Below are positions 1 to 59,500 of a stretch of DNA of 59,500 nt, piece by piece. Source of the DNA: Minisyncoccia bacterium (GTDB lineage Bacteria > Patescibacteriota > Minisyncoccia > Phycocordibacterales > Phycocordibacteraceae); contig JBAQEU010000035.1 of the NCBI GenBank assembly GCA_049286905.1, positions 1-59,500 of the forward strand. Direction: 5' to 3'. How positions within the stretch are numbered: position 1 is the first letter of the stretch; each line of letters opens with the position of its first letter. The position numbers and the translations under genes were made by a program. The notes under the pieces are model-generated. The model was not told where the DNA came from. It ran no database searches and saw only the letters and a list, made by a program, of their open reading frames with translations.

Positions 1-282
1 GCTCTCCTTGAACTTCACGATGAGCTCTACTGTCTCGGCTGCGGGCTCTTCGACGAGTACCGTATCGACCGAAGATATCTCTGCTACAGGAGCCTCTTCA
101 GGGGTGCTGGTTGCCGCCGCTGCCTCAGGCGTCGTTGACGCAGTCTCTTCCTCGGGAGCCGGTTCCTGGATTGCCGGAGACTCTGGAAGCACGATCTGCT
201 CGCCCGTTTCCTGGGCGAGTGCGGGGATAAACATGCCGAACGCGAGGACGGCCATGAGGACGCCGGAAAGTAGCCTTTTCAT
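1..282 (-). CDS. secreted protein, N-terminal fragment (gene continues past the left edge)
   Basis: Read by eye on the minus strand: ATG at 282..280, then MKRLLSGVLMAVLAFGMFIPALAQETGEQ. This gives a basic n-region, a hydrophobic core and an ALA-Q cleavage-like site. The frame stays open to nt 1, so it is absent from the ORF track. A TATAGT box lies 6 nt upstream. Confidence 0.55.
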   Translation of the reverse strand, partial: MKRLLSGVLMAVLAFGMFIPALAQETGEQIVLPESPAIQEPAPEEETASTTPEAAAATSTPEEAPVAEISSVDTVLVEEPAAETVELIVKFKES

Positions 283-320
283 GGGGAAACTATACACCTT
301 CGAGATAGAGAAAAGATAAA

Positions 321-336
321 GTCCCCTTTCGGGGAC
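321..336 (-). terminator. hairpin GTCCCC-TTTC-GGGGAC 3' of tRNA-Tyr
   Basis: Perfect 6-bp GC stem with a 4-nt loop, 13 nt after the tRNA CCA end. There is no clear U-run. Confidence 0.35.
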
Positions 337-349
337 CATATCTCTATCT

Positions 350-435
350 TGGTGCGCCGGGTTGGATTCGAACCAACGAAGGCCGAAGCCGACAGGTTTA
401 CAGCCTGTTGTAATTGACCACTCTACCACCGATGC
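350..435 (-). tRNA. tRNA-Tyr (anticodon GTA), class II, CCA encoded
   Basis: Manual cloverleaf. Acceptor GCATCGG/CCGGCGC (one A3-C70 mismatch, one G-U). D arm GTA-GAGTGGTCAAT-TAC. Anticodon arm ACAGG-CTGTAAA-CCTGT. Long variable arm CGGCTTCGGCCTTC. T arm GTTGG-TTCGAAT-CCAAC, then A73 and CCA. Confidence 0.88.
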
Positions 436-444
436 GCTTCGGCC

Positions 445-450
445 AGTATA
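445..450 (-). promoter_or_regulatory. -10 box TATACT, 9 nt upstream of the tRNA-Tyr 5' end
   Basis: The minus strand reads TATACTggccgaagc followed by tRNA nt 1. It lies between the tyrS stop and the tRNA. Confidence 0.4.
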
Positions 451-464
451 GCCGATTTCGGCCG

Positions 465-1778
465 TTATTTCAAAACGAGAATCAGCACCCCTTGCTTGCC
501 TTTACGGATGAGGGCGTAGCCGCCGGGGAGGTCGTGAGTGTGGAGTTCCTGACTCGGGTTCTCGATCGGGAGACCGGAGAGCGTAACTCCCTTCCCTTCG
601 ATCAGTCGTCGCGCGTCGCTCTTGCTTGACGCAAGACCGCCGGTGACGATCGTCTCCGCGAGCGAGACGCCTGCTTCAAGATCTTTCTTTGCGAGTGTGA
701 CTGAAGGTGCTTCGGCGAGGGCGACCTGTCGCGCTTCGCGCGAGAGCTCGGCAAAAGAGGTGTCGCCGAAGAGTGCGTCGGTTGCGGCCACCACCTGTGC
801 GGTTACTGCCGGGCCGTGCACAATCTCGGTCACGAGTCGCGCGAGCGTCTCTTGGGCTTGGCGGTTGCCAGGCTTACGATGATGGAGCTCTATGAGCGCG
901 TCTATCTCGGCGACCGGGAGGAATGTGTAGACCCGCAGATACGTTTCGAGTCCGTCGTCAGGGAGGTTAATCCAGAATTGGTAGAACTTGAATGGCGAAG
1001 TCTTCTTGGGGTCGAGCCAGATAGCATTCCCCTCGCTCTTGCCGAATTTCTTGCCGGTAGAATCAGTAACGAGCGGTACGGTAAAACCGTACACCTCGTC
1101 CCCAGCTTTCTTGCGAGTGAGGTCAACGCCTGAGAGGATGTTTGTCCACTGGTCGGTCGCGCCGATTTGCAGGTCACAGCCGTGCTCTTTGTGGAGCGTG
1201 AGGTAGTCGAACCCCTGGAGGAGCGAGTACGTGAACTCCGTGTACGAGATGCTGTCGTCTGGGTTGTCGAGACGCTTCTTGATTATTTCGCGCTTCACGA
1301 GCTCGTTGACTGTGAAATGCTTGCCGATGTCGCGCAGAAACGGCACGAGCTTCACCCCCATGAGCCAATCGGCATTATCTACCATTTTGAACGGAGTGCG
1401 GCCGAGCAGGTTCTTGAACTGGCCTTTCAGCGCGCGCGTATTCGCCGCGACGGTCTTCTCATCGAGCATCGGGCGCTCGCCTTTCTCCTTGGGGTCGCCA
1501 ATCATACCGGTGCCGCCGCCGACGAGGAACAGGAGCTTGTTGCCTGCGTCACCGAGGCGCTTCATCGCGAGCACAGGGACCAGATGCCCGACGTGGAGCG
1601 AGTCGGCGGTCGGGTCGATGCCGAGGTAGGCGGTACGTGGCTTGTCGAATATCCGCTCAGGAGCGGCAGACGACTGCTCAATCAGTCCGCGGGCTTTCAG
1701 TTCGCTCGCGAGCGTCGCTCCGCCTGCGCCGTGCCGGATGTCACCAGTGACTGAGGAATGAGATGAGAAGAGTGCCAT
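465..1778 (-). CDS. tyrS: tyrosyl-tRNA synthetase
   Basis: 437-aa ORF with a class I HIGH motif (HVGHL), a KMSKS-type KFGKS motif, and a C-terminal S4-like tail. Confidence 0.95.
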   Translation of the reverse strand: MALFSSHSSVTGDIRHGAGGATLASELKARGLIEQSSAAPERIFDKPRTAYLGIDPTADSLHVGHLVPVLAMKRLGDAGNKLLFLVGGGTGMIGDPKEKGERPMLDEKTVAANTRALKGQFKNLLGRTPFKMVDNADWLMGVKLVPFLRDIGKHFTVNELVKREIIKKRLDNPDDSISYTEFTYSLLQGFDYLTLHKEHGCDLQIGATDQWTNILSGVDLTRKKAGDEVYGFTVPLVTDSTGKKFGKSEGNAIWLDPKKTSPFKFYQFWINLPDDGLETYLRVYTFLPVAEIDALIELHHRKPGNRQAQETLARLVTEIVHGPAVTAQVVAATDALFGDTSFAELSREARQVALAEAPSVTLAKKDLEAGVSLAETIVTGGLASSKSDARRLIEGKGVTLSGLPIENPSQELHTHDLPGGYALIRKGKQGVLILVLK

Positions 1779-1784
1779 GGAGAA

Positions 1785-1790
1785 ACTATA
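1785..1790 (-). promoter_or_regulatory. -10 box TATAGT, 6 nt upstream of the tyrS ATG (leaderless-type)
   Basis: The minus strand reads TATAGTttctccATG. The box overlaps the stop codon of the upstream ABC gene. Confidence 0.45.
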
Positions 1791-3582
1791 TCACCTCTTC
1801 GTCGACGTCGATAAACCCGCCAGCCTGGATTTCCCAGAGCTTCTTGTAGAGGTTACTCTCCTGTGCGAGGAGTTCATCGTGTGTGCCCGAGAGGATAGCT
1901 TTTCCGTTTTCCATCACAATAATGCGATCCATCTTCATGACGGTCGAGAGACGGTGTGCAATCGCGATGACGGTCTTGCCCTGCATCAGTTTGGCAAGGG
2001 CGTCCTGAATAAGAGCTTCAGACTCAGAGTCGAGACTTGATGTCGCTTCATCGAGGATGAGTATCGGTGCGTTTTTGAGGATCGCGCGGGCGATAGCAAT
2101 GCGCTGGCGTTCGCCACCCGAGAGTTTGATACCGCGCTCGCCGACGAAGGTGTCATAGCCTTCTGGTAATTTCGAGATGAATTCATGGCAGTGGGCACTC
2201 TTTGCGGCCGCAATAATCTCTTCCTCGGTCGCATCTTGTTTCCCATAGCGGATGTTGTCGCGCAGAGTGCGATGAAAGAGTATCGACTCTTGCGGAACGA
2301 ACGAAATCAGTCTGCGCAAGCTTTCTTTCGTTACCTTGCTGATGTCTTGATTGTCGATAGTTATCACCCCAACACTCGGGTCATAGAGACGCAAGAGAAG
2401 TTTTGTAATGGTCGTCTTTCCTGCTCCTGAAGGGCCGACAAGCGCGACTTTTTCTCCGCCACGGATGTCGAGCGAGAAGTGATCGAGCACCGGCCGGTCA
2501 GGGGTGAAGTAGAACGAAGTGTCTCCAAACTCGATTTTGCCGTCAGTGAGTTCGAGTGCCTTCGCGCTTTCTGCGTCTTGGATGGCGTGTGGCATCTCCA
2601 TGATGTCCACCATTTCTGAAGCATCGGCGAACGCGTCGTAGAGCTGTCGAAGCGCGTTGCCCATATTCCATATCTGATCAATGAGTCCAAGTATGTACAC
2701 TTGAATCAAGACGAAATCGCCAACCGTGAGAAGGCCCTTCTGCCAGAGGAGTACGGCGCCGCCAAGAAGCCCGACCTCGACTACTATCGCGAGTGCATGC
2801 TGGATACCGTTTATCCACATGTTTGAATTCCATGATCGGAGCGTTATCGTTTGCCACGAATGCACTATTGAGCCGAGAATCGACTGTTCTGTTTTCTCTG
2901 TTGCGAAAAATGCAATAGTCGAATGGTTTCCGATTGCATCTGAGAGAGCACCGGTCATGCGGCTGTCTTCGGCCGCACGTGCGACGCGAATCGGATGTCG
3001 CCATCGTGTAAGTAATACTTGAATCGTTACGAAAAGGATGACCCAAACAAGCAGACCGAGACCGAGCCATATATTTCGTGTGTAGAGAATATAGATACTT
3101 CCCGCGGCGAAGAGGAATGTCTGAAAGAAGCTAAACACAAGGCCGTCGAACACTTGCTCATATGCTCTCGCATATCGAGTCACGCGGCGCGTGAGTGTGC
3201 CGGCGAAGTTAGAAATAAAGAAGTCGTGGCCGTGACGAATCAGGTGAGAGAAGGCAGAGTTCGTAAGGTCTGCCATCACTCGGGCCTCGATTTGCACAAT
3301 CGCAGCTATTTGGATGCGTCGAGATGTCCAATTTGCTGCACCGACACCGGCGTATACAAGCAGAACTCCGAAAAGAGAGGAAACAACGACTGAGGGAGCC
3401 TCTCCGGACGAGAGAATGTTTATGAATTCTCGTAAATACAGCGGAGCAACAACCGAGGCAATCAGGGCGCAGATTGTACCAAGCAATACGAAAGTAAGTG
3501 CGACTGGATATTTCGCAGACGCCATAAGATAAACCCGCAAAACGGGCCAGACACGAACATTTTTCTTCGGTTCTTGGGGCAT
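1786..3582 (-). CDS. ABC exporter, fused permease/ATPase (MsbA-like)
   Basis: Hydrophobic six-TM-like N-terminal half plus an NBD with Walker A GPSGAGKTT, signature LSGGERQR and Walker B ILILDEATSSLD. Start placed at ATG 3582 (MPQEPKK); the ORF-track start is 3606. Confidence 0.9.
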   Translation of the reverse strand: MPQEPKKNVRVWPVLRVYLMASAKYPVALTFVLLGTICALIASVVAPLYLREFINILSSGEAPSVVVSSLFGVLLVYAGVGAANWTSRRIQIAAIVQIEARVMADLTNSAFSHLIRHGHDFFISNFAGTLTRRVTRYARAYEQVFDGLVFSFFQTFLFAAGSIYILYTRNIWLGLGLLVWVILFVTIQVLLTRWRHPIRVARAAEDSRMTGALSDAIGNHSTIAFFATEKTEQSILGSIVHSWQTITLRSWNSNMWINGIQHALAIVVEVGLLGGAVLLWQKGLLTVGDFVLIQVYILGLIDQIWNMGNALRQLYDAFADASEMVDIMEMPHAIQDAESAKALELTDGKIEFGDTSFYFTPDRPVLDHFSLDIRGGEKVALVGPSGAGKTTITKLLLRLYDPSVGVITIDNQDISKVTKESLRRLISFVPQESILFHRTLRDNIRYGKQDATEEEIIAAAKSAHCHEFISKLPEGYDTFVGERGIKLSGGERQRIAIARAILKNAPILILDEATSSLDSESEALIQDALAKLMQGKTVIAIAHRLSTVMKMDRIIVMENGKAILSGTHDELLAQESNLYKKLWEIQAGGFIDVDEEVI

Positions 3583-3588
3583 GCTGAA

Positions 3589-3594
3589 AGTATA
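3589..3594 (-). promoter_or_regulatory. -10 box TATACT, 6 nt upstream of the ABC exporter ATG
   Basis: The minus strand reads GCTATACTttcagcATG. Confidence 0.45.
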
Positions 3595-3651
3595 GCGCAA
3601 AACCAAAGTTCGACCCTAACCCGGCTTTCCGAGGACGAACCGTGGGTGTAT

Positions 3652-4170
3652 TTAGCGGGCGAGGAAGAAGAGGCCGACGGCTGGGGCGACGAACCACCAG
3701 AAGAAGAATTGCTCAGGCGAGAATATCGCGGCGATAGGTGCCGTGAAGGTGTACACGGTGGTCACATCGAACACATGGTATGCGAGCGCGATGAGAAATG
3801 CGGTGGCGAGAAAGGCAAGGATGATAAGCCCGATATTGCCGACATAGAGGAAGTCAGAGACGACGACGCGTCGCAAAATGACATAGAACACGAACGAGAG
3901 AGCCAGGTAGAGACCGGCGTGCGCGAGGAATGCTGTTATCGCGGGAGCGGTTGGGAGGAGCGACATGAACGGGAACGCCGCGTAGAGCGCGTAGGAGCAG
4001 TAGAACGCTATGAGGATGGCGACAAACGGTCCCCGCCCCACGTACCACGCGAAGAGGAAGAACACGACTATCGGCACAATGATGATGAGGAAATCGCCTA
4101 CAGAGCTCCATGCGTTAAACGCCGAGCGGGTGAGCTCGGTCACTTGCGTGAGTCCCTGGGTGGCGTCCAT
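3652..4170 (-). CDS. polytopic membrane protein, unknown function
   Basis: Several long hydrophobic segments. Start set at ATG 4170 (MDATQG) because a strong terminator at 4228..4250 lies inside the longer track ORF (3652..4260). Confidence 0.6.
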   Translation of the reverse strand: MDATQGLTQVTELTRSAFNAWSSVGDFLIIIVPIVVFFLFAWYVGRGPFVAILIAFYCSYALYAAFPFMSLLPTAPAITAFLAHAGLYLALSFVFYVILRRVVVSDFLYVGNIGLIILAFLATAFLIALAYHVFDVTTVYTFTAPIAAIFSPEQFFFWWFVAPAVGLFFLAR

Positions 4171-4177
4171 GCTGGGT

Positions 4178-4183
4178 AGTATA
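4178..4183 (-). promoter_or_regulatory. -10 box (TG)TATACT, 7 nt upstream of ATG 4170
   Basis: The minus strand reads TGTATACTacccagcATG. Confidence 0.4.
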
Positions 4184-4220
4184 CACCGCAGAGAGACAGC
4201 CGCCGACCAGTCGGTGGGTG

Positions 4221-4255
4221 AAAAAACAAAAGCCCCGAAAATCGGGGCTTTTTGT
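4221..4255 (-). terminator. intrinsic terminator after the Cys-rich gene
   Basis: AAAGCCCCGA-aaa-TCGGGGCTTT stem with flanking A and T runs. The hairpin is symmetric, so it could act in either direction. Confidence 0.75.
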
Positions 4256-4269
4256 ATCACTTGAACAAA

Positions 4270-4593
4270 TCAATCGCACGAACTGCATCCACTGCTGGTA
4301 CCGCCACAGCAGTGGCAACAGTTGCCGCAGTAGCACCGGGTTGGTTCGACTGTGAGGCAGTTCATGCAGACGTCACGACCTTCGTCTGCTGCCTCCTCTG
4401 CTAGCCGGAGTTGTTCTTCTCGTAGCCGGATTTGGCGCTCCCGAGCATCCTCGTTCGCGATTCTTTCCAATCTTTTCCTTTCAGCGTCGGCTTCTTCTTC
4501 GTTCTTTTTATAGACGACTTTCATTGCGACGCCTAGTATTATGGCCCCTACTACCAAGGCGACAATATCGTCACCATCTTTGCCTTTGCTCAT
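4270..4593 (-). CDS. small membrane-anchored coiled-coil protein with a Cys-rich C-terminal tail
   Basis: 107 aa with SD AGGAGAA upstream. One N-terminal TM (IVALVVGAIILGVAMKVV), then a charged helical ERKRLERI...LREEQLRLAEE stretch. It ends in CMNCLTVEPTRCYCGNCCHCCGGTSSGCSSCD, which has 10 Cys in 33 aa. Confidence 0.65.
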   Translation of the reverse strand: MSKGKDGDDIVALVVGAIILGVAMKVVYKKNEEEADAERKRLERIANEDARERQIRLREEQLRLAEEAADEGRDVCMNCLTVEPTRCYCGNCCHCCGGTSSGCSSCD

Positions 4594-4675
4594 GATTCTT
4601 CTCCTGTGTGCAATTAACCAATCCGAAATATACCAACTCCCGAAAGGAAGTCAATTTTTTAAAAACCAAAGACTT

Positions 4676-5758
4676 TTAGAGGCCCTCGGATTTGAGTTCG
4701 TCGACGACCTTTTTCGCTTTGCCGGAGAGTTTGTTTGGCATGGCGACTTCGAGGCGGATGATGAGGTCGCCTCGAGAGCTGCCCTCGGGGATGCCCTTAC
4801 CGCGCACGCGCAGGAGCTCTTCGGCGCGTTTCATCACGGGGATTTTCACTTCGAGCATCTTCCCTTCTATGGACTCGATAGAGACTGTCGCGCCAAGGAG
4901 CGCGTCAGTGAGCTTCACCGGGAGGCTCATGATCAGGTTTGATCCATCGCGGCGGAAGGTCGCATGCGGCTTCACATGTATCTTCACGTAGAGGTCGCCG
5001 GCAGTGCCTGCCTTGATAGCTTCGCCTTGCTGCGGCAGACGTATCATCTCGCCGTTGTCGATGCCGGCAGGGATGGTGATCTTCATCTCGACTTCTTTGC
5101 GATGCACGCCATGACCCTTACACTCTGGGCACTTTTCCTTCGGTATCTTGCCGGTGCCGTCGCAGGCGGCGCAGACGCGCGAGCTCGCCATCTGACCGAA
5201 GACGGTGTTGCGCACTTCTTGGACTTGGCCTTTGCCGTTGCAGGTCTTGCAGGTCTCAAGTTCGGTGCCGGGCTTCGCGCCGTTGCCCTTGCAGAGGTCG
5301 CAGGTCGAGACTTTGCCGATGAGCACCGTGCGCTCGGTACCGAAGACTGCGTCTTTGAACGGTATCTCGAGGTCGATGGAGATGTCGCGGCCACGCGGCG
5401 TGCGCTGTTGCTGACCTCGACCACCATTGAAGATATCGCCAAAGATGTCGTTGAAGTCGAACTCGACGCCGCCATTGCCGAATCCCTGCTGGAATTGGGA
5501 GAAGTCGAACCCGCCAAAAGGATTGCCGCTCGGCTGACCCGGATTCCCTCCTGGGAATGACTGCCCATAGGTGTCGTATTCTCGGCGCTTCTTCTCGTCG
5601 CTCAAGACCGAGTATGCCTCGGTAATCTCTTTGAACTTGTCGTCAGAACCGCCCTTGTCGGGGTGGTGTTTGTGCGCGAGCGTCCGAAACGCCTTCTTGA
5701 TGTCGTCCTGAGTCGCCTTCTTGTCGACGCCGAGGGTGTTGTAGTAGTCTTTCGCCAT
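4676..5758 (-). CDS. dnaJ: chaperone DnaJ
   Basis: J domain (DYYNTLGV...HPDK), a G/F-rich region, and four CxxCxGxG zinc-finger repeats. Start at ATG 5758 (MAKDYY); the track ORF extends to 5857. Confidence 0.95.
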   Translation of the reverse strand: MAKDYYNTLGVDKKATQDDIKKAFRTLAHKHHPDKGGSDDKFKEITEAYSVLSDEKKRREYDTYGQSFPGGNPGQPSGNPFGGFDFSQFQQGFGNGGVEFDFNDIFGDIFNGGRGQQQRTPRGRDISIDLEIPFKDAVFGTERTVLIGKVSTCDLCKGNGAKPGTELETCKTCNGKGQVQEVRNTVFGQMASSRVCAACDGTGKIPKEKCPECKGHGVHRKEVEMKITIPAGIDNGEMIRLPQQGEAIKAGTAGDLYVKIHVKPHATFRRDGSNLIMSLPVKLTDALLGATVSIESIEGKMLEVKIPVMKRAEELLRVRGKGIPEGSSRGDLIIRLEVAMPNKLSGKAKKVVDELKSEGL

Positions 5759-5767
5759 GTTTTTGTC

Positions 5768-5773
5768 ATTATA
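5768..5773 (-). promoter_or_regulatory. -10 box TATAAT, 9 nt upstream of the dnaJ ATG
   Basis: The minus strand reads GCGTATAATgacaaaaacATG. Confidence 0.4.
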
Positions 5774-5798
5774 CGCTTTTGTGTTTCTGTATGCAAAA

Positions 5799-5829
5799 TA
5801 AAAAAGCGAAGCCGGAGCCTCGCTTTTTT
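5799..5829 (-). terminator. intrinsic terminator after the TIM-barrel gene
   Basis: GCGAGGC-TCCG-GCTTCGC stem (one G-U) flanked by A and T runs. Confidence 0.65.
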
Positions 5830-5850
5830 GTACGAAAGGTGCAAAACAAG

Positions 5851-6672
5851 TTACCAATGTTTCATCGCGTCGCCGACCAAAGCAACGCCCGCTTTGATGT
5901 ATTTCGTGGTTGCAGGAACACTGAGTTGATCCGAAGATTCACCAATTCCCTTCGGGGTCCGCAAGCGTCCTTCGGCGTCGATATTTATCGGGCCGAGTCG
6001 GCGCATGAGACCTTTAAGCTCGTGCACGTTACTTGCTTCGCGGCCGCCGGCGACACCTGGTTGCATGCCGGATGGAATCTCGCTATCGGCAATGCAAGCA
6101 AATGCATGCCAGATATTGAGCTCCAGACTATTGCCGCCACTCGGGTCAACCAAGAAGTCATCCACTACGTCTCGATATGCCCCGAGCGCTTCGCCCATAA
6201 AGATCTCGCCAGGTTCGGCGACGTCTTCGAGTGCGCCTGCACCGATCTGCAGAATGATGCGGAGGTCAGGGTATTTACGCCGGACACGTTGCATCTTGAC
6301 CGGGTTCACCCAACGGATGTTGAGTTGAATCGCATCGATCTCGCCCGGTGCGATGCTCATGAGCTGATCCACTTGTTCGTCGATTGTCGACGCGTCTTTT
6401 GTGTTGTAGTGGATTGTGCGGAGCAAATGCTCCGAGTTAAGCGATAGGAGCTCGGGAATACGATCAATCGGTGGATATCGATGCAACCACGAGTTCGCTT
6501 CGCCCGCGAGCGTTTTCGCACTCATTAATATGCCCGCCATGAACTTCAGATTCTTGGCGACATGCTCGCCTTGGGCGTGTGCGGCTTCGCGGAATGTGTT
6601 GTCACAAGCCACGAGTTCTCCAAGGGTCATAAACCCGGTAACGCCGACATACGGGCCGATTTTCTTTGCCAT
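5851..6672 (-). CDS. TIM-barrel protein resembling phosphoribosylanthranilate isomerase (TrpF-like)
   Basis: 273 aa. By eye, YVGVTGF, IDAIQLN, VDPSGGNS, GVAGGREASNV and NIDAEGRL line up with the TrpF blocks (KICGIT, AVQLHG, LDT..GGSG, LSGGL.P.NV, VDVSSGVE). The similarity is remote. Confidence 0.45.
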   Translation of the reverse strand: MAKKIGPYVGVTGFMTLGELVACDNTFREAAHAQGEHVAKNLKFMAGILMSAKTLAGEANSWLHRYPPIDRIPELLSLNSEHLLRTIHYNTKDASTIDEQVDQLMSIAPGEIDAIQLNIRWVNPVKMQRVRRKYPDLRIILQIGAGALEDVAEPGEIFMGEALGAYRDVVDDFLVDPSGGNSLELNIWHAFACIADSEIPSGMQPGVAGGREASNVHELKGLMRRLGPINIDAEGRLRTPKGIGESSDQLSVPATTKYIKAGVALVGDAMKHW

Positions 6673-6820
6673 GACAAGTACCTCTCTTTGGTTGTGGCCG
6701 AAATGGCCGGTTGGTCAAAACAACTCTCTGATTGGACAGTAATACACAGACTGAGGGAGGTCAACAAAACAGAAAGGCCCACAGTTCCCGCGAGCCGAAG
6801 GCGAGCGGGGGTTGTGCTGT

Positions 6821-6841
6821 TACATAGGGTTACCCTATGTA
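6821..6841. repeat. 21-nt palindrome TACATAGGGTTACCCTATGTA (copy 1 of 2)
   Basis: It abuts the dnaK stop codon. A near-identical copy lies at 11807..11827. Confidence 0.6.
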
Positions 6842-8740
6842 TTATTCTTTCTCTTTGAACTCGGCGTCGGTTGGGCCGGCTGATTCGGGTGGTTTTTCAT
6901 CGCTTCCCTGCCCTCCCGTAGCCTCTGGCGAAGGAGGGGCCGATTTTGCCATGGCTTCCCCAATTTTTGAAAGAGTTGCTGAGAGTGCTTCGGTAGCGGA
7001 TTTGATAGTGCCCGCGTCTTCGCTCTCGCGAGCGACCTTGAGCGCATCAATCTTGTCTTGTACCTCTTTCACCACCTCAGCACCGGCCTTTTCGCCGTTG
7101 TCTTTGATAGCTTTCTCTGCGGCGTAGACTGCTTGATCGGCGATATTGCGAGCCTCGACGAGTTCTTTCCGCTTCTCGTCGTCAGCGGCATGCGCTTCAG
7201 CGTCTTTCTGCATCTTCTCGATGTCTTCTTTGGAGAGACCGGTCGAACCTTCGATGCGGATACTCTGTTCTTTACCAGTCGTCTTCTCTTTTGCTTTGAC
7301 CGTAAGAATGCCTGAAGCGTCGACATCGAAGGTCACCTCCACTTGCGGGAGCCCTCGCGGAGCCGGTGGGATACCGTCGAGCATGAACTTACCGAGCGAC
7401 TTGTTGTCGGCGCTCATCGCGCGCTCACCCTGGGTGATATGAATCTCGACCGATGCCTGATTGTCGGCGGCAGTGGAGAACGTCTGTGAGCGGCTGGTCG
7501 GGATCGCGGTGTTGCGCTCAACAAGCTTCGTTGCGACCCCGCCCATCGTCTCGATAGCGAGCGAGAGCGGGATCACGTCGACGAGCAGGATGTCGTGCAC
7601 ATCGCCCTGGAGGATGCCCGCCTGGATAGCCGCGCCCACTGCGACGACTTCGTCCGGGTTCACGGTCATGTTCGGCTTCTTGCCGAAGAACTGCTCGACA
7701 GCCGCCTGGATAGCCGGCATGCGTGTCTGACCGCCCACGAGGATGACCTCGTTGATGTCAGCAACCTTGAACGGCGATGCTTCCATCGCACGCTTGGTGA
7801 TGCCCATCGCGCGCTCGATGAATTCGGCTGAGAGCTCTTCGAGTTTCGCGCGCGTCATCTTGATGAGTAGGTGGCGCGGGCCGGTGGCGTCTGAGGTGAG
7901 GAATGGAATGTTGATCTCGGTTTCCATCGCGCTTGAGAGCTCAATCTTCGCTTTCTCAGCGGCTTCGTCGAGGCGCTGGCGCGCGAGCGCGTCGGTACGC
8001 ACGTCGATACCACTCTCTTTCTTGAATTCGTCTGCGAGCCAGTTGATGATTTTCTGATCGACATCCTTACCGCCCAAGTGCGCGTCGCCGTCGGTACTCT
8101 TCACCTCGATCACGTCGCCACCCACTTCGAGCACCGAGATGTCGAAGGTACCGCCGCCAAAGTCGAACACGGCAATCTTCTCGTCTTTCTTCTTATTAAA
8201 TCCATAGGCGAGCGCGGCGGCTGTCGGCTCGTTGATGATGCGGAGCACTTCGAGACCGGCAATCTGACCTGCGGCCTTGGTCGCACTGCGCTGGTCGTCG
8301 TTGAAATATGCTGGAACCGTGATGACCGCCTGGGTAATCTTCTCGCCAAGCTTCGCTTCTGCATCGGCCTTGAGCTTGCCGAGTATCATCGCTGAGAGTT
8401 CCTCGGGGCGATACCACTTGTCGTTCATCTTGACCTCGATGCCGCCGTTGTCGGCCTTCTTCATCTCGAAAGGCACAGCCGCTTTATCCTTCTGTACGTC
8501 AGCTTCGTCAAAGGTGTGGCCGATGAAGCGCTTGATCTGGAAGATAGTGTTGAGAGGATTCGTCACCGACTGGCGCTTAGCAAGCGTGCCGACGATGCGC
8601 TCCCCGGTCTTCCCTACGGCGACGATAGATGGCGTGGTGCGTGCGCCCTCGGCATTCTCGAGAATGCGCGGCTCGCCACCCTCGACGATAGCCATCGCCG
8701 AGTTCGTCGTTCCCAAATCGATACCAAGTATTTTTGCCAT
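6842..8740 (-). CDS. dnaK: chaperone DnaK (Hsp70)
   Basis: 632 aa with the Hsp70 signatures [17 protein letters not shown] and [11 protein letters not shown]. Confidence 0.97.
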
Positions 8741-8796
8741 ATATATTAATTAAATTACGAACAATAATTCTACAGAAAACACTGTCTTGTATGCAA

Positions 8797-8819
8797 GTTA
8801 GGACATCGGATGTCCTAAC
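8797..8819. promoter_or_regulatory. 23-nt palindrome GTTAGGACATC-G-GATGTCCTAAC between grpE and dnaK
   Basis: Perfect 11-bp arms. It overlaps the grpE stop and lies 57 nt upstream of the dnaK ATG. It could be a hairpin or an operator; its function is unknown. Confidence 0.4.
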
Positions 8820-9378
8820 TTTGGAAGTGCGCAACTCGCACTTTCGCCGGGCGGATGACTGTGTCGCCCACCTTCCATCCCTTCTCTAATACACCGGTAA
8901 TCGTATCATCTTTCTCTTTTTCGTCGGTCGGGTCTTGGCCGAGCGCTTCGTGAAGCGCGGGGTTGAACTGCTCGCCGACTACCCCTACTTCTGCGAGCCC
9001 GAGCGAAGTGAAGGCACTCTCAAGCTGGCGAGCGATAGCGGTGAAGCCCTCGGGAATCTCGCCGTGCTCCTTGGCGCGCTCAAGCGCATCAAATGCCGGA
9101 AGGAGCGTCTCGACTGCGCCTACCTTACCCCGTAACTCAGAAATCTTGGTCTCGGTTTCAAACCGTTTGAGGAGGTTCACATAGTCGGCTTTGGCCCTCT
9201 GCCAGCCGTCCATGTATTCCTGCTTCTCCTTGCGGCAGGTGGCGAGCTCGTCACGTGACTTGGCGAACTGCCGGTCAGCACCCCCTTCAAACGCCTCCTC
9301 GTCTTCGAGCACGTTGGTGTCAGGCACATTGACCCCAGCTTCTGGCTCCAGTACTACGTCTTCCTCGTGTTCATCCAT
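8815..9378 (-). CDS. grpE: nucleotide exchange factor GrpE
   Basis: 187 aa with an acidic N-terminus, a long helix, and a C-terminal GrpE-like block (VLEKGWKVGDTVIRPAKV). It sits directly upstream of dnaK. Confidence 0.88.
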   Translation of the reverse strand: MDEHEEDVVLEPEAGVNVPDTNVLEDEEAFEGGADRQFAKSRDELATCRKEKQEYMDGWQRAKADYVNLLKRFETETKISELRGKVGAVETLLPAFDALERAKEHGEIPEGFTAIARQLESAFTSLGLAEVGVVGEQFNPALHEALGQDPTDEKEKDDTITGVLEKGWKVGDTVIRPAKVRVAHFQS

Positions 9379-9384
9379 TTCTTC

Positions 9385-9390
9385 ATTATA
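9385..9390 (-). promoter_or_regulatory. -10 box TATAAT, 6 nt upstream of the grpE ATG (leaderless-type)
   Basis: The minus strand reads GGTTATAATgaagaaATG. Confidence 0.5.
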
Positions 9391-9411
9391 ACCGAAATGC
9401 CGCCCCGGGTC

Positions 9412-9444
9412 AAAAATAAAACGGGAAGGCGCGAGCCTTCCCGT
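9412..9444 (-). terminator. intrinsic terminator after the PurC-PurE gene
   Basis: ACGGGAAGG-loop-CCTTCCCGT stem followed, on the minus strand, by a T-rich run. Confidence 0.7.
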
Positions 9445-9465
9445 TGTCTCGTTTCGTTCGTCCTT

Positions 9466-10968
9466 TCAAGCGAACGTGGCGAGACTGATTTCTTCCATCG
9501 CTTTTGCAACCCGTGCCTTGACCGGGAATTCGCCGTTCGCGACGCGGTTCAGGGCTTCCGAGAAACCACTGGCCCCTTCGTATACCGTCCCTTCCATCTC
9601 GTTCATCACGACCGGCTGGCCGGGCAGTTGCGAGATCGAGAGCTTGGCCGCTTCGAGGTCGATACTGCCCTTCTCGCCAAGCGCGACACCAATGACCGGA
9701 ATTTCCTGGTTGCCGGTGCTGTGGATGACGGCATCCAGGATTCCAGGAAGCGCAAAGGCTTTCCCGCCAACGGCGATTACGGCATTAGCGCCCCGGCAGC
9801 CATGCGTCGCGAAGTAGAACATCTCCTTCGGGTTACGATGGCAACTCAGGACGAAGAAACTCCGTGTGTCGAGGATGCCGGAAGAGAACATGCCGTTTTC
9901 AAGTGCTTTCAGTACGGCATCCACCTTCGGGATGTCGCTCGTGCTCCCGAACACTATGGCGAGCGAGCGCTTCTTGTTTTCCACGGCGATGCCCATCACT
10001 TCGCGCTGGTACTGTTCAAGGCGCATCCCGGTTAGCCGCCAGAAAATATAGCGGTAGATCTGGGTCGTGGCCGCGATGAGCTTGGCCGGCACCTGGAGCG
10101 CCTGCACCAGTGCGATGTCTTCCGAAGACTTGGCATCGAGCTGGTCGATGCCTTGCTCCTTACCCCACTCCCGCACGAATTGCTTGTCGTACGAAGGCGG
10201 CGCTTTGCGCTTTTCGACGAGCGACCGCGATGCCCGCCATGCGGAGTGTTCCCAGAACCGGCTGGAGTCTGGAGTCAGAGCTTCGTCGGCGAGAAAGACG
10301 TTGCCGCTTTCGTCGCGTCCGAATTCGAACTTCGTGTCGGCAGTGATGATACCGCGACCCCGGGCTACCTTGCGACCGTACTCGAAGATTTCGAGCGTCA
10401 GCGCCGTCTCTTCAGGGAAATTTTCCTGCGTGAAAGCGGCGTCGACGTGCTCATCGTGGCCTTCCGCGGCTTTCGTCGTGGGGGTCGCGATTGTTTGCGG
10501 GAGCTTGTCGCCGTCCTGAAGGCCAGGCGGGAGCGAGATGCCGCAGACAGTGCCAGTTTTCAAATAACTTTTCCAGCCAGTGCCGGTCAGGTATTTGCGA
10601 GCGACGAACTCGCGGTCGGTCATTGAGAGCTTGCGTACCACCATCGCCTGCATTTGCAGTTGAGGGTTCTTCCGCAGGGCCGCAGGCAGATACGGGTCGA
10701 TAGCCGGCCCGGCCGCGACGAGGTGCGTCGGGATGCCGAGCTCTTTTTCGATACGGGTGAGCCAGAAGTGGCTCATGGCCGTGAGTATCGCGCCTTTTTC
10801 GGGCACAAGCGCATTCAACACGAAATCGAAAATGCTGATGCCGTTGGTGGCGACGATGAGCAAGAGACCGTTCGGCAGTCTGTAGGTATCGCGGACTTTG
10901 CCGCGGTTAAGCAGTTCAAGATCCGGGAGTACCGGGACGCTTTGACGCAGAGGCGAGAGTGCTGGCAT
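9466..10968 (-). CDS. purCE: bifunctional SAICAR synthetase (PurC) / PurE-like AIR carboxylase-mutase fusion
   Basis: 500 aa. The N-terminal ~330 aa are PurC-like (GKVRDTY, LLIVATNGISIFDFVL, ADTKFEFG). The C-terminal ~165 aa are PurE-like (LAIVFGSTSD, SCHRNP, VGGKAFALPG, PVIGVA). SD GGAGAA lies upstream. Confidence 0.85.
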   Translation of the reverse strand: MPALSPLRQSVPVLPDLELLNRGKVRDTYRLPNGLLLIVATNGISIFDFVLNALVPEKGAILTAMSHFWLTRIEKELGIPTHLVAAGPAIDPYLPAALRKNPQLQMQAMVVRKLSMTDREFVARKYLTGTGWKSYLKTGTVCGISLPPGLQDGDKLPQTIATPTTKAAEGHDEHVDAAFTQENFPEETALTLEIFEYGRKVARGRGIITADTKFEFGRDESGNVFLADEALTPDSSRFWEHSAWRASRSLVEKRKAPPSYDKQFVREWGKEQGIDQLDAKSSEDIALVQALQVPAKLIAATTQIYRYIFWRLTGMRLEQYQREVMGIAVENKKRSLAIVFGSTSDIPKVDAVLKALENGMFSSGILDTRSFFVLSCHRNPKEMFYFATHGCRGANAVIAVGGKAFALPGILDAVIHSTGNQEIPVIGVALGEKGSIDLEAAKLSISQLPGQPVVMNEMEGTVYEGASGFSEALNRVANGEFPVKARVAKAMEEISLATFA

Positions 10969-10997
10969 GACTGTTCTCCATATGGTTCAAGGTTCGT

Positions 10998-11040
10998 CGC
11001 TACGTGAGTGACTTGGAAGTCGGACTTCCAAGTCGTAGCG
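10998..11040 (-). promoter_or_regulatory. long hairpin in the purCE leader
   Basis: CGCTAC(bulge)GACTTGGAAGTC-G-GACTTCCAAGTCGTAGCG gives a 12-bp perfect core plus a 6-bp outer stem. It lies 30-70 nt upstream of the start. No U-run follows. Confidence 0.4.
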
Positions 11041-11076
11041 TTTGGGGAGAATCCCCTTTTCTTTACTTCCTCCGTA

Positions 11077-11105
11077 ACACTATTTCAAAACGTCAACAAA
11101 TGCAA
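11077..11105 (-). promoter_or_regulatory. promoter cassette copy 1 (TTGCAT-17 nt-TAGTGT) upstream of purCE
   Basis: The 17-nt spacer ttgttgacgttttgaaa is identical to copy 2 (11777..11805). Confidence 0.4.
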
Positions 11106-11131
11106 CAGTACGAACATCGCGACTAAAAAAC

Positions 11132-11157
11132 AAAAGGCGCCGGTCGGGGCGCCTTTT
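11132..11157 (-). terminator. intrinsic terminator AAAAGGCGCC-loop-GGCGCCTTTT (cassette copy 1)
   Basis: Perfect stem with A and T runs. It is nearly identical to 11862..11888. Confidence 0.7.
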
Positions 11158-11164
11158 AAAGACT

Positions 11165-11713
11165 TCATACATTGAAGTCAAATCTCACCACATCCATGCA
11201 CAAATCGTGAATGCATACCTGAATGAGTATGAGCTTCAGTAGATAGTCAAAAAGATTGTCACGGCCGTAGCCGTCACCAAAGTCGCGAGTTATGGCGTCG
11301 ATGGACCAATCGGGCCGAATAATAAAGCCGGCTTGTATTAGTTGGTTCTTTTCGTCGGAAGATTGTGTCTGACGCACGAACTCCCAGAAAGCGAGCGAAC
11401 ACAGTTTGGAGATAGTGCCGCGTGCCAAAGCGCCCATTACTCTACTCGCATCCGAAGCATGGCGAAAATCGCGAGGAAACAACGGGTCAGGGAGTGATTT
11501 GCAAAACATTTCGCTCAAAGCCCACAACAGTTGAAGGTCTTTGTTCACATGACCGACCTCGCGTCCTTCTTCTTTGCAGATCTCAGGTACATTTTCGGCT
11601 ATGAACTTCGCACGTCTCCCTTTGATTTGTTGTGTGTAGAGATCGGGAAACTGCACCTTCACGATCTGCAACACCCCGTTTACGAATGCTTTCTGCCGTT
11701 TCGTGCTCATCAT
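11165..11713 (-). CDS. hypothetical protein (orphan, AT-richer island)
   Basis: 182-aa ORF with SD AAGGAGA 6 nt before ATGATG, its own promoter cassette and its own terminator. No motif recognised. Confidence 0.6.
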   Translation of the reverse strand: MMSTKRQKAFVNGVLQIVKVQFPDLYTQQIKGRRAKFIAENVPEICKEEGREVGHVNKDLQLLWALSEMFCKSLPDPLFPRDFRHASDASRVMGALARGTISKLCSLAFWEFVRQTQSSDEKNQLIQAGFIIRPDWSIDAITRDFGDGYGRDNLFDYLLKLILIQVCIHDLCMDVVRFDFNV

Positions 11714-11776
11714 TGATCTCCTTCTTGAAGGTGCATCTGTTACGGGACAATTCCCATTTCTATATCTCTGGCCGCA

Positions 11777-11805
11777 ATGCTATTTCAAAACGTCAACAAA
11801 CGCAA
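11777..11805 (-). promoter_or_regulatory. promoter cassette copy 2 (TTGCGT-17 nt-TAGCAT)
   Basis: The 21-nt core ctatttcaaaacgtcaacaaa is identical to 11080..11100. Confidence 0.45.
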
Positions 11806-11806
11806 C

Positions 11807-11827
11807 TACATAGGGTTATCCTATGTA
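11807..11827. repeat. 21-nt palindrome TACATAGGGTTATCCTATGTA (copy 2 of 2)
   Basis: It differs from 6821..6841 at one central base. It abuts the -35 of promoter cassette 2. Confidence 0.6.
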
Positions 11828-11861
11828 TCTAGGGACTTACGATGTCCCTAAAATATAAAAC

Positions 11862-11888
11862 AAAAGGCGCCGGGTCAGGGCGCCTTTT
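11862..11888 (-). terminator. intrinsic terminator AAAAGGCGCC-loop-GGCGCCTTTT (cassette copy 2)
   Basis: Same stem as 11132..11157. It lies 3' of the 111-aa gene. Confidence 0.7.
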
Positions 11889-11902
11889 GGCGAATGCGAG
11901 AT

Positions 11903-12238
11903 TCAGACTTCCAGAGCGGGCCGAACGAATTTAGTGCCGCGACTCATTTCCAAGTCCAAGATGGATTCGACAAGGACGCCTGGTACACGCTCCCACCAGC
12001 CGTGGGAAGAGTCGTACACGTCATTTGTCTCTAGCCTGTCGCCGACTATCAGAATCATTCCGAAAATCGTTTGTTCCCGATCCATCTTGTGCGCATGATG
12101 GATGTTGTGTCGGGCCGAGGGGTCGATGTCTGGGACATCGGTTTGTGCAGTTTGTGCGCTTTGCATGGTGTCGCCTTTCCATTCCAAGTTGTCGCTATGA
12201 GAATCATAGCGTTTGGGGCCAATCCCCATGTGGTTCAT
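11903..12238 (-). CDS. hypothetical protein (orphan, AT-richer island)
   Basis: The track ORF 11903..12247 begins with TTG. The first ATG (MNHMGIG) is at 12238, 8 nt after a TAGCAT box. His/Asp-rich, with no motif recognised. Confidence 0.5.
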   Translation of the reverse strand: MNHMGIGPKRYDSHSDNLEWKGDTMQSAQTAQTDVPDIDPSARHNIHHAHKMDREQTIFGMILIVGDRLETNDVYDSSHGWWERVPGVLVESILDLEMSRGTKFVRPALEV

Positions 12239-12246
12239 CTGCGGCA

Positions 12247-12275
12247 ATGCTATTTGATGTGGTGAACAAAAGCAA
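12247..12275 (-). promoter_or_regulatory. promoter cassette copy 3, diverged (TTGCTT-17 nt-TAGCAT)
   Basis: It shares gcaatgctattt...aacaaa with copy 2. Confidence 0.35.
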
Positions 12276-12359
12276 ACCTATATGTAACAAGGTCGAACTT
12301 TGCTTCAGAACAAAAGCAGATGCGGAAGGATTTTTTTAGTCGCTAAAATCCAAAAGAGA

Positions 12360-12368
12360 TGTGGATAA
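12360..12368 (-). promoter_or_regulatory. perfect DnaA box (TTATCCACA on the minus strand)
   Basis: The plus strand reads TGTGGATAA, in non-coding DNA 131 nt upstream of the anomalous tRNA. Confidence 0.55.
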
Positions 12369-12390
12369 CGAATAAAAACACTCTTGCGTG

Positions 12391-12399
12391 TGCTATACT
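12391..12399 (+). promoter_or_regulatory. extended -10 promoter TGcTATACT
   Basis: The plus strand reads gtgTGCTATACTttg. There is no good -35. Confidence 0.4.
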
Positions 12400-12405
12400 T
12401 TGTGG

Positions 12406-12466
12406 TAAAGGCACGAGAGAATCTCCTTGTAGAAGAACTCGTTAGCCACTGACGAGTTCTTTTTTG
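12406..12466 (+). ncRNA. candidate ~60-nt small RNA or tRNA leader
   Basis: It is bounded by the extended -10 (12391..12399) and a canonical terminator: AGAACTCGT-tagccactg-ACGAGTTCT followed by TTTTT (12434..12466). No meaningful ORF lies inside. Confidence 0.3.
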
Positions 12467-12498
12467 TTGAGTGACAAACAGTTTTGGGGCCAATTGGG

Positions 12499-12585
12499 GC
12501 CGCCGTGGTGGAATTGGTAGACACAGTAGTTTTCCAAATTACCTTCCTAGCGGGAATACGAGTTCGAATCTCGTCGGCGGCACCA
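12499..12585 (+). tRNA. class II (Leu-type body) tRNA with anticodon loop TTTCCAA, i.e. anticodon UCC; CCA encoded
   Basis: Manual cloverleaf. Acceptor GCCGCCG/CGGCGGC. D arm GTG-GAATTGGTAGA-CAC. Anticodon arm GTAGT-TTTCCAA-ATTAC. 15-nt variable arm CTTCCTAGCGGGAAT. T arm ACGAG-TTCGAAT-CTCGT, then A73 and CCA. Confidence 0.75.
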
Positions 12586-12662
12586 ATTGTTCCCAAAACT
12601 ATCAATCACCTAATTTATTATAGCGGCAGCTCGCCATGACTAGCATGTATTGCACGCAAAAA

Positions 12663-12671
12663 TGTGGATAA
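12663..12671 (-). promoter_or_regulatory. perfect DnaA box (TTATCCACA on the minus strand)
   Basis: The plus strand reads TGTGGATAA, 78 nt downstream of the tRNA. It is followed by the inverted repeat TTGACAtaacttTGTCAA. Confidence 0.55.
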
Positions 12672-12726
12672 CTTAACTTGCAGTATTGTAAGCTGTTGAC
12701 ATAACTTTGTCAAATTACGTTCTTTG

Positions 12727-12998
12727 ATTCCGATAATGGCCGTCTCGGAAGAATAAATCTTGGTGCTAGAAAACCTCTATTGCTAGACAACAGGGCATGC
12801 GAAGTCTTTCGTATGTGCCATGATTTATTAGCTAACCCGATTGTTTATGTCTAAACAAAAACACGTCGTTCATCGCGACAGTGAGACTGGGCAGTTCGTT
12901 ACTGAAAGGTACGCGGACCGACACCCTAAGACCACTGAGCGTGAGATAGTGCCGTAAGGCATGATGGTTGCCCCTTCAGGGGCGGCCATTATCGGAAT
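12727..12998. repeat. perfect 16-bp inverted repeats (ATTCCGATAATGGCCG / CGGCCATTATCGGAAT) enclosing 240 nt
   Basis: The arms are at 12727..12742 and 12983..12998. The interior holds a 36-codon ORF and several local hairpins. Confidence 0.6.
12847..12957 (+). CDS. possible 36-aa basic peptide MSKQKHVVHRDSETGQFVTERYADRHPKTTEREIVP
   Basis: ATG...TAA read by eye; too short for the ORF track. No SD. From memory it resembles widespread tiny proteins of the type ..SG.FVT..YA..HP.TT... Confidence 0.3.
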   Translation: MSKQKHVVHRDSETGQFVTERYADRHPKTTEREIVP

Positions 12999-13029
12999 TA
13001 AATTAAAACCACTGGTCTGAAGTTGAACT

Positions 13030-13971
13030 TTAAACAGATATTTTTTCTTTTTTGATTAAATTCTCAATTTTGTGATAGGCGTGTACTATCGTCGTATGAT
13101 CTCTTCCGCCCAGTATCGCTCCTATCCTCGGGAAAGAAAGTCGAAGTTTCTTGCGCATTAAATACATTGCTATATGGCGTGGGAATACAAGATGAGCTCT
13201 TCTGCTTTTCCCCACCAATTCTTCGTTGGATATCCCATAAGTTAAACAGACACTGGAAATAAGATTTTGAACGGCTACTTCGCTATAGGGAGCGAGTTTA
13301 CGCATTTTTTTAACTTCAATATGGACAGGAGTCACTACAGGATGGATAAGGGTTGCTACGGGCGCGGCAAGAACCTTCAATAAAGCTCCGTTTAAGAGTT
13401 GGCGGATACGTTCTCTTGTAAGTCCGTATTTTTTTGCAATTGTGTCGTAAGTCCGACCTTGAAATCTGAGAGTTAATATTTCATTTTCTCTTTCTGTAAT
13501 TTGATTAGTGTTTGATTGGTGATGTTTTATAACTCCATCGCTTTGTTTTTCAATCAGACCGAAGAACTGATCGGTGACTGAGAATTCGGTTAGAGAAATA
13601 ATTTCTACCCCATCTTTATAAACTTCCTGCATTTCATTTTCAAAGTCCTTCGTCCTTATTTGCCGAAGTAAATCATGCAGAACTTTGTTTCTTTTTGTTC
13701 GATACCGATCCAATAAACTTTTCTTTTCACTCGGAAGCCATCCACAGGAAATTAAGAACTTAGTAAGTTCGTTCAAGCTATAGTTGTCAGTCTTAGTTTT
13801 TAAAGACTGTATTACTTTTGGCTCGGATGTCTTTATTGAAATTCTCAATTTAATATCCGCGAACAGTTTTATTAGACTCTCAATATAAGCACTTTGTAAT
13901 ACAAAAGCCTCGAGAATATTTCCTTCATCTCGGTACCTCTCTATCCTACCCATTAGTTCATCTTTTTTCAT
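13030..13971 (-). CDS. DNA-binding protein: unknown N-terminal domain + sigma-70 region-4-like HTH + DnaA domain IV-like C-terminus
   Basis: 313 aa, markedly AT-rich. Residues ~158-200 (ITERENEILTLRFQGRTYDTIAKKYGLTRERIRQLL) are r4/LuxR-like. Residues ~235-305 (ISSVCLTYGIS..LVGKSRRAHLVFPRHIAMYLMRK..LSFPRIGAILGGRDHTTIVHAYHKI) match the DnaA C-terminal DNA-binding signature. Confidence 0.8.
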   Translation of the reverse strand: MKKDELMGRIERYRDEGNILEAFVLQSAYIESLIKLFADIKLRISIKTSEPKVIQSLKTKTDNYSLNELTKFLISCGWLPSEKKSLLDRYRTKRNKVLHDLLRQIRTKDFENEMQEVYKDGVEIISLTEFSVTDQFFGLIEKQSDGVIKHHQSNTNQITERENEILTLRFQGRTYDTIAKKYGLTRERIRQLLNGALLKVLAAPVATLIHPVVTPVHIEVKKMRKLAPYSEVAVQNLISSVCLTYGISNEELVGKSRRAHLVFPRHIAMYLMRKKLRLSFPRIGAILGGRDHTTIVHAYHKIENLIKKEKISV

Positions 13972-13991
13972 TAATCTTTATTCAAACAAAC

Positions 13992-14017
13992 AAAAACCGC
14001 CCATGGGGACGGTTTTT
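13992..14017 (-). terminator. intrinsic terminator after rpsI
   Basis: AAAAACCGCCC-atg-GGGaCGGTTTTT hairpin with a T-run on the minus strand. Confidence 0.6.
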
Positions 14018-14025
14018 GTAAGTGC

Positions 14026-14424
14026 TTAGCGCTTGCTCCACTGCTTGGCCTTGCGAGCCTTCACGAGGCCTGGCTTCTTGCGCTCTTTGGCACGAGGGTC
14101 GCGCTTCATGAGGCCGGCGGCCTTGAGCACCGTGCGAGTCTTCGGCTCTACCTTGGTAAGCGCGCGGCTGATAGCGTGGCGGAGTGCGTCTGCCTGGCCG
14201 GCGATGCCGCCTCCCTCGACGTGTGCGACGACTTCGTAGTTGTCGGCGCTGTCGGCGATGGTGAGGGCTTCCTCAGCGACCTTGGTGCGGAGATCAGTCT
14301 TGAAGTAATCCTTAGCAGTCTTGCCGTTGACCATAACGCTCGACTTAGCGGCCTTCAGCATGCGTACTGACGCGATAGCGGTCTTGCGGCGTCCGACGGC
14401 GGTGATGTAAATTGTTGATGCCAT
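14026..14424 (-). CDS. rpsI: 30S ribosomal protein S9
   Basis: 132 aa with GRRKTAIASV and GGGIAGQADALRHAISRAL, ending in a basic KR tail. Confidence 0.95.
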   Translation of the reverse strand: MASTIYITAVGRRKTAIASVRMLKAAKSSVMVNGKTAKDYFKTDLRTKVAEEALTIADSADNYEVVAHVEGGGIAGQADALRHAISRALTKVEPKTRTVLKAAGLMKRDPRAKERKKPGLVKARKAKQWSKR

Positions 14425-14428
14425 ACTA

Positions 14429-14803
14429 TTATGCTTTAACCACGAGATTCTTCATGCGGGGTGCGCGCAAACGGTTGCGCGGAATCATGCCGTCAACGGT
14501 TTTCTTCACGACCTCTTCGATGCCCTTCTTCGTAATCATCTCTTCCATGGTCATCTCGCGGAGACCGTCTGGGTAGCCGGTGTAGCGGGTGTACACCTTG
14601 CCTTTCGTGCGGGTGCTCGGGAGGTGCATCTTGCTCGCATTCTCGACGACGACCGTCATCGGAATCGCCATGTTCTTGGTGAAGTGCACGGAGAGCTTAC
14701 CCAAGAGGGCGTGTGCGGCCTCGCTCGCGACGCGTCCGAGCGTGCGATCGGTCGCATTGATCGTGTGCGTTACTGCCTCTGGTTTGATAATACGTGTGGT
14801 CAT
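14429..14803 (-). CDS. rplM: 50S ribosomal protein L13
   Basis: 124 aa containing ATDRTLGRVASEAAHALLGK. It sits directly upstream of rpsI, as in the conserved rplM-rpsI pair. Confidence 0.9.
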   Translation of the reverse strand: MTTRIIKPEAVTHTINATDRTLGRVASEAAHALLGKLSVHFTKNMAIPMTVVVENASKMHLPSTRTKGKVYTRYTGYPDGLREMTMEEMITKKGIEEVVKKTVDGMIPRNRLRAPRMKNLVVKA

Positions 14804-14820
14804 GGAATAGGTAATGAATA

Positions 14821-15174
14821 CTAGACAAATGCGATATACGCAAGCTTGCGGGCGTCGTTAGAGCCGCGGAGCGTACGCTTCACGATGCGGGTGTAGCCAC
14901 CGGCACGGTCTGCATAGCGCGGGCCGATAGACTCGAAGAGCTTCTTCACTGCTTCGTCATCGCCGAGGCGAGCCTTGGTGAGGCGGCGGCTCGCGAGAGT
15001 ACCCGTCTTCGCATGGGTGACGAGGCGCTCGATGAGCGGGCGAAGCGCTTTGGCCTTGGCCTCAGTGGTCGAGATGCGCTCCTCGAGGACGAGTGATCGC
15101 GCAAGCGACTTCATGAGCGCGGCGCGAGGGCCTGCCTTTCGTGCGAACGTCTGTGCTTTTTTAGTAAACGCCAT
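14821..15174 (-). CDS. rplQ: 50S ribosomal protein L17
   Basis: 117 aa with SLARSLVLEERISTTEAKAKALRPLIERLVT and GGYTRI. It follows rpoA. Confidence 0.93.
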   Translation of the reverse strand: MAFTKKAQTFARKAGPRAALMKSLARSLVLEERISTTEAKAKALRPLIERLVTHAKTGTLASRRLTKARLGDDEAVKKLFESIGPRYADRAGGYTRIVKRTLRGSNDARKLAYIAFV

Positions 15175-15179
15175 ATGAA

Positions 15180-16130
15180 TTATTCGCCTTTAAGCGTGAG
15201 CCCGAAGCTCGCGAGTGCTCCTGATATCTCCTCGATTGCCTTCTCGCCGATGCCGTCGATCTCCTTGAGCGCGGTTGCGGTCTTGCGGGCAAGGCCTGCG
15301 GCGCTCTTGATGCCCGCCTCCTCGAGCGCACCCTGGATGCGCGCGGAGAGCTCGAGCTCGGAAATCTTCACCTTTGCGGCGTCGATGTCGCCGACCTCCT
15401 TTGCAGAAGCGGTAGGCATGTCGCCATGCGAGACAGTCTCAGACTCCTGGAAGCCGATAATGGCCTTCAGCTGGTGAATCATCGTCTCAATGGACTGCTC
15501 GAGCGCCTGGCGCGGCGAAACAGTACCGTTGGTCTCGATGAGGATGCGCAGGCGGTTGAAGTCGGTGCGGTCGCCAACGCGCATGTTCTCTACCTCGTAG
15601 TTCACACGGCGAATCGGGGTGAAGGTCGCATCAAGTGCGATAGTACCGATGTCTACTTTGTCCTTGGTGAGGACTTCGCGAGGAACGTAGCCGAGGCCGC
15701 GCTCGATAGTAGCCTCGATTTCGATGACCGACTTGCCCGAGAGGTCAGCGAGGTGCTGTTCTGGGTTCTTGATCTCAACCTGGCTTGGGAGGTTGAAGTT
15801 CTTTGCAGTAACTTCTCCGGCGCCCTTGAAGGAGAGCGAAATGGTCTGTGGCTCATCGCCGTGAAGCACGAAGTGTACGCGCTTGAGGTTGAGGAGAATC
15901 TCCATGACGGTCTCGCGAGAGCCCTCGATGGTAGCGAACTCGTGCGGCACGCCGTCAATCTTCACCTGAGTGATAGCGGCGCCCGGGAGGGACGAGAGGA
16001 TGATGCGGCGAAGCGAGTTGCCGAGGGTGTGACCGTAGCCCGGATAGAGCGAGTCTATTTCATAAACGCCCTGCATGCCTTCTTCAGACACGATTCGGGG
16101 CTTACTCGGAAGTGTGATGTGGTATTCCAT
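15180..16130 (-). CDS. rpoA: DNA-directed RNA polymerase subunit alpha
   Basis: 316 aa with GYGHTLGNSLRRILLSS-type N-terminal domain motifs and a C-terminal helix-hairpin-helix domain (LELSARIQGALEEAGI). Confidence 0.96.
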   Translation of the reverse strand: MEYHITLPSKPRIVSEEGMQGVYEIDSLYPGYGHTLGNSLRRIILSSLPGAAITQVKIDGVPHEFATIEGSRETVMEILLNLKRVHFVLHGDEPQTISLSFKGAGEVTAKNFNLPSQVEIKNPEQHLADLSGKSVIEIEATIERGLGYVPREVLTKDKVDIGTIALDATFTPIRRVNYEVENMRVGDRTDFNRLRILIETNGTVSPRQALEQSIETMIHQLKAIIGFQESETVSHGDMPTASAKEVGDIDAAKVKISELELSARIQGALEEAGIKSAAGLARKTATALKEIDGIGEKAIEEISGALASFGLTLKGE

Positions 16131-16159
16131 AACGCAATCGTAATTACCAATTAAATAAT

Positions 16160-16771
16160 CTATCTCGTGTAGAACGAGAGCACCGCGGCGAGGTCGCCAG
16201 CGACATCGGCCGAGGCCGTGGTCGGGCGCTCAGTGATGCTCCCTTCCATCGACTTCGGATTCCACGAGAGCCACGACGGAAGCTTGCGATCCATGAAGCG
16301 CTCGCTGAAGCCGACGAGGCTACCGTGCTCTTTCGAGCCCTCGCGCACGCTGATCTTCTCGCCCACCGAGAGCATCTGCGATGGGACGCGGCTCTTCTTG
16401 GCGCCGACCATCACGTGGCCGTGGGCCACCATCTGGCGAGCGGCGCGGCGGGTCGATGCGAGGCCGAGGCGCCATACGACGTTGTCGAGGCGCATCTCGA
16501 GGAGCTCATGGAGGCGGTCGGTCGGCTTGGTGCTGTGCACCGCGAGAGATTTCTTCACGTAGGAGCTGAACTGGCGCTCAGTGATGCCGTAGGTGACGCG
16601 CACTTTCTGCTTCTCGAGCATCTGCTTGCCGTACTCGCTCTGGCGGCCGCGTCCGCGCTTCTTGTTCTTGGCGGTGCGCTCAGCAGAAATAGCAAACTTC
16701 TGCGTTTGCGCTTTCTCGAAGACAGTCGCGCCGAGGCGCTTCGCTATTTTGTATCGTGGGCCAGTGATCAT
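16160..16771 (-). CDS. rpsD: 30S ribosomal protein S4
   Basis: 203 aa containing an S4 RNA-binding domain (RLDNVVWRLGLASTRRAARQMVAHGHVMV). Confidence 0.95.
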   Translation of the reverse strand: MITGPRYKIAKRLGATVFEKAQTQKFAISAERTAKNKKRGRGRQSEYGKQMLEKQKVRVTYGITERQFSSYVKKSLAVHSTKPTDRLHELLEMRLDNVVWRLGLASTRRAARQMVAHGHVMVGAKKSRVPSQMLSVGEKISVREGSKEHGSLVGFSERFMDRKLPSWLSWNPKSMEGSITERPTTASADVAGDLAAVLSFYTR

Positions 16772-16786
16772 ATGGTTATTAAAATA

Positions 16787-17221
16787 TTAGATGCGACGAG
16801 CTTTTGGCGGACGAGGACCGTTGTGCGGCACCGGAGTCGCGTCCTTGATGGAACGGATCTGGATGCCCTTGCCGGAGAAGGCGCGGAGCACCGACTCGCG
16901 ACCAGCACCGACACCGCGGATGATGACCGACGCCTCCTTGAGACCGATCATCATGCCCTTCTCGCCGAGGAACTCACCGACCTTCGCGGCGGCATACGGC
17001 GTGGACTTGCGAGCGCCAGCGAAGCCGAGTGCGCCAGCAGACGACGAGATGACTGCATTGCCCTTCTCGTCGGTAATGATGGCCTTGGTATTGTTGAAAG
17101 TCGCCTCGATGTGCAGGATGCCTTTCTCGAGGTGGCGCTTCGTGACTTTCGACATGGCGCGTTCCTTCCGGCCCTGGTCCATGCCTCGTCCGCTTTTCTT
17201 GATGATACGTTTCTTTCCCAT
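16787..17221 (-). CDS. rpsK: 30S ribosomal protein S11
   Basis: 144 aa with GILHIEATFNNT and PHNGPRPPKARR. Confidence 0.95.
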   Translation of the reverse strand: MGKKRIIKKSGRGMDQGRKERAMSKVTKRHLEKGILHIEATFNNTKAIITDEKGNAVISSSAGALGFAGARKSTPYAAAKVGEFLGEKGMMIGLKEASVIIRGVGAGRESVLRAFSGKGIQIRSIKDATPVPHNGPRPPKARRI

Positions 17222-17238
17222 AGGTAATCAGTAGTAAA

Positions 17239-17619
17239 TTAGGTCTTCTCGAGCGTACGGCGACCAGAGGTCATCGTCTTGCGCACGTTGCCACGGCGCG
17301 TACGCGAGTTCGTCTTCGTGCGCTGTCCGCGTACTGGAAGACCCTTCGCGTGACGATCGCCGCGAATCGAACGGATGTCCTTCAATCGCTTGATGTTGTT
17401 GCCGATCTCGCGGCGAAGCTCGCCTTCGATGAGGTACGCCTCTGAGAGGGAGCGAATCTTCTGCTCCTCTTCAGCCGTGAGCTCACTGCCCTTCTTGGTC
17501 TCCGGAATGCCCGCAGTCTTCAGGATGTCTTTGGCGCGGGTGCGGCCAATACCGAAAATGATCGGGAGTGAGTACCCGAGTTGCTTGTTATCTGGAATGG
17601 TGACGCCGGCGATACGCAT
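17239..17619 (-). CDS. rpsM: 30S ribosomal protein S13
   Basis: 126 aa with MRIAGVTIP and RGQRTKTNSRTRRG. Confidence 0.95.
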   Translation of the reverse strand: MRIAGVTIPDNKQLGYSLPIIFGIGRTRAKDILKTAGIPETKKGSELTAEEEQKIRSLSEAYLIEGELRREIGNNIKRLKDIRSIRGDRHAKGLPVRGQRTKTNSRTRRGNVRKTMTSGRRTLEKT

Positions 17620-17628
17620 ATGAAAATA

Positions 17629-17745
17629 TTATCCCTGACGCGCCTTGCGACGAGGGTTCTTCTTGTTAATACGATAAAGGCGCCCGCCTCGTCTTACGAG
17701 CTGGTCTCCTGGTTGCTGGACTCTGATCGAGGCACGAACTTTCAT
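17629..17745 (-). CDS. rpmJ: 50S ribosomal protein L36 (Cys-free form)
   Basis: Read by eye and too short for the ORF track: [38 protein letters not shown]. It sits between infA and rpsM as expected. The usual CxxC...CxxxH zinc ligands are absent. Confidence 0.85.
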
Positions 17746-17766
17746 CGTAGATGTCGGGAATTATAA

Positions 17767-18006
17767 TTACGTTAATCGGCGCACGATCCTCGCTCGACCC
17801 CCGTAGGGATCAAGCACCATATCTACCTGATCACCCATCAGGACGCGGATACGATGCAAGCGCATCTTGCCTGCTAGATAAGCGAGCAAAAGCTCGCCCT
17901 CACCCCCCTCCTCTTTTGGGGAAAGGCGAACACGAAAAAGTGAGTTGGGCAACACCTCTTCAACGGTTCCGACCGTTGTCGATTTGGTTTCTTCGCCGTC
18001 GCTCAT
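17767..18006 (-). CDS. infA: translation initiation factor IF-1
   Basis: 79 aa with an S1-like fold signature ([14 protein letters not shown]...[16 protein letters not shown]). It carries a ~7-aa acidic/Gly insertion (KEEGGEGE). Confidence 0.9.
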
Positions 18007-18076
18007 TTACTCATTCGTTTATCCATGCAGATACCTAGACAATCTAGCAGGTGTCTTAGGAATCGTCAAATAGGGA

Positions 18077-19291
18077 CTAGGGATTAGCCACCGTCACGGT
18101 GATGGTGGAAGGGTCCTGGGGGAACATCTGGCGCCAGAACGGGCGCAGAATGATGATAGCCCGCTTGACTTCTGGGTAATTCGTCAGTGCTACTTGAGCC
18201 GCCGAGCGAGTCTTCCCCGCCACTGCCGCCGCAATGCGGGTAGGGTCTACCACGTACCCGAGCGAAGCTGTCCCGGCGAGCGTGAAGGAGAACGAAGAAG
18301 CATCAACGTCAGGGAGACCTGTCGAGGAAAGCTTTAGACTGCTTGCGGGCAGGAGCGAAATCGGTTCGCCCTGGTAGCCGAGCCCTGCAACCGAGGTCGC
18401 AACCGCTTCGGCGAGAGCGGTGTTCGGGAACACGATTGCCGTGATAGTGCCCTGCTCTTTTACGTCCACCTGACCGGTCGTAGAGGAAGGTACCGGAGAG
18501 AGGTTTTCAAATGTCGTCGTTGCGGCGCCGGGGAGGAGGATGTATCCGGCAGGGATCTGAGCCTCAAGCGCGGCGTCAAGCTCAGGCGCGAGCGCACTGA
18601 TGAGCGCCATGCGTGCCTGCTCTTCGACGGCAGCTTCTATGACCGGTATCGTGCCTGACGCGCCGCCGGTCATAGCCGCAGACGAGCGTGCGTACACCTG
18701 GCTCGCTTGCGGCGTACCTGCGAACCCGGGGATGGTGAAGGACGTCGCGGCGACGTTATACGAATCACCCGACTTGTCGGCATAGACGGTCACTTTGGTG
18801 CTCCCCGGCTTATCACTTGTGCCGGCAGGGATAGTTACCGCCTGGTGAGTACGGAAGATGAGTCCAGCGGTCGTCGCGAAGCGGGTATTCGTGATGAGTT
18901 TCTGAGCTTTCGACTGGGTATTGTAGATAGTGATAGGACCAGACGCAGACGAGCTGACGGTCTTTGTACCGCTCCCCTTCACGCCCTGAGAAGCGATCTT
19001 CTGAGCAGTGATGATTTCGTAGGGCAGGTCGCCCGTGCTCTTAGTTGCAGTGAATGAGCTCTGGACTGCCGCCGAGACGGTCGCCGGAGTGATGTCGACT
19101 TTTGCGCTTGAGAAATAGTAGAGCGCGCCGAGAGATGCGGCGACTACAAGCAGTACGGCAAAAAGCGTTTTGTGGGGGAATTTCGGGGGGCGTTCGGAGT
19201 AACGCGGAGAGTTCTGATAAGAGGATTCGTTAGTAAGAGGTTCTGCCTCACGGCGCCGAGACGGCGGGATAATGTCATTAATTTTACGCAT
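18077..19291 (-). CDS. membrane-anchored extracytoplasmic protein, unknown function
   Basis: 404 aa with a basic N-terminus, one TM (LFAVLLVVAASLGALYYF), and then a Ser/Thr/Ala-rich beta-like domain. Confidence 0.65.
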   Translation of the reverse strand: MRKINDIIPPSRRREAEPLTNESSYQNSPRYSERPPKFPHKTLFAVLLVVAASLGALYYFSSAKVDITPATVSAAVQSSFTATKSTGDLPYEIITAQKIASQGVKGSGTKTVSSSASGPITIYNTQSKAQKLITNTRFATTAGLIFRTHQAVTIPAGTSDKPGSTKVTVYADKSGDSYNVAATSFTIPGFAGTPQASQVYARSSAAMTGGASGTIPVIEAAVEEQARMALISALAPELDAALEAQIPAGYILLPGAATTTFENLSPVPSSTTGQVDVKEQGTITAIVFPNTALAEAVATSVAGLGYQGEPISLLPASSLKLSSTGLPDVDASSFSFTLAGTASLGYVVDPTRIAAAVAGKTRSAAQVALTNYPEVKRAIIILRPFWRQMFPQDPSTITVTVANP

Positions 19292-19297
19292 GGGTGG

Positions 19298-19306
19298 AGT
19301 ATACCA
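19298..19306 (-). promoter_or_regulatory. extended -10 TGGTATACT, 6 nt upstream of ATG 19291
   Basis: The minus strand reads TGGTATACTccacccATG. Confidence 0.5.
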
Positions 19307-19339
19307 CTCTCAAAATCTTCCCACTGCCGGCTGTGTGCA

Positions 19340-20398
19340 TTACGAAGCCTCCTTGGCAGGAGTACGGTGGCGGTTCTGGAAATACAGAGCCATAAGGAGG
19401 AGCACGATGTCGGGCGGATTGGTAGACAACTGTCGTATCGACACGCCGAGGGAGCTTCGCAGGACGGAGACGATCTTCGGCGGATTATCAGACAGCCAGA
19501 GCGGACCGAAGTTCGCCGTGTCGAGCACCCCTTTGAACGAGTCTATTTCGGGTTCTCGCGCAAGCAGGAAAATAGTCCGTGGAAGCGGATAGCGCTCTGC
19601 AATCTTCGTGAGCTCGCTTGCGACGGCTTTTGCCCACACTTCTTTGTCGGAAGGGATTTCTATCTGATCGAGAGAAACGAAAGTTCCTCGGCGCACGAGA
19701 GAGATAGCGAGGAGCGCACCGCCGGTCGCGTCGAGGATAATCGAATCATGTTCGTGCGGAAATGCTTCGTGAATTGCCTGATAGCGAAGTGAGCTCCCTG
19801 CAATCGGGAGAATCTCTTTTGTATGATACAAACCCCGAAGCGTGGAGATGATGTTGTCGGCGACTTCTCGTTCGATAAACGATGTCATGACGATGACCGA
19901 AGCCCGGCGTACTGAGTTGCCGTATGGGTTACGCGTCTCGTACCCGTTTAGAATCGTACCGATGATGCTTTCGTCAACAATCATCTTTTCTCCGGGTTCG
20001 CCCGAGGTCTCGGCAAGCTTCTTATCAACGAGGGCTTTTGTGAAGATGAAGGGGTCTGCAGATTCAAAATGCTCTTTGCGCACTTTGGTCTCCTGCCAGG
20101 GAGCATCTATCGAAACGAGAATAGTATCGGCGCTTCCGCTCCCGGTCGTACGAGCGAGCGCGGGCACGCCCTCGCGGATGAGGTCGTTGCCGAGCACGGT
20201 CAGTGCGCGGAGCATCGCGCGCTCACGCGGTTCGTCGGGGCGGACTTCTATCGGGAGGCGTCGAGTGTAGAGGATTGCCGGAGATTCAGTATTTTCGTAG
20301 CGCACATACGCACCCGCGACGCTTTCAGCGCCGATATCAATTACTACGACTGATTCCCCGCTCTTTTTCTTGTGAAGAAAATTCTCAAAGAAACTCAT
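19340..20398 (-). CDS. hypothetical protein, possibly an actin-like ATPase fold (PilM/FtsA-like N-terminus)
   Basis: 352 aa. VVVIDIGAESVAGAYV resembles the phosphate-1 motif of ASKHA ATPases. The rest is unrecognised. Confidence 0.5.
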   Translation of the reverse strand: MSFFENFLHKKKSGESVVVIDIGAESVAGAYVRYENTESPAILYTRRLPIEVRPDEPRERAMLRALTVLGNDLIREGVPALARTTGSGSADTILVSIDAPWQETKVRKEHFESADPFIFTKALVDKKLAETSGEPGEKMIVDESIIGTILNGYETRNPYGNSVRRASVIVMTSFIEREVADNIISTLRGLYHTKEILPIAGSSLRYQAIHEAFPHEHDSIILDATGGALLAISLVRRGTFVSLDQIEIPSDKEVWAKAVASELTKIAERYPLPRTIFLLAREPEIDSFKGVLDTANFGPLWLSDNPPKIVSVLRSSLGVSIRQLSTNPPDIVLLLMALYFQNRHRTPAKEAS

Positions 20399-20402
20399 TC
20401 AC

Positions 20403-22289
20403 TTATTCTAACACTGCTTTGATGCGACGAACGCCAGCGGATGATGCTTCTTCTTTCAGAATCTTAAATGTGCCAGTGAGCTCGCTCGTATTGCTCACGT
20501 GCGGACCGCCACAGAACTCTATCGAGAATGCTGAGGAGAACTTCGGGTCTTCAGGGGTCGCGTCTTTCGGCCCTATCGAATACACCGTTACTTGGCCAGG
20601 GTAGTTCGCACCGAATTCATGCTCGGCACCGAGCTTCTCGGCATCTTCTTTATTCATAACGGTGCGCATGACCGGGAGTGCCTCTGCAATCTTCTCGTTT
20701 ACAATCTTTACCACCTCAGCGAGCTGTTCAGGAGTCGTTTTAGTGCCATAGGCGAAGTCGAGGCGCAAACGCTCAGTGGTGATATTACTCCCGCGCTGGT
20801 GCACCTCGGGGCCAAGCACCATCTGGAGCGCCTTGAGGAGTAGGTGGTGGGTGGTGTGGTAGCGGATGGTCTGCTCAGCATGATCAGCGAGGCCGCCTGC
20901 GAACTTCTGCGCCGCACCCGCGCGCGAGAGCGCCTGGTGCTCTGCCATCTTCGCCTTCACATCTGTCATATCGAGCGTGATGCCGCGTTCTTTTGCTATC
21001 TCTTCAGTGAGCTCCACTGGGAAGCCATAGGTCGTGAAGAGCATGAATGCGTCAACGTCGCTTCCCATCTTCTCAAGCTCGCGGAGCCCCGCGGAAAGCG
21101 TCTTGCGGAACTGCTCCTCTTCGTCGGCGATGACTTTCTCGATAGCGGCTATCTTCTGCTTTATTTCCGGATACGCGTCTTTATACATTTCTGCGACCGG
21201 CTCGACGATACCTGCAAAGGAACTCTGCTTGATGCCGAGCGTGTCAGCGTGCTGGACACTGCGACGAATAAGTCTGCGGACGAAATATCCCTGGTCGCTC
21301 TTCGCCGGGTATACGCCGTCGGCTATCAGGAAGACCGCGGCCTTCATGTGGTCGGCCACAATGCGGAACGAACGTATCTCCTCCTTATTCTCGCCGTACT
21401 TCTTGCCCGAGAGCTGTTCCAGGCGGTCGAGAATGGGGCGATGACAGACGGCAATGATGTCGGGACTATTGGTTGCGGCCATCGTGATGCGCTCGAGCCC
21501 GCCCCCGAAGTCCACGTTCTGCTTCGGAAGCAGTCCGAACGTGCCGTCAGCTTGCTTTATGTACTGCATGAAGACCGAGTTACCGATCTCGAGGAAGCGG
21601 CCGCAGTCGCAGTTTGGGTGGCAGTGCTTGCCGAACTTCTCGTCGTGCACGACGTCAGTGAATTCATAAAAGATTTCTGAGTCTGGGCCGCCCGGCTCCC
21701 CTGCCGGCATCTTGTCTGGCGTACCGGCGCGGCTCCACCAGTTCTTGCGAGCTTCGTAGTAGAAAATGCGCTCGCCTTCTTTCATGCCGCGCTCGTAGCC
21801 GTCGGCTTCTGAGCCGATGACTGCCGCTTCGGCCGTGATACCCTTCTCGCTAAAGAGTCTTTTCCATATCTCTACCGACTCAGTGTCGCGTGGGAGATTG
21901 TTCTTTTCATCGCCAAGAAACGCAGTGACGTAGATCCGCTTCGGGTCGAGCTTGATGTCGGTAGTGAGGAATTCAAACACCCACGGAAGCTGTTCCTGCT
22001 TGAAGTAGTCGCCAAGCGACCAGTTGCCGAGCATCTCAAAGAGCGTCGTGTGGCGGTTGTCGCCCACTTCTTCGATGTCGTCTGAGCGGAACGCCTTCTG
22101 GGAGTCGGTAATGCGCGTGCCCTCGGGGTGGTCCTCGCCGAGCAGGTACGGGATCATCGGTTGCATGCCGGAGCCGGTGAAAAGGGTCGTTGGGTCGTTC
22201 TGCGGCACGAGCGAAGACGACGGAATAATGGCGTGCCCGCGTGCCTTGTAAAAAGCGAGGTACGCACTGCGAATCTCGTTCGGGGTCAT
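20403..22289 (-). CDS. alaS: alanyl-tRNA synthetase, short form without a C-Ala domain
   Basis: Catalytic core (FTGSGMQP, FEMLGNWS, DFGGGLERI) and editing-domain motifs (HTTHHLL, CGGPHV). Start set at ATG 22289 (MTPNEIRSAYLAFYKARGH); the track start is 22307. Confidence 0.93.
   Translation of the reverse strand: MTPNEIRSAYLAFYKARGHAIIPSSSLVPQNDPTTLFTGSGMQPMIPYLLGEDHPEGTRITDSQKAFRSDDIEEVGDNRHTTLFEMLGNWSLGDYFKQEQLPWVFEFLTTDIKLDPKRIYVTAFLGDEKNNLPRDTESVEIWKRLFSEKGITAEAAVIGSEADGYERGMKEGERIFYYEARKNWWSRAGTPDKMPAGEPGGPDSEIFYEFTDVVHDEKFGKHCHPNCDCGRFLEIGNSVFMQYIKQADGTFGLLPKQNVDFGGGLERITMAATNSPDIIAVCHRPILDRLEQLSGKKYGENKEEIRSFRIVADHMKAAVFLIADGVYPAKSDQGYFVRRLIRRSVQHADTLGIKQSSFAGIVEPVAEMYKDAYPEIKQKIAAIEKVIADEEEQFRKTLSAGLRELEKMGSDVDAFMLFTTYGFPVELTEEIAKERGITLDMTDVKAKMAEHQALSRAGAAQKFAGGLADHAEQTIRYHTTHHLLLKALQMVLGPEVHQRGSNITTERLRLDFAYGTKTTPEQLAEVVKIVNEKIAEALPVMRTVMNKEDAEKLGAEHEFGANYPGQVTVYSIGPKDATPEDPKFSSAFSIEFCGGPHVSNTSELTGTFKILKEEASSAGVRRIKAVLE
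20405..20410 (-). promoter_or_regulatory. -10 box TAGAAT, 6 nt upstream of ATG 20398
   Basis: The minus strand reads TTAGAATaagtgaATG. It overlaps the alaS stop region. Confidence 0.4.
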
Positions 22290-22322
22290 ATGGAGAAAAG
22301 ATAGCATGACTCTCGGCTGTAT

Positions 22323-22353
22323 AAAAACGAAAACCGCCCGGTATATTGGGCGG
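22323..22353 (-). terminator. intrinsic terminator after the 64-aa gene
   Basis: CCGCCC-ggtatatt-GGGCGG stem with a T-rich run on the minus strand. Confidence 0.55.
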
Positions 22354-22372
22354 CCTGGTTTCGCACCGACTG

Positions 22373-22567
22373 CTACTGCCGGCGGAGAAGGGCGTCTACG
22401 ATTTGCACGGAATCCGTTTCGTCGAGCGCTTTTTGAAGCAACGTTGCGGCTATTCTAGCCGCTGCCTCGGAACTATAAACACTCACGGGTTTCTGTGCCT
22501 GGATTCCTATCCGATAAGCATTAGCTGCCATTATTTCCAGTTCCTCGTAAGTTAAGGGTCTTGCCAC
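22373..22567 (-). CDS. small hypothetical protein (64 aa)
   Basis: GTG start preceded by SD AAGGAGA at 6 nt, with its own terminator. Helical, Ala-rich, no motif recognised. Confidence 0.5.
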   Translation of the reverse strand: MARPLTYEELEIMAANAYRIGIQAQKPVSVYSSEAAARIAATLLQKALDETDSVQIVDALLRRQ

Positions 22568-22693
22568 GATTTTCTCCTTTTGGTGGGTTGTCCTACAGAA
22601 GTCCGAATGATTCGGTCTGTGTGGTTTATATAGTTATTGGACGGGTGTGTCAACTCGCTCGTAGTGCTTAATTTCCCAGAAGATAGCAGGCGG

Positions 22694-22699
22694 TATATT
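22694..22699 (+). promoter_or_regulatory. -10 box TATATT, 8 nt upstream of the M13 peptidase ATG
   Basis: The plus strand reads GGTATATTattcgaacATG. Confidence 0.4.
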
Positions 22700-22707
22700 A
22701 TTCGAAC

Positions 22708-24669
22708 ATGAACAAAAAAGGATGGGGATTTGATACGAAAGATATAGACAAGAAGGTACGGCCGCAGGATGACTTCTTCCACTACGCGAGCGGTGGGTGG
22801 ATGCAGAAGAACCCGATACCGAAAGAGGAAGCGCGCTGGGGCTCGTTTACCATGCTCCGCCACACGACCGACAAACAGCTGAATGTTCTGTTGAAAAAAG
22901 TCGTGGGGAAAAAGAGTGCGGCGAAAGGCAGTCCTGAACAAATGATTCGTGATTTGTACGCATCCGGAATGGACTTGCCGGCTCGTCGTGCACTCGGTGT
23001 CGCTCCCCTCGCCCCGCTCATGAAGCGCATCGAGAGCATCAAGTCGCCGCAAGACATCGTAACCACGGTCGCGCACCTAGAGCGCGTCGGCTCTGGCGGT
23101 ATCTGGGGCGCAGGTATTGACCAAGACATGAAAGACAGCGAGAAGTACATCATGTACCTCGGCCAGGGCGGGCTGGGGATGCCTGATCGCGACTACTATT
23201 TGAAGAACGACGACGAGATGAAGCGCGTGCGCGAGGCATATGAGAAGCACTTGGTGCGACTCCTCGAGCTAGCAGGGCGGAAAGCTACAGCAAAAGAAGA
23301 GGCCGCGCTCGTGCTCAAGATCGAGACCGCGATTGCGAAAGTCTCTATGACGAAAGAGGACCTGCGCGACGTGGACAAGACCTACCACAAGAAGTCGCTC
23401 GCACAGCTGACCAAGCTCACGCACACTATCGACTGGAAAAACTACTTCAAGATACTCGGCACTGAGCCGAAAAACGTCGTCGTGATGCAACCGAAGTTCT
23501 TCGAGGCGGCAGAAAAGATGCTCAAGACGTTTTCGATTGTCGAATGGCAGACGTATCTCCGCACCCATGTGATTGGCGACTTCGCGTCGTTCCTCACACC
23601 TGAGCTCGAGAAAGAAAACTTCGCATTCTACGCCACAGTGCTTACAGGAACTAAGGACATGAAGCCACTCTGGCGACGCATCCTCCGCGTCGTGAATGGC
23701 GGATTGAACGAGGTGTTTGGCGAGCTCTACGTGAAGGAATACTTCCCCGCCGCGGCGAAGCACAAGGTCGCCGTCGTGGTGGCTGATCTCTTCCGTGCGT
23801 ATGAAGCACGCATCAAGAACCTCGACTGGATGAGTCCTGCGACAAAGAAGAAAGCTATCGTGAAGCTGAAGCAGATGAATCGCAAGCTCGGCTACCCGGA
23901 CAAATGGAAGAGCTACAAGGGACTCGTCATAAAGGCCGACGACTACGTGGGCAACGTGCTCCGCGTGAGCGAGTTCGAACACAAGCGCGCGATGCGCCGC
24001 CTCAGCAAGCCTGTCGACCACAAGGAGTGGTTCATGAGCCCGCAGACCGTAAACGCGTACTGCAGTTTCGGCATGAACGACATCGTCTTCCCTGCCGCTA
24101 TCCTTCAGCACCCGTTCTTCGAGGTCTCGGCCGACGACGCATTCAACTATGGCGCGATAGGCTCGGTCATCGGTCATGAAATAACACACGGCTTCGACGA
24201 CCAGGGATGCAAGTTCGATGGTAAGGGCAACAGAAAGACGTGGTGGACACCTACCGACACAAAGCGCTTCACCGAGAAGTCGAAGAAAGTCGTAAAAGAG
24301 TTCAACGGCTACGAAGTCGATGGCGGCTTGAAGGTGAACGGCCAGCTCACACTCGGCGAAAACATCGCTGATCTCGGCGGGCTCTCTATCGCCTTTGACG
24401 CGTACCAGCTCCGTCTCAAGGAGACCGGCCGTAAAGACCTCGACGGCTTTACTCCCGAACAGCGATTCTTCTTGGGCTATGCCTGCACCGAGCGCGAGCA
24501 GGAGCGGCCCGAGTTCCGCAAGACGCAGGTGATGACCGACCCTCACTCACCGTCGAAGTTCCGGGTGAATGGCCCACTCTCAAACCTCCCCGAGTTCTAC
24601 GAGGCGTTCGGTGTGCAGAAAGGCGACAAGCTGTACCGCGCTCCCTCTGACCGCGCAAAGATTTGGTAA
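22708..24669 (+). CDS. M13-family zinc metallopeptidase (neprilysin/PepO-like)
   Basis: 653 aa with HEITHGFDDQG (HExxH), GENIADLGG (ExxxD) and a NAYC block. Confidence 0.93.
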   Translation: MNKKGWGFDTKDIDKKVRPQDDFFHYASGGWMQKNPIPKEEARWGSFTMLRHTTDKQLNVLLKKVVGKKSAAKGSPEQMIRDLYASGMDLPARRALGVAPLAPLMKRIESIKSPQDIVTTVAHLERVGSGGIWGAGIDQDMKDSEKYIMYLGQGGLGMPDRDYYLKNDDEMKRVREAYEKHLVRLLELAGRKATAKEEAALVLKIETAIAKVSMTKEDLRDVDKTYHKKSLAQLTKLTHTIDWKNYFKILGTEPKNVVVMQPKFFEAAEKMLKTFSIVEWQTYLRTHVIGDFASFLTPELEKENFAFYATVLTGTKDMKPLWRRILRVVNGGLNEVFGELYVKEYFPAAAKHKVAVVVADLFRAYEARIKNLDWMSPATKKKAIVKLKQMNRKLGYPDKWKSYKGLVIKADDYVGNVLRVSEFEHKRAMRRLSKPVDHKEWFMSPQTVNAYCSFGMNDIVFPAAILQHPFFEVSADDAFNYGAIGSVIGHEITHGFDDQGCKFDGKGNRKTWWTPTDTKRFTEKSKKVVKEFNGYEVDGGLKVNGQLTLGENIADLGGLSIAFDAYQLRLKETGRKDLDGFTPEQRFFLGYACTEREQERPEFRKTQVMTDPHSPSKFRVNGPLSNLPEFYEAFGVQKGDKLYRAPSDRAKIW

Positions 24670-24673
24670 GTCA

Positions 24674-24702
24674 AAATATCAGACATCCGATGTCTGATAT
24701 TT
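24674..24702. terminator. bidirectional hairpin AAATATCAGACATC-C-GATGTCTGATATTT between convergent genes
   Basis: Perfect 14-bp arms between the M13 peptidase (+) stop and the HD gene (-) stop. Confidence 0.6.
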
Positions 24703-24745
24703 GTCACTTAGCGGCGAAACCCCTAAGTAATTTCTGAGCTCAAAG

Positions 24746-25303
24746 TTACGCAAAGACTTCCTTTTCGCGTGCGTGCACTTGGGCGAGGCGCTTCGTGAGT
24801 CGGTGCTCAGGCAGACGCCTCTGAGCAATCTTGAGCGCTTCGCTGTGATACCAGACATACTCGCTGGACGGTTGTTTCCAACGAGCGAAAATCTCTGCAC
24901 CTTCTTTCTCAAAAGCTTCGAGCTTGCTCTCGATGTTGTCTATTTTGTCAGCCACCGCGATGAGTATCGCCTCGTCGTTCGCGTTCCCGAGATTCTCGAG
25001 ATACGCGACTTTTCGTTCTTTCCACTCGAGCCCTTTGGGTTCAGACACCGCCTCGACGAGTTCCGCGACGTGTTCGTTGAACGTCTGTGCAATCTCTTCA
25101 CGGGTCGTCGCAGTATCTTCGAGCGTATCGTGCAGGAGCGCCGCCGTGACGACGTCGTCGCTCGCGCCGTCTTCGGCGACAAGAAGCGCGACTGAGAAGA
25201 GGTGGGTGATGTACGGCAGAGGTTCTACCTCGATGCGCATCTGTCCGTGATGCTTCCTGGCGGCGAACTGCAGTGCCTTCTTTATCTGCGGGGTGTGGTT
25301 CAT
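24746..25303 (-). CDS. HD-domain protein, RelA/SpoT-type (p)ppGpp hydrolase-like (small alarmone hydrolase)
   Basis: 185 aa with AARKHHGQMR, PYITHLFSVA and AALLHDTLEDT (the HD motif). No synthetase domain. Confidence 0.8.
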   Translation of the reverse strand: MNHTPQIKKALQFAARKHHGQMRIEVEPLPYITHLFSVALLVAEDGASDDVVTAALLHDTLEDTATTREEIAQTFNEHVAELVEAVSEPKGLEWKERKVAYLENLGNANDEAILIAVADKIDNIESKLEAFEKEGAEIFARWKQPSSEYVWYHSEALKIAQRRLPEHRLTKRLAQVHAREKEVFA

Positions 25304-25336
25304 GAATAAGAGCGTATCACATTGTTCCGGGCGTAT

Positions 25337-25364
25337 AAAAAACTACCGCGAGGATTCCTCGCGG
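25337..25364 (-). terminator. intrinsic terminator CCGCGAGG-att-CCTCGCGG after paralog A
   Basis: 8-bp GC stem plus a T-run on the minus strand. Confidence 0.65.
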
Positions 25365-25369
25365 CGGTG

Positions 25370-25735
25370 CTACAAATATATCGTATAGCTGGCAATATAG
25401 CCGACGGTACTTGTTTGAAAGAAAAACCGTCCATTTGGGAACATTATCGGCAAGGCAATTCCATCCCTTCTGATATACACCGGCTCGATATCGAGATCCG
25501 ACGATGACATACAGAGCTTGGATTTGCTTATGTATATTCCAATCAGGGTTCCCGGAAGAAATTCGGCATATCCTTTTCCGTATCTGGTCGTAATCTCAAT
25601 AAGTTTTGAATCTTCTTTGAGTTCATCGCTCAGTTTCGTCACCATTGTTTCCCATGAGATGGTGAATCCCGGAACTGAATATTTATACTGGTATGCCAAC
25701 TCGGTTGGCAGGTCTACGACATTCAAAATTCCCAC
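25370..25735 (-). CDS. hypothetical protein, FPNGxFFF family, paralog A
   Basis: Start chosen at GTG 25735, 7 nt after SD GAGGAG (the track start 25750 is also GTG). It shares LIEIT..GY...IY...FPNG(R/S)FFF with paralog B. Confidence 0.6.
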   Translation of the reverse strand: MGILNVVDLPTELAYQYKYSVPGFTISWETMVTKLSDELKEDSKLIEITTRYGKGYAEFLPGTLIGIYISKSKLCMSSSDLDIEPVYIRRDGIALPIMFPNGRFFFQTSTVGYIASYTIYL

Positions 25736-25814
25736 AATGATGCTCCTCACACGTGCTCCCGGCTGACTGCGGAAACTTCAGTCTGCTGCAGTATTTCAAG
25801 CAATTCCAATGGGG

Positions 25815-25823
25815 ATTATACCA
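25815..25823 (-). promoter_or_regulatory. extended -10 TGGTATAAT for paralog A
   Basis: The minus strand reads GATAGTGGTATAATCCCC, upstream of the shared 18-nt leader motif. Confidence 0.5.
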
Positions 25824-25848
25824 CTATCCGACCACCCAGTCTATGTAT

Positions 25849-25882
25849 AAAAAAGCGGTCGCGAGGGGGAAATCCTCGCGAC
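25849..25882 (-). terminator. intrinsic terminator GTCGCGAGG-loop-CCTCGCGAC after paralog B
   Basis: 9-bp stem plus a T-run on the minus strand. The stem core CGCGAGG is shared with 25346..25364. Confidence 0.65.
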
Positions 25883-25889
25883 ATTGAAA

Positions 25890-26237
25890 CTACAGTGTCC
25901 GTATCGTGCAATTGTAGCCATTCGCACTGAAGAAGAAACTGCCGTTCGGGAATCTCGTGACAGAAAAGAGTTCCAGGTGCCAGATGTCAATCGGACTGAT
26001 TGCAAGCCGCGGTCCGAGCAGGTAGAGGTCTGTCCCTGCCAGGTAGATTTCATCCAGCTCACCTTCTTCAACTTGGTCATACCCGTCCGGACTCTTCTCC
26101 ATTGTTATCTCGAGGATTCTCGGAAGGATGTCGATGTCTTCGTTTATTTCTGCAACCATTTCTTCTATCAAGACCGTGGTGCAGGGCTGTTGGTACTGCG
26201 GCGAAGCGAACTCGCCTTTCCCTGATGAAAGGTGCAT
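25890..26237 (-). CDS. hypothetical acidic protein, FPNGxFFF family, paralog B
   Basis: 115 aa with ATG 6 nt after SD AAGGAGG. It is roughly 30% identical by eye to paralog A over the C-terminal ~80 aa. Confidence 0.6.
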   Translation of the reverse strand: MHLSSGKGEFASPQYQQPCTTVLIEEMVAEINEDIDILPRILEITMEKSPDGYDQVEEGELDEIYLAGTDLYLLGPRLAISPIDIWHLELFSVTRFPNGSFFFSANGYNCTIRTL

Positions 26238-26304
26238 AGCGGTCCTCCTTTTAGGAACTGCGTGTTTCCGATTGACTGCGGAAACTTCAGCCGACTCCGG
26301 ATAT

Positions 26305-26313
26305 AGTGTACCA
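26305..26313 (-). promoter_or_regulatory. extended -10 TGGTACACT for paralog B
   Basis: The minus strand reads GCAGTGGTACACTATATCC, upstream of the shared 18-nt leader motif. Confidence 0.4.
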
Positions 26314-26366
26314 CTGCATTTGGAAAAGAAACGCGCCCGCTGGGAAACTCCAGCGAGCGCAATGCC

Positions 26367-27032
26367 TTATTTGGATGGCACAAAACCATCTTCTGGTGTC
26401 AGAAGCGCGAGCGGGAGCCGTGACGCAACTTCAATCCAGTGTCCATTGACTCCACCCGAGAGGTGAATGAGAACTGAGCTGTTGTACCCCCGGCGAGGTG
26501 TGGACAACACACGGTCGCCTGTTGCAAGCGTATCGCCAACGAAAAGCGTACGCGGTTGGGAGACACGAGGAGTCCTCAGACGGTTCTCTCCATTCCCATA
26601 GCGTTCTCGATGTTCAACGAACCCATAGGGTCGGCGTTCATGTTCTGACAAAGGCCATCCGGGTGGCGCGTTTTTGTCTCGGGCGAAGACAAGATTCAAA
26701 CCTTCCTCTTGTCTGCCGACAATCTTCTCATGTGTCGCTCTGTCCATGTTTCCGGTAAACGCGGCACAATTGACGACAAATTCCCGTGGTTCAGGAATAT
26801 TGACCACACCGAAACGCCCTTCCAGAAACACTGTCGCAATCCGGACTGTAAGCGACAGCACCCCCGGCTTGAGATTGATCACAAGATGAAGGTCGTGATC
26901 TTTGAGTTTGTAGTCGGTAATTTCGAATGTTGGCGGTTTGTCGGTGAACCATGTTTGTTCCACCACATGCCACCCCCCTTGATCGAGAGCCGCGACCAGT
27001 CTCTCAAGTCTCTGTTGTGTGTTCATACTCAC
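26367..27032 (-). CDS. hypothetical protein (221 aa, orphan)
   Basis: SD GAGGAGAAG 5 nt before the ATG, with its own sigma-70-like promoter. No motif recognised. Confidence 0.6.
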   Translation of the reverse strand: MSMNTQQRLERLVAALDQGGWHVVEQTWFTDKPPTFEITDYKLKDHDLHLVINLKPGVLSLTVRIATVFLEGRFGVVNIPEPREFVVNCAAFTGNMDRATHEKIVGRQEEGLNLVFARDKNAPPGWPLSEHERRPYGFVEHRERYGNGENRLRTPRVSQPRTLFVGDTLATGDRVLSTPRRGYNSSVLIHLSGGVNGHWIEVASRLPLALLTPEDGFVPSK

Positions 27033-27079
27033 TTCTCCTCACAGACGTTAATGAAAATAACTTCTTGTACCCTCGAGGT

Positions 27080-27108
27080 ACTCTATGGTTTTTCTGTGTG
27101 TACGTCAA
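27080..27108 (-). promoter_or_regulatory. sigma-70-like promoter TTGACG-17 nt-TAGAGT for the 221-aa gene
   Basis: It starts directly after the ung stop. It is followed by the partial palindrome GTACCTCGAGGGTAC. Confidence 0.5.
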
Positions 27109-27777
27109 TTACAGCCAGTTTATGGGAGTTTCTCCGTGCGCGATGAGATAGTCATTCGTCTTACTGAAGTGTTTGCAACCGAAGAAGCCGGAGGCGGCAG
27201 AAAACGGCGACGGGTGCGGTGCTTCGAGCACGAGATGCTTGGTGCGGTCTATGTGAGCGCCTTTTGCTCTAGCATAGTTTCCCCACAACAGAAAGACGAG
27301 ATTCTCCCGTTCATTTGAAAGCCTGTGGATAACCTCGTCGGTGAACTGTTCCCACCCACGGTCCTGGTGCGAGCCAGCCGTGTGCGCACGAACGGTAAGC
27401 GTGGCGTTCAGAAGCAAGACGCCCTGCTCTGCCCACCGTGAGAGGTCACCATCGGTGTGCGTGAGCGGCTTCCCCAAGTCGCTCTCAATTTCTTTGAAGA
27501 TGTTTTGTAGAGATGGTGGTATTTTTGTGTGCTCGTCTACAGCAAATGCGAGACCGTTGGCCTGTCCGTCGCCGTGGTAGGGGTCCTGTCCGAGTATCAC
27601 CACCTTTACCTTGTCGAAAGGACACAGGTCGAAAGCGCGAAAGATGTTTTTCGGCGCAGGGTACACTGCGCCGTCTCGGTACTCTTTCTTAACGAATGAG
27701 GTGAGTTCTTTGAAATATTCTTTCTCAGATTCCCCCGAGAGGTGCTCTTTCCATGACGGTTCTATCTTCACGTTCAT
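27109..27777 (-). CDS. ung: uracil-DNA glycosylase, family 1
   Basis: 222 aa with the GQDPYHG water-activating motif and the HPSPFSA leucine-loop region. Confidence 0.95.
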   Translation of the reverse strand: MNVKIEPSWKEHLSGESEKEYFKELTSFVKKEYRDGAVYPAPKNIFRAFDLCPFDKVKVVILGQDPYHGDGQANGLAFAVDEHTKIPPSLQNIFKEIESDLGKPLTHTDGDLSRWAEQGVLLLNATLTVRAHTAGSHQDRGWEQFTDEVIHRLSNERENLVFLLWGNYARAKGAHIDRTKHLVLEAPHPSPFSAASGFFGCKHFSKTNDYLIAHGETPINWL

Positions 27778-28568
27778 TTCTTTTTGTTTTTATTATGAAG
27801 TGAAAGAAGGATCTTCCCGGCGCTCTCTCGGTACGTGCAGTACTCGCACGGGCCGCCGCCAAACGAAGTGCCGACTGCGGGTATCTCGTCGCTCATGAGC
27901 ATCTTCTTCAGACCCACGACCGCTGGTTCGACCCATTCGTCGCTTCCCGTATAGGGGATAAGTTTGATGTCGAACTCAAGCTTCCCATCAAATGCTTTTG
28001 CATCGGCTTTGCCGTTTACATAGACGAAATACACCGTCGGCGATACGGCGAAACCATTCTTACGGAAAAGCCACTGATAAATCTCGAGCTGGCGTTTGTA
28101 GGAGTCGTATAAATCGTCTTCGGTGCTCGGTCCGACGTTCTTGCTCGTCGCTTTGTAGTCAACAATGATGAGCTCCCCGGCAGGGTTCACCCATACGTCG
28201 TCGATGCCGCCTCGAACGAGAATATTGGTCGGCTCATGCAGATACGCGATGCCGCGACGGAGCGCATCGCGCCACTCCTCCATACGCTCGTCATTAAGCG
28301 GTATCGCGTCGAGACCATACGCTTCGACGAGTGGGTGCTTACTGCCTTTTGCGCGGTGGATGTCGAACTCACGCTTCAAGAGCTCGTCGACAGCGTTATT
28401 GAGAGTGAACGAGGGCATGGACGGACGCTTTACACCGAGCCGCATATCGAGGTAGGCGCACCGCGGACACTCGGTGAAGAGGTCGAGCTTGGAACGGCTC
28501 ACCTTGTAGGGCGCTTGTGAAGACGGATCAAATGGTCCGTAGCTCGCTTTATAGCTTTTCACTGCCAT
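27774..28568 (-). CDS. PD-(D/E)XK nuclease-fold protein with terminal Cys pairs (Cas4/RecB-family-like)
   Basis: 264 aa with GGIDDVW...LIIVDYKAT...QLEIYQW (D..D/ExK..Q.xxY). N-terminal CPRC and C-terminal CEYC. It overlaps ung by 4 nt. Confidence 0.7.
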   Translation of the reverse strand: MAVKSYKASYGPFDPSSQAPYKVSRSKLDLFTECPRCAYLDMRLGVKRPSMPSFTLNNAVDELLKREFDIHRAKGSKHPLVEAYGLDAIPLNDERMEEWRDALRRGIAYLHEPTNILVRGGIDDVWVNPAGELIIVDYKATSKNVGPSTEDDLYDSYKRQLEIYQWLFRKNGFAVSPTVYFVYVNGKADAKAFDGKLEFDIKLIPYTGSDEWVEPAVVGLKKMLMSDEIPAVGTSFGGGPCEYCTYRESAGKILLSLHNKNKKK

Positions 28569-28570
28569 AG

Positions 28571-29050
28571 CTAGTCGGTGGTCGTGAAGCGAGCGATAAC
28601 CGGTGCACCCGTTGCGAAGTCGACATAGACGCTGTCGGTCGCGAGATCAAAAGTGTTGTTGCCGTCATCGCGATAGAGCTCGATTGCATACGGCAGACCA
28701 GGCTCAGTCGCGCGCAAGAGCGGAATGGAGACATTACTTCTCGGGCCGTCGACGCGCACCGCCCCGAGCACGTTCCCAAGATCGTTCCCGTTTACCTCGC
28801 GTACCGCGACCCAGACTCCCGGGGGCGGCACCGTGACTGTTTCAACGACGACTTCCGAGCTGGCTTTCTGGTTCGTGACAGAAACTGCTCCGCTTTCAGG
28901 AACAGTCTGTTTGGTGTCGGAGACGGAAAGAGATGATGCTGGTGCGAAAGGCAGAAGCGAAGAATCGCTCTCGAAAAGCCACGCGCCCGTAAAAAGCACC
29001 CCGAGCATGAATCCCGAGACGAATGACCCCATGGAAAAGTTCTTCATCAT
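28571..29050 (-). CDS. membrane-anchored hypothetical protein
   Basis: 159 aa with an N-terminal TM (FVSGFMLGVLFTGAWLF) followed by a beta-rich domain. Confidence 0.55.
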   Translation of the reverse strand: MMKNFSMGSFVSGFMLGVLFTGAWLFESDSSLLPFAPASSLSVSDTKQTVPESGAVSVTNQKASSEVVVETVTVPPPGVWVAVREVNGNDLGNVLGAVRVDGPRSNVSIPLLRATEPGLPYAIELYRDDGNNTFDLATDSVYVDFATGAPVIARFTTTD

Positions 29051-29916
29051 AGGAATACAGTATCACGTGTCGCTTCCGGAAGAGAGAGGAGCCCTTCCGC
29101 CTCGGCGAGGATGTCCCCCACACGGTCGGCAGGAAGCCGGAGGACGTCAAGGCGACGGCGATTGCGAATTATTTCATCGACAGCGATGGTGCCATCGTCA
29201 ACCAAAAGCGTTTTCTCTGAATGGGAAAGCCGGGTCAAGGTTGTAATCGGATATATCTTCGCACGGCTCATGCGCATGAAGAGTGAGTCAGCAACCGGGT
29301 AGCCCCAACCCAAGAGCTCGACCCCCGCACACTCGGCATACGCAATCGCTTCGGAAGTGAACTTCGTATTGGTGACCAAGAGACCGCGGTCGATGGGACA
29401 CTCGCGAGTCTTCGGATCGCAAGCGAAGATGTCGTCGAAGCGACTTTTCACATAAAGAGCGACTTTCAAATCGGTTTTATAGTTCGGATCATTGTGGTAT
29501 TTGAGCTCTGCGGCGAGATGCGTCGCCTGCCCTTCGTGCGAGGCGTAGAAGTCTACCTCGTGCGAAACGCACTTCCCTTTTATTATCTTGCGAGTCTCGA
29601 CCTGCCAGCCTTCGCTGGTGTAGAGATGAGAGACGAAATCCTCAAACGGGTGGCCCGTGGGCCCAAGTTCGAGAAGCGCGCGACGGAGTGCATACCGAGC
29701 GGCGACCGGACGCGACTCTTTGCGCAGAAGTGCAAAAGCCCTTGCATATACTTCTCGGGACGACATCCCAGGCACAACCATATCGGTCACGATGCGCGAG
29801 ATACGTTCTGCCGCATGTTCGCCTGCACCGGCGCGCTCCAGAGAGGCGATAAGGCGCGATGGGTCGAACTCTTCGCTTACACCGCCTGCCTTGATAATGA
29901 CAGGAAGCGGGCTCAT
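29047..29916 (-). CDS. ATP-cone domain protein fused to an Mrr-like restriction-endonuclease fold
   Basis: 289 aa. N-terminal VIIKAGGVSEEFDPSRLIASLERAG...SSREVY is ATP-cone-like. The central FEDFVSHLYTSEGWQV...HEVDFYA...AAELKY is an Mrr_cat-like D/E..K core. Confidence 0.65.
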   Translation of the reverse strand: MSPLPVIIKAGGVSEEFDPSRLIASLERAGAGEHAAERISRIVTDMVVPGMSSREVYARAFALLRKESRPVAARYALRRALLELGPTGHPFEDFVSHLYTSEGWQVETRKIIKGKCVSHEVDFYASHEGQATHLAAELKYHNDPNYKTDLKVALYVKSRFDDIFACDPKTRECPIDRGLLVTNTKFTSEAIAYAECAGVELLGWGYPVADSLFMRMSRAKIYPITTLTRLSHSEKTLLVDDGTIAVDEIIRNRRRLDVLRLPADRVGDILAEAEGLLSLPEATRDTVFL

Positions 29917-30326
29917 AGGTCGGTTGTCGTTGCTTGTTCCCCATTCACCGTCACCACAATCGGCAGACGGGCGGGAGCAGTGAGCGTCGTGGAGAACGGA
30001 ATCGTAGCAGTACGTTCGAGGCAGATACCCTCACTCTCGGGCATAGTAATCGCCACGAGAATACTCTCGGTGCTCGACGCAGAGCCCAGGAGAGTCGCCT
30101 GTGCACTCAAAGAGGTGCACGGATTCGGTGCGAGAACCGTGCCGGTGATGGTGTGGAGACCTTTCTTAAACGAGTCGCGAATCGCTACTGATGGTATGAC
30201 CGCCGCTTTCTCTTCGGCGATCGGCTCGGGGCTGATATCTCGAGTGCGGGGTACGGAGATGACGAAACTCGCGACGAGAATGGTCGCCAGGATAGTCGCG
30301 AGAAGCCAGAGATTCGTATGTCTCAT
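29913..30326 (-). CDS. membrane-anchored hypothetical protein
   Basis: 137 aa with an N-terminal TM (LWLLATILATILVASFVI). It has 4-nt overlaps with both neighbours. Confidence 0.55.
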   Translation of the reverse strand: MRHTNLWLLATILATILVASFVISVPRTRDISPEPIAEEKAAVIPSVAIRDSFKKGLHTITGTVLAPNPCTSLSAQATLLGSASSTESILVAITMPESEGICLERTATIPFSTTLTAPARLPIVVTVNGEQATTTDL

Positions 30327-31327
30327 GCACTCATGATACCACCCCCCACAAGCTCGTCACCTTGATAGAAGACAATGGATTGTCCAGGAGTGGGGATCTC
30401 GGGAAGTGCGGTAGCGCTCACGAAACGACCATCGTCAATGTGTCCGGCTATGCGCGGACCCCGATATCGGTACTGTGCTTCTGTCACTCGTACTGGTTCA
30501 TCGAACCAGTTTGCATCTGTGAAGGAGATACTCTCGTGTTCGACCTGGTTCTTCGGCATTCTCGTCTTCCCTACCGTAAGCACATTCTTTGCAACATCTT
30601 TTGCCAGAACGAACCAAGGACCCGCTTCTCGCATCCCCCAGGGAGCGATGCGCTCACCAAGCGTGTAGAGGAGCGCCCCGTCATGTTCGCCAACGACGCG
30701 CCCTTGTTCATCCATAGCCTCTCCCGACAGGGTCCCGAACTCACTCCGGAGGAACTCTTCTACCGAAATGTTCCCAAGGAAACACACTCCCTGACTATCT
30801 CGCTTCTCTGCTACCGGCAGGCTGAATCGCTCTGCAAGTTTGCGCACTGCGCTCTTATCCATGTGCCCGACCGGAAATATAGTCGCTTCCAACACTTCTT
30901 TCGGAATTGCCCAGAGGAAATACCTTTGATCTTTTTCTCCGCTCTCATAGTGCCCAGTTGCGATAGCGTCGGCTCCGGATTCTTTCGCATAACGATAGAA
31001 TGCGCCGAACTTCACTTCGCGATTACACATCACGTCTGGGTTCGGGGTGCGCCCGGCACGATACTCAGCAAGCAGGTAGTCAATGACGCCCTTCTTGTAT
31101 TCAGCACTAGCATCAAGTGTATGAAATGGGATATGCAGGCGCGCCGCCACCCGCATCGCGTCGCGGCGGTCTGCCGCCCAGGTGCACGGCATACCCGGCG
31201 GGTACCAGCCCTTGATGAATACGCCCGTCACCTCGGCTCCCGCACGCTGTAGAAGCGCCGCTGACACAGCGGAGTCCACGCCTCCCGAGAGGCCTACAAA
31301 TATCTTCTTCCCGCGTACGTTCTTCAT
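30323..31327 (-). CDS. mnmA: tRNA-specific 2-thiouridylase MnmA
   Basis: 334 aa with the PP-loop VGLSGGVDSAV and conserved Cys residues (PCTW, GVCFLG). Confidence 0.93.
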   Translation of the reverse strand: MKNVRGKKIFVGLSGGVDSAVSAALLQRAGAEVTGVFIKGWYPPGMPCTWAADRRDAMRVAARLHIPFHTLDASAEYKKGVIDYLLAEYRAGRTPNPDVMCNREVKFGAFYRYAKESGADAIATGHYESGEKDQRYFLWAIPKEVLEATIFPVGHMDKSAVRKLAERFSLPVAEKRDSQGVCFLGNISVEEFLRSEFGTLSGEAMDEQGRVVGEHDGALLYTLGERIAPWGMREAGPWFVLAKDVAKNVLTVGKTRMPKNQVEHESISFTDANWFDEPVRVTEAQYRYRGPRIAGHIDDGRFVSATALPEIPTPGQSIVFYQGDELVGGGIMSA

Positions 31328-31333
31328 GCGCCT

Positions 31334-31342
31334 AGCATACCA
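31334..31342 (-). promoter_or_regulatory. extended -10 TGGTATGCT, 6 nt upstream of the mnmA ATG
   Basis: The minus strand reads TGGTATGCTaggcgcATG. Confidence 0.45.
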
Positions 31343-31345
31343 AAA

Positions 31346-31375
31346 ACAAAATCCCGCGCTCGCGCGGGATTTTTC
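31346..31375 (-). terminator. intrinsic terminator after the 91-aa gene
   Basis: ATCCCGC-gctcgc-GCGGGAT stem with A and T runs. Confidence 0.65.
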
Positions 31376-31390
31376 CTATTCATCTAGGGT

Positions 31391-31666
31391 TTATTGGCTT
31401 GGTACATCACCCGAACTAGAAAGAACTTTGTTTAGTGGCGCAAAAGGAATCTGCATATTTTCTGGTACATCATGCATACCGTGGCGCCAAAGTGCCCAGA
31501 GCAAGTCTCCCAGCTGTGCGCTTGGAAGCCAGTTCTGATCCTCTTCAAGTCCGTGCTTCATCCCGAGAATTATCCGGTGCACGACATCTGGACGTTTCTC
31601 TGCCAAATGAGCGATTTCCTTACCGAGACTGTACAACTCCTCCCCGTTCTTGCCGATAATATTCAT
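31391..31666 (-). CDS. hypothetical protein (91 aa)
   Basis: SD GGAGGAA before the ATG, with its own terminator. No motif recognised. Confidence 0.5.
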   Translation of the reverse strand: MNIIGKNGEELYSLGKEIAHLAEKRPDVVHRIILGMKHGLEEDQNWLPSAQLGDLLWALWRHGMHDVPENMQIPFAPLNKVLSSSGDVPSQ

Positions 31667-31761
31667 AGTTCCTCCGAAAGTAGTCCAAGAGTATATGTAT
31701 CATCTAGACAGCCTCCCGCCAAGTACCGAAGTCAGACTTCGACACTTGTGAATCCACGTAT

Positions 31762-32733
31762 TTAGTACAAATACTTGCGGAGGTTAGCTTGATGCCCGGG
31801 ATAGGTCGTGGCGTAGTGCATGAGGCCATCATGGCCGGTGAGGTAGTAGAGATAGCTTGTCTTCGCCGGATTTGCGGCGGCGAGGAGAGCATCGAGCCCC
31901 GGGTTGGCTATAGGTCCTGGCGGCAGACCTCGGTGCGTGTACGTATTGTATGGAGAATCGACTTTCAAATCTGCTGGCGAGGGCGAGTACGTCCCTCTGT
32001 TGAAGATATAGCCGAACACGGCGTCAACCTGGAGCGGCATGCCGAGCCGGATGCGATTCCACAAAATGCCAGCGACGAGCCGACGATCCACGTCCGTGCT
32101 TGCTTCCCGTTCAACCAAGGAAGCCATGGTGACGACCTCAGAAATCGAACGTCCTTGCATGTCGACTTCGCGTATCTTGACGTTGAAGTTCGCACGCAGT
32201 GTCTCGACTATCGAAGCGGCATCTGCCGAGGGTTCAAAGAAATACGTGTCGGGGAAAAGATACCCTTCCTGCCCTTGTGCCGCGTCACGAACGTCGTCTG
32301 CAGATATATCTGGGAATGCATCTGCCACACGATCAGCGATTTCACGAATGGTCATACCTTCGAAGAAGGTGATGCGTACGGGCGGCAGTCCATAGTCGCC
32401 GACAACGAGCCGGTACGCGACCACGAGCATGCTTTCCGGCACCGCGAATTTATATGCACCAGTCTGCACCGCATCGCTCGTCCCCGACAAGCGTAATACG
32501 GCACGCAAGAACACAGGATGCCTGATCACCCGCGCGTCTGTAAGCTGTTGTGCAATTTCCGGCACCGCAGAGCCGCGCGCGACGCGCACGATAGTGCCCG
32601 GAGAGAAGTCGGCAGGAGGCGCAAACGCGTACAGGTAACCCCCAAGAATCACGAGCACCGATGCAACCATGATGACTCCCCGATGCGCACACGCCGAACG
32701 GACTACCTGGAGATAGTGAGTGAGAAAGTCCAT
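31762..32733 (-). CDS. mltG: endolytic murein transglycosylase MltG (YceG-like)
   Basis: 323 aa with an N-terminal TM, ASLVEREA, and YNTYTHRGLPPGPIANPG. Confidence 0.9.
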   Translation of the reverse strand: MDFLTHYLQVVRSACAHRGVIMVASVLVILGGYLYAFAPPADFSPGTIVRVARGSAVPEIAQQLTDARVIRHPVFLRAVLRLSGTSDAVQTGAYKFAVPESMLVVAYRLVVGDYGLPPVRITFFEGMTIREIADRVADAFPDISADDVRDAAQGQEGYLFPDTYFFEPSADAASIVETLRANFNVKIREVDMQGRSISEVVTMASLVEREASTDVDRRLVAGILWNRIRLGMPLQVDAVFGYIFNRGTYSPSPADLKVDSPYNTYTHRGLPPGPIANPGLDALLAAANPAKTSYLYYLTGHDGLMHYATTYPGHQANLRKYLY

Positions 32734-32739
32734 GCGAGC

Positions 32740-34098
32740 TTAGGTCGGCAGGTTAGCCGGAGCTTCGCCGGTAGCTGACTGGATACGTCCGAGGCTCGGT
32801 GTCTCGATTGACGCTGAAGGAATGTGGTAGATCGTCGCGAGCTCTTCGGTGCTCATCACCATAATCTCGTCGCGCGAGATGCCGAAGCCGAACGGTTCAA
32901 AGAAGAATTGTCGACGACGAAAAGCCTGCACGAGCTCTCTGCGATAATGATTCTTCAGCTTCTCCGGACGGAACTCCCATGGGTAATCGTCGAAGCGCTT
33001 CAGCCAGCCAGCTGAGTTTATGTCATTCCACCCTTCAGTATTGAACGGTTTGAAGAGCGCAATCATGTGGGTAATCATAATTGGGTCGAACGCCTCCTTC
33101 TTAGCGAAGTAAATGCATCGCCCACCCACGTCGAACGCGAGCTTTGATACGTTGCGCTCTATAGCTGACATCATTTCCATCTGCCCTTTGGTCGGATTCG
33201 GGAAGCCAGGCATTTCTTTACCCGTGATCGGGTCGACATAGGAGCTCCGCGTTTCCTTACGGATTGTCTCAACCATTTCTTTCGCCTCGTCTTTCCAGGT
33301 ATAGCCCTTCCCGTGCTCTTTCAGATACTTCTCACCTTTGTGCACGCGGAAGACGAACTGGAGCCACAAATATTCGCCCTTACCTATCGAAGCCATGTAT
33401 TCGATGACGTTCGCGAGCGGGTCGATCTGCTCGGGTTCTTTCTGCACTTTGTCGAGTCCGTACTCCACGTAGGTTTTGATGGGAAGTGGGTCAGGTTTTG
33501 ACTGTTTGTAGTCACAGCCCCAGATGTCCCACTCCTCGGGCTTGCCCGAAATGAATCGCGTGTAATCAGGAGCCTCGACTATCTGCACGCCCGGATACTG
33601 CGCATAGAGCTGAGACTCGATGATACGGCGATAGTTGTCGTCGCGGCTCCATATGAAGAAATGCACCTGTCCCTCAAATGAAGCAATCTCAAGCGACCAC
33701 CACGGCCGCATGCGGCCCAGCCAGCGTGCATACCAATTCGACTCGCCGGGGGAGAAATGCATGCTTGAGAGAAACGCTTCCATCGCGAGCGGCGTCTTCA
33801 CGAGGTTCCGTGGCGGTTTAATTTCGAGAAGGATGTTCTTGCGAGTGGAAATGAACTCTGACTGTTTCAAGATAAGACGAATGCTGAGCGCTCCGCCGAC
33901 GAGGAGGATGGGCAACCATACCGGTGCCATGAAGAGCGTGAGTGAGAGCGCAAATGACACAACGCTCGGCATAAACATGAACGCGATGATGAAAAACGCG
34001 AGGCCGAGTATAAAAAGCACCCATGAATGAAGCCGCACGCCGAAGTTGTTTTTCAGGAATTCTGCGAAGCCTTCGACTGTGTGAGCGAATGGGAGCAT
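32740..34098 (-). CDS. membrane protein with a large soluble C-terminal domain, unknown function
   Basis: Two or three N-terminal TMs. Start placed at ATG 34098 (MLPFAH), 11 nt after TATACT. The track ORF begins at GTG 34158. Confidence 0.6.
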   Translation of the reverse strand: MLPFAHTVEGFAEFLKNNFGVRLHSWVLFILGLAFFIIAFMFMPSVVSFALSLTLFMAPVWLPILLVGGALSIRLILKQSEFISTRKNILLEIKPPRNLVKTPLAMEAFLSSMHFSPGESNWYARWLGRMRPWWSLEIASFEGQVHFFIWSRDDNYRRIIESQLYAQYPGVQIVEAPDYTRFISGKPEEWDIWGCDYKQSKPDPLPIKTYVEYGLDKVQKEPEQIDPLANVIEYMASIGKGEYLWLQFVFRVHKGEKYLKEHGKGYTWKDEAKEMVETIRKETRSSYVDPITGKEMPGFPNPTKGQMEMMSAIERNVSKLAFDVGGRCIYFAKKEAFDPIMITHMIALFKPFNTEGWNDINSAGWLKRFDDYPWEFRPEKLKNHYRRELVQAFRRRQFFFEPFGFGISRDEIMVMSTEELATIYHIPSASIETPSLGRIQSATGEAPANLPT

Positions 34099-34184
34099 AC
34101 GATAGAGAAAGTATACCCCGTGAGATAGCAATTCGTCATCACTATCTACAACGAACACAGGAGTATCTCACGGGGTATAGCAAT

Positions 34185-34220
34185 AAAAACGGGCGACACC
34201 GTGGGGTGTCGCCCGTTTTT
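34185..34220 (-). terminator. intrinsic terminator after the HTH gene
   Basis: GGGCGACACC-gtg-GGGTGTCGCCC stem flanked by A and T runs. Confidence 0.75.
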
Positions 34221-34244
34221 CTGTGTATTGCTTTACTGCAAAGC

Positions 34245-35333
34245 TTAGACTGCCGAGTAGCGGCCGTCTTTCATCCGCTTGAAATAGCGGGAGTCGTTCA
34301 GATTCACCAGGATGGTGTTGTCTTTGACGAAACGTGCAGTCTTCACCTGCTTGATGATTTCTTCTTTCTTCATAGGGCCCTTCTCCTCAAGCGTCTCGCG
34401 AATGACATCGCGCACAACGCCCGGCTTGTAGCCCCACTCAGTAAGCGCGTAGAGGCCGCGACCCACGAGTACGAAACGCGGATCCTTGATGAGCTCGTTG
34501 TGGGTGGTCGCGACGTGCGCCTTCTTGGTGAAGAGCGTGCCGATAGCTTTCGCAACTGCCGAGAAGTGCATTGGCTCGCCATAGCGCTTGATAGCGAGGT
34601 ACGCGTAATCGCGGATGCCTTTGATACGGATAGCCGGCGCGGTAGCACGACCCCACTCGGTGAGCGGGTTACTGCCGATATGCTTCGACAGCGAGAGCCA
34701 ACGCTTGAGAACTTCTTCGTTCTTGTACGCATCGTTCACACCCTTGAGCTCGTCGAGGAATCGGTCGAGCAGGTCGGCTTCAGACACAACGTCTTCGTCA
34801 GGAAGCGAGGAGTAGAGGCGCGAAAGAGCGTCATGGATGTTTTTCGCAGTTGATACGTCGACGTGCCAGCGTGCGAGGAAGTCGTTCGTCTCGCGTTCAC
34901 GGAAAAATGCTGAATCGAGCACGAGGAGGAAACGGAAGCGGTTGCGAGCCTTCTCGTCTTTGCCGAGAACTGCGAGAAGCTCGTCTTCAGGGACGATTGC
35001 TCCGATTGAGCTGATGAAGTCAGCCAGCTCCTCGAAGGCACCTTTGTTCTCCTTGAATGCGGCACTTGCGCGCACTGCGTCGAGTCCGGCGGCTTCGATT
35101 TGGCGGACGCGCTCACGGGTGATGCTCGAACGATCGCCGATAGCCTCGAGCGTCTCGCGCGCCGAAGCGGTACCGAGGCCGAAACGGCGAGTAAGGACTT
35201 CGCGGGCGCGCTCTGGCGCCGCCGCAAGGAGGCGCTTTACGAGGACGGCACTGTCGAATGAAAACGAAGCGGCACCAGCCGCCTTTCCTGAGGTAGTCTT
35301 CTTTTTCGCCCCGGTCTTTGTGCCCTTGTTCAT
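34245..35333 (-). CDS. sigma-70 region-4-like + HARE-HTH-like DNA-binding protein
   Basis: 362 aa. TLEAIGDRSSITRERVRQIEAAGL is an r4.2-type HTH. C-terminal DYAYLAIKRYGEPMHFSAVAKAI...LVGRGLYALTEWGY resembles the HARE-HTH of RNAP delta-like proteins. Confidence 0.6.
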   Translation of the reverse strand: MNKGTKTGAKKKTTSGKAAGAASFSFDSAVLVKRLLAAAPERAREVLTRRFGLGTASARETLEAIGDRSSITRERVRQIEAAGLDAVRASAAFKENKGAFEELADFISSIGAIVPEDELLAVLGKDEKARNRFRFLLVLDSAFFRERETNDFLARWHVDVSTAKNIHDALSRLYSSLPDEDVVSEADLLDRFLDELKGVNDAYKNEEVLKRWLSLSKHIGSNPLTEWGRATAPAIRIKGIRDYAYLAIKRYGEPMHFSAVAKAIGTLFTKKAHVATTHNELIKDPRFVLVGRGLYALTEWGYKPGVVRDVIRETLEEKGPMKKEEIIKQVKTARFVKDNTILVNLNDSRYFKRMKDGRYSAV

Positions 35334-35380
35334 GTGGTTTAGTTTATAACAAATGCCTTGTAAATAGTCAATAGACGCTA

Positions 35381-38300
35381 TTATACCACAAGATTCAGAA
35401 TCTTGCCCGGTACGTAGATGACCCGTTTTGGCTCATTCCCGCCCATGGCCGCAACGACAGCCGAGAGCGCCCGCGCCGCCGTGATAGCCGTCTCTTCTGA
35501 GGCATCGACTGGAATCGTAATCGACCCGCGGCGCTTGCCGTTCACTTGTACCGTAACTTCTTGCTCAGCAGAAACCACGAACACGGTCTCCGGCCAGGAC
35601 TGTGCGTGCACACTTCCCTCTCCGCCGAGCTTCTCCCAGAGGTGCTCGGCCAGGTGCGGTGCAAACGGTGCAAGCATAATGACAAGAGACGAGAGCGCCT
35701 GAAGAGACACTTCTTCTGCGGCCTCGAGATCGTTCATAAGTATCATGAGTGCCGCCACTCCGGTGTTGAACTTGAACCGGTCGCCATCCTCGGCTATCTT
35801 CGCGCTCGCCCGAGCGATGGATTGCTGTATCTTCTCTGACACTCCATTTGATGGTTCGAGCGCTACATTCGCGGAATGCTTCGTAGCGAGGCGAGAGACG
35901 CGGTCGAGGAACTTATACATCGAGGCGACGCCGTCGAGATTCCACGGATAGCTTCCCGGCTCGTTATAGGGGCCGATGAAGGCCAGATAGAGACGCACCG
36001 CATCGGCACCGTATTTCTGCACGAACTCGTCGGGATTCACGACATTCCCCTTCGACTTGCTCATCTTCGTGCCGTCAGGACCCATGATGAGACCGCGGTT
36101 GAAGCGCTCAGTGAACGGCTCGTCTACCGGCACGAGCGCGAGGTCGTAGAGCGCTTTCATGAAGAATCGCGCATAGAGGAGGTGCATGGTCGTGTGCTCG
36201 CTCCCGCCCGAGTAACGGTTAATCGGCAACCACTTCTTCATGAGCGCCGCATCGGAGAACTTATGTGCGTCCTTCGGATCGAGGTAGCGGAGGAAGTACC
36301 ACGATGAATCAACAAACGTGTCGAACGTATCGTATTCCGGCGTCCAACCCTCGCCAAAGATACGCGTTACACGCTCGCGAAGCTCTTCAGAGGACGCGAG
36401 CGGTGCCTTCCCTGTCGGAGTGAAGTCAACATCGGTCGGCAAGACCCACGGCAAGTGTTCCGCAGGAACCGTATGCGGATGCCCTTCTGGGTCGTACACA
36501 ATCGGTATCGGGCAACCCCAATACCGCTGGCGGCTTATGAGCCAATCGCGGATGCGATACTGCGTCGTCTTCTCACCACCCACGCTTGCGACGATGTCCC
36601 ACTTCGCCTCAAGATTTCCTCTGCCGGTAAACTCACCTGAGTTCGCAAGGACTCCATCACCTGTGTAGATATCGTTTTCAAACAGCGCGACGACTGTCTG
36701 GTGGGATAGAGGGGTCAGGAACTTCTTGAGTTCGGCGAGCGAGAGCCACTTGAGCACATGCTTCTTCTCCTCGTCTGGAGCGACCTCAGTATGATCGCCA
36801 TCCTGAAGCTCCACATAGAAGGCCGGCGCATGCCCGAAGCGATTAGCGTTTTTCGGTACATGAAAATATTTCCCGTGCACGGAACCGAGTGACCTCACGA
36901 TACGCGCATGAGTGTATCCGGTCTCTTCGGTAATCTCCTTCAGAGCGGTCGCCTCAGGAGTCATCCCCTCGTCGATACTCCCGGTGAGCAGCGTTCCCCA
37001 ATCAGGAGCATCATTCCACCCGAGCGCCAGATATTTCTCTTCTGACCAGTGCTTGAGAAGGACTATCACGCCACTATGATCGACATAGGGCTCGTCCGCC
37101 TTGAAAGCGGATGAACCGACAGTCTGTACGAGAGAAGGCTCGATGACTCGCCGGATAGGAAGATTATATTTCCTCGCGAACTCATAGTCGCGCTCGTCGT
37201 GCGCAGGGACAGCCATGAGCGAGCCGGTGCCGTACGAAGCGAGGACGAAGTCGGCGACGAAAGCGGGTATCTCTTCTTTGGTCGCAGGGTTCACCACCCT
37301 GACACCATCAAGCTTCACGCCGGTCTTCTCTTTGTTCTCGCTGCGCTCACGTTCGGTCTTCTTGGTCGTCGCAGTGATATAGTCCTGCACTTCTTTCTTA
37401 TTTGAAACAGAGTCGAGGAGTACCGCGACAAGCGGGTGCTCCGGTGCGAGGACTACGCAAGTCGCACCAAAGACCGTATCAGGTCGCGTGGTAAAGACTT
37501 TTACTTTCTCGTCGTGACCAGAGATAGACATGTCGAGATTCTCCAAAACGTCAGGTTCTTCTTTCCCGGTATAATGTTCTCTCTTGGATGTTCCTGTGAC
37601 AAGTCTGGCGTCGAGGTTCGCGGCCATCTTTTCCAAGTAGACAATCCGACTCTCCTCCTTGAGATCTGAAAGTATGAGACGTTTAGATGCCAGCTTTCTT
37701 AGTGCTTCAAAATCAAATTTCCATGAGAATGTGGTGTGGAAATTTTTATCTTCATCGCTATGCTCTGGATCTTTTGCGGCGGCAACAAGTATAAGTTCGC
37801 GAATAGGCTTACCGTGCTTTATCAGTGCTTTCATCGCCACTATCGCGCCTAGGCTGTGCCCAATGAGGACAGTGTTTTCATCCATTCGACAATTTTCTAG
37901 CACATAGGCGACTTGATCCTTTTCTGTCGGGCTGTTGGTATCCGGCAGTTGTGGTGCCTGTACCTCATATCCTTTGCTCTCCAATATTTCTTTAAGCCAT
38001 GGGATGAAGTTTTTGTCAGCACGGCCAGTCCAGCCATGCAAAATTATGAAGTTAGGTTTTCCTTTTTGCACAATCGGGAACTCGAGGTGCGCGCCTTCGC
38101 TTTTGCCGATCCACGCCCGTTGAGCCTCTTTTATCTCCTCGCGCCACGGGAGCGCGTTCAGTCCATCGAGCAATCGCTCCGCATAGTCAGTAATCTTGAA
38201 GAACCATTGGGTGAGTCGCTTCTCCTCTATCGCCGTGCCGCACCGCTCACAGCAGCCGTCGATGACCTGCTCGTTAGCGAGCACGGTCTGGTCTTTGGGA

Positions 38301-38773
38301 CACCACTTCACTGCCGCCTCGCGGCGCTCGGCGAGCTTGTGCTCGAAGAGCTTCGTGAAGAGCCATTGCGTCCACTGATAGTAGTCGGCATCGCACGCGA
38401 CGACTTCTTTGCTCCAGTCGAATGACGCACCCATGCTCTTCAGCTGGCCGCGCATGCGCTCGATATTCTTATAGGTCCACTCTTTCGGGTCGACGCCGTT
38501 CTTGATAGCCGCGTTCTCAGCTGGAAGACCGAACGCGTCGAACCCTATCGGGAAGAGCACGTTCTTCCCGCGCATGCGGAGCAGACGCGCATAGATGTCG
38601 GTCACCGCAAAGGCGTACCAGTGGCCGATGTGGAGATCGCCGGACGGGTACGGGAACTCGACGAGGAGGTAATACGGGTCTTTCGACTCGTCCGAGAGGT
38701 CTGCGCGGTAGAGATCGAGCCCTGACCACTTCTCCTGAGCCTTCTTCTCTATGTCGCGATGATCGTATGCCAT
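35381..38773 (-). CDS. leuS: leucyl-tRNA synthetase with two large inserted domains (alpha/beta hydrolase-like and Nudix-like)
   Basis: HIGH (DLHIGH), the editing TTRPDT and AVPAHDERDYEFA motifs, RDWLISRQRYWG, and KMSKS are all present. At 1,130 aa from ATG 38773 it is far longer than typical LeuRS. The extra segments are at about 37514..38071 (ILHGW...GHSLG) and 36674..37138 (Nudix box GSIDEGMTPEATALKEITEETGY). Confidence 0.93.
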   Translation of the reverse strand: MAYDHRDIEKKAQEKWSGLDLYRADLSDESKDPYYLLVEFPYPSGDLHIGHWYAFAVTDIYARLLRMRGKNVLFPIGFDAFGLPAENAAIKNGVDPKEWTYKNIERMRGQLKSMGASFDWSKEVVACDADYYQWTQWLFTKLFEHKLAERREAAVKWCPKDQTVLANEQVIDGCCERCGTAIEEKRLTQWFFKITDYAERLLDGLNALPWREEIKEAQRAWIGKSEGAHLEFPIVQKGKPNFIILHGWTGRADKNFIPWLKEILESKGYEVQAPQLPDTNSPTEKDQVAYVLENCRMDENTVLIGHSLGAIVAMKALIKHGKPIRELILVAAAKDPEHSDEDKNFHTTFSWKFDFEALRKLASKRLILSDLKEESRIVYLEKMAANLDARLVTGTSKREHYTGKEEPDVLENLDMSISGHDEKVKVFTTRPDTVFGATCVVLAPEHPLVAVLLDSVSNKKEVQDYITATTKKTERERSENKEKTGVKLDGVRVVNPATKEEIPAFVADFVLASYGTGSLMAVPAHDERDYEFARKYNLPIRRVIEPSLVQTVGSSAFKADEPYVDHSGVIVLLKHWSEEKYLALGWNDAPDWGTLLTGSIDEGMTPEATALKEITEETGYTHARIVRSLGSVHGKYFHVPKNANRFGHAPAFYVELQDGDHTEVAPDEEKKHVLKWLSLAELKKFLTPLSHQTVVALFENDIYTGDGVLANSGEFTGRGNLEAKWDIVASVGGEKTTQYRIRDWLISRQRYWGCPIPIVYDPEGHPHTVPAEHLPWVLPTDVDFTPTGKAPLASSEELRERVTRIFGEGWTPEYDTFDTFVDSSWYFLRYLDPKDAHKFSDAALMKKWLPINRYSGGSEHTTMHLLYARFFMKALYDLALVPVDEPFTERFNRGLIMGPDGTKMSKSKGNVVNPDEFVQKYGADAVRLYLAFIGPYNEPGSYPWNLDGVASMYKFLDRVSRLATKHSANVALEPSNGVSEKIQQSIARASAKIAEDGDRFKFNTGVAALMILMNDLEAAEEVSLQALSSLVIMLAPFAPHLAEHLWEKLGGEGSVHAQSWPETVFVVSAEQEVTVQVNGKRRGSITIPVDASEETAITAARALSAVVAAMGGNEPKRVIYVPGKILNLVV

Positions 38774-38783
38774 GGAACGAACC

Positions 38784-39728
38784 TTACTGTATCGGGCGGT
38801 AGAAGTCAGGGTCGATAGTGCGATCGAAGCACACCTGCCCTGCCCCATGCTGCCAGTTATCCGGCAATCTGCCCTTGCCGCCCATCGGCGAAGCAGAAAT
38901 GGTTTCGCTATAGACGTTTCGGCTCACGCGACTCTCCGCATTGAACTCTGCACAGAGCTTGAACGAGAGGTCGCTCGTCGCCTCGTAGCTGTACGATTTG
39001 CCCGACTCTGCGTCTACCGGGAGCGGACCATACGAGAGAGAGTCGTTGAGGTCGGTAAGCGCTTCAGGCAGTTTCTGCTTCGCCTGCCAGTAGCTCACGA
39101 CCTGCGACTGTATGACCTGGAGATCGTTCACTTTCTGAGAATCGAAGCGTGCGCGACGCGCATCGGCCGGTGTACCGACAATGAAGAACCCAGCGACAAT
39201 CGTCCCGACCGCGAGGACGACGACCCCTGCGCTCACTGCGCGCTTACGGAGTGGGAACAGCTCCCAGTATCCCTTGAGATCAGCTATGAAGTGCATGAAC
39301 ACCCCCGCCGCCACGAGAAGGATGATGAGCACCTTCAGAAGGAAGGCTGTCGTAAGCTCTTCGCCATTGAGGAAGGTAGTGAGAAGCGTAATCAAGTCTA
39401 CGGCTATCGCGACCCCTGCGACGAAGAGCGTCAGGATGAGCGCCCAGCGACGGACCCAGATCTCTTTGCGGGAAGCATCGCGTGCGATATCGCCGCGAAT
39501 GAGCTTCATGAGGAACATGTAGAGCGGGAGGAGGACGATGATAGACGCCATCTCATAGCTGATGCCGCCCTGGTACGGATCTATCGGATAATAGGAAAGA
39601 GGATTAGGGAATACGAAGTTAATGTAATCGAACGTAAGGAGGATGAATGCGATGACACTCCAATAAAAAGTCACTACCGCCCCCGCCCACAAGAAGAAAT
39701 CTTTCGGTGTTGTCTTGGGTTTGTCCAT
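38784..39728 (-). CDS. polytopic membrane protein (DUF5671-like N-terminus, pseudopilin-like C-terminal segment)
   Basis: 314 aa with about five TMs. C-terminal ARRARFDSQKVNDLQVIQSQVVSYWQAKQKLPEAL resembles the core helix region of type IV pilin-like proteins. Family assignment is from memory only. Confidence 0.6.
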   Translation of the reverse strand: MDKPKTTPKDFFLWAGAVVTFYWSVIAFILLTFDYINFVFPNPLSYYPIDPYQGGISYEMASIIVLLPLYMFLMKLIRGDIARDASRKEIWVRRWALILTLFVAGVAIAVDLITLLTTFLNGEELTTAFLLKVLIILLVAAGVFMHFIADLKGYWELFPLRKRAVSAGVVVLAVGTIVAGFFIVGTPADARRARFDSQKVNDLQVIQSQVVSYWQAKQKLPEALTDLNDSLSYGPLPVDAESGKSYSYEATSDLSFKLCAEFNAESRVSRNVYSETISASPMGGKGRLPDNWQHGAGQVCFDRTIDPDFYRPIQ

Positions 39729-39736
39729 AGACGCGC

Positions 39737-39745
39737 ATTATACCA
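39737..39745 (-). promoter_or_regulatory. extended -10 TGGTATAAT, 8 nt upstream of ATG 39728
   Basis: The minus strand reads TGGTATAATgcgcgtctATG. Confidence 0.5.
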
Positions 39746-39750
39746 CGCAA

Positions 39751-39792
39751 AATAAAAAGGCCGCATCTCTTCCCGGAGGAAGTGATGCGGCC
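39751..39792 (-). terminator. intrinsic terminator after the 114-aa gene
   Basis: GGCCGCATC-loop-GATGCGGCC stem plus a T-run on the minus strand. Confidence 0.65.
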
Positions 39793-39812
39793 CTTGCGGA
39801 GCGCGGAGGCGG

Positions 39813-40157
39813 TCAGTCGATGACCGGGTCGAGGCGCTCAATCCGGCTCAGGAACGAAATTGTCTCGTACGCTGAACCGCTTGCACACTCAATGGGTTCC
39901 GCGAGATTGAAGAGCGCGGACACGGTGTACTCGCCGAGGTACCGATTCATTCTGTTCCCTTTCCCGCACCGTACGACATGTGCAAGTTTTTCCTTCGGGT
40001 CAACGATTTCGAAAATGTACTTCTGACCTTCGCGCGTAGTAACGCGGATACGCATCCCCGGCATCTGAAGGGGAATCATCAGGTTGTTTACGGGCACACC
40101 CTTGAAGCTGAGCAACTGGGCAAGACCTGTGGAGTTCAAATCTGCAACGGAAGACAT
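39813..40157 (-). CDS. hypothetical protein (114 aa)
   Basis: The track ORF starts with TTG at 40190. ATG 40157 (MSSVADL) lies 4 nt after SD GGAGAAG. Confidence 0.5.
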   Translation of the reverse strand: MSSVADLNSTGLAQLLSFKGVPVNNLMIPLQMPGMRIRVTTREGQKYIFEIVDPKEKLAHVVRCGKGNRMNRYLGEYTVSALFNLAEPIECASGSAYETISFLSRIERLDPVID

Positions 40158-40239
40158 AGCACTTCTCCGGTTAGTTGGGACGACCTGCAAGATATGCAGG
40201 AACTTCTGAAGAAATACTACTCTGTATGAGAAAAATCGG

Positions 40240-41337
40240 CTAGCCGTGGAGGAAAACCATCACATCGCCGTCTTGAACAACGTATTCCTTCCCTTCCACA
40301 CGCACCATCCCTTTCTCGCGGGCGGCGGCGTAGGATCCAAGGTCGAGGAGTTTCTTCCAGTCGATGACTTCGGCGCGGATAAACTTCTCCAAGAAGTCGT
40401 TATGAATGGCGGCTCCTGCCACGGGCGCCGTACTCCCGCGTTTGATAGTCCACGCACGTGTCTCGTCGGTGCCGGTCGTGAAGAATGAAATGAGATTGAG
40501 GGTCGCATATGCCCCGCGAATGAGGTCAGTAAGACCGTCTTCAGACACGCCGAGCTCCTGACGGAAACCGGCACGATCGTCATCAGCCACATCATTTAGC
40601 TCTCGCTCGGTCGCCGCGTCCACAAACACGTAGCGTCCGCCGAGTGCGGCAATGAGGTCATATGCGCGCTGTGCGCGCCCATCCGCGAGTTCATCGAGGT
40701 TGTGCCCGCCGCTCTTTTTATTGAGCGCATAGAGAATCGGCTTCAGCGTGAGGAGATTCAGAGTTCCAACGAGTTTCTTCTCTTCGTCGGAGAGACCGGC
40801 ATTAAGCGCGAGCTTCCCTTCTGCGAAGCCCTGAGCAAGCTTGGCGAGTGCGGCGTCTTCGGCCAACGCTTCTTTCATTCCTGCCTTGATGTCTCGCGCG
40901 AGCTTGTCTCGGCGCTTCCGTACCTGCTCTGCGTCAGCAAGAGAGAGTTCGAGATTGATGATCTCGATGTCCTTGTACGGCTCGATTTCCTGCTCAACAT
41001 GCAGGATATTCGAATCGTCGAAGAAACGGACGACCTGGAGAATTGCGTCGGTCTCGCGGATGTTCGCGAGGAACTGATTGCCGAGCCCCTCGCCCTCGGC
41101 GGCACCCTTCACGAGACCGGCGATGTCGACGAACTCTATTGCCGCTGGGACTACCTTCTCGCTCTTGGAGAACTCAACGAGCGATCCCAGGCGTTCGTCG
41201 GGCACGCCGACGACACCGACTGAGGGATCGATGGTGCAGAACGGATAATTCTCTGCCGGAACACACGCTTTCGTGAGCGCATTAAATAACGTCGATTTAC
41301 CGACGTTGGGCAGTCCAACGATACCTATCTTCAACAT
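40240..41337 (-). CDS. ychF: ribosome-binding ATPase YchF
   Basis: 365 aa with the G1 motif GIVGLPNVGKST, a TGS-like C-terminus, and the YchF coiled-coil insertion. Confidence 0.95.
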   Translation of the reverse strand: MLKIGIVGLPNVGKSTLFNALTKACVPAENYPFCTIDPSVGVVGVPDERLGSLVEFSKSEKVVPAAIEFVDIAGLVKGAAEGEGLGNQFLANIRETDAILQVVRFFDDSNILHVEQEIEPYKDIEIINLELSLADAEQVRKRRDKLARDIKAGMKEALAEDAALAKLAQGFAEGKLALNAGLSDEEKKLVGTLNLLTLKPILYALNKKSGGHNLDELADGRAQRAYDLIAALGGRYVFVDAATERELNDVADDDRAGFRQELGVSEDGLTDLIRGAYATLNLISFFTTGTDETRAWTIKRGSTAPVAGAAIHNDFLEKFIRAEVIDWKKLLDLGSYAAAREKGMVRVEGKEYVVQDGDVMVFLHG

Positions 41338-41363
41338 ACTCTCAACCTACCGTGTCTAGGTAC

Positions 41364-41402
41364 AAAAGGAAAGAGCCGGCATCACGGGTGATGCTCGGCT
41401 CT
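41364..41402 (-). terminator. hairpin terminator after the 82-aa membrane gene
   Basis: AGAGCCGGCATCAC-ggg-TGATGCTCGGCTCT (with a G-U pair), followed by a T-rich stretch on the minus strand. Confidence 0.55.
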
Positions 41403-41424
41403 CGGTGTCGACTTTCGCCGAAGT

Positions 41425-41673
41425 TCAAATCGGCAGGACGATGCTTTGGAGCACCAGAACCGTCGCTATGAATATCCAGAGCGGAACGAGTGTCCATACC
41501 CAGCTCTGCGGCGTACCCGCCAAGTGGTGCTGGAACGGCACGACGAGTCGGACGAAGTCGGGCTTGTGGGATATCCTCACAAGACCAAGGCCGAACGGCA
41601 CCGTCACCAGATTTGCCACCACCGTGAAGATGCTGGCGAGAAGCCACAGGCCTCCCACATATAGAGCTTTCAT
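41425..41673 (-). CDS. small two-TM membrane protein
   Basis: 82 aa with SD GGAGGAA before the ATG and two hydrophobic helices. Confidence 0.55.
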   Translation of the reverse strand: MKALYVGGLWLLASIFTVVANLVTVPFGLGLVRISHKPDFVRLVVPFQHHLAGTPQSWVWTLVPLWIFIATVLVLQSIVLPI

Positions 41674-41764
41674 GATTCCTCCGATATCAACGGCCTAGCC
41701 CGATGCCAGACCCTCATCTGAGAATAGAGTACAAACTTATATGCTTATCGTCAAATGCAAAAGA

Positions 41765-42268
41765 CTACTTCTTGGGGTTTGCGAGCATGCGCGCGTATTC
41801 TAGAATCGCGTAGAAAATACCGGTTGCAATGACGAAGAATGCGAGCGTTGCACCAAACGAAAGCGACGGCATCCAGCCGAGAGTGAGGTACGCGAGGAAC
41901 CACCACCCGGTGAAAGCGATAGCCGAACCGAGTGCGAACGAGATGCGACCGCGCGAGAGCGCCCATGAGACATAGACGACAACGAGAGCGAGCACGATGA
42001 GCTCCCAATAGCCCGACGTGAGCGCCGGTTGATACGCGGCACTCGATGCGTACGCGATACCCACAAGCGCGAACGAGGAGATGAGCAGAAGCGTCATCCC
42101 GAAACGGAGACCTTGTGCGATGACTCGCAGGTGTGCACGCTCAGCATGGTCAATACGACCGTCTCTGAGAGCATGCAGGTAGACAATCTCACCCCATACG
42201 GTGGTAAACGCCCCGACGAGAGCGCCGAGCACTTGGCAGAACACGATGAAAGGGATGAACGTTGCCAT
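41765..42268 (-). CDS. polytopic membrane protein, unknown function
   Basis: 167 aa with four or five hydrophobic helices. It is coupled to the upstream 76-aa gene by a 1-nt gap. Confidence 0.6.
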   Translation of the reverse strand: MATFIPFIVFCQVLGALVGAFTTVWGEIVYLHALRDGRIDHAERAHLRVIAQGLRFGMTLLLISSFALVGIAYASSAAYQPALTSGYWELIVLALVVVYVSWALSRGRISFALGSAIAFTGWWFLAYLTLGWMPSLSFGATLAFFVIATGIFYAILEYARMLANPKK

Positions 42269-42269
42269 G

Positions 42270-42500
42270 TTACTTCTGCAGGAGCTCTGCGAGCTCGACG
42301 CGATACTTCTTCATCACCTCCATCGAAGCTTTCATTTCGCCTTCCCCGCCCTTCTTACGGCGTTCGATTTCTTCGCCAATCTTCTTCATGAGCTCCGGAT
42401 TTTTTGAGACGAGCGCGGTCATCTGTTCGCGCTGATCCTCAGGAAGGTCTTTTAGCTTCCATTTAGCGTATTGATTCAGAAGAAATCCTTGGACAGACAT
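42270..42500 (-). CDS. small charged helical protein (76 aa)
   Basis: Lys/Glu-rich, placed directly upstream of the membrane protein. Confidence 0.45.
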   Translation of the reverse strand: MSVQGFLLNQYAKWKLKDLPEDQREQMTALVSKNPELMKKIGEEIERRKKGGEGEMKASMEVMKKYRVELAELLQK

Positions 42501-42517
42501 GGTTGGTAGAGTGTTAG

Positions 42518-42940
42518 TTATTGAAGATTCGGGCGTTGGATGTCGCCGCGAATAGTGCGTGTCGTGTAATAGAGAGCGACGAGCGAGAGGAGCGCAAGCG
42601 CTTCAATGGCGGTGAACGACGGATCGAATACGCTGATGCCCGCACGGTAATGCTCGACGGCGCTCGTGCCAAAGAGAAGCGTACCGACAATCGCGACGAT
42701 CGCATTCAGCCAGTGGATGCCGGACTGTGCCGGATTCGTGACACCCGCCGCGACAACCAAGATGATCGCCGCGATGACCGCACCGGTACTCGAGAGCGGG
42801 AGATTCGCTCCGGTGGACTGCGCGACAATGAGCACGACGGCGCTTACGAGGAAAAGCACGCGCACTTCGTCGCCATGATAATGGAGCATCCGACGGCGCT
42901 GAGGAACACTTCGTCTCTCTTCTCCTCCTTCAAAAGTCAT
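42518..42940 (-). CDS. membrane protein, unknown function
   Basis: 140 aa with four hydrophobic helices. Confidence 0.55.
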   Translation of the reverse strand: MTFEGGEERRSVPQRRRMLHYHGDEVRVLFLVSAVVLIVAQSTGANLPLSSTGAVIAAIILVVAAGVTNPAQSGIHWLNAIVAIVGTLLFGTSAVEHYRAGISVFDPSFTAIEALALLSLVALYYTTRTIRGDIQRPNLQ

Positions 42941-42946
42941 ACTTCT

Positions 42947-42952
42947 AGTATA
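42947..42952 (-). promoter_or_regulatory. -10 box TATACT, 6 nt upstream of ATG 42940
   Basis: The minus strand reads GCGTATACTagaagtATG. Confidence 0.45.
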
Positions 42953-42978
42953 CGCCTTCTAGGCAGGGCGCAACTCTC

Positions 42979-43224
42979 CTAGAGGAGGATAGTCGCCTGA
43001 TTGCGCGAGACCTCGGCGATGCCGCCCTTGGGAATCTCAAACTGATACTCCTGGTTATCTGCCGCTTTGACGCGCATGTTCCCGCTCACAAGCTCCGAGA
43101 CAAATGCTTCGTGGTCGGCGAGTATCTGGAATACCCCGTCGACTCCCGGCATGGATACAGATATGGCATCGCCGTCGAAGAGGTTTTCGCCGACTTTCGC
43201 AACCGTGAGATGAAATGTTTTCAT
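42979..43224 (-). CDS. atpC: F1 ATP synthase epsilon subunit, beta-sandwich domain only
   Basis: 81 aa, last gene of the atp operon. N-terminal-domain-like (LTVAKVGENLFDGDA..V..PG.DG.F.IL..H). It lacks the C-terminal helical hairpin. Confidence 0.8.
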   Translation of the reverse strand: MKTFHLTVAKVGENLFDGDAISVSMPGVDGVFQILADHEAFVSELVSGNMRVKAADNQEYQFEIPKGGIAEVSRNQATILL

Positions 43225-43233
43225 TGGATTTTA

Positions 43234-43272
43234 AAGGTTCGACCTTGGGAATTAATGCATTAAGGTCGAACC

Positions 43273-43274
<2 letters not shown>
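43234..43274 (-). other. 13-bp perfect-stem hairpin between atpD and atpC
   Basis: AAGGTTCGACCTT (43234..43246) and AAGGTCGAACCTT (43262..43274) are reverse complements with a 15-nt loop. The 3' arm overlaps the atpD stop codon. Confidence 0.6.
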
Positions 43275-44688
<1,414 letters not shown>

Positions 44689-44695
44689 TTATAAA

Positions 44696-45604
44696 TTACG
44701 TGGCTAATGCCTCGCGGCCGCCGACGATCTCCGACACTTCACGCGTGATGCCTGCCTGACGGATCTTGTTGAAGAGCCGCGTCAGGTCGTGGGTCACTTC
44801 TTTTGATTTATCCGAGGCATTCTTCATCGCGACCATGCGCGCGGAGTGCTCAGACGCCTTTGCTTCGAGGAGCAAGTGATAGAGCGAGACCGAGACGAGC
44901 CGCGGCACGAGGTAGCCTAGCACTTCACTCCCATCAGGCTCGACGGTGTAGGCGGCGGGTGATTCGATAGCCAGCATCTCACTCCACTTACCTTTCACCG
45001 GCACGATGTCGCGCACGAGCTGTTCGACATCGCTCATGGTGAGCGGGAGCAAGCGGCGCACCGCCGGCACCTGCTCGAACGTCGATTTGAAGTTGCTGTA
45101 CGCGACGATGACCTCGTCATACGTACCCTGCACGAATTCTCGTGAGAGCTCTCCTGCGAGCTCTTCCATGACAGAAATCTCGACAGAGTCTTTCTTGTTC
45201 TCATAGGACTTCGCAATGCGGTACTCGCGGCGTGCGAAGTACTCTTCGCCTTTCTTGCCGTAGGCATACACCGTCACTGCGGCGACGGGATATGCGGCAA
45301 CCGCTTCTGCCGCCGCCTTGATGACACTGCTGTTCAGCGCACCCGCAAGACCTTTGTCGCTCGTGAGAATGACGAGCGCAACTTTTTCCACCTTCCGAAC
45401 TGTCGCAAGCGGATGTCGCGCGATGTCGGCACTGCCGGAGAGCCGTGCAAGTATCGAGAGCGCGGCACGCGCATACGGACGACCGGCGAGTGCGGTCTGT
45501 TGTGTCTTGCGCATTTTGACCGCCGAGACGGCTTCCATCGCGCGCGTCACTTTGTGGGTGCGCTCGGTGGCTTTTATCTTGCTCTTGATATCTTTTAACG
45601 CCAT
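44696..45604 (-). CDS. atpG: F1 ATP synthase gamma subunit
   Basis: 302 aa with MALKDIKSKIK...TRAMEAVSA at the N-terminus and ITREVSEIVGG at the C-terminus. Confidence 0.93.
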   Translation of the reverse strand: MALKDIKSKIKATERTHKVTRAMEAVSAVKMRKTQQTALAGRPYARAALSILARLSGSADIARHPLATVRKVEKVALVILTSDKGLAGALNSSVIKAAAEAVAAYPVAAVTVYAYGKKGEEYFARREYRIAKSYENKKDSVEISVMEELAGELSREFVQGTYDEVIVAYSNFKSTFEQVPAVRRLLPLTMSDVEQLVRDIVPVKGKWSEMLAIESPAAYTVEPDGSEVLGYLVPRLVSVSLYHLLLEAKASEHSARMVAMKNASDKSKEVTHDLTRLFNKIRQAGITREVSEIVGGREALAT

Positions 45605-45640
45605 ATGGTCTTGTATCTACGCTGTAGTTTTCGACAAGGT

Positions 45641-47197
45641 TTAACCTTGTTTGGATTGGCGGGTTACGAATGCATCGAGCTTCGCGCGGAGGTCGGTCTC
45701 AGTGCCTTCGCGGATCTCTTTCGATTCCTTGATAGCCATCAAGACCCCGCCTGCTTCGCGCGAGAGGTAGTCCTGCAGTTTCTTCTCGACTGCGCTCACC
45801 TCCTCAGGCGAGAAAGTGTCGAAGTAGCCGTTCGTCGCGGCGAAGATGACTGCGGCTTCCATCTCGAACGCGAGCGGTACGCCGCGACCCTGGTTCAATA
45901 TCTCAGTCATACGGCGACCAGCGTCAATGCGGCGTTTCGTCTCGACATCGAGGTCGGACGAGAACTGCATGAACGCTTCAAGCTCGCGGAACTGCGCGAG
46001 CTCCAATTTAATCTTGCCGGCGACTTTCTTCATCGCTTTCGTCTGTGCAGAACTACCCACGCGCGACACCGAGATGCCGACGTTGATGGCCGGACGCTGA
46101 CCCTTATTGAAGAGGTTTGCTTCGAGATAAATCTGTCCATCGGTAATAGAGATGACGTTCGTCGGAATGTAGGCAGACACATCGCCTTCCTGTGTCTCGA
46201 TAATCGGAAGCGCAGTGAGCGAACCGCCGCCTTTCTCTTTGGAGAGCTTCGCCGCGCGCTCGAGGAGGCGGGAGTGCAAATAGAAGATGTCGCCCGGGTA
46301 TGCTTCGCGGCCCGGCGGACGGCGCAGAAGAAGCGACATCTGGCGATACGCGACAGCCTGTTTCGAGAGGTCGTCATAGACGACGAGTGCGTCCTTCCCA
46401 GCCTCCATGAAGTACTCGCCGATAGTCGCCCCCGCAAACGGTGCGAGGAACTGGAGCGCGGCTGGAGCTGAAGCCGGTGCGGTAACGACGATAGTGTAGT
46501 CCATCGCGCCACGTGCCTCGAGTTCAGCAACGAGCTTCGCGGTCTTCGACTCCTTCTGACCGATAGCGACATAGATGCAGATAGGCCGCGTCGCGACCGG
46601 CTCGCTCTTCTGGTTGATGATGGTATCGATGGCGATACTGGTCTTGCCCGTGCCACGGTCGCCGATGATGAGCTCGCGCTGTCCGCGACCGACTGGAATC
46701 ATCGCGTCGACAGCCTTGATGCCGGTATGAAGCGGCACGTTCACCGACGCGCGGTCAATGACGCCGTAGGCCTCACGCTCGATAGACCGCACCTCTTTCG
46801 CTTTGGTTGGGCCTTTGCCGTCGACCGGTTCGCCGAGCGGGTTCACGACACGACCGACGAGAGAGTCGCCGACCGGGATAGAGAGCAGGCGACCGAGACG
46901 TCGCACAAGCATGCCCTCATAAATCTTCGAGGCATCACCGAGAATCACAGCGCGCACGCCGTCTTCTTCGAGGTTCAGAACGAGGCCGTAGATGGGATTC
47001 GGGTCTTTGAGCGCCTCGGCGAGCGTACGGTCGAAGGTCGGATCGAAAAGCACCATCTCGCTCATAGCGGCCTTGGATAGGCCATCTATTTCCGCGATGC
47101 CGTCGCCGGTCGCACGGACGATGCCGGTCTCCTCGGCTCCCGCTTCAGGGGCCCAGGCGGCAATCTCTTTTTCAATTCTTTCGATGATGCTTTGCAT
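45641..47197 (-). CDS. atpA: F1 ATP synthase alpha subunit
   Basis: 518 aa with Walker A GDRGTGKT and the typical alpha C-terminal domain. Confidence 0.97.
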
Positions 47198-47200
47198 ACG

Positions 47201-47572
47201 TTATAAAGTGACCTTCTGGTAAATATGGAGGAGCGCACGCTTGGCTGAATGATCGATGAGCTTGTCGCCGCTTTTGGCGCGCCAGCCGTGGATGAGCGTC
47301 GGGTTCACGACCGCGTGTCGAGCGACAATGCCGAGCTCTGCGGCGGCACGGAGCGCACCCGCCGTCTCCTTCTCGTGAGCGACTTCGACATGCGGCCGCA
47401 TCGCGTGGCGTCGCGCCGCGACCTTCTTCAGTTCACGAGCGATCTGAGGCAGCATCTTCATGCGACCAGCGCTCTTCAGGTGCATGATGAGCTTCGTGAT
47501 TGCGGCGTCAGACGCCGCTTTGTCTTCGATTTCAGCCGTAGCCTCTAGAAGCCGTGTGTAATCATCGATCAT
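47201..47572 (-). CDS. atpH: F1 ATP synthase delta subunit, short form
   Basis: 123 aa in the operon position between atpF and atpA. The C-terminal block (VVNPTLIHGWRAKSGDKLIDHS) is OSCP/delta-like. The N-terminal domain is shortened. Confidence 0.75.
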   Translation of the reverse strand: MIDDYTRLLEATAEIEDKAASDAAITKLIMHLKSAGRMKMLPQIARELKKVAARRHAMRPHVEVAHEKETAGALRAAAELGIVARHAVVNPTLIHGWRAKSGDKLIDHSAKRALLHIYQKVTL

Positions 47573-48014
47573 AATGCTCTTTCAGAATCTTCTCGGCGGC
47601 GAGGACTGAGAGTTTTGCAACTTCTTTTTCGCTTTCGCGATGTGCTTTTGCTTGTGCTTCGACAGCGCGCGCCTCTGCGTCTTTCGCGACGAGCACCGCG
47701 CGTTCGTCTGCCTCTTTCAAGAGGCGGTTCTTCTCAGTGGTAGCCGTTTCGCGAGCAAGCGCGACAATCTTCTCCGCTTCGGTGTCAGCCGCCTTCACAC
47801 GACTCTCGGCTTCGCTGTCTGCACTCGCAAACAGTTCCTCCGCTTTCGCCGCATCGCTCACGCTCTTGGCGACCATCTCCTGCCTCTTTGCAAGTACCGC
47901 AAGGACCGGCTTATAGAGGAAGTACCAGAGCGCGACGAGGACGATAGCGAAGTTCACCGCCTGCGCAATGAGCAGGCTCCAGTTGACGCCGAAGGCTGAG
48001 AAAAGTTCTTGCAT
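47562..48014 (-). CDS. atpF: Fo ATP synthase b subunit
   Basis: 150 aa with one N-terminal TM and then a long Ala/Glu/Lys-rich helix. Confidence 0.85.
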   Translation of the reverse strand: MQELFSAFGVNWSLLIAQAVNFAIVLVALWYFLYKPVLAVLAKRQEMVAKSVSDAAKAEELFASADSEAESRVKAADTEAEKIVALARETATTEKNRLLKEADERAVLVAKDAEARAVEAQAKAHRESEKEVAKLSVLAAEKILKEHYDR

Positions 48015-48045
48015 GGTTTTTTAATTTAAAACGTGTCGGAAAGCT

Positions 48046-48146
48046 CTCGGATGCAAGGCATGGGAACGCGATTTCTTGAGACGTACTCTGTGGTACGGCA
48101 AGAGAAATCGCAGGGACCCATAACGAAGCAGACGAGGCTTTCAGAC
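48046..48146 (-). repeat. structured intergenic element, copy A (between atpE and atpF)
   Basis: About 100 nt, roughly 80% identical by eye to 48464..48566. Nested stems: ATGGG/CCCAT, GCGATTTCT/AGAAATCGC and CGTAC/GTACG. Confidence 0.7.
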
Positions 48147-48151
48147 ATGTT

Positions 48152-48388
<237 letters not shown>

Positions 48389-48463
48389 TTACATTGCACC
48401 CATAATAAAAGGCCCGAATCCCGGAGCCACACGAAGATCTCTCTCCAAGAGCATGATTAGAAG

Positions 48464-48566
48464 TTTCAGATGCGAGGCGCGGGAGGCCGATTTCTGGAGA
48501 CGTACTGTGTGGTACGGCGAAAGAAATCGGCGGGTCCCGCAACAAAGCAGATGAGGCTTCTAAGCG
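48464..48566 (-). repeat. structured intergenic element, copy B (between atpB and atpE)
   Basis: Same architecture as copy A: GCGGGA/TCCCGC, CCGATTTCT/AGAAATCGG and CGTAC/GTACG. Its 3' plus-strand end overlaps the atpB stop. Confidence 0.7.
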
Positions 48567-49321
48567 TGATCTTCGTGTGGGTCCATGATTGCTAGCTTAA
48601 TGAAGAAGAGCGTCAGCATCGCAAACACCAGCGCCTGAATGAGACCGATGAACATCTCAAACCCCATGAGCGGGGCCGGGAGCACATACGGGAGGAAGTA
48701 GCTCGCGACGAGCACCATCACCTCCCCGGCGAACACGTTCCCAAAGAGACGGAATGAGAACGAGATGAGCCGGCCAAGGTTGCTCATGAGCTCGATGAGC
48801 CCAACCGCAAAGTCGACCGGCGATTTCAGGTTAACATACTTCCCCGCATACTTGAAAAAGCCGAGCACGGCGATACTGGTAATCTCAATGGTGAAAAAAG
48901 CGATTGCGGCGAGCGCGAGCGTGAAGTTGAGGTCAGTTGTCGGCGCGCGGAAGAGCGGAAAGAGTTCTGACCCGTGCATGAACCCGATCGAGCCGATGCC
49001 CGGGAAGAACTCGAGCTCGTTGATAAACGCCACGAATATGAAAATCGTGGCAACCAGCGGGAAAAAGCGCTTTGCGAGCTTCTCGCTCCCGAGCACGTCC
49101 GCCATATAGGCAATGGCTCCCTCAAACGCCCACTCGACACCCGCTTGGAACTTGCCGGGCACGAGCGTAAGCGAACGACCGAAGAAATACGCGAAGCCGA
49201 TGAGGAGAATCATCACCACCCACGCCATGATGAGCGAGTTGGTGATGGGGAAACCGAAAACGGAGCCTAGTTGCTCCGCTTTCAGGATGACTGAAATGCC
49301 CGATTCCATGAATACGTGCAT
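48560..49321 (-). CDS. atpB: Fo ATP synthase a subunit
   Basis: 253 aa, polytopic, with the conserved Arg region (SFSFRLFGNVFAGEV). Confidence 0.93.
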   Translation of the reverse strand: MHVFMESGISVILKAEQLGSVFGFPITNSLIMAWVVMILLIGFAYFFGRSLTLVPGKFQAGVEWAFEGAIAYMADVLGSEKLAKRFFPLVATIFIFVAFINELEFFPGIGSIGFMHGSELFPLFRAPTTDLNFTLALAAIAFFTIEITSIAVLGFFKYAGKYVNLKSPVDFAVGLIELMSNLGRLISFSFRLFGNVFAGEVMVLVASYFLPYVLPAPLMGFEMFIGLIQALVFAMLTLFFIKLAIMDPHEDHA

Positions 49322-49393
49322 TCTAGCAGAAAACCCCCCTGGTATGCTATATACTAAGCTAGTCAGTTAGCAGTAATACCAATAACATTCATT

Positions 49394-49645
49394 ATGGCAA
49401 TAAACGCAGCTCTCTCGAAGCCCCTTACGCTTTCTCCTGAATTGGAGGCGGTAATCGGTGCAGGCCCTATGCCGAGAACCGAAGTAGTCAAGCAACTCTG
49501 GGTATACATCAAGAAACACGATCTTCAGAACCCAGCGAACAAGCGCAACATCCTCGCTGATGACAAGCTGAAGCCGGTCTTCGGCGGCAAAGCCGAGGTC
49601 ACGATGTTTGAGATGACGAAGCTCGTCTCGGCACACCTCAAATAA
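49394..49645 (+). CDS. SWIB/MDM2 domain protein
   Basis: 83 aa. LSPELEAVIG...PRTEVVKQLWVYIKKHDLQNP.NKRNI..DDKLK.VFG is a near-textbook SWIB signature. Confidence 0.85.
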   Translation: MAINAALSKPLTLSPELEAVIGAGPMPRTEVVKQLWVYIKKHDLQNPANKRNILADDKLKPVFGGKAEVTMFEMTKLVSAHLK

Positions 49646-49665
49646 GCCAAACAACTTAGGTGCTC

Positions 49666-49700
49666 AAACAGCATCCGCCCCAAAGGCGGATTTGCTGTTT
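49666..49700 (+). terminator. intrinsic terminator after the SWIB gene
   Basis: AAACAGCATCCGCC-ccaaa-GGCGGAT(t)TGCTGTTT. Confidence 0.65.
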
Positions 49701-49792
49701 ATGGTTAAGGCATTGGCTAACGACAAAAGTTGGCTTATCATAATGCCGGTACCAGAACCTTTCGCAACCTACAATTACAGGAGGAAGACATC

Positions 49793-50281
49793 ATGCGATA
49801 CAAAACGTTCGCTTTCCTGCTTGCACTATCAGTGCTCACAGCATCATGTGCATCACACCCAGGTCTCCACACAGACGTTCGGACGAGTTCCAAACAGTGT
49901 AGCGAAACGCAATCCGGGGCAATACGCACTTTCATTCAAGGCATCGGGGAGTTCAACCTTGCGCTTCTAAAGGCGGTAACGCCCGACGGAACTTCGCTCT
50001 ACGAGATATTCGGGAACAACGACATCAAGAAAGGTCGGGAGCTCGTCCGAGAACTCTCCGCCCACCCCGAAGTGTCGGGTGCAGACGGGAGCTGTACGTG
50101 TTCCCTTCTTTCTTTCGTCGACACCGTCGATCCCGAGGAAAAGATAGCCACGGTACAAAGGGCGGTCATGGTCGGCGACGACTTGCGCAACTACACACGA
50201 GCTTTCCGCGTCCGCTTCGACCCACAGGGAAACTGCATACTCAGTATCAGCCCCCTCGACTCGAAGTGGAAACGGCTTTGA
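49793..50281 (+). CDS. putative lipoprotein, unknown function
   Basis: ATG 49793 lies 6 nt after SD AGGAGGAAG. MRYKTFAFLLALSVLTASC is a signal peptide with a lipobox-like TASC. The track ORF starts earlier, at 49730. Confidence 0.6.
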   Translation: MRYKTFAFLLALSVLTASCASHPGLHTDVRTSSKQCSETQSGAIRTFIQGIGEFNLALLKAVTPDGTSLYEIFGNNDIKKGRELVRELSAHPEVSGADGSCTCSLLSFVDTVDPEEKIATVQRAVMVGDDLRNYTRAFRVRFDPQGNCILSISPLDSKWKRL

Positions 50282-50303
50282 AAAGCAGCCTCCTTTCCTT
50301 CGG

Positions 50304-50330
50304 CCCGCCTCACGGCGGGCTTTCTGTTTC
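50304..50330. terminator. hairpin terminator between the convergent lipoprotein and giant genes
   Basis: GCCCGCC-tcac-GGCGGGC followed by TTTCTGTTT. Confidence 0.65.
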
Positions 50331-50373
50331 TAAACAACAGCTTGCGTGCAGTCCTTGAGAAGACTCTGTCTCA

Positions 50374-53300
50374 TTATTTCGTCCCCAGGAACCTAAACGT
50401 ATCCTCGAAGTTCTTCACGATGATGTCGAGAACAGACTGGGTCTGGTTCGGGGTGATGATGCTCGTGGGGCCGAAGACTTTGGTGTTGCCGCTCTGATCC
50501 TTGGAGACCACTTTGATGCGATAGACCGTGCCGGACTTGAGGTTCGGAAGGATTACGATGTGCGCGGTGGTATAGGTATCGAGCGAGACAACCTTGTTTG
50601 CGAGCTCTTTGGTCGATGATGCTACCCCGCCGCCTTCTTCGTAGAAGACTGAGGAGTTGGCAAGTTCATCGGTCTGCCAGCCGACCACGGTCTGGATGAA
50701 GCCGGCGCCGCCCGGCACGAGAGCATTATCGACTTTGAAGTTGCTGATGACCGGCGCCGTGATGTCGATGCTTGTGGTGACGCGGAGTGCCGCGGCGGAT
50801 TCGATTCGATTGCCGTTTTTGTTCACGCCATAGACAGTGACCGTATAGGTCGTGCCTGACGGGAGACTCTTGATCTCCACGTTGTGGTAGGTGTTTGCGG
50901 TGTTATCGGTGACCAGGTTATTCGCTCCGGTCTTGAGGTTTCTATATTCGACGACGGAAGTGGTCGGTTCCTCAGTCTGCCAGACGACAGTGAAGCCGTC
51001 GTTCTTCACGCCGACGATATTCGCGGTAATCGGTGCGGCCTTGGTCGAGAAGAGGATGTCTGAGGTCTTGCCCACGACCTGCGGGAAGACGTACGAGCGG
51101 CCCTGGATATGGTACGTGGTGTTCTGAACGAGGTTCGTGAGAGTAATGGTGTGTGTGGTACCCATGTCCGAACCTCCCGAGACTTCGGTTTCGTAGTCGT
51201 TCTTATTTTCTGCATACTCAGCGTCGGTCGCGTAGCGGAGCGAGCCGAAGGTCTTGATGTTGGTCTTCCAGGTGACGACCGCAGAGTTCTCAGTGGTGGA
51301 GCTCACGATCGGGGTCGTCATGAATGGCGGAGCAAGAGACGGGAGTGCTGATTCGATGAGTTGTTCGAGACGGCCCTGCACATCGCTTGCCTTCTCGAGG
51401 AGGGTGCGGTCATCGAGCATCTCAGAGACGAAGATTGTCTTGAAGGTCTGGTCGTTTGAAGAGGCTGTGTTGCCGTATTTATCGAAGACAACCACGCGGT
51501 AGTGATATGTCGTGCCCTCAAGAAGGTTGTTCAGTTTAATCGCTTTCGCGCTTGAGAACGTCGCGTCTCCTTCGGTCGAGCCATAACTCGTAGAAAGGCC
51601 GTACTGTACGAATGCATTCGTGTCTTTACTTGCGACCAAATTCACCTCAGCCCCAAACGCCCCTATGTTCGCAATGGATACCGAAGTGATGGTTGGGGGT
51701 GTAGTGGAGTCGGCTGAAGCAGTGCCGGTGCCGGTGCCGGTGAGTCCGGTGCCGTAGGAGACAGTAGGCGTACCACCGCTCACGATAGTAACCGCACCGG
51801 TCGCAGTACTTGTGAAGGTCTGCTCGGTCGAGGTACCGATGTTCCCTGCGGTATCGGCAGACTGCACCTTGAAGTAGTACGGGGTCTCCGCGGTAAGCGT
51901 CTGTGCGGAGCTGTTGGTGTCGTTCGTGGCGCTTGAGAGTGTGACGACGTGATAGATACTCGCTACCGAATCGAGGACGGTCGTTCGTGTGAGCGAACCT
52001 GAGGCAGTACCCCAAGTGACTTGGGAAGTCGAAGGATCGTCGGTCTGCCAGACGATGACGGCCGAAGTCGGCGAGATGACCGGTGTACTGATATTGCTTA
52101 CGACCGGCGCAGTCACGTCGAGCGTGGTGGTGAAGTTGTAGTTGGTGCTGTTGTTGTTGTCTGTGGTGGTGTTGCTCGAACCATCGGTAGATTGCACGTA
52201 ATAGTAGTAGGTGGTATTCGCCGTGAGTGACGGAAGACTCACGGTGTGGTGGCAGGTGTTGCCCACGCAGGAGACAAGTGTTGAACTGCCCTTGATGGCG
52301 GCGGCGCTCACGTCCTGATTGGTCGAATAGAAGACGTAGGAATCAGACGAAGTTGCGGTGTCCCATTCGATGTCTACCGAACTGCCGGTCAAGTTCGCTT
52401 CGGTCACGTTGGTGATGATTGGCCCACCCGCAGTGGTGAAGTCTGCACCGGAGGTGTAGTCCGCAACGTTTCCTGAAGCGTCTTCTGCTTTCACTTGGAG
52501 GTTATAGATGGTGTTCGGGGTCAGTCCCTGTATCGAGATGCTGTGTGCAAGCACGTAGGAGAGGCTTGCGACGGTCGTCCACCCTTCGTTTCCGTTTATC
52601 TTGTATTGCACGGTGCCTTTCGCGAGCTCGTCGGTTGTGAAGGTGATTACCGCGGAGGTGTTCCGGAGCGTCGCGCTCGGGACGACGATGCCTCCGATCA
52701 CCGGAGCGGTCGTGTCGCTGATGCCCTGCCCGTTCGGCGTGTCTGAGAGCGCGGCGGTGTATGTCGAGGTGTTCCCTTGGGTCGTCGTGACGATGGCTTT
52801 GTAGTACTGGACGCTGGTCGTGGCTTCTGTCACTTCGTGGCGGTAGTAGTTCAGCGCCGAGTCCGTGATGGTGGTGAGCAAACTGTACGAGGAGCCGTCG
52901 GTCGAGTGATAGATCTTGTATGAGGAGAAGGTCGATGAGGTTGTTGCTGTAAATACTGTCCAGCTGAGGAACTCGCGGTAGGCACCAGCAGAAGTATTCG
53001 AGACATCCTTCAGATCGAAGTTGGGGAGAGTCGCCGGAGCGACGAGAGTCTGTGCGGTCGAGTTATTGCGAGCGTCGAGCACTTGGAGGTAGACCGGTTC
53101 ATCGTTCGAGGCGTCTTGGCGGAGCGTGAGTACGGCGGTAGTGCTTGCGAGGTTGCCGCCGAACGCCGTCCAGTCACAAGAGTTCCCTTGCGCATCGGTC
53201 GTTGGGAAAGCGGCGTCGGTGCAAGTGCGGTACTTGAGTTGTGAATCGTCGGTCGCGGTGAGGGTGAACGTGCCAGTAGCGTCGCCGGTGGAAGAGTTGA

Positions 53301-56300
53301 TTGTGGCGAACACCGCCGGCGACTTCGCGTCGAGTGCGAATGCGTCCGAGATGGCAGAAGCGGTGTTGTTCGCCGGTTCGCCATCGTCGATGGTCACGCG
53401 GACTTGAGCGCTCGCGCTATAGGTACCGGAAATGGTCGTGGTAGCGAACCAGGTCGCGGTGTAGGTGGCATAGAGGCTGTCGTCTGCGGCCTTGAGAGCG
53501 GTGTCGTTCGTCGCGAGATTGTTTGAGGGAATGGCGAGCCACCCGCCACCCACGTTGTATTCGAACGAAGGGGTTACCTGGTTGGGGGTGACTGACCCAG
53601 TGGAACCATCGGTGTCTCGTATTTTATAGGAGATTACGACGGCTCCGGGATTCGTGCTGGTGGCGGTGTTCTGCGCGACCGAGACGCCGTTCGTACCGTA
53701 GGTAGCATCGAATTCCGGTGGTGCGTTCACCACGTACTCGACGGTTGCTGAAGAAAGTGTGGGGGTCGTACCGCCTCCGGAGGCGAAGAATACTTTGTAT
53801 TGGAAGTACTGATCGTCACCACCATTCTTGAGCGGGTGATCTGAAGCAAGCGCCGTGCCGCCGGTACTATCAGTGAAGTACGAGGTGCCGTCGCAGGTGG
53901 TGCTCGTGCCGCACCAGGTAGCAGAATCGATGCCACCGCTCGTTGCCGCAGAGCGAATCTGGAACTTCACCGTTTCGGTCTCCGAAGTGCCACTTGCCGA
54001 CCAGCGCATGTTGGTCACGAGGTTGCCACTGCTCTCTGAGTTGAAGATAGAGGAAGTGAGTGTACCGCTTCCGTACTGCGAGTATCCGATATCGACGGAG
54101 TCGAGTGTTGGGGTGACAGTGGTGTTGCTTGTAGAGAGGGTCGCTTGGTACTGGATATATTGATGGCCGTTCGTGACACACCCTCCCGTGGAGAGGTCAG
54201 CACCGCTGGTGATACTGGTACAGCTAGCCCAGTCTGTTGCGCCGGAGAAGTCTGAGGTGGCAGATGAACGAGCCTTCAGAGTGATGGTCTGGCTGTTGAG
54301 AGTAGCGGACCAAGAGAGGGTTCCCCACGTTACGCCACTTCCGAGGTTGATTGCGGCGGAGGTGAAGGTGCCGGAGGAAGAGTAGACCGTTGTGGTAAGA
54401 GGAATTTTAGTGACGTTGTCTGAACCCTGGTTGACTGCCCAAATAGAGTTGGTAGAGGAATCGAAAGTCACACCAGTGGGACTTGTCCCTGCAGTATAGC
54501 TACCAATACTGGCTCCAGTAGAGGAATTAATCTTGAAGATACTGCCCCCAAAATTAGCAACCCAGATGGAGTTGGTGGAGGAGTCGAAGGTGACGTGTCT
54601 AGGAGTACTTCCTCCAACACTTGCATACGTGCCGATGAGAGCGCCAGTTGACGCGTTGAGTTTGGTCATGCTTGAAGACACGTAATTCGCAACCCAGATG
54701 GAGTTGGTGGAGGAGTCAAAAGCAACGGAAGATGGACTACTTCCTACCGCATACGTGCCGACAAGAGCGCCAGTTGACGCGTTGAGTTTGGTGACATTAC
54801 TCGAACCGTAATTTGACACCCAGATAGAGTTAGTCAAAGTATCGAGTATGATTCCCCAGGGACTGGTACCTACAGTATACGTGCCGATGAGAGCGCCAGT
54901 TGACGCGTTGAGTTTGGTGACGTTGTCCGAATTGCGATTCGCAACCCAGATGGAGTTGGTGGAGGAGTCAAAAGTTATACCTTTAGGAGCTGTGCCTACG
55001 GCGTAAGTACCAACAAGTGCTCCCGTTGATGCGTTGAGTTTGGTGACGTTATTCGATGTGTAGTTTGCGACCCAAATGGAATTAGTAGAGGAATCAAAGG
55101 CAACTGCCTCAGGATTAGTTCCTACCGCATACGTGCCGACAGGAGCGCCAGTTGACGCGTTGAGTTTGGTGACGTTATTCGATGTGTAACTTGCGACCCA
55201 AATGGAATTAGTAGAGGAGTCAAAGGCGGCAATTGAAGGAAGATCTCCTACAGAATAGGTTGCTCCGCCAGATCCGGTAGCGGCAGAGAGTTTGGTGACA
55301 CTGGTTGCATTGAGATTTGATACCCAAATGGAGCTGTTAAACGAATCGAAAGCAATGCCAAAAGGAATTGCTCCCGTGGTGTAAGTGCCGATTGTAGCTC
55401 CTGTTGAGGCGTTTAATTTTATGACAGTATTGTCAGTGTATTTAGTCACCCATACAGAGTTAGTTGAGGAATCAAATACAACGCCACGGGCACTACTGCC
55501 TACTGCATATGTTCCAGCAGTGGCCCCTGTGGCAGCTGTAAGTTTAGTAACGTCGTTTGATGTCTGATTTGATACCCATACAGAGTTGGTTGAGGAGTCG
55601 AAAGTAATCCCAGAAGGACCTGTGCCAGCGGTATATGTACCAATAAGCGCTCCAGTGGAGACGTTCAGTTTTGTGACGTTATTAGAACCATTGTTTGCAA
55701 CCCATATGGTGTTAGTAGAAGAGTCGAAAATGGCATCATATGGGGCAGTGCCGACGGAATAGGTACCGACCAGAGCTCCGGTAGAGGCATTGAGTTTGGT
55801 AACGTTGTTTGAGCCGCTATTTACAATCCAGACAGAGTTGGTTACAGATTCAAAGGCGATACCTCTTGGACTCGTTCCTACGGAGTAGGTACCAACTGTG
55901 GCACCGGTGGAAGCGTTCAGTTTCGTGACGTTGTTGGAAGTAGTATTTGATACCCAGACAGAGTTGGTGGAGGAGTCGAAGTCAATATTGCGCGGACCCG
56001 TACCAACAGTATATGTGCCTATAAGAGCTCCGGTAGAGGCATTCAGTTTGGTAACGTTGTTGGAGCCTTGATTTGCGACCCAGATGGAGTTGGTGGAGGA
56101 GTCGTAAATAACTTCATAAGGACTATCTCCTACGGTGTAATCTGCTCGCGTATCTTTTGCGGACGCTCCTCCTGAGAGACCCACACTCGCCCCTGTTCCA
56201 CTTCCCGATACGGCAGTCGAAGAATTCGTCCCGCTGTCGAAGTCGCCGCCGTAGGTGGCGACAGAAGGCGACGTACTCGTCGCACCATCATCAGTGAAGG

Positions 56301-56592
56301 TGTAAGAGGTTGGCGCAATCGTGACCGTACTCCCTACCGTAAGCCCGGTGCTTGTGTTGTATTTCGTCCAGTTCGACCGGTTCGAGGTGTGTGTCGGCAC
56401 CGAGACGGCATCTTCTCCGTCCACCCAGGTTGATTGTACGAAGTTGTACGTCGCCGCGTAGACTGATGCGTTGTACATAAGGACGCCGGCAACGACGAAG
56501 AACACCGCGAAGACCGCAAACGCAAAATGGTGCGGATGGTCTTTATGATGAGACCAAGCGAGAGTTGCGGCGCGGGCGATGGAATCTTTCAT
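50374..56592 (-). CDS. giant membrane-anchored surface protein: 14 YVTN-type beta-propeller repeats followed by many Fn3/Ig-like modules
   Basis: 2,072 aa from ATG 56592 (MKDSIARA; the track start is 56649). One N-terminal TM (FAFAVFAVFFVVAGVLMY). Fourteen ~42-aa repeats of the form DSSTNSIWVAN..SNNVTKLNASTGALVGTY.VGT.P.GI.F. Then about 1,300 aa of Thr/Ser-rich beta modules with recurring D.T.P......V......A.I.W.T.E...S.V.Y blocks. Confidence 0.85.
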   Translation of the reverse strand: MKDSIARAATLAWSHHKDHPHHFAFAVFAVFFVVAGVLMYNASVYAATYNFVQSTWVDGEDAVSVPTHTSNRSNWTKYNTSTGLTVGSTVTIAPTSYTFTDDGATSTSPSVATYGGDFDSGTNSSTAVSGSGTGASVGLSGGASAKDTRADYTVGDSPYEVIYDSSTNSIWVANQGSNNVTKLNASTGALIGTYTVGTGPRNIDFDSSTNSVWVSNTTSNNVTKLNASTGATVGTYSVGTSPRGIAFESVTNSVWIVNSGSNNVTKLNASTGALVGTYSVGTAPYDAIFDSSTNTIWVANNGSNNVTKLNVSTGALIGTYTAGTGPSGITFDSSTNSVWVSNQTSNDVTKLTAATGATAGTYAVGSSARGVVFDSSTNSVWVTKYTDNTVIKLNASTGATIGTYTTGAIPFGIAFDSFNSSIWVSNLNATSVTKLSAATGSGGATYSVGDLPSIAAFDSSTNSIWVASYTSNNVTKLNASTGAPVGTYAVGTNPEAVAFDSSTNSIWVANYTSNNVTKLNASTGALVGTYAVGTAPKGITFDSSTNSIWVANRNSDNVTKLNASTGALIGTYTVGTSPWGIILDTLTNSIWVSNYGSSNVTKLNASTGALVGTYAVGSSPSSVAFDSSTNSIWVANYVSSSMTKLNASTGALIGTYASVGGSTPRHVTFDSSTNSIWVANFGGSIFKINSSTGASIGSYTAGTSPTGVTFDSSTNSIWAVNQGSDNVTKIPLTTTVYSSSGTFTSAAINLGSGVTWGTLSWSATLNSQTITLKARSSATSDFSGATDWASCTSITSGADLSTGGCVTNGHQYIQYQATLSTSNTTVTPTLDSVDIGYSQYGSGTLTSSIFNSESSGNLVTNMRWSASGTSETETVKFQIRSAATSGGIDSATWCGTSTTCDGTSYFTDSTGGTALASDHPLKNGGDDQYFQYKVFFASGGGTTPTLSSATVEYVVNAPPEFDATYGTNGVSVAQNTATSTNPGAVVISYKIRDTDGSTGSVTPNQVTPSFEYNVGGGWLAIPSNNLATNDTALKAADDSLYATYTATWFATTTISGTYSASAQVRVTIDDGEPANNTASAISDAFALDAKSPAVFATINSSTGDATGTFTLTATDDSQLKYRTCTDAAFPTTDAQGNSCDWTAFGGNLASTTAVLTLRQDASNDEPVYLQVLDARNNSTAQTLVAPATLPNFDLKDVSNTSAGAYREFLSWTVFTATTSSTFSSYKIYHSTDGSSYSLLTTITDSALNYYRHEVTEATTSVQYYKAIVTTTQGNTSTYTAALSDTPNGQGISDTTAPVIGGIVVPSATLRNTSAVITFTTDELAKGTVQYKINGNEGWTTVASLSYVLAHSISIQGLTPNTIYNLQVKAEDASGNVADYTSGADFTTAGGPIITNVTEANLTGSSVDIEWDTATSSDSYVFYSTNQDVSAAAIKGSSTLVSCVGNTCHHTVSLPSLTANTTYYYYVQSTDGSSNTTTDNNNSTNYNFTTTLDVTAPVVSNISTPVISPTSAVIVWQTDDPSTSQVTWGTASGSLTRTTVLDSVASIYHVVTLSSATNDTNSSAQTLTAETPYYFKVQSADTAGNIGTSTEQTFTSTATGAVTIVSGGTPTVSYGTGLTGTGTGTASADSTTPPTITSVSIANIGAFGAEVNLVASKDTNAFVQYGLSTSYGSTEGDATFSSAKAIKLNNLLEGTTYHYRVVVFDKYGNTASSNDQTFKTIFVSEMLDDRTLLEKASDVQGRLEQLIESALPSLAPPFMTTPIVSSTTENSAVVTWKTNIKTFGSLRYATDAEYAENKNDYETEVSGGSDMGTTHTITLTNLVQNTTYHIQGRSYVFPQVVGKTSDILFSTKAAPITANIVGVKNDGFTVVWQTEEPTTSVVEYRNLKTGANNLVTDNTANTYHNVEIKSLPSGTTYTVTVYGVNKNGNRIESAAALRVTTSIDITAPVISNFKVDNALVPGGAGFIQTVVGWQTDELANSSVFYEEGGGVASSTKELANKVVSLDTYTTAHIVILPNLKSGTVYRIKVVSKDQSGNTKVFGPTSIITPNQTQSVLDIIVKNFEDTFRFLGTK
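54355..56127 (-). repeat. in-frame tandem ~126-bp coding repeats (the YVTN blades)
   Basis: For example, agagcgccagttgacgcgttgagtttggtga occurs at 54764 and at 54890. Its first 29 nt also occur at 54638, giving a 126-nt period. Confidence 0.85.
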
Positions 56593-56732
56593 GTGGAGTG
56601 GTAAGTGGTAAGAAAATACTTTGAGTACATAGTAAGTATACATGGACATACTTCCGTTGTTTCAATGCCTTGGGGAAAACCCGGTAGGTTATCACCCCGA
56701 GGAAGGTCTGCATGTGGTAAAGTTCTTTATAT

Positions 56733-58073
56733 ATGTCAGCACCTATTATCGAGGTGGAGCACCTTAATTTCTACTACGACTACAAACTGCCGACCGAGAT
56801 GTACGCGCTCAAGGACATCAATCTGCAAGTGAACCAGGGCGACTACGTTGTCTTCTTCGGACCATCAGGATGCGGCAAGACCACTCTCATCTATCTCATC
56901 GGAGGCATCACCACCGAGAAAAGCGGCACCGGCAAGATTATGGTGAATAACAGCGACGTGCTGAAACTCTCGCGCGAAGAGCTTGCAGTGTTCCGCCAGT
57001 CCGGCATCGGCATCATCTTCCAAAACTTCAACCTCATCCCCTCGCTCACCGTGCTCGATAACGTCGCGCTCCCGATGACCTTCATCGGTGTCCCGCAAGA
57101 GAAGCGTCGCGAGGATGCGCGCAAGATCCTCATGCGCCTCAACATGGAAACCTACGCACACCGCTACCCCTCGGAGCTCTCCGGTGGACAGCAACAGCGC
57201 GTCGGTATCGCGCGCGCACTCGCAAACAATCCGCCCATCGTTATTGCCGACGAGCCACTTGGAAACCTCGACTCCGAAAATGCCGAACATGTGCTCAAGT
57301 TCCTCCAAGAGCTTGTGGAGAAAGACGGTCGCACTGTGATTATGGTCACCCACGAAGCGTGGAGCGTGCGCGATGCGCACCGAATTATTTATATGAAAGA
57401 CGGCACGGTGGTGAAGACGAGCGAAGCAGAGCGGCCGGAGGAGAAGAACGGTGAGGCGCTCCCACTCTCACCGAACATGTTCCGTGAACTCTATCCCGAT
57501 CTCTCGCCGGAAGAAGTCATGATCAAGTCGCTCGCAAACCTGCTCCTGCGCGGATTCTCTGCCGATGAAATCAAACGCTTCGAATTCTTCCTTGACGAAC
57601 GTCTCGCAGGCAAAATAGACGCCGCGACATTTGAGAAATATCTTGATCTCCCCTACCGCGAGGAAGGCGTCGGCCTCTGGAAGCAACGCGCGATGAAGAT
57701 CGCGGGGCTCACGGAAGACATCATCGCTCAGAAAAAGAAGCTGACCGAAGTCTATGCCGAATTAGAGAAGCACCCGGAGATGCCGCTCACAGCAGAAGTG
57801 TCCGCACTCCGCGCATGGATTACGAAGGAATACAAAGGCCATATAGACGACATCCAGAGAATTCGTCTCAACGATGCTATTGCAAAACGCTTACGCGGGA
57901 GCACGACTCCCGAAGGATTCCGTGGTGAGCTCAATCATGCGCGCTCGGAGGGCGGTATCGGTTTCTCTATCCGCACGACTCAGCGCCTCTCAGACCGCCT
58001 TGAGGCGGTGCTCGTACTCGGTCACATCGAGGGTAACATCAAGGATGCCATAACCACTGCCGCACATGGATAG
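56733..58073 (+). CDS. ABC transporter ATP-binding protein (MacB/LolD/FtsE type) with a ~215-aa C-terminal extension
   Basis: Walker A GPSGCGKTT, Q-loop, signature LSGGQQQRVGIARAL, Walker B IVIADEPLGNLD and H-loop VTHE lie within aa 1-230. Residues ~231-446 form a helical region of unknown family. Confidence 0.88.
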   Translation: MSAPIIEVEHLNFYYDYKLPTEMYALKDINLQVNQGDYVVFFGPSGCGKTTLIYLIGGITTEKSGTGKIMVNNSDVLKLSREELAVFRQSGIGIIFQNFNLIPSLTVLDNVALPMTFIGVPQEKRREDARKILMRLNMETYAHRYPSELSGGQQQRVGIARALANNPPIVIADEPLGNLDSENAEHVLKFLQELVEKDGRTVIMVTHEAWSVRDAHRIIYMKDGTVVKTSEAERPEEKNGEALPLSPNMFRELYPDLSPEEVMIKSLANLLLRGFSADEIKRFEFFLDERLAGKIDAATFEKYLDLPYREEGVGLWKQRAMKIAGLTEDIIAQKKKLTEVYAELEKHPEMPLTAEVSALRAWITKEYKGHIDDIQRIRLNDAIAKRLRGSTTPEGFRGELNHARSEGGIGFSIRTTQRLSDRLEAVLVLGHIEGNIKDAITTAAHG

Positions 58074-59307
58074 TTTCTTGAACATATTCAAGTCCCGCCC
58101 GAAAAAGAACTCGATACAGTTCATCGACCTTATTCGTCTTTCGCTCCGCATCTTCAAAACGAAGCCCACGCGCACCTTCCTCACTATTCTCGGCATGTCG
58201 GTTGGCATCAGTGCTGTCGTGTTCCTAGTGTCGCTCGGCTACGGCTTGCAGTACATCCTCCTCGGTAAGCTCATCACCTCGCAGGATTCGCTCATCACGC
58301 TGTCGGCATCCTATCCGGTCGAGAGCGGACTGAACCTGAGCACCGCGGCTATCGACGAAATAAAGAAACTCCCAGATGTCGTCGAGACGAGCGCGGTGGC
58401 TGAGTTCGCTGGTGTGCTCACCGTCGGAGAATCTACCGGCCTTGTGCCGGTGGTCCGTGTCGCCGACCCGAATGTCTTCCGTCTCTCAGGTACCGACCCC
58501 GACATCGGCGTGCCGCTCCGCCCGGGCCACGACGACATCGTTCTTTCTGCACAGGCGCTCCAGCTCATGGGTGAAACGGTCGATGCAACAACGCTCGGCA
58601 AGGAGGTGCACGTGGACATTTATCTGCCGAACTCGGACGGCACCGTGCGAGATGTTTCCATACCGAAATCATTTACGATCTCAGGTATCGTGAGCGACAC
58701 ACAACAGCCGCCCATCGTCATCATTCCCTCGGGAGACCTGCCAATCGAAATCACCTCCTACAAAGAAGTCTTTGTGAAGGCGAAAGACGCGACGGCGCTC
58801 ACCACACTTCGCGACACTCTCACTCAGCAAGGGTTCATCATTTCAGCAAACATCGACCTCGTTCTCCAGGCCGAGAAGATTACAAACGTCATCACCATCA
58901 TTCTCGCCGTGTTCGGCATCACAGCGCTTGTGGTCTCGGCAATCGGCATGTTCAACACCATGCTCATCGGATTCATCGAGCGCACCTACGAAGTGGGCGT
59001 GATGAAATCCATCGGCGCGACCGACAGCAATGTGCGAAATCTCTTCCTCATGGAATCCGCCGTCATCGGCGTGCTCGGCGGCGGGGGTGGAATCGGCATC
59101 GGACTTGGTTTAGGAAAGCTGACTGACTTCGTGCTCAACTTCATCGCCTCTCAGCTCGGCGGAAAGTCCTTCGATCTCTTCATACTTCCCTTCTGGTTCG
59201 GCGCATTCGTATTCTGTGTGTCGGTTGTAATCGGCGTCGTCGCCGGATTCCTCCCCGCTCGCCGCGCCGCGCGTCTCTCGCCGCGCGAAGCCTTCACAAA
59301 GAAATAA
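58066..59307 (+). CDS. ABC transporter permease, MacB/FtsX family
   Basis: 413 aa with TM1, a large extracytoplasmic domain, and three C-terminal TMs with an FtsX-type core (GVMKSIGATDSNVRNLFLMES). It overlaps the ATPase gene by 8 nt. Confidence 0.88.
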   Translation: MDSFLNIFKSRPKKNSIQFIDLIRLSLRIFKTKPTRTFLTILGMSVGISAVVFLVSLGYGLQYILLGKLITSQDSLITLSASYPVESGLNLSTAAIDEIKKLPDVVETSAVAEFAGVLTVGESTGLVPVVRVADPNVFRLSGTDPDIGVPLRPGHDDIVLSAQALQLMGETVDATTLGKEVHVDIYLPNSDGTVRDVSIPKSFTISGIVSDTQQPPIVIIPSGDLPIEITSYKEVFVKAKDATALTTLRDTLTQQGFIISANIDLVLQAEKITNVITIILAVFGITALVVSAIGMFNTMLIGFIERTYEVGVMKSIGATDSNVRNLFLMESAVIGVLGGGGGIGIGLGLGKLTDFVLNFIASQLGGKSFDLFILPFWFGAFVFCVSVVIGVVAGFLPARRAARLSPREAFTKK

Positions 59308-59310
59308 TTG

Positions 59311-59383
59311 TGGACCATAGCGGAGTCGAACCGCTGACCTCGTCAATGCGAATGACGCGCTCTACCAACTGAGCTAATGGCCC
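59311..59383 (-). tRNA. tRNA-Ala (anticodon CGC), CCA not encoded
   Basis: Manual cloverleaf. Acceptor GGGCCAT/ATGGTCC with the G3-U70 Ala identity pair. D arm GCTC-AGTTGGTA-GAGC. Anticodon arm CGTCA-TTCGCAT-TGACG. T arm AGCGG-TTCGACT-CCGCT, then A73. Confidence 0.88.
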
Positions 59384-59392
59384 GTGCGAGCG

Positions 59393-59398
59393 ATTTTA
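59393..59398 (-). promoter_or_regulatory. -10 box TAAAAT, 9 nt upstream of the tRNA-Ala 5' end
   Basis: The minus strand reads GTATGATAAAATcgctcgcac followed by tRNA nt 1. The 9-nt spacing matches that at tRNA-Tyr. Confidence 0.35.
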
Positions 59399-59500
59399 TC
59401 ATACTCATTCAGTCGGGCTGCCGGGAATCTTTCCCTACGGGAACGGTATGGGCTTCGAATCTCACCTCGGCTCGCAAGGCCTCGCCTCGTTGCGATATAC

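What the first reader, a model, noticed from the sequence alone, without database searches (positions are those of the whole stretch)
12499..12585. Class II tRNA with a Leu-type body and a glycine (UCC) anticodon
Read directly from the sequence, this is an 87-nt tRNA. It has a flawless 7-bp acceptor stem and a 3-bp D stem with the D loop GAATTGGTAGA typical of tRNA-Leu. It also has a 15-nt variable arm, a TTCGAAT T loop, discriminator A73 and an encoded CCA.

The anticodon arm GTAGT-TTTCCAA-ATTAC places UCC at positions 34-36. The loop differs from a Leu-UAA loop (TTTAAAA) only at positions 35-36.

Established knowledge: bacterial LeuRS recognises A73 and the D-loop/tertiary core, not the anticodon. 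GlyRS wants U73 and a class I body. Inference: if expressed and matured, this tRNA would most plausibly be leucylated and would read GGA/GGG glycine codons, producing deliberate mistranslation. Alternatively it has a non-translational or mobile-element-derived role.

It lies in AT-rich non-coding DNA between two perfect DnaA boxes. Unlike tRNA-Tyr and tRNA-Ala in this window, it has no -10 box 9 nt upstream; instead it sits 33 nt after a terminator hairpin. The same window also encodes an aberrant LeuRS. The link between the two is speculative.
Basis: partly seen in the sequence, partly recalled or inferred. Interest (0 to 1): 0.8.

Follow-up and report, generated by a model that had tools for sequence, protein, structure and literature searches.

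The report
Leucine-type tRNA carrying a glycine anticodon
A small piece of imported DNA in an uncultured bacterium carries an intact tRNA gene built like a leucine tRNA but reading glycine codons, and similar genes recur on viruses and other mobile DNA, so they may insert the wrong amino acid on purpose.

Summary
Window 12499..12585(+) is an intact 87-nt class II tRNA with anticodon UCC (ARAGORN; Rfam 55.2 bits). With the anticodon masked, it scores as tRNA-Leu: 43 bits, against none for Ser, 0.3 for Tyr and 15 for Gly. It carries every known bacterial leucine identity element.

It is not a one-off or an error. Pattern scans found 24 distinct Leu-type tRNA(UCC) genes in metagenomes, viral contigs and one genome. 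Their covariation is strong (97.6% of cells paired; 20 of 23 pairs show double changes). A73 is kept in 22 of 22 scorable copies.

The gene lies in a roughly 3-kb low-GC island between rpsI and purCE that two relatives lack. It sits inside a 370-bp module that is 80-82% identical in two other contigs, where the module is next to a large serine recombinase and an AbiU2 gene.

GGA and GGG still encode conserved glycines in this genome. The most likely reading (about 0.4) is therefore a mobile-element tRNA that is leucylated and would decode GGA/GGG as leucine. Its expression appears gated by an upstream terminator, a leader-trailer duplex and a conserved antisense promoter. Charging and expression are untested. 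No link to the unusual LeuRS is supported.

The parts
12499..12585 (+). Class II tRNA gene with a tRNA-Leu-type body, A73 and an encoded CCA
   Evidence: ARAGORN. Rfam 55.2 bits. Leu profile 43.0 bits against none for Ser, 0.3 for Tyr and 15.3 for Gly. Positions 7-26 are identical to E. coli leuU.
12533..12535 (+). Anticodon TCC (UCC, reads GGA/GGG) in the loop TTTCCAA (12531..12537)
   Evidence: The same loop is present in relatives L033 and L035.
12471..12498 (+). 5' leader arm that pairs with the 3' trailer
   Evidence: 35-nt inverted repeat I1. The fold of 12460..12620 gives -61.6 kcal/mol, z = -6.8, extending the acceptor stem by 7 + 10 bp. Leader-trailer duplex energy is -27.4 kcal/mol; the 5th percentile of 805 other tRNAs is -17.3.
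12583..12609 (+). 3' trailer arm, including the encoded CCA, that pairs with the leader
   Evidence: The trailer ACCAATTGTTCCCAAAACTA is invariant in the window, L033 and L035.
12431..12469 (+). Intrinsic-terminator-like hairpin (15-bp stem) and U run, between an upstream -10-like box and the tRNA
   Evidence: (I9). Conserved in L035.
12391..12399 (+). Extended -10-like box TGCTATACT, sharing the CTATACT sequence with the -10 box in front of the host tRNA-Tyr
   Evidence: Sequence reading. The simple sigma-70 scan does not call it, so this is an inference.
12360..12368 (+). Perfect DnaA box upstream of the module's plus-strand -10-like box
   Evidence: Conserved in L035.
12663..12671 (+). Perfect DnaA box just downstream of the antisense promoter's -10
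   Evidence: Conserved in L033 and L035.
12685..12713 (-). Sigma-70-type promoter TTGACA-17-TACAAT (11 of 12 matches) reading antisense across the tRNA toward orf114 and orf182
   Evidence: Both hexamers and the spacing are conserved in L033 and L035.
12350..12720 (.). Conserved 370-bp tRNA(UCC) module
   Evidence: 80% identical to L035 103-452 and 82% identical to L033 1-339, with different neighbouring genes in each contig.
10969..14025 (.). Low-GC island of about 3.05 kb inserted between purCE and rpsI
   Evidence: Relatives L023 and L024 have rpsI-[155-208 bp]-purCE with no tRNA in the gap. GC is 32-52% here, against about 55% for the genome. The junctions are identical in NCBI contig JBAQNX010000011.1.
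13030..13971 (-). Island gene for a 313-aa protein with Sigma70_r4 and DnaA C-terminal (DnaA-box-binding) domains and no AAA+ domain
   Evidence: Pfam 1.3e-10 and 8.6e-25. About 13 homologues share this architecture.
11903..12247 (-). Island ORF of 114 aa, function unknown, downstream of the antisense promoter
   Evidence: No hit in Pfam, PHROGs, PADLOC or NCBIfam.
11165..11713 (-). Island ORF of 182 aa, function unknown
   Evidence: No hit in Pfam, PHROGs, PADLOC or NCBIfam.
35381..38848 (-). The window's bacterial-type LeuRS, presumed housekeeping and the presumed charging enzyme; it is not part of the island
   Evidence: Aligns along the whole of T. thermophilus LeuRS 1h3n. HIGH and KMSKS motifs are present. 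Extra alpha/beta-hydrolase (261-442) and NUDIX (571-727) domains flank the editing domain.

Best explanation
This is a genuine, structurally intact tRNA gene that descends from tRNA-Leu. It keeps leucine identity but carries the glycine anticodon UCC. It is cargo on a small horizontally acquired island in a Minisyncoccia (CPR) genome. It also belongs to a recurrent class of Leu-type tRNA(UCC) genes found on phages, islands and insertion-sequence-rich DNA.

Proposed mechanism:
1. The precursor is made at a low or conditional level. Three features would limit it: an intrinsic terminator between the only plausible upstream -10 box and the tRNA; a 17-bp leader-trailer duplex that buries the RNase P site and the CCA end; and a conserved strong convergent promoter making antisense RNA. 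Both promoters sit next to DnaA boxes.
2. Once matured, the tRNA is charged by the host's bacterial-type LeuRS, which ignores the anticodon.
3. It then decodes GGA/GGG as leucine, in competition with the normal tRNA-Gly.

What is shown: the tRNA call, the Leu-type body, the family with covariation, the island and module mobility, and the standard meaning of GGA/GGG in this genome.

What is inferred: expression, processing, leucylation, ribosomal use and the biological purpose. That purpose could be a harmful or proteome-diversifying effector serving the mobile element.
For: - The tRNA call and its anticodon are reproduced by two methods.
- Leu identity: the masked-anticodon Leu profile gives 43.0 bits (true Leu range 34-69), with none for Ser, 0.3 for Tyr and 15.3 for Gly. 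The D arm is identical to E. coli leuU. All BLAST hits are tRNA-Leu. The published Leu determinants A73, A15:U48 and G18G19 are present, and LeuRS does not read the anticodon (PMC9976931).
- Family: 24 distinct Leu-type UCC tRNAs. 97.6% of cells are paired against 66.7% in shuffles, 20 of 23 pairs show double changes, and slid controls give 37-52%.
- A73 and U48 were not part of the search pattern. U48 is invariant in all 24 aligned sequences, and A73 is present in all 22 scorable copies. The Gly elements that were not in the pattern are not kept: U73 never occurs, C2-G71 in 8 of 24, G3-C70 in 9 of 24.
- Internal control: Leu-like class II tRNAs with GUU carry G73 (4 of 4) and the one with GUG carries C73. 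The discriminator therefore does change when identity changes.
- The closest relatives, L033 and L035, keep UUUCCAA while showing three compensatory pair swaps. Their flanks are about 20% diverged.
- Mobile context: the island is absent from syntenic relatives. The module lies beside a large serine recombinase and HEPN_AbiU2. Other subfamilies lie beside IS1595 or IS1-like transposases, a methylase, RhuM, or in IMG/VR contigs.
- Several other subfamilies have proximal promoter-like TTGACA-17/18-TAATAT boxes and hairpins directly after the tRNA, so the class looks expressed.
- GGA/GGG make up 29% of host Gly codons and encode invariant glycines (DnaK DLGTT, AtpA GRGQ), so Leu insertion there would be missense.
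- The LeuRS has intact HIGH and KMSKS motifs, an editing domain and a C-terminal domain.
- Precedent: nematode nev-tRNA-Gly (class II, A73) is leucylated and not glycylated in vitro (PMC3333845).
- Gating elements.
Against: - There are no expression, processing or charging data.
- In this copy the only -10-like box is about 100 nt upstream and is followed by a strong terminator. The leader-trailer duplex and the antisense promoter could simply mean that the gene is silent.
- CPR bacteria are reported to use the archaeal-type GlyRS, for which the discriminator matters less. This tRNA has G1-C72, C2-G71, C35, C36, G10, U16 and C50-G64, which are T. thermophilus GlyRS elements. Glycylation or dual charging is therefore possible.
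- In C. elegans, no nev-tRNA-driven mistranslation was detected in the proteome (PMC4300185).
- The family was collected with a pattern that required the Leu D loop and UCC. Conservation of those two features across the family is therefore not independent evidence.
- The rest of the genome's tRNA set could not be inspected.
Confidence: 0.4

Rival explanations
1. It is a working glycine tRNA in an unusual class II body. The host's archaeal-type GlyRS would recognise C35, C36 and the first acceptor pairs and charge it with glycine. The tRNA would then supply extra GGA decoding for AT-rich mobile-element genes. Alternatively it has dual identity and is charged by both GlyRS and LeuRS.
For: - CPR bacteria are reported to carry uniformly the archaeal-type GlyRS.
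- The window tRNA has G1-C72, C2-G71, C35, C36, G10, U16 and C50-G64, matching published Gly elements that include those of T. thermophilus. A. pernix GlyRS does not need position 73.
- The low-GC island gene at 13030..13971 uses GGA for 7 of its 14 glycines, against 14% in host genes.
- Some Leu-like class II phage tRNAs have acquired the discriminator that matches their anticodon: Asn with G73 and His with C73. Class II bodies can therefore be recruited to other identities.
Against: - A73 is kept in 22 of 22 scorable family members, including one in a Reyranella MAG contig (L010). U73 never occurs.
- C2-G71 is kept in only 8 of 24 and G3-C70 in 9 of 24.
- The relatives L033 and L035 lost C50-G64.
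- The Gly profile score is 15.3 bits, against a median of 43.6 for true Gly.
- The nev-tRNA-Gly precedent, from a host whose GlyRS is of the type found in archaea and eukarya, was not glycylated.
- Bacterial DTD is reported to spare Gly-tRNA-Gly because of U73. A Gly-tRNA with A73 might therefore be deacylated.
Confidence: 0.2
2. It is a tRNA-shaped element with a non-translational job for the mobile element. It could be a processing or stability signal, a regulatory or antisense target, a decoy for tRNA-directed nucleases, or part of a DnaA-box-flanked replication or regulatory region. In that case the anticodon has no decoding role.
For: - The tRNA is embedded in a conserved 370-bp module with two DnaA boxes, a leader-trailer stalk and a convergent promoter.
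- Neighbours include a DnaA-C/sigma-r4 DNA-binding protein and, in L035, a HEPN AbiU2 gene.
- In four other family members (L008, L010, L047, L050) the tRNA is followed within 20-30 nt by a conserved coiled-coil plus winged-helix ORF, as if it were a 5' processing element of an mRNA.
- Another subfamily has a conserved 100-nt 3' extension.
- Allo-tRNA(UAU) relics have been proposed to be linked to transposons or toxin-antitoxin systems (PMC7609411).
Against: - Every feature needed for translation is kept across 24 diverged copies: the 7/5 cloverleaf, the U33 and A37 loop, the T loop, A73, and an encoded CCA in several. A mere processing signal or decoy would not need all of these.
- No known non-translational tRNA-like family matched in Rfam.
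Confidence: 0.18
3. It is an intact but effectively silent passenger. It would be a tRNA-Leu paralogue whose anticodon drifted and which is tolerated because it is hardly expressed, with no selected function in this genome.
For: - There is no promoter next to the gene. A strong terminator lies just upstream, and antisense transcription is likely.
- The island has no recombinase of its own and looks like a remnant.
- The nematode counterparts cause no detectable mistranslation.
Against: - Three compensatory stem changes and an unchanged anticodon loop separate it from L033 and L035, whose flanks are about 20% diverged.
- Family-wide covariation is strong.
- Other subfamilies have strong proximal promoter-like boxes.
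- Reaching UCC from any Leu anticodon needs at least two substitutions (inference from the Leu anticodons NAA/NAG; the Leu reference set is), yet UCC recurs in many lineages.
Confidence: 0.18
4. It is an assembly or sequencing artefact: a mis-called CC in a normal tRNA-Leu(UAA), or a chimeric contig.
For: The genome is a metagenome-assembled one, and read data were not available here.
Against: - The same sequence and both island junctions occur in a second public contig.
- Independent JGI metagenome contigs L033 and L035 have the identical anticodon loop.
- Twenty-four distinct relatives exist.
Confidence: 0.02

Closest known systems
nev-tRNAs: nematode-specific V-arm tRNAs with Gly(CCC) or Ile(UAU) anticodons (PMC3333845, PMC4300185)
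   Same: Both are class II, tRNA-Leu-like bodies with a glycine anticodon. A73 is strictly conserved. The nematode tRNAs are predicted, and shown in vitro, to be leucylated and not glycylated. Both are conserved even though they would breach the genetic code.
   Different: The nev-tRNAs are eukaryotic nuclear genes restricted to nematodes. The gene here is in a bacterial (CPR) genome, on a mobile island, with relatives in phage contigs and insertion-sequence contexts. The anticodon is UCC rather than CCC. Recognition here would follow bacterial LeuRS rules (D loop and elbow) rather than the V-arm tip. A dedicated regulatory module (terminator, stalk, antisense promoter, DnaA boxes) is present.
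allo-tRNAs (Mukai et al. 2017, reviewed in PMC7609411)
   Same: Both are bacterial or metagenomic class II tRNAs whose anticodons do not match their aminoacylation identity. Both are candidate natural missense or nonsense suppressors, sometimes linked to transposons or toxin-antitoxin loci.
   Different: Allo-tRNAs have 8/4 or 9/3 acceptor/T-stem geometry and serine (or alanine) identity. This tRNA has the standard 7/5 geometry and leucine identity.
The tRNA-ProX / ProRSx mistranslation system of Streptomyces (PMC10404621, reviewed in PMC11415595)
   Same: Both are naturally encoded bacterial tRNAs whose body identity and anticodon disagree, proposed to cause regulated mistranslation.
   Different: That system uses a class I tRNA-Pro body and a dedicated synthetase paralogue encoded alongside it. 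Here there is no dedicated synthetase. The LeuRS is the only one in the window, looks like the housekeeping enzyme and is unlinked.
Ordinary phage- or island-borne tRNA genes and phage suppressor tRNAs
   Same: It is carried by a mobile element. Relatives in viral contigs have proximal promoter-like boxes and hairpins directly after the gene.
   Different: Typical mobile-element tRNAs are cognate (body matches anticodon) or read stop codons. This one pairs a Leu body with a sense anticodon for a different amino acid.

Membership tests
Bacterial tRNA-Leu (class II, LeuRS substrate) | Long variable arm (class II) with the standard 7/5 acceptor/T geometry | tested here: met
   A 15-nt variable region with a 4-5 bp stem, a 7-bp acceptor stem and a 5-bp T stem.
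Bacterial tRNA-Leu (class II, LeuRS substrate) | Discriminator A73 | tested here: met
   A at 12582. A73 is present in 22 of 22 scorable family members.
Bacterial tRNA-Leu (class II, LeuRS substrate) | Leu-type D arm (3-bp stem; loop with A14, A15, G18G19 and the extra A) and the A15:U48 pair | tested here: met
   Positions 7-26 are identical to E. coli leuU, and U is the last variable-region base. U48 is invariant in 24 of 24. The determinants are as listed in PMC9976931.
Bacterial tRNA-Leu (class II, LeuRS substrate) | Overall sequence profile of tRNA-Leu, with the anticodon masked | tested here: met
   43.0 bits against a profile of 38 tRNA-Leu sequences (true members 34-69), with none for Ser and 0.3 for Tyr.
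Bacterial tRNA-Leu (class II, LeuRS substrate) | Leucine anticodon (NAA or NAG, with A35) | tested here: not met
   The anticodon is UCC.
Bacterial tRNA-Leu (class II, LeuRS substrate) | Aminoacylation with leucine by LeuRS | not testable with these tools
   This needs a charging assay. The window's LeuRS has intact catalytic, editing and C-terminal parts.
Bacterial tRNA-Gly | Anticodon NCC (C35, C36) | tested here: met
   UCC.
Bacterial tRNA-Gly | Class I body with a 4-5 nt variable loop, and the tRNA-Gly sequence profile | tested here: not met
   The variable arm is 15 nt. The Gly profile gives 15.3 bits, against a median of 43.6 for true Gly; non-Gly sets reach 22.
Bacterial tRNA-Gly | Discriminator U73 | tested here: not met
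   A73. The rule is taken from PMC9976931. It may be relaxed for the archaeal-type GlyRS reported in CPR bacteria.
Bacterial tRNA-Gly | Acceptor pairs G1-C72, C2-G71 and G3-C70 | tested here: inconclusive
   G1-C72 and C2-G71 are present, but 3:70 is C-G. Across the family, C2-G71 occurs in 8 of 24 and G3-C70 in 9 of 24.
nev-tRNA (nematode V-arm tRNAs) | Class II Leu-like body with a non-Leu, non-Ser anticodon and conserved A73 | tested here: met
   compared with PMC3333845.
nev-tRNA (nematode V-arm tRNAs) | Nematode nuclear gene family | tested here: not met
   The source is a Minisyncoccia MAG. Relatives are in metagenome and viral contigs.
allo-tRNA | 8/4 or 9/3 acceptor/T-stem geometry with Ser identity (G73) | tested here: not met
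   The geometry is 7/5 and the discriminator is A73. The Ser profile gives no hit.
tRNA-ProX-type system (mismatched tRNA plus a dedicated synthetase paralogue) | A co-encoded dedicated aaRS paralogue next to the tRNA | tested here: not met
   The island holds no aaRS. The LeuRS is 23 kb away in the core genome and is full length.
Mobile-element-borne tRNA | Located in horizontally acquired or mobile DNA | tested here: met
   The island is absent from syntenic relatives and has low GC. The module is shared with recombinase and Abi contigs.

The most novel reading that the evidence does not exclude
Leu-type tRNA(UCC) genes are the RNA effector of a previously unrecognised kind of mobile-element module. 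In this reading, a deliberately mis-decoding ('toxic') tRNA is kept off by a cis-encoded terminator, a leader-trailer stalk, antisense RNA and a DNA-binding partner. The partner here would be a DnaA-box reader; elsewhere it would be a coiled-coil plus winged-helix protein. When released, the tRNA would flood the proteome with Gly-to-Leu errors. That could serve plasmid-addiction-like stabilisation, abortive infection or host takeover. In effect it would be a toxin-antitoxin or defence system whose toxin is a tRNA.
Probability: 0.15. Interest if true: 0.9.

Novelty: new variant of a known kind. Interest (0 to 1): 0.64.

Why it matters
Natural tRNAs whose charging identity and anticodon disagree are rare, and each case has changed ideas about how rigid the genetic code is. 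Examples are the nematode nev-tRNAs, the allo-tRNAs and the Streptomyces tRNA-ProX system.

This finding suggests a bacterial and phage counterpart of the nematode case: leucine-identity tRNAs reading glycine codons. They are spread across many lineages and are carried by mobile DNA. I found no description of such tRNAs in the searchable literature.

If these tRNAs are charged with leucine and used in translation, mobile elements would have a way to mistranslate host or rival proteomes on demand. The 24 natural variants would also give a ready set of sequences for direct testing, and possibly for engineering missense-decoding tRNAs. If they are instead glycylated, they would show that a GlyRS accepts a class II body, which would also be new.

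Tried and rejected
1. Alternative register or a different anticodon. The covariance model and ARAGORN both place UCC in a 7-nt loop.
2. Ser or Tyr identity. There is no Ser profile hit, the Tyr score is 0.3 bits, and A73 with C2-G71 argues against SerRS.
3. Codon reassignment of GGA/GGG to Leu. These codons encode invariant glycines in DnaK and in the ATP synthase subunits.
4. Native tRNA gene at a conserved locus. Two syntenic relatives have only 155-208 bp and no tRNA at this position.
5. Functional link to the odd LeuRS. It is unlinked, full length and outside the island.
6. The DnaA-C/sigma-r4 protein as a dedicated partner of the tRNA. Its homologues in L020 and L021 sit beside ordinary tRNA-Gln and tRNA-Lys, without DnaA boxes.
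7. Anticodon-agnostic searches for the module in viral contigs found nothing. Whether close relatives with other anticodons exist could therefore not be tested.
8. Island ORFs orf114 and orf182 have no family in Pfam, PHROGs, PADLOC or NCBIfam, and no match in any fetched locus.
9. A weak Rfam hit to a plant microRNA family on the antisense strand (24.9 bits against a gathering score of 120) merely reflects the long hairpin.
10. Most non-tRNA pattern hits were coding-sequence coincidences. Two were tRNA-Leu 5' halves interrupted after CUU.
11. Literature searches found no description of bacterial or phage Leu-body tRNAs with Gly anticodons.
Full report

Yes. ARAGORN finds three tRNAs in the window. 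One is at exactly 12499..12585(+), 87 nt long, with anticodon tcc at position 35. Rfam's tRNA model matches 12499..12582 at 55.2 bits (gathering score 29, E = 3.4e-9) and aligns UUUCCAA as the anticodon loop with top posterior probability. The two housekeeping tRNAs in the window score 66.6 and 52.8 bits, so this gene is as tRNA-like as they are.

- a perfect 7-bp acceptor stem;
- a 3-bp D stem with loop GAAUUGGUAGA;
- the anticodon arm GUAGU-UUUCCAA-AUUAC;
- a 15-nt variable arm;
- the T loop UUCGAAU;
- A73 and an encoded CCA.

The context claims also hold. Perfect DnaA boxes lie at 12360..12368 and 12663..12671, and the window has 4 boxes where 0.15 are expected. A strong hairpin with a U run lies just upstream. 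There is no -10 box adjacent to the gene, unlike tRNA-Tyr and tRNA-Ala.

**2. Is the body really leucine-type?**

tRNAscan-SE was not available, so I built a substitute. ARAGORN was run on all fetched loci, and its calls were sorted by anticodon into reference sets of 38 distinct class II tRNA-Leu, 30 tRNA-Ser, 27 tRNA-Tyr and 35 class I tRNA-Gly. The anticodon was masked and profile HMMs were built from each set.

The window tRNA scores 43.0 bits with the Leu profile, where true Leu members score 34-69. It gets no hit with Ser, 0.3 bits with Tyr and 15.3 bits with Gly. True Gly has a median of 43.6 bits, and non-Gly sets reach 22.

BLAST against 5,426 E. coli genomes and 50,697 phage records returns only annotated tRNA-Leu genes. 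Positions 7-26 are identical to E. coli leuU, and the variable arm has the same length and ends in the same U48.

According to the identity review PMC9976931, E. coli LeuRS needs A73, the A15:U48 pair, G18G19, a D-loop adenine and the D/T-loop tertiary pairs. It does not need the anticodon or the variable arm. C2-G71 blocks SerRS. All of these are present in this tRNA.

The LeuRS in the window aligns over the whole length of T. thermophilus LeuRS. HIGH and KMSKS are intact. Its two extra domains, an alpha/beta-hydrolase at 261-442 and a NUDIX domain at 571-727, flank the editing domain.

**3. Is it a one-off?**

No. I scanned for a Leu-type D arm followed by a YUUCCA loop, with these results:
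- 4 class II tRNA(UCC) genes in IMG/VR viral contigs;
- 1 in 185,579 species-representative genomes, on a short Reyranella MAG contig;
- 26 in JGI metagenome contigs.

Together with the window copy, 24 distinct sequences were aligned. On that alignment, 97.6% of cells form standard pairs, against 66.7% in shuffles. Twenty of 23 pairs show compensatory double changes. Sliding the 3' partners drops pairing to 37-52%. These are therefore selected, folded tRNAs and not decaying copies.

The search pattern fixed the D loop and the anticodon, so those two features are not independent evidence. A73 and U48 were not in the pattern. U48 is invariant in all 24, and A73 is present in all 22 scorable copies. 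The glycine acceptor elements are not kept: U73 never occurs, C2-G71 occurs in 8 of 24, and G3-C70 in 9 of 24.

There is also an internal control. Leu-like class II tRNAs from viral contigs that carry the Asn anticodon GUU have G73 (4 of 4), and the one with the His anticodon GUG has C73. These are the cognate discriminators for Asn and His. The discriminator does therefore change when identity changes. In the UCC tRNAs it has not.

**4. Where does the window copy sit?**

The source is an NCBI metagenome-assembled genome labelled 'Minisyncoccia bacterium' (CPR/Patescibacteria). The nearest relatives with usable contigs have a PurC-PurE fusion protein 61-63% identical to the window's. They show the gene order rpoA-rplQ-rplM-rpsI-[155-208 bp]-purCE-grpE-dnaK, with no tRNA in the gap.

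The window has about 3.05 kb extra at that point (10969..14025). Its GC content is 32-52%, in a genome of about 55%. The extra DNA holds:
- a 313-aa Sigma70_r4 plus DnaA-C-terminal-domain protein;
- the tRNA;
- two ORFs with no known family.

Both junctions are identical in a second public contig.

The tRNA lies in a 370-bp module (about 12350..12720) that is 80-82% identical to parts of two metagenome contigs, L035 and L033. Their tRNAs differ from the window's by three compensatory pair swaps: 4:69 G-C to C-G, 29:41 A-U to G-C, and 50:64 C-G to U-A. The loop UUUCCAA and the ACCA end are unchanged.

In those contigs the module sits next to a large serine recombinase and, in L035, next to a HEPN_AbiU2 gene. 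That recombinase family is very common in Parcubacteria-type genomes, with 4,382 hits at E below 1e-80. In the islands I fetched, its 3' end overlaps a tRNA-Glu gene, and the islands carry defence-type cargo such as HEPN_AbiV and SocA_Panacea.

Other UCC subfamilies lie beside IS1595 or IS1-like transposases, a cytosine methylase or RhuM, or in AT-rich phage-like contigs.

**5. Anatomy of the module**

Reading 5' to 3' on the plus strand:
- a DnaA box (12360..12368);
- an extended -10-like TGCTATACT (12391..12399), which shares CTATACT with the -10 box in front of the host tRNA-Tyr;
- a leader of about 60 nt ending in a 15-bp hairpin plus a U run (12431..12469);
- a 5' leader (12471..12498) that pairs with the 3' trailer (12583..12609), including the encoded CCA, and so extends the acceptor stem by 7 + 10 bp;
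- the second DnaA box (12663..12671);
- overlapping it on the minus strand, a TTGACA-17-TACAAT promoter (11 of 12 matches; 12713..12685) that reads antisense across the tRNA toward orf114 and orf182.

The fold of the stalked precursor gives -61.6 kcal/mol with z = -6.8. The leader-trailer duplex is -27.4 kcal/mol, where the 5th percentile of 805 other tRNAs is -17.3.

The hairpin, the stalk, both DnaA boxes and both promoter hexamers are conserved in L035, and in L033 as far as that contig reaches. An unrelated UCC subfamily, L061, has a similar long stalk.

I read these features as devices that keep the tRNA off or conditional. That reading is an inference.

Several other subfamilies have textbook promoter-like boxes (TTGACA-17/18-TAATAT) ending about 8 nt before the tRNA, and some have hairpins directly after it. 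The class as a whole therefore looks expressed.

**6. What would it do?**

GGA and GGG make up 29% of glycine codons in 33 host genes (322 of 1,127). They encode invariant glycines, for example in DnaK DLGTT and AtpA GRGQ. The code is therefore standard in this genome. A leucylated tRNA(UCC) would produce Gly-to-Leu missense errors in competition with the normal tRNA-Gly.

The closest precedent is the nematode nev-tRNA-Gly(CCC). It is class II, has a conserved A73, and was leucylated but not glycylated in vitro (PMC3333845). It nonetheless produced no detectable mistranslation in vivo (PMC4300185).

The main caveat concerns GlyRS. CPR bacteria are reported to use the archaeal-type GlyRS (bioRxiv 10.1101/2023.05.29.542759). 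This tRNA has G1-C72, C2-G71, C35, C36, G10, U16 and C50-G64, which are elements used by T. thermophilus GlyRS. Glycylation or dual charging therefore cannot be excluded for this host.

I assign these probabilities:
- gated Leu-charged missense decoder: about 0.40;
- Gly-accepting or dual-identity tRNA: about 0.20;
- non-translational tRNA-like element: about 0.18;
- silent passenger: about 0.18;
- artefact: about 0.02.

**7. Comparison with what is known, and novelty**

It works like a nev-tRNA but cannot be a member of that family, which is nematode-specific. It is not an allo-tRNA, because its geometry is 7/5 and it has A73 and Leu identity. It is not a tRNA-ProX-type system, because no dedicated synthetase is encoded alongside it.

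Searches of the held literature, including recent reviews of mistranslating and non-canonical tRNAs, found no description of bacterial or phage Leu-body tRNAs with glycine anticodons. I rate it a new variant of a known kind, the known kind being natural tRNAs whose identity and anticodon disagree.

Its interest lies in three points: the recurrence across lineages, the carriage on mobile elements, and the regulatory module around the gene. Its weakness is that expression and charging are entirely untested.

Noticed in passing
window 35381..38848 (-): The 1155-aa LeuRS has an alpha/beta-hydrolase domain (residues about 261-442) and a NUDIX domain (about 571-727) inserted on either side of the CP1 editing domain. 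It otherwise aligns end to end with T. thermophilus LeuRS, with HIGH and KMSKS intact. Whether relatives share these insertions was not checked.
   Followed up: partly
window 13030..13971 (-); L020 6001-6918; L021 3795-4745: This is a protein family joining a helical N-terminal region, sigma-70 region 4 and the DnaA box-binding domain IV, with no AAA+ module. About 13 homologues (33-48% identity) occur in CPR-like contigs. In L020 and L021 the gene follows an ordinary tRNA-Gln or tRNA-Lys. In the window its GC content is only about 35%.
   Followed up: partly
window 11033..11157, 11772..11888, 12204..12276, 13986..14017: Repeated cassette-like 3' modules follow each island ORF. They comprise a 35-nt repeat D1 in three copies, a GC-rich terminator hairpin D2 in three copies (one of which is the rpsI terminator), and a 24-nt repeat D5 in two copies. 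Their meaning is unknown.
   Followed up: no
window 12723..12751 and 12974..13002; L033 about 225-250 and 539-576: A 29-nt inverted repeat (86% complementary) brackets 222 bp just downstream of the tRNA module. The right arm is 87% identical to sequence immediately upstream of the serine recombinase gene in L033. It could be a recombination site or a small mobile unit.
   Followed up: no
viral loci L065-L183 (e.g. L152, L108, L128, L101, L134, L114, L103, L174): Many viral contigs carry class II tRNAs with a Leu-type D arm and non-Leu anticodons: GUU (with G73), GUG (with C73), GUC, UGG, GCC, UGC (A73 and no G3:U70), CGC, UGU, CUA and UUA. There are also class I-length tRNAs (Glu UUC in 20 copies, Gln, His) with the same GAAYUGGYAGA loop.
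   Followed up: partly
viral loci L162, L163, L164, L079, L080, L094, L096, L104, L133, L140, L141, L143: Twelve class II tRNAs (91-96 nt) with the anticodon UAU turned up unselected in viral contigs. Their Leu, Ser and Tyr profile scores are ambiguous. UAU is also the second major nev-tRNA anticodon and the commonest allo-tRNA anticodon.
   Followed up: no
L008 1102-1488, L010 (ORF starting 21 nt after the tRNA), L047, L050; L046 6934-7299; L049 7018-7785, L058 240-1004, L053 6258-7001: In several UCC subfamilies the tRNA is linked to an uncharacterised coiled-coil plus winged-helix protein of 122-256 aa. The ORF is either 20-30 nt downstream with its own ribosome-binding site, 40 nt upstream, or divergent about 230 nt away. 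Only sub-threshold MCM4_WHD and HARE-HTH hits were found. It may be a dedicated partner or regulator.
   Followed up: partly
L049, L058, L052, L053, L038, L027, L029 (about 100 nt after the tRNA): The 'GTCG' UCC subfamily has a conserved 3' extension containing GGTTGGAARCCAYCTG, followed by a terminator-like hairpin. This suggests a longer structured transcript.
   Followed up: no
L184 7006-8614, L185, L186, L187, L188: CPR large serine recombinase genes (65-91% identical to those next to the tRNA module) overlap a tRNA-Glu gene on the opposite strand by about 40 nt at their 3' ends. The adjacent islands carry HEPN_AbiV and SocA_Panacea genes. This looks like a widespread tRNA-Glu-targeting island family in Parcubacteria.
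   Followed up: partly
L016 (Brevundimonas diminuta chromosome) 950-980; L003 5652-5682: These are tRNA-Leu 5' halves that match through the anticodon stem and then diverge right after CUU. They may be intron-interrupted tRNA-Leu(UAA) genes or integration scars. ARAGORN does not call them.
   Followed up: no
window 9466..10968 (-): A fused SAICAR synthetase (PurC) plus AIR carboxylase (PurE) protein of 500 aa. The fusion is common in Patescibacteria, with over 400 homologues at E below 1e-60.
   Followed up: partly
window 2811..2819 (-) and 27324..27332 (+): Two further perfect DnaA boxes lie elsewhere in the window. The total is 4 where 0.15 are expected. No dnaA gene or oriC-like cluster was looked for.
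   Followed up: no

What the first reader, a model, noticed from the sequence alone, without database searches (positions are those of the whole stretch)
25337..27108. AT-richer three-gene accessory cluster: a 221-aa orphan followed by two tandem paralog cassettes (FPNGxFFF family)
Three minus-strand genes sit between the HD hydrolase and ung. Each has its own promoter and two have their own terminator.

The 115-aa and ~121-aa proteins are paralogs. They share MV..(L/I).E(D/E)....(L/I)(I/L)EIT...GY...G.L..IY...FPNG(R/S)FFF...GY. Their leaders share an identical 18-mer TGACTGCGGAAACTTCAG (25764..25781 and 26273..26290). Both have an extended -10 TGGTA(T/C)A(A/C)T, and their terminators share the CGCGAGG/CCTCGCG stem. 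The whole cassette has therefore been duplicated.

The upstream 221-aa protein matches nothing I recognise. It has a good TTGACG-17-TAGAGT promoter followed by a partial palindrome GTACCTCGAGGGTAC. Tandem arrays of small acidic paralogs next to an unknown larger protein recall immunity-gene arrays or other conflict systems. This is pure inference: no toxin, nuclease or ATPase motif is visible.
Basis: partly seen in the sequence, partly recalled or inferred. Interest (0 to 1): 0.6.

Follow-up and report, generated by a model that had tools for sequence, protein, structure and literature searches.

The report
Orphan gene cassettes between ung and HD
In a tiny uncultured (CPR/Paceibacterota) bacterium, the gap between two conserved genes is a changeable slot that here holds three separately switched genes of unknown function, two of them fast-diverging copies of a small protein found only in this genus; this is a tidy example of a known kind of variable locus, not a recognisable new system.

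Summary
Three minus-strand genes lie at 25337-27108. Each has a promoter-like site and a terminator. The two small proteins are paralogues (31% identity, E 9e-11) and share an identical 18-nt leader motif.

The three genes are not one system. In the 222 same-genus genomes searched, the junction between ung and a SpoT-type HD hydrolase gene is a variable slot:
- 11 genomes have it empty.
- 2 have short non-coding filler.
- 14 have different cargo: the small family, a PurO-like gene, a weak toxin-antitoxin-like pair, a membrane protein, and others.

The small family (about 105-131 aa) was found almost only in this genus. It has no Pfam, PDB or phage sequence relative, is under purifying selection (omega about 0.15), and is probably the ancestral occupant of the slot.

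The 221-aa gene sits here only in this genome. Its homologues elsewhere lie in unrelated contexts. Its C-terminal ~85 aa is a small barrel module found across Patescibacteria and fused to several different partners.

Compared with a metagenome relative, the promoters, leaders and terminators are 83-97% identical, against a neutral baseline of 54%. The second cassette's protein is only 19% identical, which suggests allele replacement between conserved flanks.

Function is unknown. A non-enzymatic binding or inhibitor role is inference only. Interest is modest.

The parts
27109..27777 (-). ung (uracil-DNA glycosylase), the conserved upstream border of the variable slot
   Evidence: NCBIfam NF003589 E 1.5e-97. 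It is adjacent to the HD gene in the same-genus genomes examined.
27080..27108 (-). promoter-like site TTGACG-17-TAGAGT for the 221-aa gene, starting right after the ung stop codon
   Evidence: consensus match only
27067..27081 (.). palindrome GTACCTCGAGGGTAC just downstream of the -10
   Evidence: function not tested
26367..27032 (-). 221-aa gene. It has a lineage-specific N-terminal alpha/beta domain (aa 1 to about 120) and a conserved C-terminal module (aa about 125-215, nt 26388-26660).
   Evidence: No Pfam, NCBIfam, PADLOC or PHROG hit. A profile search finds 82 relatives; every source name given is a Patescibacteria lineage. AF2 pLDDT 84. No significant PDB fold match, only local SH3/KOW-like barrel hits.
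26332..26361 (-). terminator-like hairpin (12-bp stem plus T-run) after the 221-aa gene
26305..26313 (-). extended -10 TGGTACACT of cassette 1
   Evidence: Read; conserved in L008.
26273..26290 (-). leader 18-mer CTGAAGTTTCCGCAGTCA of cassette 1. It overlaps a possible hairpin GTTTCCG-N8-CGGAAAC at 26264-26285.
25890..26237 (-). cassette 1 gene, 115 aa, member of the small family (motifs SWE/IEEM, IEIT, G.L, I.P, FPNGxFFF, Y..TI)
   Evidence: AF2 pLDDT 77.5. Omega 0.15 against L008.
25858..25882 (-). terminator-like hairpin of cassette 1
   Evidence: 93% identical in L008
25815..25843 (-). promoter of cassette 2, TAGACT-17-TATAAT with TG (extended -10 TGGTATAAT)
   Evidence: Promoter plus leader is 53/57 identical in L008.
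25764..25781 (-). leader 18-mer of cassette 2, identical to that of cassette 1
25370..25735 (-). cassette 2 gene, 121 aa from GTG 25735 (126 aa if read from GTG 25750), paralogue of cassette 1
   Evidence: (P0087 aligns from the second GTG)
25345..25365 (-). terminator-like hairpin of cassette 2
   Evidence: 36/37 identical in L008
24746..25303 (-). HD_4 / SpoT-type hydrolase-domain gene (185 aa), the conserved downstream border of the slot
   Evidence: Pfam PF13328 E 3.5e-18. TIGR00691 N-terminal part E 7.5e-26. Orthologues (E <= 1e-50, at least 50% identity) in 55 other same-genus genomes.

Best explanation
The stretch is the occupied state of a variable slot between ung and a SpoT-type HD hydrolase gene, seen across the genus. 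It holds three independent promoter-gene-terminator units, not one system.

(1) The two small genes are tandem paralogues of an alpha/beta protein family of about 105-131 aa, found almost only in this genus. That family is probably the ancestral occupant of the slot. It was lost in one sub-clade, replaced in others, and duplicated in the lineage of this genome.

(2) The 221-aa gene is an unrelated addition found at this site only in this genome. It joins a lineage-specific N-domain to a small beta-barrel module of about 85 aa that occurs widely in Patescibacteria.

Shown: synteny, turnover of the slot, purifying selection on cassette 1, and regulatory shells far more conserved than neutral sites.

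Inferred, with low confidence (about 0.3): the small proteins are non-enzymatic cytoplasmic binding or inhibitor-type proteins. Their conserved positions are mostly hydrophobic or turn residues, with no conserved His, Cys, Ser or Lys set. Their sequence is diversified by duplication and by recombination in the conserved promoter-leader and terminator flanks. Both copies are controlled through the same leader element.
For: Genes and paralogy.

Slot structure. Of 27 same-genus genomes where ung and HD were both located, 11 have 2-25 nt between them. That spacer carries only HD's -10 (GCGTATACT, then about 7 nt to the ATG). Two have 97 or 231 nt without an ORF. Fourteen hold 480-1800 bp of different cargo.

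Family at the slot. A family member sits there in G000 (two copies), G137, G131, G170, G072 (HMM E 2e-5), G050 and G148, and in metagenome contig L008 (two copies).

Turnover. The ung+HD tree needs at least 6 state changes in 22 genomes, and family-occupied genomes fall on both sides of the root split.

Restriction. The family was not found in 400 order-level genomes outside the genus, apart from one weak hit that is probably spurious. There are only about 8 short relatives among 1.84 billion representatives.

Selection. Cassette 1 against L008 gives dN 0.25, dS 1.6, omega 0.15; HD gives omega 0.16.

Regulatory shells. They are 83-97% identical, against 54% at HD four-fold sites. The cassette-2 proteins are 19% identical.

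The 221-aa gene. Homologues lie in other contexts. Its C-module occurs standalone and fused to several partners, including MOSC. It is unrelated to the small family (hhalign probability 0.1).
Against: - No experiment or homology links the small family to any function. The 'binding protein' reading rests on the absence of catalytic-looking conservation and on a model built from 4 sequences.
- 'Ancestral occupant' rests on a midpoint-rooted tree with several weak nodes. Independent gains are not excluded.
- G148's membership is by eye only: it shares a TIYP..VDCP tail with G050, and the HMM missed it.
- 'Allele replacement' rests on one pairwise comparison with a 2.2-kb contig. Very fast divergence of the coding region under conserved flanks is an alternative.
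- The leader hairpin is not thermodynamically supported (z-scores -1.9 to +0.9).
- In 4 further loci ung was not within 1.5 kb of HD, and these were not examined.
Confidence: 0.6

Rival explanations
1. Conflict locus. The small paralogues are immunity-, antitoxin- or anti-phage-type binders (an orphan immunity array) kept diverse by an arms race.
For: Tandem duplication with 31% identity. An allele with 19% identity sits between 93-97% identical flanks. The slot also holds a weak ParD/YafQ-like pair in G079. The genes are AT-richer than the genome. The best fold match is an uncharacterised phage protein, TM 0.64, E 1.3e-3.
Against: No toxin, nuclease, ATPase or PADLOC model lies beside the cassettes. 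Omega is 0.15, the same as the neighbouring housekeeping-type gene, so there is no overall signal of positive selection. No sequence relatives were found in phage records or IMG/VR. The family sits at one fixed chromosomal position and looks vertically inherited.
Confidence: 0.25
2. Functional partner of a neighbour. The small protein modulates Ung (a Ugi/SAUGI/p56-like inhibitor) or the SpoT-type HD hydrolase, which would explain its fixed position between them.
For: The family sits between ung and HD, on the same strand, in each of the 8 genomes or contigs where I placed it. The 115-aa copy is acidic, pI 4.2. From my own knowledge, its beta-alpha-beta-meander order resembles that of small UDG inhibitors; this was not tested.
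Against: Family pI ranges from 4.2 to 10.0, unlike DNA mimics. No UDG-inhibitor chain appears among the top 50 Foldseek PDB matches. Eleven related genomes keep ung and HD directly adjacent without the family. Each cassette has its own promoter and terminator rather than being coupled to a neighbour.
Confidence: 0.1
3. Small ligand carrier. The family is a minimal ChuX/HutX-like (heme or tetrapyrrole) or similar ligand-binding protein.
For: The top Foldseek PDB matches are AGR_C_4470, HutX and ChuX (TM 0.43-0.52, E 0.04-0.4), plus YojF.
Against: The matches are not significant and cover proteins about 50 aa longer. No His or Tyr ligand position is conserved across the 15-member alignment apart from the C-terminal Y..TI. 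No heme-uptake genes lie nearby.
Confidence: 0.05

Closest known systems
Chromosomal hotspots of gene turnover between conserved core genes (Oliveira et al. 2017, PMC5635113)
   Same: Two conserved flanking genes (ung, HD). Content differs among close relatives, from empty to 1.8 kb. There were at least 6 state changes in 22 genomes, and the cargo is heterogeneous.
   Different: The genome is only about 0.7 Mb (CPR). No integrase, tRNA or other mobile-element mark was seen in the ORFs and domain scans of the stretch. One cargo family seems vertically inherited at the site rather than repeatedly imported.
Phage 'morons': autonomous promoter-gene-terminator units (Cumby et al. 2012, PMC3594210)
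   Same: Each gene carries its own promoter-like site and terminator-like hairpin, is inserted between two other genes, and the small genes have lower GC than the surroundings.
   Different: It is not in a prophage. No phage genes are nearby, and there is no sequence relative in phage collections.
Orphan immunity-gene arrays of polymorphic toxin systems
   Same: Tandem, strongly diverged small paralogues; cytoplasmic; no enzymatic motif.
   Different: No toxin gene or toxin domain lies nearby. No match to known immunity families in Pfam. There are only two copies. Purifying selection is no different from the neighbouring gene.
ChuX/HutX/AGR_C_4470 fold and an uncharacterised Siphoviridae protein (A0A8S5PSQ6)
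   Same: Best structural neighbours of the AF2 model: TM 0.64 to the phage protein and about 0.5 to the ChuX group.
   Different: There is no sequence similarity. The scores are not significant for the PDB set. The phage protein itself has no known function.

Membership tests
Variable hotspot between core genes | Same two conserved genes flank the site in related genomes | tested here: met
   ung and HD are both found within the locus in 25 of 29 other genus loci, plus G050.
Variable hotspot between core genes | Content differs between close relatives, with repeated gain or loss | tested here: met
   11 empty, 2 short non-coding, 14 with different cargo. At least 6 changes on a 22-genome tree.
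Variable hotspot between core genes | Marks of mobile elements (integrase, tRNA, flanking repeats) | tested here: not met
   No integrase-like domain in the ORFs scanned. No flanking direct repeats. tRNA genes were not scanned for.
Moron-like autonomous transcription unit | Own promoter and own terminator around a single gene | tested here: met
   By sequence pattern only.
Moron-like autonomous transcription unit | Located within a phage or prophage genome | tested here: not met
   The neighbours are ung, a Cas4-like nuclease, an HD hydrolase and an M13 peptidase. No phage relatives.
Polymorphic-toxin immunity array | Adjacent toxin gene with a recognisable toxin domain | tested here: not met
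   Pfam and PADLOC scans of the neighbours find none.
Polymorphic-toxin immunity array | Membership of a described immunity family (SUKH, Imm, etc.) | tested here: not met
   No Pfam or NCBIfam hit at E <= 1 other than noise.
Type II toxin-antitoxin pair | Two different, co-transcribed small genes (toxin plus antitoxin) | tested here: not met
   The two small genes are paralogues of each other and are separated by a terminator and a promoter.
UDG inhibitors (Ugi, SAUGI, p56) | Strongly acidic DNA-mimic surface conserved in the family | tested here: not met
   pI ranges from 4.2 to 10.0 across members.
UDG inhibitors (Ugi, SAUGI, p56) | Binding to, and inhibition of, Ung | not testable with these tools
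   No complex prediction or assay is available here.
ChuX/HutX heme-binding proteins | Significant fold match and conserved heme-contact residues | tested here: not met
   Foldseek E 0.04-0.4, TM 0.43-0.52. No conserved His in the 15-sequence alignment.
Integron gene cassettes | attC recombination sites and an intI integrase; cassettes usually lack promoters | tested here: not met
   No integrase was seen in the ORFs and domain scans of the stretch. Each cassette has its own promoter. The only shared repeat is the leader motif.

The most novel reading that the evidence does not exclude
The conserved promoter-leader and terminator sequences act as fixed 'shells' between which divergent alleles of the small gene are swapped by homologous recombination within the population. 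This would give these tiny-genome bacteria a cassette-exchange locus for a fast-diversifying binding or immunity protein, co-regulated through a family-specific leader element. It would work without any integrase or other mobile-element machinery.
Probability: 0.15. Interest if true: 0.6.

Novelty: new member of a known kind. Interest (0 to 1): 0.33.

Why it matters
CPR bacteria have very small genomes with many unannotated genes, and little is known about where and how they vary.

This locus gives a clean, well-bounded example. It is one slot between two conserved genes that can be empty, hold a lineage-specific fast-evolving gene (single or duplicated), or hold unrelated cargo.

It also defines two protein families without any annotation:
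- a small alpha/beta family found almost only in this genus;
- a highly conserved module of about 85 aa, found across Patescibacteria and fused to several partners.

The second family, being 60-75% identical across distant CPR lineages, may be the better target for structural or biochemical work.

None of this overturns current understanding.

Tried and rejected
- Family libraries (Pfam, NCBIfam, PADLOC, PHROGs) on all three proteins gave nothing usable.
- Rfam on 24500-28000 at E <= 1 gave nothing.
- Leader 18-mer with up to 2 mismatches in 222 genus genomes: hits were at the level of the reversed-pattern control. The two I read lay inside coding sequence, so I rejected them as chance.
- The family profile hit many giant proteins (1000-5800 aa). 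The one repeat protein I read closely (P0116) has MBG-type adhesin repeats matched at motif level, so I rejected these hits as spurious.
- The search for related loci for the small family in metagenome contigs (twice), genome contigs and viral contigs found no confirmed relative.
- tblastn against phage records found no match for the 115-aa or the 221-aa protein. The C-module is also absent from IMG/VR.
- PDB sequence searches with both family profiles gave only noise.
- Foldseek PDB searches for both models gave no hit at E <= 0.001.
- I suspected the C-module was a divergent MOSC domain. This is rejected: in P0042 the module (aa 21-102) and the MOSC domain (aa 160-275) are separate.
- The small family is not related to the 221-aa N-domain: hhalign probability 0.1.
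- Neighbourhoods of the standalone C-module are not conserved.
- RNA folding of the four leaders is no better than shuffles.
Full report
**1. What is there**

The window is contig C35 of a 730-kb, 47-contig, 99%-complete genome. Database names of the closest proteins place it in Candidatus Paceibacterota (Patescibacteria/CPR).

Three minus-strand ORFs lie between ung and an HD-domain gene:
- 26367-27032, 221 aa.
- 25890-26237, 115 aa.
- 25370-25750, 126 aa from the first GTG.

ung is at 27109-27777 (NF003589, E 1.5e-97). The HD gene is at 24746-25303. It matches PF13328 HD_4 at E 3.5e-18 and the N-terminal hydrolase part of TIGR00691 at E 7.5e-26.

The two small proteins are paralogues: 31% identity, E 9e-11.

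A 30-nt leader segment is repeated at 87% identity, with the 18-mer CTGAAGTTTCCGCAGTCA identical. That 18-mer occurs nowhere else in the genome.

Promoter-like sites and terminator-like hairpins are present for all three genes. The shared terminator stem CGCGAGG/CCTCGCG also occurs at three other places in the genome.

GC drops to 0.45-0.50 over the two small genes but not over most of the 221-aa gene.

**2. The small family**

No Pfam, NCBIfam, PADLOC or PHROG model matches.

A word-indexed search of 5.8 billion proteins found one relative, P0012. A full HMMER scan of 1.84 billion representatives with a 4-sequence profile found about eight short relatives. It also hit many giant proteins. The one repeat protein I read closely (P0116) has MBG-type adhesin repeats, so I take these hits as motif-level noise.

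A profile search of all 222 genomes of the genus found members in G137, G131 and G170, and weakly in G050. Reading the loci added G072 (HMM E 2e-5) and, by eye, G148. A sample of 400 genomes of the order outside the genus gave nothing credible.

The 15 sequences align colinearly. The conserved positions are P-G, W, I-E, G-x-L, I-E-P, F-x-N-G-x-x-F-F and Y-x-T-I. These are mostly hydrophobic or turn residues, with no conserved His, Cys, Ser or Lys set.

Family pI ranges from 4.2 to 10.0.

AlphaFold2 on a 4-sequence alignment gives pLDDT 77.5 and pTM 0.70: a disordered N-terminus, then beta-alpha followed by a beta meander.

Foldseek finds no significant PDB match. The best hits are ChuX, HutX and AGR_C_4470 (TM 0.43-0.52, E at least 0.04) and YojF. 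In BFVD the best hit is an uncharacterised Siphoviridae protein (TM 0.64/0.59, E 1.3e-3). Neither tells us the function.

**3. The locus is a variable slot**

Close orthologues of the HD gene (E <= 1e-50, at least 50% identity) occur in 55 other genomes of the genus.

In the 30 best loci, ung lies within 1.5 kb upstream of HD in 25. Adding the window and G050 gives 27 genomes, which fall into three groups:
- 11 have 2-25 nt between the ung stop and the HD start. That spacer holds just a -10 box (GCGTATACT) about 7 nt before the ATG, which suggests a leaderless HD transcript.
- 2 have 97 or 231 nt without an ORF.
- 14 have 480-1800 bp of cargo.

The cargo in those 14 is:
- The small family in 7 genomes, twice in the window.
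- A PurO-like IMP cyclohydrolase in G008 (PF07826, E 2.6e-36) and G140 (E 2.5e-4).
- A pair weakly resembling ParD/YafQ in G079, both below the Pfam cut-offs.
- A 273-aa membrane protein in G242.
- A very acidic 135-aa protein in G060.
- Other orphans in G077 and G081.

A maximum-likelihood tree of Ung+HD for 22 genomes needs at least 6 changes of state. Family-occupied genomes lie on both sides of the midpoint root, while empty sites cluster in one sub-clade. The simplest reading is that the family is the old occupant, later lost or replaced. The root and several nodes are weak.

**4. The 221-aa gene is not a partner of the paralogues**

Its homologues occur in 4 of 63 sampled genus genomes. 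In G097 and G042 they lie between unrelated genes, with no family member nearby. In G050 the homologue is about 90 kb from the ung-HD slot, which holds a family member.

In the metagenome relative L008, the same two cassettes follow a PurO-like gene instead of the 221-aa gene.

A profile search gives 82 relatives; every source name given is a Patescibacteria lineage. About a dozen share the whole length. The rest share only the C-terminal ~85 aa (YGFxEH..YG.G.N.LRT..QP.AL..GD.LATGD.VLS.PR.G.N.SVLIHLTGG..G.W..V..R.P.ALLT.ED).

That module occurs in three forms:
- As a standalone protein of 105-128 aa that is 60-75% identical across Parcubacteria and Moranbacteria.
- Fused to at least four different partners, including a MOSC domain in P0042.
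- Twice within P0010.

AlphaFold2 with 80 sequences gives pLDDT 84, above 90 in the module. Foldseek finds only local resemblance to small SH3/KOW/Tudor-type barrels, such as the eIF5A N-domain.

Neighbourhoods of the standalone form are not conserved. The module is unrelated to the small family.

**5. Conserved shells, divergent cargo**

I compared the window with L008:

| Segment | Result |
|---|---|
| HD gene | dN 0.16, dS 1.03, omega 0.16 |
| HD four-fold sites (neutral baseline) | 54% identical |
| Cassette 1 gene | dN 0.25, dS about 1.6, omega 0.15 |
| Cassette-1 extended -10 to start codon | 83% identical |
| Cassette-2 promoter plus leader | 53/57 identical |
| Terminators | 93% and 97% identical |
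| Cassette-2 proteins | 19% identical (pairwise E 0.035, colinear) |

Cassette 1 is therefore a real gene under purifying selection, not visibly under positive selection.

The non-coding elements are under strong constraint or were recently homogenised. Cassette 2 looks like an allele replaced between conserved flanks. This rests on a single comparison.

L008's cassette 1 has lost the FPNGxFFF end through a deletion.

**6. The leader element**

A hairpin GUUUCCR-N8-10-YGGRARC can be drawn in all four leaders. It shows one compensatory change and two G-U changes (my reading). However, it is not always the minimum-energy fold, and the leaders fold no better than shuffles.

Whether this is an RNA element or a DNA operator is open.

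**7. Verdict**

This is a real, well-bounded accessory locus of a known general kind: a variable slot between conserved genes, filled by self-contained expression units. It carries two unannotated protein families.

The three genes are not a system.

The function of the small family is unknown. My best guess, at about 0.3, is a non-enzymatic binding or inhibitor-type protein.

The conflict reading stays possible but has no direct support. A role as an Ung or HD partner is unlikely, given the pI spread and the many genomes that lack the family.

Noticed in passing
L029, L034, L035, L037, L038, L041 (same-genus loci); window 25304-25330: Where the slot is empty, the whole ung-HD spacer is about 23 nt and holds GCGTATACT about 7 nt before the HD ATG. 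The HD gene therefore seems to be transcribed as a leaderless mRNA from a -10-only promoter.
   Followed up: partly
L048 (G008), L036 (G140), L008 2-454: An archaeal-type PurO-like IMP cyclohydrolase gene (PF07826) is an alternative cargo of the same slot in three relatives.
   Followed up: partly
L042 (G079), gap positions 51-522: A 72-aa and an 83-aa gene, 1 nt apart, weakly resemble a ParD-type antitoxin and a YafQ/RelE-type toxin. Both are below the Pfam cut-offs. They occupy the slot in one genome.
   Followed up: partly
L023 4825-5217 (G137); L026 7087-7353 (G050): Some relatives carry a short gene between the Cas4-like nuclease and ung. By eye it looks like an MGMT-type DNA-binding domain; I did not scan it. 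The window lacks it, so the upstream operon also varies.
   Followed up: no
L008 583-882: The cassette-1 orthologue in the metagenome relative ends early (99 aa). A deletion removes the family's most conserved motif, so it is possibly a decaying copy.
   Followed up: partly
P0010 (203 aa, JGI metagenome protein): It carries the conserved C-module of the 221-aa family twice in tandem.
   Followed up: no
G000 contigs C6 10678-10699, C32 7377-7394, C40 1677-1694: The terminator stem CGCGAGG..CCTCGCG recurs at three other places in the genome. This suggests a preferred terminator sequence in this organism.
   Followed up: no
window 27774-28568 and 28571-29050: Upstream of ung lie a Cas4-like PD-(D/E)XK nuclease (PF12705, E 1.7e-12) and a DUF7282 protein. 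Orthologous ORFs lie in the same order upstream of ung in G137, G050 and (nuclease only) G131.
   Followed up: partly
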